From IMG/VR virus record IMGVR_UViG_3300009618_000029: a DNA stretch of 25,485 nt; one strand, given 5' to 3'. Both the position numbers and the translations under genes were made by a program. Origin of the DNA: a virus. Under the pieces are notes generated by a model. It saw nothing but the letters and a program-made list of their open reading frames with translations, was not told where the DNA came from and did no database searches. Shown here in pieces: positions 1 through 25,485 of this stretch; the first letter of the stretch is position 1; each line of letters starts with the position of its first letter.

Positions 1-159
1 GATTCTTCGAGGCTTCTCCAGAACTATCTTCTGCCCTTTTCTGATCAGAAGGAGTTCGTCGCCCTTCTTTATACCGACTTCTCGTTGGATTTCCATTGGC
101 AGCGAAATCTGCCCCTTGTCCGAAACTTTCACCTTTTTGAAGGTAAGCTCGCTGGTCAC
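1..159 (-). CDS. AbrB/MazE/SpoVT-family DNA-binding protein/antitoxin (3'-partial)
   Basis: Hand translation from GTG at 159: MTSELTFKKVKVSDKGQISLPMEIQREVGIKKGDELLLIRKGQKIVLEKPRRI, with the typical KGQIxLP...GIKxGD motif. Not in the ORF track because it runs off the window. Confidence 0.85.
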   Translation of the reverse strand, partial: MTSELTFKKVKVSDKGQISLPMEIQREVGIKKGDELLLIRKGQKIVLEKPRRI

Positions 160-219
160 GGTTTCGTCGTTGAGTAAGGAAATCCTCACCTAAATAGGTT
201 CGTAGACTGCGATTGTACC

Positions 220-258
220 CTACCAGCATCTCCCAGAAATTCGCGGAAGTTTGGACAA
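220..258 (-). pseudogene. hicA: 5' remnant of a hicA-type toxin gene
   Basis: A TTG directly after the hicB stop gives MSKLPRISGRCW*. MSKLPRISGR is the typical HicA N-terminus, and the ORF is then cut off. Confidence 0.65.
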
Positions 259-471
259 CTACGCCACAATTTCGACTGCCTTTACGGCGAGTTTCGCTGT
301 CTCTCCTTCGTGTGTCCCTTCAAGAACTAAATGAATAGCTTCTTTGATTCTGCGAATAACTTCTTCTTCAGTTTTTGCTTCGGTCATAGCTGCCGGAAGT
401 TCTAGGCAGTGAGCCACATAGTACCCCGCCTCATCTCTTCGTATGTTTACGTGAAACGACCTATCCGACAA
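259..471 (-). CDS. hicB: HicB-family antitoxin (short form)
   Basis: GYYVAHCLELPAAMTEAKTEEEVIRRIKEAIHLVLE matches the HicB partial-RNase H motif. Confidence 0.88.
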   Translation of the reverse strand: MSDRSFHVNIRRDEAGYYVAHCLELPAAMTEAKTEEEVIRRIKEAIHLVLEGTHEGETAKLAVKAVEIVA

Positions 472-492
472 CCCGACTTCGACCTCAACCTA

Positions 493-511
493 GCTATAGC
501 GATTCTATAGC
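493..511. promoter_or_regulatory. Inverted repeat upstream of hicB, likely operator
   Basis: GCTATAG-cgatt-CTATAGC lies 22-40 bp upstream of the hicB start. Confidence 0.5.
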
Positions 512-760
512 CAAACAGCGTCGTCATGATGACAGGAGTATTTAGGAGTACCCTCCTCCCGCCGCCGGTGGGGTGACAGCATGAGTAGAATACCACAAGT
601 GCACTAGTTACGCCCGCGGATCCACACGTACAATTCATTTTACTTTCCTTGAAGTCTCGGGGTGGTTAGTGGGCGTCTCGCTGGTTTTATGGTTGTATTG
701 GATATGTGAATTTTCGGTGGCTTGTTTGGCTCTTGATGCTGATTCTAATGGCCGAGTTGT

Positions 761-1063
761 GTGTGGAGTATAGCTCGTATTCGGTTGGTTTGGTATTGGA
801 AGCGGTACATGCGGAAGGGGCGTTACCGTTGCAAGCGTTACCTCCTGTACCTACCGGTCGCGATAGGAGACCAAGTGGACCGATCCGTAGAGTATCTAGT
901 GCGCCTGTTTGGCCCGGCAATCGTCCTCGTGCCGGAGGGTACTGAGTTTCCGTTGTCGCGCTTAGAGAATTCGAATAACGCCAATCGGGAAAATCACGTG
1001 GGCCACGTGCGGTCATCGACAAATCTATTGCTAAAGGATTCAAATGCGGACTCTCGCGATTAA
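761..1063 (+). CDS. Hypothetical basic/aromatic beta-rich protein
   Basis: Protein-like N-terminal two thirds (RIRLVWYWKRY...YLLYLPVAIGD...VEYLVRLFG). Start is uncertain. Confidence 0.5.
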   Translation: MWSIARIRLVWYWKRYMRKGRYRCKRYLLYLPVAIGDQVDRSVEYLVRLFGPAIVLVPEGTEFPLSRLENSNNANRENHVGHVRSSTNLLLKDSNADSRD

Positions 1064-1107
1064 CTGCCGTAACGTTTGTCGCGGCTAGAGAGGGTTTTGC
1101 GCAGGAT

Positions 1108-1329
1108 CTGAGCGCCGCGTTACTCCTGAAACTGGTCGTCGTCCCCGGTGCCATCCTGGGCATCGCGTGGTGGATGGCGTACCGATGGAAGGCACCCGAG
1201 GTGGCCGCGGCCACGATCCTGGTCCCTGCAGCGATGTACGCTGGCCTGGTGGCCAACAACGTGATGGTCGCAGCGAAGAAGGTCAAGAAGACAGCGCTAA
1301 AAGCCATGAAGGATGCCGGGGCAAAGTAA
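1108..1329 (+). CDS. Small two-TM membrane protein with basic C-terminus (holin-like topology), putative CTG start
   Basis: Hand translation: (M)SAALLLKLVVVPGAILGIAWWMAYRWKAPEVAAATILVPAAMYAGLVANNVMVAAKKVKKTALKAMKDAGAK*. It ends 2 nt before the next ATG. Confidence 0.6.
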   Translation: MSAALLLKLVVVPGAILGIAWWMAYRWKAPEVAAATILVPAAMYAGLVANNVMVAAKKVKKTALKAMKDAGAK

Positions 1330-1331
1330 CC

Positions 1332-1859
1332 ATGTCAAAAGGAAATCCCCGTTTAACATTCCGCCTTTCCAGGAAGAAGGACCTAGCCATCCGTCTCCTG
1401 GCCAGGCAGAAGGGTCAACCAGTCGGAGAGTACTTGCGGGTGGTTGTAGAAGAACATCTACGAGGGGTGTCAGACACCCATTCATTAGGTGTCAGACACC
1501 TTGAGGACCTAACACGCCTCACCAGGGAGTTCATCACCCGTGCCCAGCTTGAGAGACAAAATCCAACCAAGGTTCCCATGAAGGCTGAGAAAGACGCACA
1601 GCTGCCGGGGGTCGAAAAACGAAGTGCCCTCGAGGAACTCACCTGGAAGGCCGTCCAGGCAGCCGTCTTGTACAGCAAGACCGAGGACGCTGCGAAGGAT
1701 GCTGAGGCCAGGTTGCTGGCGCTGCGTGTCGCAAACGGGCTGATGCGAACAGAACTCATGATTCTCAAACACACTGACGATGCATTCGTCGATGCCCTCC
1801 TCAAAGAGCTAGGGGTAGACTCGGATGGCTTGGCGGCGAAAACTCGAAAAGAAAGTTGA
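1332..1859 (+). CDS. terS: Ribbon-helix-helix DNA-binding protein, probable terminase small subunit
   Basis: The N-terminus PRLTFRLSRKKDLAIRLLARQKGQPVGEYLRVVVEEHL is RHH-like and is followed by a helical C-terminal domain. The gene overlaps terL. ATG 1332 is preferred over GTG 1167. TerS identity is positional. Confidence 0.55.
   Translation: MSKGNPRLTFRLSRKKDLAIRLLARQKGQPVGEYLRVVVEEHLRGVSDTHSLGVRHLEDLTRLTREFITRAQLERQNPTKVPMKAEKDAQLPGVEKRSALEELTWKAVQAAVLYSKTEDAAKDAEARLLALRVANGLMRTELMILKHTDDAFVDALLKELGVDSDGLAAKTRKES
1465..1501. repeat. Two copies of the palindrome GGTGTC-A-GACACC, centres 22 bp apart
   Basis: Copies at 1466-1478 and 1488-1500, each extendable by 1 bp. Confidence 0.9.
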
Positions 1860-2745
1860 GGAACGCCACAGAGGTGTTGTCGAAGTCACCGGGGCGTTTC
1901 AACGGTTACAGCGGATCGCTGCGAAGGGCCCGGTAGCATTCTGCAAGGAGGCCCTGGGATTCGAACCCACGAAATACCAGGTCGAGTTCCTCGAAGACAA
2001 GGCGCAATTCATCGCCCAGCTGTGGTCCAGGCAGTCGGGGAAAGACTACGCAGCTTGCAGCAAGCTCTTCTGGTACGCCGTCGCCAACGATGGAGTGCAG
2101 CTGGCCGTTGTGGGTCCCAGCTTTCGGCAAAGCAAGCTGGTAATTCGCAAGATCAACTCATTCATCCAACAGAGCCTTCCCAAGGATGTCCCCTACCGGG
2201 AAATCCTAGTCGGAAGGAAACCGCTGAAGACGAAGGTCTCCCTAGTCAACGGCTCAATCATCGAAGCCTACCCATGCAACCCCGACACCATACGCGGGCC
2301 AACATTGAATGGAATCCTGGCGACAGAGTTCAACTTCGTCCGTGACGACGTCGACCTGTACGACGCTATTCTTTTCACACTTGGGACAACGAACGGTTTC
2401 TTCATCGCTAACTCGACGCCCTGGTCCCGCAATCACATATTCTATAAAATTTGCAACGACCCTGAGTTCGATGATTACAGCCGTCACCATGTCAACTGGG
2501 AACAAGCCCTGGAACCAAACGGACCCCTGAAGAAAGGGATCCTTGCGAAGATCAAGAAACAGTTCGCCAGCGACCCGTGGCGTTGGCGCCGTGAGATGGA
2601 AGCAGAGTGGAGCGAAGACGACGATTGCTGGCTCCCTACTTCGCTAATCACTGGCTGTACGGATCCGGAAATGGAGATTAAGGAATTTGGCGGCGAACTC
2701 CACAGCTTCTGGTCAACAGACCTCCCCCCAGACCTCCCGCGCTGA
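1825..2745 (+). CDS. terL: Terminase large subunit, N-terminal ATPase domain
   Basis: Q motif (PTKYQ), Walker A-like WSRQSGKD, GPSFRQS, TIRGPTLNGILATE (Walker B region), ANSTPW motif III, REMEAEW. Confidence 0.92.
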   Translation: MAWRRKLEKKVEERHRGVVEVTGAFQRLQRIAAKGPVAFCKEALGFEPTKYQVEFLEDKAQFIAQLWSRQSGKDYAACSKLFWYAVANDGVQLAVVGPSFRQSKLVIRKINSFIQQSLPKDVPYREILVGRKPLKTKVSLVNGSIIEAYPCNPDTIRGPTLNGILATEFNFVRDDVDLYDAILFTLGTTNGFFIANSTPWSRNHIFYKICNDPEFDDYSRHHVNWEQALEPNGPLKKGILAKIKKQFASDPWRWRREMEAEWSEDDDCWLPTSLITGCTDPEMEIKEFGGELHSFWSTDLPPDLPR

Positions 2746-3274
2746 CTACTGGGTCGGCGTCGACCTCGGGAAGAAAGTCGACTACAGTGTCGTGGCAGTC
2801 ATAAGGAAGGACGGTGACATCTTCCGCCTAGTGGGCCTGAAGATCTTCCCGCTCGGAACAGACTACACAGGCGAGACAGGCGTCATCAGCTTCCTCAAAG
2901 TCCTCAACCAGAAACTGCAAACCATCCACAAGATTCTCATGGACCAGACCGGCGTTGGAGAGAGCGTCGTAGAAGAAGCGAAGAAATCAGTACCCCACGT
3001 CGGGGGCATAATGCTCTCGGAGTCATCCAAGCAAGACATCATGAACTTCCTCAAGATGATGATGCAACAGAAACGGCTCCTAATCGCCTACCAACTCGAT
3101 GTAGCCAACGAACTGAACATTGAACGGTTCCAACTCACGAAGGCAGGCAAGATTCAGTACAGCCACCCAGACGGTACCCATGACGACCGCACCTGGGCCG
3201 TCGCCCTGGCCGTATTCGCAACAAGAGGCCCAACGGTCCCTGGTTTCAAACCGTACTCACGATCGTTTGGTTGA
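2687..3274 (+). CDS. terL: Terminase large subunit, C-terminal RNase H-like nuclease domain (+1 frame relative to the ATPase ORF)
   Basis: WVGVDLGKKVDYSVVAV, MDQTGVGESVVE and HPDGTHDDRTWAVALA motifs. Confidence 0.92.
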   Translation: MAANSTASGQQTSPQTSRADYWVGVDLGKKVDYSVVAVIRKDGDIFRLVGLKIFPLGTDYTGETGVISFLKVLNQKLQTIHKILMDQTGVGESVVEEAKKSVPHVGGIMLSESSKQDIMNFLKMMMQQKRLLIAYQLDVANELNIERFQLTKAGKIQYSHPDGTHDDRTWAVALAVFATRGPTVPGFKPYSRSFG

Positions 3275-3281
3275 GGCTCAA

Positions 3282-3518
3282 TTGTCGGCGAAGCACGTAC
3301 TCCTGCAGTTGCTGAAGTTCGGTGTCAGCGGACTCGTTGGTGTTTCGGTTAGCACCGTGCTCTATTACGGTTTGAAGGGCCAGCTACCGGACCTGTTCTG
3401 GACCGTGCTGTTGTACCGGTTCAATGCGGTTGATGTGGGATTCTATGAGCTCACCACAATCATCGGGGGCACCGTCCACTTCCTGTTGAGTAAGGTTTGG
3501 GTCTTCGAAAAGAAATGA
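3282..3518 (+). CDS. GtrA-like small membrane protein (half-length)
   Basis: QLLKFGVSGLVGVSV...IIGGTVHFLLSKVWVF resembles the GtrA N- and C-terminal motifs. TTG 3282 follows GAGG, and the stop overlaps the portal ATG. Confidence 0.6.
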   Translation: MSAKHVLLQLLKFGVSGLVGVSVSTVLYYGLKGQLPDLFWTVLLYRFNAVDVGFYELTTIIGGTVHFLLSKVWVFEKK

Positions 3519-5155
3519 CTAAGGCAAAGAACAAACCACCGCCTCGTAAGCGGCGTAAGCGTTCCGTAACAAACAAGCGAAACGCGACAACTAAGCGGCC
3601 GATGATGGCCACCAAACGGGCCGAGGTGAGAGACCATCGTCCCTTAGCAGGGACCAGGGTCGCCGGTTCAAGTGGCCTCGGCGACTTCTCAGCTCTCGAA
3701 CGGATCCCAGGCGTTACAGTGAAAGAGAACACGATCTCCTTCCCGTATCTAGGAACGCCCCAAGGCGTTCGTATTGCTGTTCATTCTAGCTCGAGGCGTG
3801 TTGCTGAAGCAGCCGCAATGCAACTAAGCGGCCTCCCTCTGAGTCGTCAGCTCTCAGCCGCCAAGTCCCAATATTATCTTGGGATGACGCAAACCATCTT
3901 CGACGCTTACAAGGGGATGGAGAAGCACTACCGCGCCTATCGTATGGATGCGCTCGTGCGCGGCTGCATCAACGCCCTCGCCTACTGGACCACGAAGGAG
4001 TCTTTCGACGCTGTTCTGGAACCGGTCGGCGAAGGCCTAACCCCGCAGCAAGAGGAAAAGATCATTGCTGATAATTTGCCGTTGAAACAGTGGATTGACA
4101 AAATCAACCTCCGCGTCGACCTCGACCATGTTCTGTATGCCGGCATCATCGGTGCCAAGATTTACGGCAAGAAAGGTTTCGAAATTGAACTCAACGCGAA
4201 GATGGAACCGAATCGCCTAATCTCCCTCCCACTCCTAACCATCTACGACCTGCGCCCCGACGTCGACGAGGACTGGGTGCTGCAAGGGTTCTGGTGGCGT
4301 GGCCAAAAAGACTTCTACAAACCAAGCGAGTTACTCTATTTCACAAACAACTCTCTCGAATCAGATTGGGAAGGCCTCAGCGAGATCGAACCAGTCCTAG
4401 ACGACGTGATCACCAGGGCCAAGATCCGCATAGAAGACCTCCAAGAGGCTGCGACAACTCTCTGGGCCGGCATAGCCATACACAGCCTAGATGTGGATCG
4501 CCTGCCTGCCGGATTAACCGACGCCGACGTGCAGGACCTCATTAACACGCACATCGCATCGCTGCGTCCTGGAAAGCATATTGCCACAGACAATCGTTGG
4601 ACCGTTCAGGTTATCGACATCAAGCCTGACCTCCCAGGCCTCGTCGCAGTCAAGACCGACCTAGACCAGGAGATCATTGGGAACTTTCAGGTTCCGAAAT
4701 TCATTCTTAATCGCACCGAAGCCGTGAACCGGGCAACAAGCTATAGTCAACTGGAGTCCTTTGTCGATGGCCCAATAACGGCTATTCAACGGTGGGTGCA
4801 GCTTATTGTTGAGCAGCAATGGTACGACCCTCTGACACGCTTCTACCTCAAGACTCCCACGGGCCAGGATCCGCCGGTGCGTGTGCGGCATCGGTGGCGT
4901 GAGATTCGCACAACCGACTTCTTCGCACTCCTCACCGCAGTCTCAGTTGCCTACGACGGTGGGCTGGGATTCGTGAACTTAGAGAAGGCGTACGAGATCA
5001 TGCGGGATGGACCCTCTTCCGCTTTTGACCCCGCGGAGGTCAAAGAGCCGGTAGCAACGCAGCCACCTAGCCCAACCGGCCCAGCAACTGAAGAGCCGGA
5101 ATCCCCCGCTGAAGTCAAAGAGGAAACGGAACAACAAGAGCTAGAAGGACAATGA
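3515..5155 (+). CDS. Portal protein
   Basis: About 546 aa, located after terL. Motifs IYGKKGFEI, WEGLSEIEPVLDD and IIGNFQVPKFILNRTEAVNRATSYSQLESF...AIQRWVQLIVEQQWY. ATGA overlap at 3515-3518. Confidence 0.88.
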   Translation: MTKAKNKPPPRKRRKRSVTNKRNATTKRPMMATKRAEVRDHRPLAGTRVAGSSGLGDFSALERIPGVTVKENTISFPYLGTPQGVRIAVHSSSRRVAEAAAMQLSGLPLSRQLSAAKSQYYLGMTQTIFDAYKGMEKHYRAYRMDALVRGCINALAYWTTKESFDAVLEPVGEGLTPQQEEKIIADNLPLKQWIDKINLRVDLDHVLYAGIIGAKIYGKKGFEIELNAKMEPNRLISLPLLTIYDLRPDVDEDWVLQGFWWRGQKDFYKPSELLYFTNNSLESDWEGLSEIEPVLDDVITRAKIRIEDLQEAATTLWAGIAIHSLDVDRLPAGLTDADVQDLINTHIASLRPGKHIATDNRWTVQVIDIKPDLPGLVAVKTDLDQEIIGNFQVPKFILNRTEAVNRATSYSQLESFVDGPITAIQRWVQLIVEQQWYDPLTRFYLKTPTGQDPPVRVRHRWREIRTTDFFALLTAVSVAYDGGLGFVNLEKAYEIMRDGPSSAFDPAEVKEPVATQPPSPTGPATEEPESPAEVKEETEQQELEGQ

Positions 5156-5289
5156 GACCGAGAAAAGAAATCGAAGCCGACGCAAAGTCCGGAAACCCAC
5201 TCGACGCTCTCCGCCTCGAGGTACTCCTAGACATACGGGATCTGCAGCTACGTGCGAGGCGCCCATCAATGGTTCTCAGTGAAGCATGA
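5152..5289 (+). CDS. 45-aa protein coupled to the portal gene
   Basis: ATGA overlap with the portal stop. MRPRKEIEADAKSGNPLDALRLEVLLDIRDLQLRARRPSMVLSEA*. Confidence 0.65.
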   Translation: MRPRKEIEADAKSGNPLDALRLEVLLDIRDLQLRARRPSMVLSEA

Positions 5290-5470
5290 TGGGAAAGAAG
5301 GGCCTTGTCAAGTCTTCGTGGGTTCAAAGGATTACGAGAAAACAACAATAATCTATCAAACTAGCCGCATTATATACAGTTCGGATGAGGTCACTAAAGC
5401 AAGTCTATTAAAGTGACAGCGGAAACTAGTACTCCACCAGGTGTAGTTCGCATAAGTTCGGCGTTGGGAA

Positions 5471-5983
5471 ATGCCCGATTTCGGAAAGTTGATTGATGAA
5501 GCCGCGATAGTCGAATCACGACTCGCAGCTATGCAAAGGGTAGGTAAAGTTGACAGGAAAATCGGGCCACATCTCGACCATTTGGTCATGTATTCTAGCA
5601 AACAAGAACAATTTTGGGGAAATGCAAACCCCTCACCTGCTAACTTCACAATGTATCACTCTTGGCGAAACCTTCGACTGATATTCTCCAAGATGCGCGT
5701 AAGATTCGCGCAGGCACACGTGGCACATGACAACCCTCTCGTAGTCGAACAAGCAAGAATGATTTTTCCGCGCATTCTTACGACAATCGCGACTCTCGTG
5801 TCCATGGAAAGCGACCCAACTCAAACTAATTCAGACGATGTGATGAATTATGTGCGCGAATTGCGTTCATCTGCCCGGGCAGTCCAAATGATTGACCCTA
5901 GGGATAACCTGAAGGGAGTGGACAAGGCGAAGTTGATTACGGCCTTCGACGAGTTATTGAAGCCGATGACGACTTCTGACTGA
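5471..5983 (+). CDS. Hypothetical alpha-helical protein (moron), coupled to a PIN-like gene
   Basis: 170-aa ORF with amphipathic helices. No family recognised. Confidence 0.7.
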   Translation: MPDFGKLIDEAAIVESRLAAMQRVGKVDRKIGPHLDHLVMYSSKQEQFWGNANPSPANFTMYHSWRNLRLIFSKMRVRFAQAHVAHDNPLVVEQARMIFPRILTTIATLVSMESDPTQTNSDDVMNYVRELRSSARAVQMIDPRDNLKGVDKAKLITAFDELLKPMTTSD

Positions 5984-6731
5984 CAATAAGGTTCTCATCG
6001 AGACATCGGTTTTACTGTCTGGTTCGATTTACGCGGCGAAGGCAGGCGTTGTTCAGTTCAAGGACACCCACTTCGATAGGTCAATGCGGCTCTTTGGATA
6101 TCTGAAAGCCCATCGTGAAATTGGACTTGTAACCAAAACTGTCGAAATTGAGGCATCACACAAACTAAACAGTGCTGTTACACAGCGTCTCAATCCAAGC
6201 CTTTCAAATGAAATACGCTCCACGGTTCTGAACCTTTGTTGGGACAGGATGCACGAGCTTCTTGGTTGTTTAGCTATGGTGGATGTCACGAATAAGTCAC
6301 GGTTGGCCGAAAGATTAGGGGATGTTGTGACCATGTACGGAAAACTGTTGGGTGCGGCAAGACAGACGGCGGGTTCTAAGGTGAGGAGTCATGTGAAAAG
6401 CCGCCTAACGACAGTACCCCCATATCTCAGAGGCATTGCTTCAAACATATACGCTAGGCAATTTTTGGTTGATAGGACGCAGCTTAGACGGCTTCTAGGT
6501 AAATCGCCAAGTCTTAACGACCAAACCATACTCGCCGAAGCAGCCTGTCTAACGGAAGTCTACAATAAGATCGAGGCGACTACAATGTTTCTTGCTTCGA
6601 CAGACTTGTTATTTTCTCCAATGCTAAACGAAGATGGGACGGTGAAATCAGACATAATTACAGTTGAGATTAGACAAAGGTTTTCGGTTGAGTGTGACTG
6701 GCCGCATCGCATATCGCAACGCCTTGAGTGA
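5976..6731 (+). CDS. PIN-domain-like nuclease, putative CTG start
   Basis: The frame is open upstream of the called ATG 6084, giving (M)TDNKVLIETSVLLSG, which resembles PIN strand 1 with E for D. Later motifs NDQTILAEA and FLASTDLLF match the PIN C-terminal acidic motifs. Confidence 0.55.
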   Translation: MTDNKVLIETSVLLSGSIYAAKAGVVQFKDTHFDRSMRLFGYLKAHREIGLVTKTVEIEASHKLNSAVTQRLNPSLSNEIRSTVLNLCWDRMHELLGCLAMVDVTNKSRLAERLGDVVTMYGKLLGAARQTAGSKVRSHVKSRLTTVPPYLRGIASNIYARQFLVDRTQLRRLLGKSPSLNDQTILAEAACLTEVYNKIEATTMFLASTDLLFSPMLNEDGTVKSDIITVEIRQRFSVECDWPHRISQRLE

Positions 6732-6983
6732 GTTAAGAGATAATGTCTGTGGTGGTCGGACATCAGAAGTTTTTCTAATCCAGAACACCGCAACCCACCC
6801 GGCGAAACTTGACAACGACAAAGTAGGAAGGCGCCGACGACAACTTGAGAGAATCGAAAGAAGGGAATACGACGCCGCGGCCTGCAGCCAAGCGGTGAGC
6901 ATGCGCCCGGTAGGAATCCTCCGCACAAGACGCCGAAAGCCACGCTTGAAGAGAGTTTCAGTCCCTAGTTTGCTGATGAAAGC

Positions 6984-7094
6984 TTGAGCACTGCCTCAAC
7001 CGGATACTGTCCCTACTGCGGCTATCCCCTCGCTACAGTTGAGGCAGCCGACGGTACAATCATCAAAAAATGCATTTGGTGCATGCAAACTTAG
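6984..7094 (+). CDS. 36-aa zinc-ribbon-like protein
   Basis: TTG start. MSTASTGYCPYCGYPLATVEAADGTIIKKCIWCMQT* contains two CxxC motifs. Confidence 0.55.
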   Translation: MSTASTGYCPYCGYPLATVEAADGTIIKKCIWCMQT

Positions 7095-7202
7095 CGCTCT
7101 ACGCTTTCGGTCTAGAATTTACTGCTCGCAACAGACGATCATAACGAAGTCAATCAAGTAAGACGTGTAGTTGTCGGTTGACCAGTTTTCATTCCCCATC
7201 TT

Positions 7203-8252
7203 TTAGCAACGTCTGAGCATTAGGCCCAGCAAGCTACACTTTTTTACAGATCTAGCCACGCCATTTTCCGTTATGGTAATTGCTCCGGCTAACTGTTGTA
7301 ATGTTGTGTTCGGTAGTTTCGCAAGCCAGATTTGTCCATAGCCAACGATATTGTCTGTTGCGGCATAGAAAACGTAGATCCCATCTGGCCTAACAACCAC
7401 TTCCTGGTCCCCAATCTGGTCGAATCGACTGCCTTCAATGGTGCGAGCAATTAACGGACTCGTCTTCCAGAACACCTGCGTCCAATGTACGCCGTCAGTT
7501 GAGGTTGACAACGCTATTTGCAAAGGCACTTTAGAGTAGTCATTCCAAAACATGTAGTAAACCCCGCTGTCGTAAAGCACATCTTGGTTTCCAACCCTGA
7601 AACCTTGACGCCTCCCGCCAAGCACAGGATTCACGGAGTTCCTTACCCAGTCGTGGATTCCGTCAGGAGACGATGCCAAGCATGAAGCCCAATAGCTAGA
7701 GGAACGGAAGGTGGCAAGGGTGGCTGTGCATTCGTAGTACATTAGCCAAGTGCCGTTCGGCAACTGGAGAACTGAAGGATTCCACTTGTAGTTGTCGTAG
7801 GGTTGATTCGGCGGCAACACGCCGTATTGCTGTGCGAAGTGAGTCCAATGGATCCCATCTTGGCTATATTGGGTCAACAAGCCCCGAGTGTAAAAGAACA
7901 GAGTAGTTGAGTTGTATCTTACAATCATGCTTAATCGCTGGTCTGTAACCTTACCAAACTTCGTCCAATGCAGGGCATCGGAACTTTCAGCGTAACAAGT
8001 TTGAGACTGGTGCCACTCGTTGCAGCTGTACCACATTCTCCAAACATCATTCTCGTAGATAACCGTGGGCTCCCCAATCGCTCCCGAACCGCCACCCTCC
8101 ACTGCAAGACTTGGAGTCATAATCATGTACTTCTGCCAATTCAAGACAACTGGATACCAAGGTAACGCGATCGACAGAATTATTGTCACTACGAGAAGCG
8201 CACTTACCACTAGTTGCGACTTCATACTCATCAAGAGCCAACCTGTGCGCAT
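7203..8252 (-). CDS. Membrane-anchored/secreted five-bladed beta-propeller, glycoside-hydrolase-like (GH32/43/130-type fold)
   Basis: N-terminal hydrophobic helix plus repeated blades (EPTVIYENDVWRMWYS, NPSVLQLPNGTWLMYYE, NPVLG, DVLYDSGVYYMFW, STSTDGVHW). Confidence 0.72.
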   Translation of the reverse strand: MRTGWLLMSMKSQLVVSALLVVTIILSIALPWYPVVLNWQKYMIMTPSLAVEGGGSGAIGEPTVIYENDVWRMWYSCNEWHQSQTCYAESSDALHWTKFGKVTDQRLSMIVRYNSTTLFFYTRGLLTQYSQDGIHWTHFAQQYGVLPPNQPYDNYKWNPSVLQLPNGTWLMYYECTATLATFRSSSYWASCLASSPDGIHDWVRNSVNPVLGGRRQGFRVGNQDVLYDSGVYYMFWNDYSKVPLQIALSTSTDGVHWTQVFWKTSPLIARTIEGSRFDQIGDQEVVVRPDGIYVFYAATDNIVGYGQIWLAKLPNTTLQQLAGAITITENGVARSVKKCSLLGLMLRRC

Positions 8253-8274
8253 AAAATAGTTTTCTCGTTCGGCC

Positions 8275-8425
8275 CCAGATGGGGCGCACGTAGCTGTGGA
8301 AGATTTGCATACCAGAAAGAATTGCGTATCCGTTTTCTATAAGGTTCGCATGACGCGTTCTCTGTCCCTGATTTCTCCGTTCACACCTTCCAACTTGTTG
8401 TTGTGATCGTGATGGTGTGGGCGAC
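8275..8425 (-). pseudogene. Degraded DDE transposase/integrase fragment (IS6-like, archaeal type)
   Basis: HNNKLEGVNGEIRDRERVMRTL*KTDT / ILSGMQIFHSYVRP, with a stop and a frameshift. It resembles the catalytic-Glu region of archaeal IS6-like transposases. Confidence 0.65.
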
Positions 8426-8565
8426 TGAATTTGAACGATAACGTAATCCCCATAAGTTTCATCATCTTGCCTTCGAAGCTTTCAGCGCGACCGTTTCTGG
8501 ATGTAATCTCAACTAAGGCTGAACACGGGACCTACTGAACTCCCTAGTTGTCCTGGTGATGTGTT

Positions 8566-10212
8566 TTGATGAGTGTGGAAGATGTGAAAGCAGTGGACTT
8601 GCCGGAGATCGCTAAGTTCCCCGACCGTGAGAGTTGCGTAGCCGCGCACATGAAGGAGGGACTTAGCGAAGCGGCGGCTAAGAGAATCTGTGGCCATCTG
8701 CCCAGCAAGCAGAGCCTACGGAAGGTTGCGTTCGCGTACCAGGCGACGTTTGAGCCCTACGAGGAACAAGGCAAGCATTTAGCCAAAATTCATGTAATCG
8801 ATTTGGCGCCGAACCTGAACAAGTGGCAGGTCACGACCACCGCTCGAGCTAAGGCGCTGAAATCCCTACTCGACGCTCCATTGCTGGGTCCGCCAGCTCC
8901 TGGAGAACGAGGCAACGTGGTCGGTGGTCCACCAGGCGCACCACACGAAGGCTTATGGTCGCCGATCGGTAAATTCGTCGACTTCCAATCTAACCATGTC
9001 ACCCACGGCATCGCCGAAATCACCAAGGACTACGCTTGGGACAACATCAAGAACAAGAACTGGAAAGCCGTCAGCCCCTCGGTCCTGGCATTCGTTGAAC
9101 ACCGGGAAGGCGATGTGGACGTTGTGGACGATTTCAATTTCGAACATGTACTCTTCGTCGACAAAGGCGCCTATCCGGACGCGGGGGTTGACGGGACCTG
9201 CGACAGCGAAACTAAGTGCGACTTCTACCAGGCGCTGCAGGCTGCCTGCGAGAGTCAGGCCGGCGTATTCTCGATCAATGACCAAGACCTTTCGACTATG
9301 AGGAAGGCGGTGCAGAGCGCCCGTGGGATCCTAACCGCGCTCGAGGAACGCCTCGAAATAATCCTGCACATTAAACCGGAACCTGAACCTATGATCGCGC
9401 CTTTGGCGCTTTCTTCTCACAAGAGTGTGAGTGATGGGGAGATGAACCCTGTGAGGCCTATTCCAAGCCCTAGCCAGAAGCAAGACCTCGAGACAAAACT
9501 GGGCCAGAAAATGGAGGGGGGTAACAAAATGAAAACCACTCAAACATCCCAACTCTCAGCCGCACCACTTACGACCGAGGAACGAAACAACCTCTCAGAC
9601 AGCGACTTCGCGTACATCGACTCGAAAGGCGGACGGCACCTTCCCATTCACGACGCAGACCACGTTAGGGCTGCGCTTGGCGGTAATGGATGGAGCGCGA
9701 CGTCGTTCGAGAACGATTCAGCGAAAGCTGAGGCGAAGAAGAAGATCTGTGCAGCTGCCAAGAAATTCGATATTGACAGCGAGTTGTGCGGTACGAAGAG
9801 TGGGATGCATCAATCAAAGGAGGAACAGGAAATGTCAGAATGTAACGAATTACAAGCAAAGAACGCAGCCCTCGAAGCAGAACTCACAACGCTCAAGGCC
9901 TACAAGGCCGAGGTTGAAAAGAAGCAGCGCATGGCCAAGGTTCAGACCATAGTGGAACTGAAAACCCACTGCGGCATGCTGGAACCAAAGGACCACGCGC
10001 AAGCTTTCAGCGAGCTTGAGAAGCTGTCAGCTGATGCACTCGACGCAGTCGAGAAAGAACTAACAGCAGTCCAAGCACGCTTAGACTCGATGCCTTCTGG
10101 CCCAAAGGCGAAACACACCCAAGAACAAGCGATGAACACCATTGAAGATCAACGCGAGAAACTGTTCGGTTACCGCCGAGACGAACACGGCGAGATCATA
10201 GGAGGTAAGTGA
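8566..10212 (+). CDS. Prohead protease - DUF6582-like domain - scaffold fusion
   Basis: Protease-like region (HVIDLAPNLNKW...KAVSPSV...EHVLFVDKGAYPDA), then TTEERNNLSDSDFAYID...RHLPIHDADHVRAAL...KKICAAAKKFDID (DUF6582-like), then a coiled-coil C-terminus. Located before the capsid genes. Confidence 0.8.
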   Translation: MMSVEDVKAVDLPEIAKFPDRESCVAAHMKEGLSEAAAKRICGHLPSKQSLRKVAFAYQATFEPYEEQGKHLAKIHVIDLAPNLNKWQVTTTARAKALKSLLDAPLLGPPAPGERGNVVGGPPGAPHEGLWSPIGKFVDFQSNHVTHGIAEITKDYAWDNIKNKNWKAVSPSVLAFVEHREGDVDVVDDFNFEHVLFVDKGAYPDAGVDGTCDSETKCDFYQALQAACESQAGVFSINDQDLSTMRKAVQSARGILTALEERLEIILHIKPEPEPMIAPLALSSHKSVSDGEMNPVRPIPSPSQKQDLETKLGQKMEGGNKMKTTQTSQLSAAPLTTEERNNLSDSDFAYIDSKGGRHLPIHDADHVRAALGGNGWSATSFENDSAKAEAKKKICAAAKKFDIDSELCGTKSGMHQSKEEQEMSECNELQAKNAALEAELTTLKAYKAEVEKKQRMAKVQTIVELKTHCGMLEPKDHAQAFSELEKLSADALDAVEKELTAVQARLDSMPSGPKAKHTQEQAMNTIEDQREKLFGYRRDEHGEIIGGK

Positions 10213-10643
10213 CCATGCCAAATGCAGGCGATATTGACATGGCTCACGACTTCTTCTACTTGCCAGTCAGCAAGAACGCCACTGCAACCATCACCAAAGG
10301 CCAAATCATCAGCCTCAAAGACGGCCGGCCATGGCAGGCTGGCGACCTAGGACCGTTCGGCATCGCAAACCAAGGCGTAGCCAGCGGCGCCGACATGAAA
10401 GGCAAAATTGTCATCGACGGCGTTGTCTGGGTCGCTGCGGCGGGTGCAATAGTGCAGTTCGCCCCAGTTGTACCAAGCACAGTAGCCTACGTCACCACAG
10501 CCACAGCCCTAGCGTTGGGCACAGGCGCATCAGGCGGCACCGGCATGACTGGATCCTTGATGCCAGGCGGAATGCTTGTCGGAATGAACTTTGACACTAC
10601 AACGAACCCCGGTGACCTCACCCGTGTAATGTTGAGAAACTAG
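10209..10643 (+). CDS. Capsid cement/decoration protein (DUF2190-like)
   Basis: Located between scaffold and MCP. Gly/Ala-rich beta protein with ITKGQII...FGIA...GDLTRVML. Confidence 0.65.
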   Translation: MTMPNAGDIDMAHDFFYLPVSKNATATITKGQIISLKDGRPWQAGDLGPFGIANQGVASGADMKGKIVIDGVVWVAAAGAIVQFAPVVPSTVAYVTTATALALGTGASGGTGMTGSLMPGGMLVGMNFDTTTNPGDLTRVMLRN

Positions 10644-10655
10644 GAGAGGTTGAAC

Positions 10656-11639
10656 ATGGACAAACTTGATGGTGGACTACAAGGAGAACTACAAGAAATT
10701 GGTTGGTTCGACCCAACCACGAACAACGTCTATCAGGGCAGAATCGGCGACGTCAATCGCAAAATCTTCAACGCTCGGAATATGAAGCAAGCAGCGCTCC
10801 CGAGCCTATCGGATATCAGCGCCATCAACATCCCAATCTTGCTGCAGGAAATACTGGGCCTGCAAAGGCCAGTGTACAACCTGCGCAACACATGCCGCAT
10901 CATCACCATGAACGCGCTCAAGGCAAGCATTCCGATCTACACGAAGGGAACGGCAACAGAGAAGGTTCCGCCACTTGTGGAAGCTTCCCTTGACCCCGAC
11001 GCGTGGACCACTGTCACCTTCGCTCTCTGGAAGAACGTTCAACACGTCGTCGTGTCGGACGAATTGCAGAGACTAGCGAACGTGGATATTTTCGGAACTG
11101 CAACCCGAGACGCCGCAGGTGCCTTAGCATACAGCGAGAACCACCAGATCAGCCAAGCCTTCGCCGCAGCTGGAGGCTTGCAACCGGCTGCAAGCGGCCT
11201 CTGGACCACACTAGCAAGCGGCCGCAGCGAATTCAACCCGTACACGGACATAATCGGCGCTATGACTACGATCGCAACCGCGGGCTACCATCCGACGTCA
11301 GTAGTGATGCACCCGACTGGATGGTCCGCGTTCTTCGGCAACGACTACGTCAAAGGCCAACTAGCCGGCGCAGTGTACCCAGACTTTACGCAGGGCGGAG
11401 GATTCCAAATCCCAGGCCTACCAGGAGTCATGGGTTACAGCGACTTCTTCATAACCCCGACAACCAGCTGCTACGTGCTAGACCCAGTATCCGCAATGAT
11501 TTTGGGATCTGGCCCGACCGAAGCGGCAAGGTACAGAAACGAAGCCGCAGGCTACGACGCATACATAATGCGCCAGTACCTGCAACCACAAACCGGCGTC
11601 ACGACTGCAATCAACGAAATCACCAACGTACACGCATAG
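10656..11639 (+). CDS. Major capsid protein (HK97 fold)
   Basis: About 327 aa with RBS GGAGAGG. E-loop-like segment (IPIYTKGTATEKVPPLVEA), long spine helix (RDAAGALAYSENHQI) and VVMHPTGW A-domain motif. Confidence 0.88.
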   Translation: MDKLDGGLQGELQEIGWFDPTTNNVYQGRIGDVNRKIFNARNMKQAALPSLSDISAINIPILLQEILGLQRPVYNLRNTCRIITMNALKASIPIYTKGTATEKVPPLVEASLDPDAWTTVTFALWKNVQHVVVSDELQRLANVDIFGTATRDAAGALAYSENHQISQAFAAAGGLQPAASGLWTTLASGRSEFNPYTDIIGAMTTIATAGYHPTSVVMHPTGWSAFFGNDYVKGQLAGAVYPDFTQGGGFQIPGLPGVMGYSDFFITPTTSCYVLDPVSAMILGSGPTEAARYRNEAAGYDAYIMRQYLQPQTGVTTAINEITNVHA

Positions 11640-11654
11640 TAGTTCTTTCGTGAG

Positions 11655-11900
11655 TTACCCGTCACCTAGACGGGCGTGAATCCCTAACCTCACTTTTTCT
11701 CCCGTGAGGATCCTAATCATGCGGTACCATACCCCGACACCCGAGTGGGCGGCAAGCGCCGACACGGTACCCCTCAGCGTGACCGTAGAACATTGGAACC
11801 TGAAGGATCAGCAGTCACAATAATCATGCGGCCAGCGGTCGCATAGTGAACGAGACTTCGGCTGTCCCCAGCCGTCCCACTCGAGCGGGACTAATCATCA
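11655..11900 (+). other. Structured intergenic region with five hairpins and three TAATCAT motifs (possible ncRNA or leader)
   Basis: Stems CCCGTC/GACGGG, CCTCAC/GTGAGG, TGCGGCC/GGTCGCA, CGGCTG/CAGCCG and GTCCC/GGGAC. TAATCAT occurs at 11714, 11821 and 11892. Confidence 0.5.
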
Positions 11901-11918
11901 GTGGAAGGTAGATAGTAG

Positions 11919-12215
11919 ATGGTAGATGCTGACACCGTCCTCGTTTCCGTGGCCCTTGTAGCCACGAGCATCAACACCTTACTCACCACCTTCACTTTGC
12001 TGCATTCTGTGAACGAGAAAGCGAAACTGATCAAGACCATTCACGCGGTAACCAAAGCCCTGGTCGTCGTGGCCAAGAAGGCCCCGATTAGATCACGCCT
12101 CCGCACCGCGGGCTCCGCAGGCAAAGCAGACCTCCGAGAAGCCAAGCGCCGGCTCGCCGTCCGAGATGTTACGCGGCGACTCAACGAGAAGAACCTTAGC
12201 GATAGCGGAAGGTAG
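11919..12215 (+). CDS. Hypothetical protein with N-terminal TM helix and basic tail
   Basis: VLVSVALVATSINTLLTTFTLL hydrophobic segment followed by an Arg/Lys-rich C-terminus. Confidence 0.6.
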   Translation: MVDADTVLVSVALVATSINTLLTTFTLLHSVNEKAKLIKTIHAVTKALVVVAKKAPIRSRLRTAGSAGKADLREAKRRLAVRDVTRRLNEKNLSDSGR

Positions 12216-12218
12216 CAG

Positions 12219-12698
12219 GTGCATAGTATGTCAGCATGGACCACCAGCGCTGAAGTCAAGATTTACGCGGCTACGAAGTGGAGTGCTCTCAACGTGTCTG
12301 GCACGACGGGCGCAGGGGGCGTTCAAGCCCCATTTCCTAACGAGGCCGCGTTCAACACTTTCATAGACAACACGCTGATTCCTCGGGCTCAAAGTCACAT
12401 CAATCGTTTCTGTAAGCGGGATTTCGACGTCGACTTCCCAGGAGCAATCCCGCCTGCCATCCAGGACATTGCCGCACGGGCGTCGTCGAATATGATTCAG
12501 TACATGGTCACCAACAAGATGGGACCACTCGTTCACGAGACCATGTTCCAAATCTCAATCCCCCTCCAGGCCGTGCTACCCAAGGATCTGCAGGACTTGC
12601 TGACGCCCTGGATCAAGCGCTATCCGTACACCGCTGTCAGCAAGTACCAGACGCCGAACATAGTCGACGGCTGGAATGAACCCACTCCAGACCAATGA
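12219..12698 (+). CDS. Head-tail connector/adaptor (gp6/gp15-like)
   Basis: WTTSAEVKIY...LIPRAQSHINRFCKRDF...IPPAIQDIAARASSNM...DLQDLLTPW pattern, located after the MCP. Confidence 0.75.
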   Translation: MHSMSAWTTSAEVKIYAATKWSALNVSGTTGAGGVQAPFPNEAAFNTFIDNTLIPRAQSHINRFCKRDFDVDFPGAIPPAIQDIAARASSNMIQYMVTNKMGPLVHETMFQISIPLQAVLPKDLQDLLTPWIKRYPYTAVSKYQTPNIVDGWNEPTPDQ

Positions 12699-12699
12699 G
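12675..12699 (+). repeat. Junction repeat J1 (connector 3' end)
   Basis: 20/25 identical to 12948-12972. Encodes NEPTPDQ* versus NESTPDQ*. Confidence 0.75.
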
Positions 12700-12947
12700 A
12701 GGGAAGTCACATGGGATTGAGCAAACTATCATCAGTTGAAGACTTTCCCAAAGTCGCAGTGATACTAGAGTGTTGTATCGTTCCGCCAATCTCAGCGCTT
12801 TGCCCCCTTTGCCTTCGTGTTATCTACTCCTGCTTCCGACAAGATTGCCGTATTTCAGCTGACGACGTTGTGGCTGCCGTGGTTCGACATAGTGATGTCT
12901 ACGGCTGCAGACCTTGGAAAGTGTTCTGGAACGTGAACGTGAAAATT

Positions 12948-12972
12948 AATGAGTCAACCCCCGACCAATGAG
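12948..12972 (+). repeat. Junction repeat J2 (start of the 127-aa ORF)
   Basis: Second copy of J1. Contains ATG 12949. Confidence 0.75.
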
Positions 12973-13332
12973 TGGCACGTATCCGGTGGCACGGGATCCG
13001 GAGACAACCTGGTTCCGCTTGAGCCGTTTGGCCCAAACGCCATGATCATGCGTGACGTTCTCGACGGCAAACTGTACATGAAGATGACGCCGCCGAACAT
13101 TGTGGTTACGCGTTGGAATTGCATCTGCCACCCAGGCCTGCACTATCGGCGCCCGCACTTCACGTGCCTGATGTTCTGTCGACTCAAGAGAGTTGCCCAA
13201 GGCAAGCTACCCTCGGTCATTCCCGTTAGCCGATATCGAATGTACATCCAACTGGACCGGCCGCATGCGGCCTTAAAGGATTGGGTGCTGCGGAAGGTCG
13301 TGTTCCCGATCGCCGAGTACTTGGCGAATTAG
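12949..13332 (+). CDS. Hypothetical Cys/His-containing protein
   Basis: 127-aa ORF with CICH...HFTC...C. No family recognised. Confidence 0.6.
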   Translation: MSQPPTNEWHVSGGTGSGDNLVPLEPFGPNAMIMRDVLDGKLYMKMTPPNIVVTRWNCICHPGLHYRRPHFTCLMFCRLKRVAQGKLPSVIPVSRYRMYIQLDRPHAALKDWVLRKVVFPIAEYLAN

Positions 13333-13348
13333 GAGAGGTGAGAATGTT

Positions 13349-13552
13349 ATGATGCCATTCTTGGTTGACATATTCTTCTTAGGCGTGTTTCTCGTGGTTG
13401 GGACGATCCTGATCATTCTACTGAAGGCGGCAATCTACTTCCTACCCGCCATCGTGCTGGCCGTCGTTGTATGGTACCTCACGGGCAGCCTGACGCTTGG
13501 CGGCCTCGCTTTCGCCGTCGTAGCTGTCCTCTGCATGCTCAAGAAGAAGTGA
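13349..13552 (+). CDS. Small multi-TM membrane protein
   Basis: Almost entirely hydrophobic, ends in KKK, preceded by GGAGAGGTGA. Confidence 0.7.
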   Translation: MMPFLVDIFFLGVFLVVGTILIILLKAAIYFLPAIVLAVVVWYLTGSLTLGGLAFAVVAVLCMLKKK

Positions 13553-13557
13553 TTTCA

Positions 13558-13668
13558 ATGCTGCGAGCTGCCGTACGTGGTTTTCTTTCAGGTTGCTACA
13601 TCGCTCTGGGCATCTGCGCCGCGGTCGTACTCATCGTCCTAGCCATCGCCGTAGCGCTTCACGGATGA
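13558..13668 (+). CDS. 36-aa single-TM peptide
   Basis: MLRAAVRGFLSGCYIALGICAAVVLIVLAIAVALHG*, 5 nt after the previous stop. Confidence 0.5.
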   Translation: MLRAAVRGFLSGCYIALGICAAVVLIVLAIAVALHG

Positions 13669-13674
13669 CCTCCT

Positions 13675-14142
13675 TTGAGTACGCCTACGCCTCGGCAGGA
13701 TGTCCGCGCAGCCTTCGCCGCGGTTCTCACAGCCGCGAACCTGGGAGTCACGATCTACAAGGAGTTGCCATTCGAAGGCGCCGACATACGCAGCATCGTC
13801 CTCACCATAGTTGCCGGCACAAGTAGAACCACTGGCGTCAGCATGTACGGCGGACCGGCAAGCGCCCCGGGTGGCCGTGCAGTCATGAACCTCTACCGGC
13901 TGCAGGTCGACGTGAACTTCGACGACAAAGCAGGGTGCAGCAAACTGGCCGACCAGGTTGAGCAGGCTATCTGGAACGCCCACGACGCTCTCCGGGACAC
14001 TTACGATATTCACAGCCTACAGAAAGTCATGGACATAGACACGTTACCCCTCGGCGCCTCAGTACGGGTCCCGGTATTGACGCGAGAAGCCAGGGTGATT
14101 CAAGATTGGACCTTCTGGACCCACCGTAAGCTGGCCACTTAG
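13675..14142 (+). CDS. Tail terminator/completion protein-like
   Basis: RQDVRAAFAAVL...YRLQVDVNF...KLADQVEQAI pattern typical of gp17/lambda U-like proteins. Confidence 0.65.
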   Translation: MSTPTPRQDVRAAFAAVLTAANLGVTIYKELPFEGADIRSIVLTIVAGTSRTTGVSMYGGPASAPGGRAVMNLYRLQVDVNFDDKAGCSKLADQVEQAIWNAHDALRDTYDIHSLQKVMDIDTLPLGASVRVPVLTREARVIQDWTFWTHRKLAT

Positions 14143-14143
14143 C

Positions 14144-14590
14144 ATGAAAGAAGACATTGTCAAGCGCACGAAATCGGCGCTGAAGCAATTCGGTTTCCTG
14201 GTACTGATCAGCCTAGTGTTCCTATCATTCTACGGCGCGTTACCGCAACCAGTCTTCACTGAACAGGTGACGGCGACGCAGAGTCCGATCTACGTGTACG
14301 AGATGATTTCCGCCAAGACCGTCTACTATCGCTTCATCATTGTCCATCTTGGGCAGCCAGTGAAGGCGGCGCAGGTCACAGTTTCGACTTGGTTCTGGCT
14401 CCATGTTTCGATTCACATCTTCGTCAACGGGACCGAGATCGCCCAGGTCAACACTGGCGATAGTGGGAACGCGAACTTCTACACGCCCTTCCCGGAACCG
14501 CTGAGCTCGTTCACCGTTGAAGTGTGGGCGCATAACATGCTGCCGTTGCCTGACGATTTCCACGCGAACATTGTACTCTACTCAAGCTGA
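14144..14590 (+). CDS. Membrane-anchored beta-rich protein (moron)
   Basis: TM helix FGFLVLISLVFLSFYGAL followed by a beta-strand-rich domain. Confidence 0.65.
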   Translation: MKEDIVKRTKSALKQFGFLVLISLVFLSFYGALPQPVFTEQVTATQSPIYVYEMISAKTVYYRFIIVHLGQPVKAAQVTVSTWFWLHVSIHIFVNGTEIAQVNTGDSGNANFYTPFPEPLSSFTVEVWAHNMLPLPDDFHANIVLYSS

Positions 14591-14596
14591 TCAGGA

Positions 14597-14818
14597 ATGT
14601 TGGAACTTCCGAAAGCGCTGAACGCAGACTGGCAACCGCGCACCTGGCACTACTATCAAGCCCAGGACGGCAGGCGAATTGTGTACATCAACGACGGAAC
14701 CGACCTGCTCTCCTTGGCCAGGCATACGATTGAAGTAGATGGGACCGTACGGCCAAGCGTTCTCTGCACGCTCTGCGGATTTCACGACGACGTCAAACTC
14801 ATCGGTTGGGGAAAATAG
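14597..14818 (+). CDS. Small putative Zn-binding protein (DUF6527-like, tentative)
   Basis: HTIEVDGTVRPSVLCTLCGFHDDVKLIGW motif. Confidence 0.5.
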   Translation: MLELPKALNADWQPRTWHYYQAQDGRRIVYINDGTDLLSLARHTIEVDGTVRPSVLCTLCGFHDDVKLIGWGK

Positions 14819-15170
14819 TTGCCAGGCTTCAGCATCCAGATTGTGTCGGATACGGTTACGGCTAAGCTTCTCGCCGCGAAAGCCGAGATTCAGAAAGCGA
14901 TCGCTACCGCCCTTGAGGAGGCCGGCACCGATATGGAAGCTCACTCGAGGCAGCTGGTCCCGGTAAGAACGGGCCATCTGCAAAGCAGCATCTACCACAC
15001 GGTGGACGGGATGCAGCTGGAATTAGGAGCGGATGCCGACTACACCTTTTTTCGTGGAATGTGGCACGCGGAAAATGGCCGCGGAGCCGTTCATTCGCCC
15101 TTCGGCAGAAGAGGGGCAGGCGAAGTTATTGTCCCTTGTTCGGGACGGGATTCTCTGGGCGTTCCAGTAG
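14819..15170 (+). CDS. HK97 gp10-like tail/neck protein, interrupted by a +1 frameshift at T6 (15047-15052)
   Basis: VPVRTGHLQSSI...ADYTFF, then in the +1 frame VECGTRKMAAEPFIRPSAEEGQAKLLSLVRDGILWAFQ*, which is the canonical gp10 C-terminus. Corrected length is 116 aa. Confidence 0.8.
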
Positions 15171-15217
15171 TTTCTGGTCACAGTCTCATTGAGACCTGAC
15201 GGAGCGTGAAACAAGCT

Positions 15218-15667
15218 TTGAAATACACTGGCGATGAGGTGGTCATAAGAATAGGGACCTCAGCAACGAACTGCCTAACTGCGCCTCCACTAACCAACCT
15301 TGAGAGTCTCACCTACAAAGTCAATCAGAACACCACACAGGTGGCCGTGGGAATCGGCTCTCGAGGGACCGAAGTCTACGGAACACTCGTCAAGTACACT
15401 GGCACGATAGTACGCTGGGTTGATGAACTCGCCGAAGTATCCGGTGCCACAGGATCTTTCGCAACAAATGTGGGCGCCTTCACAATCGGTGCTTTGACAC
15501 CGCTCTTCTTGGCGGTCAAGAACAAGCTAACCGGGACCGGGATCGTGCTTTGTGGCTGTATAGGTGACTACCAAGAGGATCTCAAGACTACTGACGGGTT
15601 CCTTGAGGAAACATGGACTTTCATGTTCGCCTCAATCACCAACACCACCGGCTCGCCGGGTCCGTAG
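15218..15667 (+). CDS. Major tail (tube) protein
   Basis: MKYTGDEVVIRIG...LESLTYKVNQN...KYTGTIVRW...EETWTF beta-sandwich pattern and position. TTG 15218 follows GGAG. Confidence 0.7.
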   Translation: MKYTGDEVVIRIGTSATNCLTAPPLTNLESLTYKVNQNTTQVAVGIGSRGTEVYGTLVKYTGTIVRWVDELAEVSGATGSFATNVGAFTIGALTPLFLAVKNKLTGTGIVLCGCIGDYQEDLKTTDGFLEETWTFMFASITNTTGSPGP

Positions 15668-15697
15668 GCCTTTCTTAGGCCGTTTAAGATTGGAGAG

Positions 15698-16027
15698 ATG
15701 GAGAAAATGGAGAACCGCAGTTACAAAGAATTAAGCAAGCAAGAACATAACTCCCCTACTCTTTTTCCGGACGCAACACAGCCTAGCGATAGCCCCGACC
15801 TACAATTCCCCATCACCTTTGGCGTCGTCATGAGCTGCAGACTTGGCGACGTGCAGAAGATCCGGAGTCAGATTCAGGAGGCTGGGGGACGCATAGTGTT
15901 CCAAACCGTCAGCAACAATTCACTCTTCCTTCTGCGTGCGGCGCAGGTGGAGAAAGCCCTTCAGGGCGACCTGAGTGTACTCACTGAGATTCACAATCGA
16001 AAAACGAGAAGGAGCGAAAAGACTTGA
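15698..16027 (+). CDS. Hypothetical protein; its 3' end is the first copy of junction repeat R
   Basis: 109 aa. The stop overlaps a TTG that starts a degenerate chaperone N-terminus (MSLEKR). Confidence 0.65.
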   Translation: MEKMENRSYKELSKQEHNSPTLFPDATQPSDSPDLQFPITFGVVMSCRLGDVQKIRSQIQEAGGRIVFQTVSNNSLFLLRAAQVEKALQGDLSVLTEIHNRKTRRSEKT

Positions 16028-16041
16028 GTCTAGAAAAGCGT
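15925..16041 (+). repeat. Junction repeat R1
   Basis: Encodes FLLRAAQVEKALQGDLSVLTEIHNRK, followed by GAAGGAGCGAAAAGACTTGAGTCTAGAAAAGCGT. Confidence 0.7.
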
Positions 16042-16076
16042 CGCAGGCAGTTCGTTCATCCTCGCTTTAAATAGAT

Positions 16077-16091
16077 GTAAGCATATCTTAC
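16077..16091. promoter_or_regulatory. Operator-like inverted repeat and TATA box of the abrB-relE operon
   Basis: TTTAAATA at 16066-16073 and GTAAG-catat-CTTAC just before ATG 16096 (leaderless geometry). Confidence 0.55.
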
Positions 16092-16095
16092 TCGT

Positions 16096-16374
16096 ATGAA
16101 AGAATCAAGAATCCCTGAGTTGACAAAAGCAAGTTCGAAAGGCCAGATAGTGATACCCAGCATCATTAGGAGACAGCTTGGGATCAAGAGGGGGAGCGTG
16201 TTCGCCGTGACGGCGAGGAAGGATATGATCGTGTTGAAGAAGTTGGAGACCGGAATGAAGCCCGAAGATTTGAGGACACTTAAGCTGATTGAGGAAGCAT
16301 GGCAGGATATAGAAGAAGGAAGGTATGAGATCTATTCGAGGAAAGCCTTCTTCAAAGAGTTCAAGAAATGGTAG
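16096..16374 (+). CDS. AbrB/MazE-family antitoxin
   Basis: SSKGQIVIPSIIRRQLGIKRGSVF motif. Confidence 0.88.
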   Translation: MKESRIPELTKASSKGQIVIPSIIRRQLGIKRGSVFAVTARKDMIVLKKLETGMKPEDLRTLKLIEEAWQDIEEGRYEIYSRKAFFKEFKKW

Positions 16375-16628
16375 AAATAAAGTTCATCGTACCCACCGAC
16401 AAATTCGAGCGTGATGTAAGAAGGATAAGGGACAAGAGCCTGAAGGAAAAACTGCAAAAGCAAATAGACAAAGTTGCCGATAATCCAAACTTCGGAAAGC
16501 ACCTGCGTTATGGCCTGAAGGGCGAATGGTGCATTTACGTGAAGCCTTTCAGACTCATTTACAAAGTCGAGGGTGACAAGCTGATCTTATTGAGATTTGA
16601 GCATCGGAAGGATGCTTATGAAAGGTAA
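16368..16628 (+). CDS. relE: RelE/ParE-family toxin
   Basis: KFERDVRRI...NPNFGKHLRYGLKGEW...FRLIYKV...FEHRKDAY. Confidence 0.88.
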   Translation: MVEIKFIVPTDKFERDVRRIRDKSLKEKLQKQIDKVADNPNFGKHLRYGLKGEWCIYVKPFRLIYKVEGDKLILLRFEHRKDAYER

Positions 16629-16655
16629 TTTGTTCGGCTGCTTCTAGGTAGCAAT

Positions 16656-16843
16656 TGCCACGCAAGTGGACCGGATCCTGCAAGGTTACACTTGCCCAAT
16701 CACTGAACTACAATGGCGGAAGTTCATAGGCAGAAGACAGAAGGAGTGTGAAAAGATTTGAGTCAAGAAAAGCGTGAAGCAATCTTGGAAGCCAGAGCGG
16801 CCAACCAGAAACTCGGCGAACTCATCACGAAGGGCACCAAGTA
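16656..16843 (+). repeat. Junction repeat R2, including a truncated copy of the tail-chaperone 5' end (16758-16871)
   Basis: 16741-16843 matches 17821-17923 at 95/103 nt. The upstream part translates ATQVDRILQGYTCPITELQWRK, homologous to R1. Confidence 0.92.
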
Positions 16844-16863
16844 TCGTTCTTGTGATTTGGGGT

Positions 16864-17346
16864 TCATTTGAAAACAAATTCTCGATTCTTGATCACGACG
16901 TTATCCTTTCTCTCGATTTCGTCGATAAGTTTGGCCACCCTCGATTTAGTCATAACGTGGCTCCTCCAGAGTTCTCTCAACAGCAACGGGAGATTGAGAT
17001 AATGGATGGAAAGCGAACCCGCAGCCCTCTCCGCTTTCCTGTCGTTGGTGAGAAGTAAGCAATTCCTATTTCGAGCGACTGCCAAACATTCAGCATCTCC
17101 TAACCCCAAGTTCAGAGCTTCTCTGACTTCTCCGGCTGCCGCCTTTTCACGCATGCCCAACTTGACTGAAATGAAATCGGGAGGATGCGAGTATCTCAGA
17201 AGCCCCAATTCTGCTCCTTTCTTAATTTCCAGATTAACACTTGGGCAGACCAAGATTCGCGATTTTGGGAAAAGTCTGACGAGCAGTTTCAGCTTGTTGA
17301 CCTTGGCAAATGTGGAGAGAATGTCTGTGTCGACGACAACGTCCAT
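16864..17346 (-). CDS. PIN-domain (VapC/DUF3368-like) toxin
   Basis: VVVDTDIL, LGLGDAECLAVA and LLLTNDRKA motifs. Confidence 0.88.
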   Translation of the reverse strand: MDVVVDTDILSTFAKVNKLKLLVRLFPKSRILVCPSVNLEIKKGAELGLLRYSHPPDFISVKLGMREKAAAGEVREALNLGLGDAECLAVARNRNCLLLTNDRKAERAAGSLSIHYLNLPLLLRELWRSHVMTKSRVAKLIDEIERKDNVVIKNREFVFK

Positions 17347-17666
17347 TATCTCATCTTTTTCATAATTTCGTCAGCCCTTCTGACATCGCTCCTGTTTACG
17401 GAGATCATCCTCTTATGACCGAGATTTGCCAACATTTCCTTGAACTCAACTACCCCAACCTCCGCAATCTCGGCGGCTTTGCCCAACGTGACTTCGCCGT
17501 CCTTATACAACTCTGCTGCGGCTGCTAGTCTCAGGCTTCGCTTCGAAGAGAGAAAGGTTCTGAGGGCGTCCTTTACGACATCGGACTTGCTTGAGTAGTA
17601 TCCAGCCTTGACCAACGCACTTATTTCCTTCTTGACGAGCTCCGGCAGATTGTAACTTGAAGGCAT
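17346..17666 (-). CDS. RHH + UPF0175-family antitoxin
   Basis: LVKAGYYSSKSDVVKDALR (ParD/RHH-like) and ELYKDGEVTLGKAAEIAEV (UPF0175 HTH). Confidence 0.85.
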   Translation of the reverse strand: MPSSYNLPELVKKEISALVKAGYYSSKSDVVKDALRTFLSSKRSLRLAAAAELYKDGEVTLGKAAEIAEVGVVEFKEMLANLGHKRMISVNRSDVRRADEIMKKMR

Positions 17667-17682
17667 GCCCCCACCATATTAA

Positions 17683-17705
17683 TTATTGATAACTGTTATC
17701 AATAA
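17683..17705. promoter_or_regulatory. Perfect 11-bp inverted repeat, likely operator of the PIN TA operon
   Basis: TTATTGATAAC-t-GTTATCAATAA lies 17-39 bp upstream of the antitoxin start. Confidence 0.7.
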
Positions 17706-17726
17706 ATACTTATCATCCTACCTTGG

Positions 17727-17923
17727 CGTCTACCTCCTGCCTGCCACGCAAGTGCATTGAATCCTCAAGGTGACACTTCCGCGATCAAGCTACAAAGGCG
17801 GAAGCTCACGGGAAGAAAACGAGGAGCGTGAAAAGATTTGAGTCAAGAAAAACGAGAGGCAATCTTGGAAGCCAGAGCGGCGAACCAGAAACTAGCCGAA
17901 CTCATCACGAAGGGCACCAAGTA
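17727..17923 (+). repeat. Junction repeat R3 (contains the functional chaperone start)
   Basis: Begins YLLPATQV (compare FLLRAAQV in R1) and continues into TTG 17838. Confidence 0.92.
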
Positions 17924-18221
17924 CCATGAAGCCGTCGAGGTCAAGGGCGTCGACAATGAACTGCACAAGTTCGAGGTCTCACCAATGAGCGACGCGGACC
18001 TGGCAGAGCTCCTACAGTCAACAAACGTGGACTTGAAGGATATCGGCAACAAGGATAAGTTGGCGTCGAACTTGGCGTTTCTACAGAAAGGCGCAGCCAT
18101 CGCCACAGGCGCGCCAGACGTGGCCAAAGCCTTGATGCCCATGGAAAGCTTGAAACTTATTCTGCGTTCGTTTGAGCTATCCGGATTGTCCGCGGGCCCA
18201 AAAGCCTCAAAGCCAAACTGA
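17838..18221 (+). CDS. Tail assembly chaperone (G-like)
   Basis: 127 aa, located between MTP and TMP. Contains the heptamer C CCA AAA at 18197-18203. Confidence 0.75.
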   Translation: MSQEKREAILEARAANQKLAELITKGTKYHEAVEVKGVDNELHKFEVSPMSDADLAELLQSTNVDLKDIGNKDKLASNLAFLQKGAAIATGAPDVAKALMPMESLKLILRSFELSGLSAGPKASKPN

Positions 18222-18373
18222 GTTCATTCGCTGAAGGATCCGTCTACTCGGCCCCTCTCGAAGTCCTAGTCTCAGAGTTCGGTTACAAGTTAACCGAACG
18301 AATGGAGGAACCCACTCGTTTACAACAAGAGTGGCTGCTTCTCATTTTTAAAAAACAGCATCCACGAAGGTGA
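18197..18373 (+). CDS. -1 frameshift extension of the tail chaperone (T-like)
   Basis: The -1 frame is open from the slippery site: PKSLKAKLSSFAEGSVYSAPLEVLVSEFGYKLTERMEEPTRLQQEWLLLIFKKQHPRR*. Confidence 0.75.
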   Translation, partial: PKSLKAKLSSFAEGSVYSAPLEVLVSEFGYKLTERMEEPTRLQQEWLLLIFKKQHPRR

Positions 18374-18391
18374 AAATGATTTGAGTACAAA
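18344..18391 (+). repeat. Junction repeat T1 (T-ORF end plus aborted TMP start)
   Basis: 44/48 identical to 20183-20230. Confidence 0.92.
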
Positions 18392-18530
18392 AATTCCCGC
18401 GAGGGGTTGGTACAGTCCCCTGATTTTGGATTAAGTGAATCGCACGCTGAGGAGTGCAGGGCTCTGAAGCTAGAGTTCAGATCGAAGTGGGATGCATTGA
18501 GAGTGTGCCTTGGTGACTACACATAAATAT

Positions 18531-18557
18531 AGAGTGATGACCACCGGTCATCTCTCT
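18531..18557. promoter_or_regulatory. Inverted repeat downstream of a TATA-like box, upstream of the DUF5678 gene
   Basis: AGAGtGATGACC-acc-GGTCATCtCTCT following ATAAATATA. Confidence 0.5.
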
Positions 18558-18573
18558 CTTGAGGAAATTCCCC

Positions 18574-18774
18574 ATGAAAGGAGAACTAGAGTACGTAATG
18601 TCAATTGGAGATAAGCTAGGGGACTATGTGAATTGCTGGATTGCTGTTGTGGACGACAAGATCATCGCTGAAGGCAATTCCGCGAAAGAGGTCTTCATAA
18701 AGGCCAAGCACCAGTACCCAGACAAGATCCCATTCGTGATGAAAGTTCCGTCAGATCCTGTAATGGTCATGTAG
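18574..18774 (+). CDS. DUF5678-like protein
   Basis: DYVNCWIAVVDDKIIAEGNSAKEVFIKAKHQYPDKIPFVMKVP. Confidence 0.75.
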   Translation: MKGELEYVMSIGDKLGDYVNCWIAVVDDKIIAEGNSAKEVFIKAKHQYPDKIPFVMKVPSDPVMVM

Positions 18775-18796
18775 TGGTAGCTTTCTTGGGCTTCCC

Positions 18797-19128
18797 ATGT
18801 CTCAAGCTGCGGGAACCAAGATTGTCTGCAAGTATCTCAGCTACCTTTTCACCCAGAAGGATGGAACTAAGCGTTACATTCAACTTCCTCTTGTGCACGT
18901 ACTTTTGGAAAGAGTGCCACAGTTACTAGTACTGCGACCGTAACTAACACTCGGACCATGAGCGCCACTCAGACCAGCAATTCGGTTACCTCGAGCACTG
19001 TGAGTGTTACCTCCACTAAGACCCTTTCAACTAGGAGTGTGACTTACACGCAGTCTGCTACGGTTACTAACACTGCGACGAGGTCTGTCACTGTAACTAT
19101 CACTACGACTGCTGCCACTACGACTTGA
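18797..19128 (+). pseudogene. Chimeric remnant: truncated N-terminus of a probable retropepsin-like partner joined to a Thr/Ser-rich surface-protein fragment
   Basis: ORF 18797-18943 (KYLSYLFTQKDGTKRYIQLPLVHVLLE) lacks any DSG/DTG motif. A different frame, 18913-19128, is a start-less SATVTSTATVTNT...TTTAATTT*. Confidence 0.5.
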
Positions 19129-19224
19129 CAGCTTAGCGAAGTTCGAGAGGGTTCTAATTTCCAAGCATACGACTTATATGGCATCGTCATCATGATGATA
19201 TAATGGACAACGGAGGATACGAAA

Positions 19225-19353
19225 ATGCTACCAAATCCACCCCCAACCTTGAAGGGGAAGGAAGCAGAGGCGTTCTTGAAAGACGCAGCGGAGCCTCCGA
19301 CAGAAGCGCAGAAGAGATTAGTCGAAGAGGCTTTGAAACGCTTCCCGAAGTAA
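19225..19353 (+). CDS. 42-aa antitoxin-like partner of the GNAT toxin
   Basis: GGAGG RBS. MLPNPPPTLKGKEAEAFLKDAAEPPTEAQKRLVEEALKRFPK*. A 12-bp palindrome TCATCATGATGA (19187-19198) lies upstream. Confidence 0.7.
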   Translation: MLPNPPPTLKGKEAEAFLKDAAEPPTEAQKRLVEEALKRFPK

Positions 19354-19362
19354 CTTATTTTC

Positions 19363-19877
19363 TTGTCCATCTTTTCCGTCGAAGAAATCAACCTACGCAA
19401 GCTAAGCATAGCTGACGACACAGGGTTCTTTGACTGCGGCAATTCAGACCTTAATGACTACATAAGATACCAAGCCAAAGACCAGCAACTTCAGCACGCG
19501 GCTGTCATTTATCTGGCCTTGTTCAACACGCAAATTGCAGGCTTCTTGAGTCTTGTATGAGCAGCATCGAAGTCAGTAGCATTGACGAAAAACACCGCCC
19601 GTTGCACACGCCGTACCGATACTATCCGTCATTGATGATTGGACGACTTGCTACTGAACTGCAATTTCAAGGCAAGGGAGTCGGCCGAATACTCTGCCTC
19701 TATGCCATCGCCACAGCTGCCAAAGTACGTGAGGAAGTTGCATGTCAATTTGTGATACTAAATGCAAAGATAGCGTCTATTCCTTTCTACGAACATTGCG
19801 GATTCAAACTGGCTGAAAATCAACCGAAAGGTCGGCGCGAGCCATTCATGTACTTCAAGCTTCCCATAAACACATGA
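19363..19877 (+). pseudogene. GNAT-family acetyltransferase toxin, split by a 1-nt deletion near 19553
   Basis: FDCGNSDLNDYI in ORF 19363-19560 and MIGRLATELQFQGKGVGRIL...FYEHCGF in ORF 19557-19877. Adding one T gives the continuous sequence GFLSLCMSSI. Confidence 0.8.
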
Positions 19878-19949
19878 GAATGGCGAAAAACGGGATAGGG
19901 TCTTCAGAATTGGAGGACGACAAAGCCAATTATCGTCCCTAGAGTTTGA

Positions 19950-20159
19950 TTAAGGCTTCTTGTCCTTGGATACGGGCGTCTTATCGTGGCTTGGGTGCTC
20001 GACCTTGAGGCTTGATGCGGTCTCTAGTTTCTTGATTCGTTCCTCTTGCTTTATCATTATCTCATTGGCAACTTTTTCTAGCCGATTAAATTTCTCTATG
20101 TCCCCTGTTTTCTTCGCGGAGCCTTTCGACTTCTTGCGCTTGCGCCAACATGGGACCAT
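19950..20159 (-). CDS. Lys-rich coiled-coil ORF, possibly a gene fragment
   Basis: IEKFNRLEKVANEIMIKQEERIKKLE. The 5' end abuts repeat T2. Confidence 0.35.
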   Translation of the reverse strand: MVPCWRKRKKSKGSAKKTGDIEKFNRLEKVANEIMIKQEERIKKLETASSLKVEHPSHDKTPVSKDKKP

Positions 20160-20182
20160 CCCTGCAACGAACCTGGCTTCCG

Positions 20183-20230
20183 ATTTTTAAGAAACACCAT
20201 CCACGAAGGTGAACGTGATTTGAGTACAAA
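20183..20230 (+). repeat. Junction repeat T2 (contains the true TMP RBS and TTG start)
   Basis: GAAGGTGA RBS at 20205-20212 and TTG at 20220. The upstream part translates LQRTWLPIFKKHHPRR*, compared with LQQEWLLLIFKKQHPRR* in T1. Confidence 0.92.
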
Positions 20231-22553
20231 CATCGGAAGTATAGTCTTCGCCATCCAAGCGGTAGAGCCGTAACAAAAACGGCGCCGTCACGAAGCAAGT
20301 AGTGTGATGGGGAAGATTAGCGCTTCAATGGGCCTAATGGGTATGGAGTTGCAGCAGCTCGGCCCAGGCTTCGCGCAAGTCGGCCAGATGATGCAAGGCT
20401 TCGCGGTTGCAGGATGGACAGGCGCGGCGGTTATTGGAATCGGCGAAGTCGTCCAAGGCATACAACAAGCCGTAGCCGCTGCGGCAGCTTCACAGTCAGC
20501 GTGGGCGATGCTTCAACAATCCCTCCACCTAACCGGCGCCGCCTGGGCTGCGCAGCAACCACAGATCCAGAACTTCGTCCAGGGCTTAGAGCAGGTTTCA
20601 ACCGTCAGCCAAACCGCTGCCGTTCAGGGGCTGCAACTTCTTGCAACCTACGGCATGAACGCAACGCAAGCGGAACAAGCGCTGACCGTCGCAACTAACC
20701 TGTCCGCCGCGAAGAATCTTGACCTAACCACTGCCGTGAACCTTGTCGGGAAAGCATTCGACGGTGTCACAACCACCCTCTCCCGGTACGGAATTATTAT
20801 TCAGACTACGACGAAGGCGAACGCAGATCTTAAACAAGGAACCGCCGACTTAACGGCTGCGATTCAGAAAGCCGGCGTCAACGCCCTACAACCCTTCACA
20901 CAGATACTTCAACAGGCAGGAATCAGCCTCACAACTACTACCGGGAAAGAGCTGACTGCGACACAGATTACGGGCGAGTTAGTTACCGCATGGAAAGCCG
21001 GCACCATCACCACATCCCAGATGAACGACATAACTCACGCCCTGGGCATCAACTTTGACTGGGCAACGGCTAAGGCGTCAGACTACAACGACATTATGGC
21101 GCAGCTGAACGATAAGTTCGGGAGCGCAGCTCAAACCCAGCTGGACACGTACGCGGGAAAGCAGCAGCAACTCACGAACGAATGGGCCGACCTCCAAATA
21201 CAAATTGGAGACATGCTTCTCCCCACACTCACATCCCTCACCAGTTGGCTTGACGACAACCTGCCCAAATTCACAAGCTGGATCACTTCACTAGCCCTCG
21301 ACCCAAGCGTCCAGACAACGTGGAGTAAATTCATGGGCGTCTTCTCGGGGTTCGTGGCTTCTGGCGACTTGACTGAACTCATGGGGTTCGTCTCTGAGGT
21401 TGCTAAAGGCGCAATTGAAGTAGCACTCGACCTCGCGATCACGGGCATGGATTTCTTAAACGCCATCATGACCGATGTGAAGTGGCTTCAAAGTGTAGGC
21501 ATCATACCAATGGGCGTCGCGACTGCACAGACGGCCCAAGTCATTCCTCAATCCAACGCCCCGACATACCAGGCCACACTTACGAATGTAACGCCACCGC
21601 CCGAAGCTTTCAGTCAAAAGAACCTAAACCCGCCGACCGACCAAATTTTCACTGGCGCGAACCAAGAACAAAACGCCCCCGGGTGGCTTCAAACGTACCA
21701 GCAGGACTGGGCTAATTTCACGACGGGCATCCAGAAGGGCGCGCAGACAGCGGGGCAAGATCTAACCGACTGGTGGAACGGCCTCTGGGCTAAGACCACC
21801 CAGGATACGACTACTGGAACGGACGACGTGACCACCGCAGCAGCGAGCGGGATGGGGCCGCTGGCCACTACCACTTTGAATATTGGAAACCAAATCAACA
21901 CTAACCTTGGCTCAACGTTATGGTCTAAAGTAACAACGGCCGTGCAGCCTGTGGCTGCGGCTCTCAGTAATACATGGTCGCAGATTCAAAGTGGGGCGCA
22001 GGCAGCGTTCGGCGCCGTTACCTCAGGTTTAGCGGCAATCCCGTCCACAAAGGACATCACTGTTAGTTCTGTGGTTTCGGATGCGGTTACTGGATTCGAC
22101 CAAGTCACCGCAGTTATCTCTACAATTCCGTCGATGATAGAAACGACTGTCACCACGATTGCGGATGATGCGATCAGCGTTATTCAAAACGTCATCAGTT
22201 GGCTCGACAAAATCCCCAGCGAGATTATGACCAGCATTAACGTGAGCCTTTCGGGGGCTGGACTTGGAGAATTTACAGGCCCAGGCTATCAACTCGGCGG
22301 CATGGTTCCCACAACGGGGATCTACATGCTTCACGGCGGCGAGGAGGTTCTAACGCCGGCGCAACAGGCAGCCATAGGCGCAGGTCTAACGCCACCCGCA
22401 GCGCCAACTTCCCAAGGAGGATCCGGCCCGATGCAACTTCAGAACCAAACCGTCGTTCAGTTGGATGGGCAAACGGTCGCAAGCATACTTGAGCAGAAGA
22501 TTATTCGGCAAAGAAAATTTGGTTCAGGCTACAAATACACGGCGGTAACATGA
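20220..22553 (+). CDS. Tape measure protein (769 aa after removal of a 24-nt intron; ORF caller starts at 20304)
   Basis: Long Ala/Gln/Thr-rich helical protein with a C-terminal GYQLGGMVPTTGIYMLHGGEEVLTP and VVQLDGQTVA motif. The start MSTNIGSIVFAIQAV is in frame with 20304. Confidence 0.92.
20266..20289 (+). other. Predicted 24-nt bulge-helix-bulge mRNA intron
   Basis: Central helix CGGU(20260-63)/GCCG(20284-87), bulges AGA(20264-66) and UCA(20288-90), intron stem GCCGU/ACGGC and an in-frame TAA at 20271. Splicing gives GCG GTA GAC GAA (AVDE). Confidence 0.8.
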
Positions 22554-22554
22554 G

Positions 22555-24642
22555 TTGACGCTCACACAGCGGTCCTCGGGCATCATTTACAGTAGCGATT
22601 TAAGTTCGCTCGGTAATTGGAAAACCACCATTTGGGATACGCCCAACGATAATTATAGTCTGGGAACATGCACCGTCCCAGGTTTCTTTGAGACTACGGC
22701 GTTCAGCAACGGCAACGCGTGGGCTCTTTTCTACGCGTGCTTCGAAGCCTACGCTTACTTCTATCAGTCCTTCAACCTCGGAACCGGCGCAGTTTTCCGG
22801 CTGAATTACAAGACGCCAATTCCGCCAGCTGCAGGTAGGTCGAACGTTGCCGCACTTAAAGTGGGAAGCACCAGTTTCGGTACCGTTGGTGAAGCAGCTT
22901 GGACAGGCATACAGGGTACTCTACCGGGTGGTACGCAACAAATTCAGATCGGTTACGCTTTCGCCCTTAGCCCCGATACTTCTGGCCAAAGCGTAGAGAT
23001 CGCTGTCGAGGACCTACTGATCTACTCGTCTAACAATGTAACTATAACTGGGTTAGCTGGCGGTCAGAAAGTTTCACTCTACACGGCTGGACCCGGCGGT
23101 GGCTTAGTCGGGTCTGCCACCTGTGCTGGTAACGCCACATCAGTCGTCATCAGTCTTGCGAGTGTTTGGGCTGCTTTGCCCGCGCAAATATACGCGATGG
23201 TCTACGCCGCCGATGGTTCAACTTTAGTTGAGCAGACGCAGCCTCAAACAATGTGTGGCGGCGACGTTTGGAATTGGACACCGCTTCAAACGTTGAGTCT
23301 CACCGTGGATAATTTTCAGATTTACCAGAAGAACGCCCCATCCAAAGCCCAGCCGACAACTGCAGTTATCACGGCTACGCTGATCAATTTAGCTACCAAG
23401 TTACCGTATCCTAGTAAAACAATTAACTTCTCAACCTCCCTCGGAACACTCAGCGCGGCAAGTGCGACCACAAGCGCCGCTGGGTTAGCGGTCGTATCCC
23501 TCACCTCGACCACCCCGGGCCTCGCTGTGGTTCAAGCAACTTGGACGGGCGACGCTACCGTGGGCGCTGCAACCGGCTTCGTCAACGTTCACGTATTCTA
23601 CGATGCTGAGGGACCGGATGAAACGCAGCCTTTCCAACTATACGTTGAGGGCTGCCCGTATTCCTATGTGGGTGGAACCGGTGGCACAAGTCATTACGGG
23701 CAGAACTATCAGCAGAAGATCGAAACCTTCACGTTCGACCTGCCGCGTTATTATCCAACGCTTACGCCGCGGGGAATCGTTCGGGTCTATCGGTACGGTG
23801 TCTTAGAGTACGCTGGACTCCTAGAGGATATTAAGCGAACTATAGGCAGCTCGTACAAGATTACTCTTTCAGGTTCTGACGCCTCCAAACTCTTAGACAC
23901 CCGAATAATTCAGGAAGCGGAGTTTCTTGCGGCAAGCCCAGAGTTCATCATCAACAGCCTACTAACCAATTACCAATGCGGCATAATGGTGGGACAGCTA
24001 GGCACTACGGGCATCACGTTACCAAGCGTACTTTTCACTGATGTTACGCTTCGCGCTGCGATCCAGCAGGTTTGCGGCCTCATTGGTTGGACGTACCGAG
24101 TCAACCCGAACTTGACCCTTGACTTCGCCTCGCAGTTCGGAGGCGGCACATCGAACGTTGCCTTCAATGAAGGCGATACGGTGGGTGACTCAACGAGTGA
24201 ACTAGATTTCTCCACGATGGGCAACCGAATGTACCTGGTTGGAAACGGTATAGTCAGCATTCAAAGTGACAGCGATAGCATCAACAAATACGGCTTAATT
24301 GAACAGGTGGCATTCCAGAAAACCGTCACCGACGCAACCACCCTAGCCATAGCCTGTCAGGCTATGCTCGCGGATTCCGAAAACACCGAACTCATCGCCC
24401 AAATAACTGTGAGAGACACGAATCCTCCAGACACTTTCGGGCCTGAGGATTCGATTACCGTCAACATTCCCGACCTCGGGTTAGCTGGCCTATACACCGT
24501 GGTTCGCATTCAGCGGGATCTAAGTGACCCGACGATTGCCACAATCGACCTGAACCGGCGTATGCCTCAACTGTGGGAGCTTGACGAAACCTCAAGCCGA
24601 ATGCTAAGCGACCTCAGCGCCGGAATCACCCTGGCAGCATAA
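22555..24642 (+). CDS. Tail tip/hub protein with an Ig-like (Big-1-like) domain
   Basis: AVITATL...KTINFSTSLGTLSAASATTSAAGLAVVSLTSTTPGLAVVQAT (Big-1-like), then a hub-like C-terminus (VRVYRYGVLEYAGLLED...GSDASKLL...VNPNLTLDF...YGLIEQV...LYTVVRIQRDL). Confidence 0.75.
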   Translation: MTLTQRSSGIIYSSDLSSLGNWKTTIWDTPNDNYSLGTCTVPGFFETTAFSNGNAWALFYACFEAYAYFYQSFNLGTGAVFRLNYKTPIPPAAGRSNVAALKVGSTSFGTVGEAAWTGIQGTLPGGTQQIQIGYAFALSPDTSGQSVEIAVEDLLIYSSNNVTITGLAGGQKVSLYTAGPGGGLVGSATCAGNATSVVISLASVWAALPAQIYAMVYAADGSTLVEQTQPQTMCGGDVWNWTPLQTLSLTVDNFQIYQKNAPSKAQPTTAVITATLINLATKLPYPSKTINFSTSLGTLSAASATTSAAGLAVVSLTSTTPGLAVVQATWTGDATVGAATGFVNVHVFYDAEGPDETQPFQLYVEGCPYSYVGGTGGTSHYGQNYQQKIETFTFDLPRYYPTLTPRGIVRVYRYGVLEYAGLLEDIKRTIGSSYKITLSGSDASKLLDTRIIQEAEFLAASPEFIINSLLTNYQCGIMVGQLGTTGITLPSVLFTDVTLRAAIQQVCGLIGWTYRVNPNLTLDFASQFGGGTSNVAFNEGDTVGDSTSELDFSTMGNRMYLVGNGIVSIQSDSDSINKYGLIEQVAFQKTVTDATTLAIACQAMLADSENTELIAQITVRDTNPPDTFGPEDSITVNIPDLGLAGLYTVVRIQRDLSDPTIATIDLNRRMPQLWELDETSSRMLSDLSAGITLAA

Positions 24643-24718
24643 TCATTCGTTACTGAATGATGGCGCCTCCTAACAGCAGCGCCTTACAAGTAGATAGGGA
24701 AGTGGAGGAAAAATTTCT

Positions 24719-24904
24719 ATGAGCTATTTTAATTTCGCAGTCCAGAACGCCGATTGGACTCTCCAGTCGGACGTCAACGGCAACTTGATACTGACAAGTC
24801 AAGACGGCACACTGAAACTGGGCCCTGTTTCTGCTGCCCTAATGATGAGCGCTAACGCAGTGATCGCAGAACTCGCTCGCTATGTGGAGGGTGGGGGAAC
24901 TTGA
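24719..24904 (+). CDS. Small hypothetical protein (probable tail-associated)
   Basis: 61 aa with a GGAGG RBS. The stop overlaps the next TTG. Confidence 0.6.
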   Translation: MSYFNFAVQNADWTLQSDVNGNLILTSQDGTLKLGPVSAALMMSANAVIAELARYVEGGGT

Positions 24905-25485
24905 CAGGCCAGAACCTAGTAGATCGGGCTATTGCAAGAGCCGCCATCCGCGTCGCCCAACGATACGGCGCACACGACTACGCCCAGCACTATTCGCAGT
25001 TCACGATCCACAAATTCAGGGACCCCAAGGACCGTGTGGCTCGCGCAGCCATAGACGGCGTAGGGCTAGACGAGATCATGCGACAGTTCGACACATTACT
25101 GGCCATCAAACGATTCCGCGGCAACTGCCTTCTGAACGCTGGAATCAACATACTTTGGACTCTAGTAGCCGGGACGGGTGCAACTCTATTCAACAATGTC
25201 AACGCGTACATCGGTGTGGGTGATAGCACAAGCGCGGCAGTAGCAACACAGGTCGCACTTCAAGCCAGCACGAACAAAGCATACGCAGCCATGAATGGAG
25301 GATACCCGACTTTCGGATCTTCGCAGCTGGCGACTTGGCAGGCAACCTTTGCCAGCGCCGTCGCCGACTATGCGTGGAATGAAATCGGTATCTTCAACGC
25401 GGCTGCCGGTGGCGGAACGATGCTGGACCGTGCGCAGCAAGCGATGGGCACTAAGGTTAGCGGAAACCTTCAATACATAAGTTGA
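24901..25485 (+). CDS. Minor tail/baseplate-associated protein
   Basis: NCLLNAGINILWTLVAG...NAYIGVGDS...WQATFAS...YAWNEIGIFN...GTK motif set seen in phage tail proteins. The C-terminus looks abrupt. Confidence 0.65.
   Translation: MTGQNLVDRAIARAAIRVAQRYGAHDYAQHYSQFTIHKFRDPKDRVARAAIDGVGLDEIMRQFDTLLAIKRFRGNCLLNAGINILWTLVAGTGATLFNNVNAYIGVGDSTSAAVATQVALQASTNKAYAAMNGGYPTFGSSQLATWQATFASAVADYAWNEIGIFNAAAGGGTMLDRAQQAMGTKVSGNLQYIS

Follow-up and report, generated by a model that had tools for sequence, protein, structure and literature searches.

The DNA analysed here, a 25,485-nt stretch (the window) of the IMG/VR record IMGVR_UViG_3300009618_000029, lies on a 146-kb contig and belongs to a virus integrated in a peat-soil Bathyarchaeia archaeon. 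The Bathyarchaeia are an abundant, uncultured archaeal group. The tail-gene operon of this virus holds an array of toxin-antitoxin (TA) cassettes and repeated gene junctions. On the plus strand, the major tail protein gene (15206-15667) is followed by a conserved tail-module gene of 109 aa (ORF 15698-16027), which in turn precedes the gene for a 127-aa tail assembly chaperone (17838-18221, with a TTG start at 17838). The 109-aa gene has no assigned function; Pfam and PHROG searches gave zero matches, and all 14 of its homologues lie on Bathyarchaeia-type contigs. The chaperone was likewise without a match in Pfam or PHROG, and it has the features of a lambda G/GT-type chaperone: a position directly upstream of the tape-measure gene (itself identified by PHROG matches), an in-phase slippery heptamer, C CCA AAA (18197-18203), and a -1 extension (T) of 56 aa ending at TGA 18371-18373. 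Nine lineages conserve the heptamer together with a -1 extension of 53-57 aa, and the tape-measure gene has its ribosome-binding site inside this extension.

Between the 109-aa gene and the chaperone lie two cassettes of small adjacent antitoxin and toxin genes from recognised families, which marks them as predicted type II toxin-antitoxin operons. TA1 (16042-16655, plus strand) encodes a MazE/AbrB-type antitoxin (16096-16374; Pfam MazE_antitoxin, 33.7 bits) and a toxin of the ParE/RelE superfamily (16368-16628; Pfam ParE_toxin, 45.4 bits). TA2 (16844-17726, minus strand) encodes a UPF0175/RHH antitoxin (17346-17666; Pfam UPF0175, 38.6 bits) and a PIN toxin of the DUF3368 type (16864-17346; Pfam PIN, 27.7 bits). 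The Pfam matches of all four proteins exceed the curated cut-offs. TATA-like boxes and palindromic putative operators precede both antitoxin genes, as read from the sequence only, a bacterial-type scan not being applicable to archaea. In TA1 the putative promoter is TTTAAATA (16066-16073, plus strand), with an inverted repeat immediately 5' of ATG 16096, and this upstream region is conserved in the closest relative, L011; in TA2 a repeat search found a 14-nt palindrome (17680-17708) in the AT-rich upstream region. The GC contents of TA1 (0.44), TA2 (0.47) and a third island further downstream (0.47) depart from those of the viral backbone (0.55) and the host genome (0.50), a deviation from neighbouring genes that is characteristic of morons.

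Three copies of one gene junction

The original prediction held that three diverged copies of one junction bracket the two TA cassettes, and repeat finding and pairwise alignment confirmed this. The copies R1, R2 and R3, all on the plus strand, repeat the junction between the 109-aa gene and the chaperone. In R1 (15924-16041) the functional 3' end of the 109-aa gene is followed by a GGAG ribosome-binding site and by the initial 6 chaperone codons, which begin with the TTG at 16024; the chaperone frame breaks off after a total of 16 codons. R2 (16656-16843) has a decayed and truncated 109-aa 3' tail, a ribosome-binding site and 29 chaperone codons with their TTG at 16758, and its 37-codon ORF terminates within TA2. 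In R3 (17727-17923) a decayed, frameshifted 109-aa tail precedes the functional ribosome-binding site and the TTG (17838) from which the intact chaperone is read. The repeat finder returned a 102-nt pair (16742-16843 and 17822-17923; identity, 93%; spacing, 1080 nt) and a three-copy family of 26 nt at 16016, 16750 and 17830. By local alignment, R2 (16656-16843) and R3 (17742-17923) are identical at 160/188 positions, with longest perfect runs of 23-27 nt, while R3 (17729-17850) matches R1 (15924-16036) at 76/126 positions (z 8.8 versus shuffles) and R2 matches R1 at 37/49 positions in the ribosome-binding and start part (z 8.0). The view that the copies are not short target-site duplications was upheld, as was the proposal that the chaperone regains its ribosome-binding site and start from each right-hand copy.

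The decay pattern of the copies fits function. The 109-aa tails of the decayed copies carry indels, and the working chaperone start differs from R2 by five synonymous changes and one replacement. Relative to the functional genes, R2 bears indels of +14, -1 and +2 nt, so that its homologous frame is limited to the first ~15 codons. The translations quoted earlier for the three copies were correct; the R2 reading ITELQWRK...EKI-stop is rightly translated but, given these indels, is probably open by chance. The left end of R2 is shorter than that of R3 or of the L011 copy, which suggests that a later deletion trimmed R2.

Repeats are a classic source of chimeras, and the window derives from a metagenome-assembled genome, in which strain variants of one junction might be collapsed or chained into a false tandem array. 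The protein collection has no entry for the 37-aa ORF across the R2/TA2 joint, and an IMG/VR search with a 20-mer across this joint matched only an unrelated contig. Against such an artefact stand the divergence of 7-40% between the copies, their indels and the unique cassette DNA to which every copy is connected. Proteins identical to those of all cassettes and both flanking genes recur on contigs from several sources, with the 109-aa, AbrB, ParE, PIN, UPF0175 and GNAT proteins each on 42-48 contigs that share the same longest contig of 1.58 Mb. TA1 lies between the same two genes on an independent IMG/VR contig and on a JGI contig as well. We therefore regard misassembly as highly improbable.

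The locus in related viruses

Seven distinct lineages of related Bathyarchaeia viruses and proviruses, drawn from GTDB genomes, IMG/VR and JGI metagenomes, have an empty site (G021; G004; L012; L013; L014/L015/L020; L016; and L018/L019/L022). In these relatives the stop codon of the 109-aa gene overlaps the chaperone start in the sequence TTGA. The cassettes thus constitute extra DNA between genes that are adjacent in related genomes, as is expected of morons. The comparison of cassette number across relatives, suggested with the original prediction, showed zero or one intact cassette at this site in the relatives and never more, compared with two in the window.

The closest relative, L011, has just TA1 of the two cassettes, along with a short remnant of a PIN gene. 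TA1 is 95% identical to L011 7053-7668, and the remnant, located between TA1 and the junction, aligns with the PIN gene at 42/59 DNA positions (z 7.7); a protein-level profile comparison of this fragment with PIN was not convincing (probability, 10%). An alignment of a decayed R1-like copy left of TA1 in L011 was not significant (z 0.4). Because the PIN-gene fragment is retained between TA1 and the junction, L011 was rejected as a clean one-cassette ancestor and may instead be a deletion derivative.

The TA2 PIN toxin has 49 homologues in the protein collection, some of them on 13-kb contigs, and searches of the host genome, 105 genomes of the order and 400 of the class found no close relative. 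IMG/VR searches with the PIN toxin, and then with a 22-sequence PIN alignment, gave no match, and a search with the ParE toxin had the L011 contig as its sole match. Neither a cassette donor nor a relative with TA2 alone was found.

Junction duplications elsewhere in the virus group

The junction between the chaperone T extension and the tape-measure gene is also duplicated. In J2a (18337-18394, plus strand) the T extension has its functional end; the ribosome-binding site GAAGGTGA follows, and then a tape-measure start, TTG 18381, that is aborted, with five homologous codons. In J2b (20160-20233, plus strand) the tail of the T extension is decayed and is followed by a ribosome-binding site and by the tape-measure gene's original start, TTG 20223. 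The two match at 51/58 positions (18337-18394 and 20176-20233; z 20.9). Between them lies the third island, of ~1.8 kb (18395-20159), which holds a DUF5678 gene (18559-18774), a Thr/Ser-rich ORF and a basic 69-aa ORF on the minus strand; in addition, a small putative antitoxin gene (19225-19353) precedes a GNAT acetyltransferase gene that is broken into two ORFs (19363-19560 and 19557-19877). This island is missing from G021, L011, L013, L014, L016 and L018.

Shorter duplications occur as well. A 33-nt connector junction duplication (12675-12707 and 12948-12980, plus strand; 25/33 identical, z 4.8) brackets ~270 nt that are missing from L011, G021, L012, L013 and L016. The J2 position of L012 shows a junction duplication (51/78, z 7.5) around an RHH-only mini-gene, and L016 has a 166-aa moron after the capsid gene with an overlap of ~50 nt. 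The repeat at the J2 island of G004 spans only ~14 nt and is not significant (z 1.8), and for most other insertions in this virus group the overlap is ≤20 nt. Long duplications of junctions are frequent without being the rule.

These events differ in their boundaries. The left copies end at chaperone codon 6 in R1, chaperone codon 29 in R2 and tape-measure codon 5 in J2a, and the decayed tails of the right copies begin at differing points. Such variation of cassette ends from event to event speaks against site-specific capture by an integron-like or other recombinase at a core common to both junctions. The 9-mer GATTTGAGT would be a candidate for such a core, since its four occurrences in the window (chance expectation, 0.25) all lie in R2, R3, J2a and J2b, and the compact promoter-to-stop form of the cassettes also favors capture. 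This 9-mer, however, amounts to the TTG start, a Ser codon and upstream context; it lies within the repeats, not at the cassette ends, and the corresponding starts vary in relatives (GAATTGAGT, GATTGAGC). No inverted-repeat site is common to the cassette ends, a profile search for tyrosine recombinases (PF00589) had no match on the 146-kb contig, and no recombinase was present among the window ORFs scanned. The likening of the array to an integron stack in the original prediction therefore fails in the mechanistic sense, there being no integrase on the contig and no constant cassette boundary, and we give site-specific capture very little credence.

Exchange between related viruses

TA1 is younger than the genes around it. 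Measured against L011, TA1 has a dS of 0.12-0.15, and the major tail, 109-aa, chaperone and tape-measure genes have values of 0.45-0.75, although causes besides recent transfer may slow the synonymous evolution of the TA genes. TA1 and the adjacent pseudo-tail are together ~95% identical to L011. The pseudo-tail beside TA1 matches the L011 copy at 101/111 positions, and the L011 copy matches R3 at 105/129. The neutral tail of R2 is 96% identical to the L011 copy and ~78% identical to R3, which implies that the split between R2 and R3 predates the sharing of TA1. The copies are mosaic, in that the sites informative for R2, R3 and L011 fall into clusters (8 runs in 29 sites, P ~0.01), and the pseudo-tail resembles the functional tail of the L013 type (33/47) more than it does the window's own 109-aa gene (25/47); the compared tail segments are short (47-130 nt), so these lineage affinities and the mosaic test are weak, and uneven constraint along the repeat could alone cluster the substitutions. 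Together, the low dS of TA1, the mosaic repeats and the pseudo-tail like the gene of another lineage point to exchange, in line with the traces of exchange between related viruses claimed at the outset. The further claim, that each cassette arrives with its own junction from a related virus, finds support for TA1, whose flank travels with it, and not for every cassette.

The derived indels common to R2, R3 and the L011 copy indicate descent from a single ancestral pseudo-copy, made in one original duplication rather than three imports, and they would fit a history confined to a single viral lineage, in which the junction was tandemly duplicated once or twice, cassettes entered the dispensable space without imported flanks, and differences between copies reflect age and unequal constraint. 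In such a history, the L013-like pseudo-tail could be a relic of the gene ancestral to the clade itself, as the window, L011 and L013 share the same 5' type of the 109-aa gene. The right copy in L012 is likewise nearest to its near relative L018. The second junction duplication fits such an in-situ origin, because J2b is as close to its own partner J2a as to L011 (51/58 each). As an account of the whole array, a purely in-situ history nevertheless seems unlikely to us: by dS, TA1 is three to five times younger than its flanking genes, the R2/R3 split is older than the sharing of TA1, and the differences among the copies are clustered.

A proposed model for cassette insertion

We favor as the probable explanation a moron-insertion hot spot in the tail-assembly operon of a tailed Bathyarchaeia provirus, at which duplicated junctions preserve the neighboring genes and then serve recombination. 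Because of the TTGA overlap at one junction and the tape-measure ribosome-binding site inside the -1 extension at the other, there is no neutral intergenic DNA at either. The TTGA overlap of the 109-aa and chaperone genes would go back to the ancestral virus. Self-contained, low-GC TA operons, each with its own promoter, may then have entered by illegitimate recombination, with two joins made out of register on two genome copies. We infer that the only survivors were events in which the right join lay upstream of the left join, duplicating the upstream gene end, the ribosome-binding site and the downstream gene start and leaving both virion genes intact; every insertion that survived would thus sit between direct repeats of a junction. 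Decay of the redundant halves would subsequently have given the aborted chaperone starts of R1 and R2 and the frameshifted 109-aa tails of R2 and R3. The repeats would also become portable homology for homologous recombination within a genome or between related viruses, and recombination between copies could add, stack, swap or delete cassettes and so produce the present array of three repeats and two cassettes. The direction and order of these events, like the out-of-register joining and the selective filter, are our reconstruction, as is a presumed role of the cassettes in provirus stabilization or defense.

Comparison with known systems

Extra DNA between genes that are adjacent in relatives, deviant GC and a probably similar benefit to the lysogen liken the cassettes to morons, and the TATA-like boxes may give each TA cassette the promoter of its own that lets a moron be expressed from a repressed provirus. 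The archetype moron, HK97 gene 15, has the tail assembly chaperone gene on one side and the tape-measure gene on the other (PMC3594210), and the J2 island of the window has the same position. Classic morons are described as intergenic, with promoter and terminator (PMC3594210), and the long junction duplication and cassette stacking seen here fall outside that definition.

Another parallel is the promoter-early stem-loop (PeSL) system of T4-type phages, in which ~100-bp repeats flank accessory genes missing in a close relative (Arbiol et al. 2010, PMC2839356; PMC4122927). Homologous recombination from repeat to repeat was proposed for PeSL, mini-circles show excision or insertion, and no dedicated recombinase is needed; its own authors drew the analogy to integrons (PMC2839356; PMC4122927). 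The R2/R3 repeats (160/188) similarly flank TA2, which L011 lacks. PeSL repeats, however, are intergenic motifs of an early promoter and a stem-loop terminator spread across hyperplastic regions, whereas the present repeats are copies of a coding junction in an essential late operon and consist of a gene end, a Shine-Dalgarno sequence and a start codon. The array differs further in the decay of its redundant halves, its cargo of TA operons and its archaeal host. In mycobacteriophage Island3, gene 68, missing in Brujita, has as its last ~50 bp (18 codons) a copy of the 3' end of the gene upstream (Hatfull et al. 2011, PMC3029335), which its authors read as recombination between repeats, by deletion or intermolecular insertion (PMC3029335). 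That case involves a single gene and one repeat pair of a gene end only, with no stacking, no copy of a downstream start and no TA cargo. Integrons resemble the array in their ordered, compact cassettes at one site with repeats between; the array lacks IntI, attI/attC, a common promoter and a fixed core at the cassette ends, and its repeats, unlike those of integrons, are pieces of the viral operon's own genes.

The locus provides a sequence-level view of how accessory and defense-type genes can enter a viral genome at its most densely packed part and leave it unbroken, and of how insertion scars may become means of later exchange. It would extend moron biology and PeSL-like shuffling, hitherto known only from bacteriophages, to viruses of Bathyarchaeia. 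A decayed upstream gene end before a downstream gene start also offers a searchable signature of recent cargo in viral operons. More tentatively, duplicated junctions might form a recombinase-independent cassette platform in archaeal tailed viruses, with TA operons shuttling between related viruses together with one junction copy, and with arrays growing by unequal crossing-over between the donor's right copy and the resident left copy and shrinking by deletion between copies. We consider this broader reading possible rather than likely; if true, it would amount to an integron-like outcome reached with only host or viral homologous recombination machinery. The functional 109-aa gene is itself mosaic, its 5' two-thirds being L011-like and its 3' third L012/L018-like.

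Three copies of one gene junction around two cassettes

Two conserved genes separate the major tail gene (15206-15667) from the tape measure gene (from 20223 or 20304): a 109-aa gene (15698-16027) and a 127-aa gene (17838-18221). The latter is taken to encode the tail assembly chaperone from its position directly upstream of the tape measure gene, an in-phase slippery heptamer (C CCA AAA, 18197-18203) and a -1 extension of 56 aa, the heptamer and extension being kept in nine lineages.

The original prediction that diverged copies of the junction between these two genes bracket two toxin-antitoxin cassettes was borne out. R1 (15924-16041) comprises the working end of the 109-aa gene, its ribosome-binding site, a TTG start and six chaperone codons, after which similarity is lost. 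R2 (16656-16843) carries a truncated 109-aa tail with indels, the ribosome-binding site and 29 chaperone codons, and R3 (17727-17923) has a longer, frameshifted 109-aa tail followed by the working chaperone start. Pairwise alignment of R2 with R3 (17742-17923) gave 160 identities in 188 positions, rising to 93% over the 102 nt at the 3' end. R1 shares a core of 26 to 37 nt with the other copies at 86 to 92% identity, and its 109-aa tail shows weaker yet significant similarity to that of R3 (76/126, z 8.8). Five of the six changes between the working chaperone start and R2 are synonymous, and the redundant tails carry indels. The left end of R2 is shorter than those of R3 and of the copy in the closest relative, L011, which implies a later deletion. 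An array of this kind could be produced by misassembly, but this is unlikely, as divergence among the copies is considerable and every one of them adjoins unique DNA. Exact matches to the proteins of both flanking genes and all cassettes were also found on 42 to 48 contigs each, from several sources and with the same 1.58-Mb longest contig; these counts concern individual proteins and not the joint between R2 and TA2.

The first cassette, TA1 (16042-16655), is a compact operon of a MazE/AbrB-type antitoxin and a ParE/RelE-type toxin. The second, TA2 (16844-17726), is a compact operon on the opposite strand, encoding a UPF0175/RHH antitoxin and a PIN toxin. The Pfam matches of these four proteins all exceed the curated cut-offs, and in both cassettes a candidate TATA-like box and palindrome precede the antitoxin gene. 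The GC content of the cassettes is 0.44 to 0.47, compared with 0.55 for the viral backbone and 0.50 for the host. Going only by family membership, the cassettes may act in provirus stabilisation or defence.

The site in related viruses

Related loci were found through the chaperone in GTDB genomes (G021 and G004), IMG/VR (L011 to L016) and JGI metagenomes (L017 to L022). In seven distinct lineages the site is empty, and the stop codon of the 109-aa gene overlaps the chaperone start as TTGA. Among the relatives an insert was found here only in L011, the same virus as L017, in which one junction copy and then the chaperone come after a TA1 that is 95% identical to that of the window. As had been anticipated, the number of junction copies follows the number of cassettes, with zero or one intact cassette in the relatives and two in the window. 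L011 probably represents a decayed array and not a precursor, because a PIN-gene fragment (42/59, z 7.7) persists between its TA1 and the junction copy and a separate 45-nt direct repeat flanks TA1 (6974-7018 and 7653-7697, 40/45). The first 16 nt of this repeat are the last 16 nt of the window's TA1, and the remainder belongs to minus-strand remnants ("MKYCEF...").

Similar architecture at other junctions

A 58-nt repeat (18337-18394 and 20176-20233; 51/58, z 20.9), containing the end of the chaperone T-extension, a ribosome-binding site and the tape-measure start, brackets a third island of 1.8 kb with a DUF5678 gene, a small putative antitoxin gene and a split GNAT gene. At the connector junction, a 33-nt repeat (12675 and 12948) surrounds about 270 nt, a stretch missing from five relatives. 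In L012 a lone RHH mini-gene sits between copies of the T-extension tail from a separate duplication (51/78, z 7.5), and in L016 a 166-aa moron after the capsid gene (3750-4389) has on its flanks about 50 nt of post-capsid sequence in duplicate, with a 20-nt core of 90% identity. Long duplication of a junction is frequent but not universal, since in a systematic indel scan of this virus group the overlaps of many further inserts, such as a LAGLIDADG endonuclease gene in L018 and L022, came to 20 nt or less.

In the third island, the GNAT acetyltransferase, a putative toxin, is broken into ORFs of 65 aa (19363-19560) and 106 aa (19557-19877) that overlap in ATGA, and is probably inactivated; the 106-aa part is identical on 46 contigs. 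The L012 mini-gene (8528-8680, minus strand, about 50 aa), bracketed by the duplicated T-extension end, resembles what is left of a toxin-antitoxin cassette after loss of the toxin, and the 166-aa product of L016 is a predicted membrane or secreted protein. At the chaperone/tape-measure junction of G004 (locus L007, 4729-7521) lies a 2.8-kb island of four or five minus-strand genes, one resembling a Vsr/DUF559-type endonuclease, with the duplication limited to some 14 nt of the tape-measure start. A 148-aa ORF of the window (14144-14590), found in L016 and L022 and missing from G021, G004 and L020, begins at the original junction's ATG, and some 17 nt of this junction recur before the next gene. 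The free-standing LAGLIDADG homing-endonuclease gene (L018, 528-1340; L022, about 4200-5000; minus strand) has neck and major tail genes on either side; it is missing from the window, and its flanking overlap is short at most.

Proposed origin of the duplications and evidence of later exchange

A site-specific, integron-like mechanism was not supported. Cassette boundaries vary: left copies stop at chaperone codon 6, chaperone codon 29 and tape-measure codon 5, and right copies start at differing points of the upstream gene. Comparison of the cassette ends revealed no common motif or inverted repeat, and no tyrosine recombinase is encoded on the contig. The 9-mer GATTTGAGT, which in the window occurs only in R2, R3 and the two copies of the chaperone/tape-measure junction, was considered as a core site and rejected, as it represents the start codon and its surrounding bases, falls within the repeats and varies in relatives.

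We infer instead that the duplications arose by out-of-register joins followed by selection. Neither junction contains neutral DNA: at one the stop and start codons of the 109-aa and chaperone genes overlap, and at the other the tape-measure ribosome-binding site lies within the upstream coding sequence. Insertion would occur through two illegitimate joins on replicating genome copies. A right join downstream of the left join would lose essential sequence, and one upstream of it would duplicate the junction and retain both genes, so that selection would leave exactly the pattern observed. The decay pattern, with mainly synonymous changes in the chaperone start and indels in the tails, agrees with this origin. 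Illegitimate recombination plus selection is the standard model for phage mosaicism (PMC3029335), applied here to coupled genes.

The repeats also appear to have served in later exchange. Relative to L011, dS was 0.12 for AbrB and 0.15 for ParE, compared with values of 0.45 (major tail), 0.70 (109-aa gene), 0.46 (chaperone) and 0.75 (tape measure) for the flanking virion genes. The neutral tail segment adjoining TA1 matches L011 at 43 of 47 positions, and the R3 tail matches R2 at only 37 of 46 and L011 at 36 of 46; these segments are short, but the values suggest that R2 and the L011 copy travel with TA1 and that the split between R2 and R3 is older. Clustering is seen among the sites that tell R2, R3 and the L011 copy apart (8 runs in 29 sites, P about 0.01), and uneven constraint could contribute to it. 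Over similarly short segments, the pseudo-tails are closer to the L013-type functional tail (33/47) than to the window's own (25/47), and the window's 109-aa gene is itself a mosaic of an L011-like 5' part and an L012/L018-like 3' part. Stacking of both cassettes would follow from an unequal homologous crossover, within the first 29 chaperone codons, between one virus bearing TA1 and another bearing TA2, and this simple scheme fits all of the exchange evidence. The reverse recombination would delete one cassette, and the direction could be either.

Relation to known systems

The T4-type PeSL cassettes, which their authors already likened to integrons, are close in concept: homologous recombination at repeated stretches of about 100 bp adds or removes accessory genes (PMC2839356). 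So is the Island3 gp68 insertion, flanked by about 50 bp of the end of the upstream gene (PMC3029335). HK97 gene 15, the first described moron, lies between chaperone and tape measure, just where the window has its third island (PMC3594210). What is new here is that an entire coding junction, downstream start included, serves as the repeat unit; that one junction in three copies yields a two-cassette stack; that the cargo consists of toxin-antitoxin operons; that the pattern is repeated at several junctions and in several lineages; and that the host is an archaeal lineage.

Other features of the gene block

The 146-kb contig that contains the window belongs to a Bathyarchaeia metagenome-assembled genome, and the window itself forms a head-and-tail morphogenesis block with a split large terminase and portal, capsid, neck, major tail, chaperone and tape measure genes. 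The terminase consists of two overlapping ORFs (1825-2745 and 2687-3274) with the N-terminal ATPase and C-terminal nuclease domains in different frames, which would be due either to a frameshift as the provirus decays or to a further site of recoding or of an intron. The tape-measure frame from TTG 20223 is broken by a 24-nt insert (20268-20291) with an in-frame TAA and a small hairpin, missing from L011, G021, L012 and L018. In the tape measure of G004 a different insert, about 21 nt long and with TAG TAG and a hairpin, lies a few codons earlier (L007, about 7455-7480) and looks like a second, independent instance.

What the first reader, a model, noticed from the sequence alone, without database searches (positions are those of the whole stretch)
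20246..20295. Bulge-helix-bulge micro-intron in the tape-measure gene: candidate viral mRNA splicing by the host tRNA endonuclease
Seen: the TMP frame starts at TTG 20220 (RBS GAAGGTGA) with MSTNIGSIVFAIQAV and hits TAA at 20271. The segment folds as a 4-bp helix CGGU/GCCG, a 3-nt bulge AGA, a 5-bp stem GCCGU-aacaaaa-ACGGC and a 3-nt bulge UCA. Established: archaeal EndA cuts after nucleotide 2 of each 3-nt bulge and often favours A at position 3. Crenarchaeal-type (alpha-beta)2 enzymes accept relaxed HBh' motifs, and cbf5 is the classic archaeal mRNA intron. Applying the rule blind removes exactly 20266-20289 (24 nt, including the stop) and yields AIQAVDEASSVMGKI, a natural-looking TMP N-terminus. 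The exon-side helix is only 1 bp directly, although CTTCG(20246-50)/CGAAG(20291-95) could add 5 bp. Inference: an essential virion gene depends on host splicing and ligation, which could act as a late-expression switch or a host-range filter. I know of no described equivalent in archaeal virus structural genes, but I cannot search the literature.
Basis: partly seen in the sequence, partly recalled or inferred. Interest (0 to 1): 0.95.

Follow-up and report, generated by a model that had tools for sequence, protein, structure and literature searches.

The report
tRNA-type mini-intron in viral tape-measure gene
A tailed virus integrated in a peat-soil archaeon (Bathyarchaeia) carries a 24-base, stop-containing insert near the start of its tail tape-measure gene; the insert has the shape and cut sites of an archaeal tRNA intron, so the host's tRNA-splicing enzymes very probably have to repair the messenger RNA before the full protein can be made.

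Summary
Window 20266-20289 is an exact 24-nt insertion relative to about 37 uninterrupted homologous tape-measure (TMP) genes.

Other TMP homologs carry a different 21-nt stop-bearing insert at two nearby sites. It has the same bulge-helix-bulge (BHB) architecture. Its 4-bp helix changes with the local exon sequence, including one compensatory C-G to G-C swap, and the cut rule restores the consensus residue every time.

The host genome encodes two EndA subunits (crenarchaeal heterotetramer type) and RtcB, and has many tRNA micro-introns. Two of its housekeeping genes, polB and glyA, carry BHB micro-introns. These are conserved across relatives, covary strongly, and have lengths of 20-34 nt that are mostly not multiples of 3, so they have to be removed from RNA. 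One polB intron variant has the same GCCGU/ACGGC stem as the viral intron.

The insert is identical in contigs from four independent metagenomes (2014-2020), so it is not an assembly artefact. A regulatory or host-range role is untested. I found no published description of this in a virus gene; earlier notes of this scan report similar introns in capsid and portal genes of Bathyarchaeia proviruses.

The parts
20205..20212 (+). Shine-Dalgarno-like GAAGGTGA, ending 7 nt before the TTG start of exon 1
   Evidence: Read directly. All homologs, interrupted or not, keep a GGTGA-like or GAAGTGA motif before the exon-1 start codon. No such motif precedes ATG 20307.
20220..20265 (+). Exon 1 of the tape-measure gene: TTG start, 15 codons (MSTNIGSIVFAIQAV) plus the first base (G) of the split Asp codon
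   Evidence: It is homologous to the N-termini of about 37 uninterrupted TMP genes. Against the 82%-identical L013, 6 of 8 changed codons are synonymous.
20260..20263 (+). 5' strand (exonic) of the central 4-bp helix H: CGGU
   Evidence: It pairs with GCCG 20284-87 (C-G, G-C, G-C, U-G) and is present in the MFE fold.
20264..20266 (+). Bulge 1 (AGA); predicted 5' cut between 20265 and 20266
   Evidence: A 3-nt bulge in the MFE fold. The cut position follows the EndA rule (established knowledge) and matches the indel boundary against homologs.
20266..20289 (+). The 24-nt BHB micro-intron (boundaries 20266-20289; 20267-20290 is equivalent because both flanking bases are A)
   Evidence: It is an exact insertion relative to L004, L013, L085, L086 and about 30 others. 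It is identical in L084, whose TMP is 96% identical, and in contigs of 4 metagenome runs.
20267..20283 (+). Inner hairpin h': GCCGU - AACAAAA - ACGGC (5 bp, 7-nt loop)
   Evidence: The polB intron of relative G015 has the same stem, and in G000 polB it covaries to GCCGC/GCGGC.
20271..20273 (+). In-frame TAA inside the intron, which ends the unspliced exon-1 frame after 17 codons
20284..20287 (+). 3' strand (intronic) of helix H: GCCG
20288..20290 (+). Bulge 2 (UCA); predicted 3' cut between 20289 and 20290; followed by only 1 directly stacked outer base pair (G20259-C20291)
   Evidence: h = 1. This is a relaxed BHB on the 3' side. CUUCG 20246-50 / CGAAG 20291-95 could add a distal 5-bp helix.
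20290..22553 (+). Exon 2 of the tape-measure gene (starts with AC of the Asp codon, then EASSVMGKI...; stop included)
   Evidence: PHROG tape-measure families phrog_58 and phrog_991, E about 1e-11, and a weak PF10145 match. It lies between a tail-chaperone-like gene and a PF06605 tail protein gene.
20304..20309 (+). GTG 20304 / ATG 20307: the starts that gene callers use if the intron is ignored (the rival reading)
   Evidence: P0001 748 aa, P0003 and P0004 738 aa. These are internal V-M residues conserved in all homologs.
18337..18394 (+). Left copy of a 58-nt direct repeat: native 3' end of the tail-chaperone frameshift extension (...LLLIFKKQHPRR*) plus the first codons of TMP
   Evidence: In L004 the same sequence runs straight into the TMP start.
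18395..20175 (.). 1.8-kb cassette inserted between the chaperone gene and TMP (DUF5678 gene, split GNAT acetyltransferase, small ORFs)
   Evidence: It is absent from L004 and L013 and present in L084 and in all four metagenome contigs laid.
20176..20233 (+). Right copy of the 58-nt direct repeat (88% identical), carrying the SD and the functional TMP start

Best explanation

Proposed mechanism. The gene is transcribed with the insert. In the RNA, exonic CGGU pairs with intronic GCCG to form the 4-bp central helix. That helix is flanked by the 3-nt bulges AGA and UCA and by the inner hairpin GCCGU/ACGGC. The host's two-subunit, crenarchaeal-type splicing endonuclease EndA cuts after the second nucleotide of each bulge. 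RtcB then joins the exons and probably circularises the 24-nt intron. The joined mRNA is translated from TTG 20220, behind the GAAGGTGA ribosome-binding site, into the full-length protein MSTNIGSIVFAIQAV-D-EASSVMGKI...

Origin. The intron was gained recently in this virus lineage. It is present in the window and in a 96%-identical relative, and absent at 82% identity and below. It resembles the micro-introns in the host clade's own polB gene.

What is shown: the exact insertion, the geometry, the restoration of the consensus residue, the host enzymes, and the host's dependence on the same kind of mRNA splicing. What is inferred: that cutting and ligation actually happen on this transcript. Whether the intron serves the virus (regulation, host lock) or is merely a tolerated selfish element is open; I lean towards tolerated or selfish.
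For: 1. The insertion is exact and the junction is as predicted. L004 (an uninterrupted 772-aa TMP) reads MSVSVGSIVMTIQAIDEASGVMGKI. The window minus 20266-20289 reads MSTNIGSIVFAIQAVDEASSVMGKI, with GAC restored where homologs have GAT or GAC. About 37 further loci, plus L085 and L086, are uninterrupted with A(V/I)DEAS.

2. A second intron family sits in the same gene. It is a 21-nt insert carrying TAG stops. In L055 and L029/L031 it occupies one site; in L028 and L034/L043 it lies 6 nt downstream. The helices are H = UCGU/GCGA, UGGU/GCCA and UGGC/GCCA, the bulges are AUA or AAA and AUU, and h' is GUAGC-AGCA-GCUAC. The cut rule restores F, I and I, which are residues seen in uninterrupted homologs. 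All pair cells form standard pairs, with 2 compensatory pairs, against 20-57% and 0 for slid controls. Local MFE folds of L055, L029 and L034 show the full hBHBh' structure.

3. The 21-nt intron is 95-100% identical among carriers whose adjacent exon 2 is only 49-87% identical. It is scattered over the TMP tree. The TMP frames downstream are intact (at least 675 and 826 codons).

4. The host has the enzymes. It encodes two EndA paralogs, each with N-terminal and catalytic domains; one is closest to the catalytic subunits of the Aeropyrum, Sulfolobus and Pyrobaculum enzymes. It encodes RtcB. ARAGORN calls introns in 25 of 30 tRNA genes, including clean 15- and 18-nt BHB introns.

5. The host clade needs mRNA BHB splicing. 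A polB intron inside motif KxxxNSxYG occurs in 14 of 19 relatives examined, with lengths 20, 21, 23, 24, 26, 31 and 32 nt, and always restores LVCSFGYLG. A glyA intron occurs in 13 of 23 relatives examined, with lengths 25-34 nt and a fully covarying inner helix, and restores NRYAEGW.

6. The polB intron of G015 (A GCCGU CGAAAA ACGGC GAGC AA) shares its stem and A-rich loop with the viral intron.

7. The sequence is real. The identical 601-nt stretch is found in contigs of 4 runs from 2014-2020, and 20 runs hold all sampled words. L084, from another metagenome, has the identical intron, 1 synonymous change in exon 1 and 31 changes in the next 450 nt.

8. Exon 1 keeps its SD, its start codon and an open frame in all six distinct interrupted alleles.
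Against: No transcript, spliced junction, circular intron or peptide has been seen, because no RNA run holds this DNA. The 24-nt intron has only one sequence variant, so its own helices show no covariation. Its outer helix is only 1 bp next to the 3' bulge, which makes it a relaxed motif that depends on a broad-specificity enzyme. The specificity of this host's EndA is inferred from homology only. Both viral intron lengths (24 and 21 nt) are multiples of 3, which RNA splicing does not require. That could be chance (about 1 in 9) or could hint at a constraint I do not understand. BHB-like motifs on their own occur at chance frequency, and several motif hits were false. An in-frame ATG at 20307 could give a protein lacking 25 residues even without splicing.
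Confidence: 0.85

Rival explanations
1. The 24 nt is an unspliced, disruptive hairpin insertion. Exon 1 is now a dead 17-codon remnant, and a TMP shortened by 25 residues is translated from GTG 20304 or ATG 20307, or the provirus is defective.
For: Gene callers start the protein at 20307 or later (P0001 748 aa, P0003 and P0004 738 aa). The M is conserved, so an ATG is always available. The intron was gained recently, so conservation of exon 1 in window versus L084 has little statistical power (1 change in 70 nt against about 5 expected). The region has also taken a 1.8-kb insertion, so it is not pristine.
Against: No SD-like motif precedes ATG 20307, whereas GAAGGTGA precedes TTG 20220. The 24 N-terminal residues are conserved in all roughly 40 homologs, so losing them should be costly. 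A random insertion would not be expected to have the 4-bp exon-intron helix in the exact register, about 1-2% per case by my estimate ((6/16)^4, or 0.012 with at most one G-U). Yet this holds in the window and in three further exon contexts of the 21-nt insert, with a compensatory change. The same architecture is demonstrably removed from host polB and glyA mRNAs.
Confidence: 0.09
2. The interruption is resolved during translation: stop-codon readthrough of TAA (adding 8 residues) or ribosomal bypassing of the hairpin, as in phage T4 gene 60.
For: Both viral inserts are multiples of 3 and in frame, each with a stop next to a hairpin, which superficially resembles recoding signals.
Against: There are no matching take-off and landing codons in frame: the only repeated CCG lands out of frame (read). 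L055 has two consecutive TAG codons. The readthrough products (EP?QKRRRH, K?QQLRQ) replace a conserved residue and have no counterpart in any uninterrupted homolog. Recoding does not explain why helix H covaries with the exon. The sister host introns have lengths of 20, 23, 26, 31 and 32 nt.
Confidence: 0.03
3. Assembly or sequencing artefact, or a strain-specific error in one MAG.
For: None found.
Against: Identical sequence occurs in contigs of four runs from different years and habitats (soil 2014, wetland 2017, peat 2018, peat 2020), with no indel variant. 20 runs hold 100% of sampled words. An independent JGI contig, L084, has the same 24 nt amid diverged flanks.
Confidence: 0.01

Closest known systems
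BHB intron in the cbf5 pre-mRNA of Crenarchaeota (Watanabe 2002; Yokobori 2009, PMC2738675)
   Same: It is a protein-coding archaeal gene interrupted by a short intron with bulge-helix-bulge geometry. The intron is removed by the tRNA splicing endonuclease and a ligase, and it is present or absent among related lineages. PMC7714728 states that this is the only BHB intron reported inside an archaeal coding sequence.
   Different: cbf5 is a host gene of hyperthermophilic Crenarchaeota, and its splicing is confirmed experimentally. Here the gene is a virion structural gene of a provirus of mesophilic Bathyarchaeia. The intron is 24 nt, lies 15 codons into the gene, carries an in-frame stop, and splicing is inferred only from comparison.
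Non-canonical tRNA micro-introns of TACK archaea, cut by (alpha-beta)2 EndA (Marck and Grosjean 2003 from memory; PMC3241643, PMC5829648)
   Same: The architecture is the same (4-bp helix, two 3-nt bulges, short inner hairpin), the size range is the same (the host has 15- and 18-nt tRNA introns), and a relaxed outer helix is tolerated by the two-subunit enzyme type that this host encodes.
   Different: The substrate is an mRNA of a virus. The exon strand of the central helix is coding sequence rather than tRNA.
12-bp insertion/deletion elements in ORFs of the rudivirus SIRV1 (Peng et al. 2004, as described in PMC2738675)
   Same: These are very short inserts, multiples of 3 in length, that appear in protein-coding genes of an archaeal virus and were proposed to be intron-like.
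   Different: [quoted passage not shown] I know of no BHB geometry, stop codons or exon-intron covariation for them. The elements here have all three.
BHB intron in the 5' UTR of Haloferax volcanii HVO_1309 mRNA (PMC7714728)
   Same: EndA acts on an mRNA, and removal matters for expression.
   Different: That intron lies in the untranslated leader of a host gene, not in a viral coding sequence.
Self-splicing group I introns and inteins in phage genes (from memory: T4 td/nrdB/sunY, SPO1 polymerase)
   Same: Virus genes are interrupted by an element that is removed after transcription or translation.
   Different: Those elements are autocatalytic and hundreds of bases long, often with homing endonucleases. 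This one is 24 nt and depends entirely on host enzymes.

Membership tests
Archaeal BHB (EndA-dependent) intron | Central 4-bp helix flanked by two 3-nt bulges on opposite strands, each 3' of its helix strand | tested here: met
   CGGU/GCCG with AGA and UCA. The MFE fold adds one G-U pair that would shorten bulge 2 to 2 unpaired nucleotides plus C.
Archaeal BHB (EndA-dependent) intron | Flanking helices h (outer) and h' (inner); the relaxed forms accepted by (alpha-beta)2 and epsilon2 enzymes need only one of them | tested here: inconclusive
   h' is a good 5-bp stem. h is only 1 bp directly, with an optional distal 5 bp. The strict hBHBh' form is therefore not met and the relaxed HBh' form is met. 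The sister 21-nt introns in L055, L029 and L034 show the full hBHBh' structure.
Archaeal BHB (EndA-dependent) intron | Cutting after nucleotide 2 of each bulge yields the functional mature sequence | tested here: met
   The junction GUA G|AC GAA gives V-D-E, and uninterrupted homologs read (V/I)-D-E. The same rule restores the consensus in the 3 other TMP contexts, in 14 polB alleles and in 13 glyA alleles.
Archaeal BHB (EndA-dependent) intron | Helices supported by compensatory substitutions | tested here: inconclusive
   The 24-nt intron has only one known sequence (window = L084). The 21-nt TMP intron has 2 compensatory pairs in H and h. The related polB intron has GCCGU/ACGGC, GCCGC/GCGGC and GCUGCC/GGCGGC variants.
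Archaeal BHB (EndA-dependent) intron | Host encodes the splicing endonuclease and an RtcB-type ligase | tested here: met
   PF01974 and PF02778 are found in two genes (L056, L057) and PF01139 in L058. The best solved relatives are crenarchaeal catalytic subunits.
Archaeal BHB (EndA-dependent) intron | Spliced RNA and excised (often circular) intron observed | not testable with these tools
   No RNA run is listed that holds this DNA.
Tail length tape-measure protein (Caudoviricetes) | Sequence similarity to TMP families, and position between tail-chaperone and distal tail genes | tested here: met
   phrog_58, 991, 1272 and 28 at E 2e-11 to 1e-7, with a weak PF10145 match. Upstream lies a chaperone-like gene with a frameshift-type extension, and downstream a PF06605 tail protein.

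The most novel reading that the evidence does not exclude
Bathyarchaeia and their tailed viruses share a pool of mobile 20-35-nt BHB mini-introns that move between host housekeeping genes (polB, glyA), tRNA genes and conserved sites of virion genes (tape measure here; capsid and portal in earlier notes of this scan). The viruses are thereby locked to hosts with a broad-specificity EndA. The inserts may be kept because they break conserved nucleotide stretches, for example CRISPR protospacers or recombination targets, without changing the protein.
Probability: 0.3. Interest if true: 0.9.

Novelty: new variant of a known kind. Interest (0 to 1): 0.8.

Why it matters
In the literature I could search, protein-enzyme (tRNA-type) splicing of archaeal coding sequences is documented for one gene, cbf5 (PMC2738675, PMC7714728), and never for a virus gene.

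If the tape-measure mRNA really has to be cut and rejoined by EndA and RtcB, an essential virion component depends on host RNA-splicing enzymes. That would be a new kind of virus-host dependency in archaea.

It also matters for annotation. Gene callers truncate this protein and split the host polB and glyA genes.

Finally, the material lends itself to experiments. There are two unrelated mini-introns at three sites within 10 codons, plus matching introns in host genes. This makes intron gain and mobility, and the substrate range of the Bathyarchaeia EndA, directly testable with short synthetic RNAs.

Tried and rejected
- RNA evidence: no RNA holder is listed for window 19900-22600. Only DNA contigs could be laid.
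- More copies of the introns: the window intron's 21-mer has 0 hits in IMG/VR. The 21-nt intron's 16-mer core has 25 IMG/VR hits, none in a BHB context, which is about the number expected by chance by my rough estimate. Among 401 genomes of the class only G004's TMP has it. BLAST of the 24-nt intron against the host genome finds only the provirus copy and chance 10-12-mers.
- Motif scans as evidence: the loose scan is at shuffle level. The genome-wide strict scan with the ORF-joining test shows no excess over frame-shifted decoys (172 against 161-164). I therefore counted only candidates confirmed by homologs.
- Rejected candidates: pyrG on C21, whose frame is open through the motif; L034:4708-4727, which is collinear with L033; L055:4021-4040 and the two L055 TMP frame changes, which are collinear frameshifts and probably sequencing errors or decay; window 19540-19579 in the split GNAT, which does not join the two frames.
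- Ribosomal bypassing: no in-frame matching take-off and landing codons.
- The MAFFT alignment of the two intron families together (A2) misplaced the loop gap and was not used. The 21-nt alleles were aligned alone (A3).
- Literature: four searches found no report of BHB introns in archaeal virus genes or in Bathyarchaeia polB or glyA. The two papers on Bathyarchaeia viruses and proviruses (PMC10848311, PMC11705971) do not contain the word intron.
Full report
**1. Setting.**
The window is the minus strand of contig C4 (82242-107726) of a 2.65-Mb, 59-contig archaeal genome. The two genome records that carry the closest TMP relatives are labelled Candidatus Bathyarchaeia/Bathyarchaeota MAGs.

The window holds a head-tail virus module:
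- terminase, portal and capsid, identified by Pfam hits;
- a 749-aa tape-measure protein (TMP), which matches PHROG tape-measure families at E about 1e-11;
- a PF06605 tail protein.

It is therefore an integrated tailed provirus.

**2. The observation.**
- GAAGGTGA lies at 20205-12.
- TTG 20220 opens MSTNIGSIVFAIQAVEP, which is stopped by TAA at 20271-73.
- GTG 20304 and ATG 20307 are in the same frame as TTG 20220.
- The RNA elements are CGGU / AGA / GCCGU-AACAAAA-ACGGC / GCCG / UCA.

The MFE fold contains the helix, the AGA bulge and the hairpin, with z = -2.4 against shuffles. The outer helix is 1 bp directly.

The motif alone means little. A loose scan gives 211 hits per strand against about 178 in shuffled sequence. 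With strict criteria plus the requirement that excision joins reading frames, this site is the one outstanding hit in the window.

**3. The decisive comparison.**
A homolog in a congeneric genome (L004) has an uninterrupted 772-aa TMP that begins MSVSVGSIVMTIQAIDEASGVMGKI. I then collected 43 related loci from metagenomes, IMG/VR and genomes and three more through the protein database.

About 37 of them are uninterrupted. They share the N-terminus M-S-x-x-(I/L)-G-S-(I/V)-V-x-x-I-(K/Q)-A-(V/I)-D-E-A-S-(S/G)-V-M-G-K, preceded by a GGUGA-type ribosome-binding site and starting with ATG, GTG or TTG.

Against all of these, window 20266-20289 is an exact 24-nt insertion.

The nearest relatives place the gain.
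- L084 (TMP 96% identical, from another metagenome) has the identical 24 nt.
- L013/L046 (82%), L086 (77%) and L085 (74%) lack it.

**4. A second intron family in the same gene.**
Eight loci, representing four different sequences, carry a different insert of 21 nt with TAG stops. Its inner hairpin is GUAGC-AGCA-GCUAC.

| Loci | Site | H (exon/intron) | Bulge 1 | Bulge 2 | Junction | Result |
|---|---|---|---|---|---|---|
| L055 (= L005) | A | UCGU/GCGA | AUA | AUU | GUA U\|UU | V-F |
| L029/L031 | A | UGGU/GCCA | AAA | AUU | GUA A\|UU | V-I |
| L028, L034/L043 | B (6 nt downstream of A) | UGGC/GCCA | AAA | AUU | GCA A\|UC | A-I |

In every case the junction restores a residue that uninterrupted homologs have at that position.

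The intronic strand of H follows the exon sequence. Between L055 and L029, pair 2 is C-G against G-C, a compensatory double change. On the ungapped alignment of the four alleles, all 40 pair cells form standard pairs and 2 pairs changed on both sides. Slid controls give 20-57% pairing and no compensatory pairs.

Local MFE folds of L055, L029 and L034 show complete hBHBh' structures.

Further observations on this family:
- The 21 nt are 95-100% identical among carriers whose neighbouring exon 2 is only 49-87% identical.
- Carriers are scattered among intronless relatives on the TMP tree. This points to mobility or strong constraint, not random damage.
- Downstream TMP frames in carriers remain open (at least 675 and 826 codons).

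By my estimate, the chance that a random insertion has the 4-bp exon-intron helix in the right register is about 1-2% per context. It holds in four contexts.

**5. The host can do it, and has to.**
The host genome encodes two EndA paralogs of about 190 aa, each with N-terminal and catalytic domains. One is most similar to the catalytic subunits of the heterotetrameric Aeropyrum, Sulfolobus and Pyrobaculum enzymes. This two-subunit arrangement is the one described as having broad substrate specificity (PMC5829648, abstract). RtcB is present. ARAGORN calls introns in 25 of 30 tRNA genes, and two tRNA-Ser genes have clean 15- and 18-nt BHB introns.

A genome-wide strict scan showed no overall excess over decoys. 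Two of its hits, however, were confirmed by homologs.

*polB.* A family-B DNA polymerase gene on C46 is interrupted at 8896-8919, inside the KxxxNSxYG motif.
- Fourteen of 19 relatives examined have a BHB insert at the same site.
- The lengths are 20, 20, 20, 20, 21, 23, 24, 24, 24, 26, 31, 32, 32 and 32 nt.
- All restore LVCSFGYLG, which is exactly what the uninterrupted orthologs read.
- The inner helix covaries: GCCGC/GCGGC, GCCGU/ACGGC, GCCG/CGGC, GCUGCC/GGCGGC.

*glyA.* The serine hydroxymethyltransferase gene on C45 is interrupted at 3291-3322.
- Thirteen of 23 relatives examined, across three families, carry an insert of 25-34 nt.
- All restore NRYAEGW.
- The inner helices are completely different yet always paired. 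In G050 helix H also shows a compensatory change.

Most of these lengths are not multiples of 3, and the genes are conserved housekeeping genes. The inserts must therefore be removed from RNA. So mRNA BHB splicing is a working process in this host clade.

The G015 polB intron shares its stem (GCCGU/ACGGC) and its A-rich loop with the viral intron. This is suggestive of common origin, but with such short GC stems it is not proof.

**6. Not an artefact.**
Twenty DNA runs (soil, wetland and peat, 2014-2020) hold all sampled words of 19900-22600. Contigs from four of them are identical over 20000-20600 and show no variant lacking the insert.

**7. Rivals.**
- *Unspliced insertion with restart at ATG 20307.* This cannot be excluded without RNA or protein data. 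It does not explain the geometry, the register, the covariation in the sister family, the missing SD at 20307, or the conservation of the 24 N-terminal residues.
- *Readthrough or bypassing.* It lacks matching codons, is contradicted by the double TAG in L055, and does not explain exon-intron covariation.

One oddity remains: both viral introns are multiples of 3 (24 and 21 nt) although splicing does not require that. With effectively two independent lengths, chance is about 1 in 9.

**8. What is not shown.**
Splicing of this transcript has not been observed. The substrate range of this EndA is not known. Nothing bears on any function of the intron. A tolerated selfish element fits the sporadic distribution at least as well.

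**9. Surroundings.**
The TMP start region is duplicated. Positions 18337-18394 and 20176-20233 are 88% identical. The left copy is the native end of the tail-chaperone frameshift extension plus the first TMP codons, as shown by L004, where that sequence runs directly into TMP.

Between the copies lies a 1.8-kb cassette with a DUF5678 gene and a split GNAT acetyltransferase. The cassette is shared by L084 and by all laid contigs.

**10. Prior knowledge.**
In the papers I could search, cbf5 is the only archaeal coding sequence with a reported BHB intron (PMC2738675; PMC7714728 says so explicitly and adds a 5'-UTR case in Haloferax). For viruses, only the unexplained 12-bp elements of SIRV1 were proposed to be intron-like (as cited in PMC2738675).

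Papers on Bathyarchaeia viruses and proviruses do not mention introns.

Earlier unchecked notes of this scan report a 32-nt intron in the same polB motif in another genome, and BHB inserts in capsid and portal genes of other Bathyarchaeia proviruses. I re-derived the polB case independently here. I did not test the capsid and portal cases. If they are correct, the TMP intron is one more instance of a wider, still unpublished phenomenon.

**11. Verdict.**
In novelty it is a new variant of a known kind: a tRNA-type intron in a viral structural gene. Interest is high.

Noticed in passing
G000:C46:8896-8919 (L087:2097-2120): A 24-nt BHB intron lies inside motif KxxxNSxYG of a host family-B DNA polymerase gene. 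The same site is interrupted in 14 of 19 relatives examined, with lengths of 20-32 nt, a covarying inner helix and the junction LVCS|FGYLG. Gene callers would split this gene.
   Followed up: yes
G000:C45:3291-3322 (L108:492-523): A 32-nt BHB intron lies in the host serine hydroxymethyltransferase (glyA) gene at NRYAE|GWVG. It is present in 13 of 23 relatives examined, across three families. Lengths are 25-34 nt, and the inner helices are unrelated in sequence but always paired.
   Followed up: yes
L055:2960-2980, L029:2960-2980, L028:2966-2986, L034:2123-2143: A 21-nt BHB intron with TAG stop(s) occurs at two sites 6 nt apart in TMP genes of other Bathyarchaeia viruses. It is 95-100% identical between lineages whose exons are 49-87% identical, which suggests a mobile mini-intron.
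   Followed up: yes
window 18337-18394 and 20176-20233, flanking 18395-20175: A 58-nt direct repeat (88% identical) brackets a 1.8-kb cassette inserted exactly between the tail-chaperone extension and the TMP start. The cassette carries a DUF5678 gene (18559-18774), small ORFs and a GNAT acetyltransferase. It looks like a moron or a toxin-antitoxin-like insertion with duplication of the target.
   Followed up: partly
window 19363-19560 and 19557-19877: The GNAT acetyltransferase is split into two overlapping frames (ATGA overlap), with about 18 profile positions missing between them. A BHB-like motif at 19540-19579 does not join the frames. It may be a frameshift, a pseudogene or something else.
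   Followed up: partly
window 16742-16843 vs 17822-17923 (93%); also 16016-16041, 16750-16775, 17830-17855: The 5' ends of small genes upstream of the TMP (starts at 16774 and 17838, and a third at about 16020) are repeated. This suggests tandem paralogs of the tail-chaperone-like gene.
   Followed up: no
window 1825-2745 and 2687-3274: The large terminase seems to be split into two overlapping reading frames (ATPase part with PF03237 in the first). No BHB candidate was found at the overlap. An earlier scan note calls such a split ancient in related proviruses.
   Followed up: no
G000 genome-wide: ARAGORN finds only 30 tRNA genes and calls introns in 25 of them, many of 12-35 nt, so the host's tRNA genes are heavily interrupted. 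ARAGORN's intron boundaries are imprecise and some calls (introns over 1 kb) are doubtful.
   Followed up: partly
L099 (G030), about 1480-1500: The polB of G030 has no intron at the usual site but has one extra base between the F and G codons (tcc ttt c GGC), which breaks the frame. This could be a sequencing error or a scar.
   Followed up: no
L055 about 3411-3471 and 4352-4409: The TMP of G004 (a Bathyarchaeota MAG) has two collinear frame changes in addition to its 21-nt intron. They are probably assembly errors or decay, not introns.
   Followed up: partly
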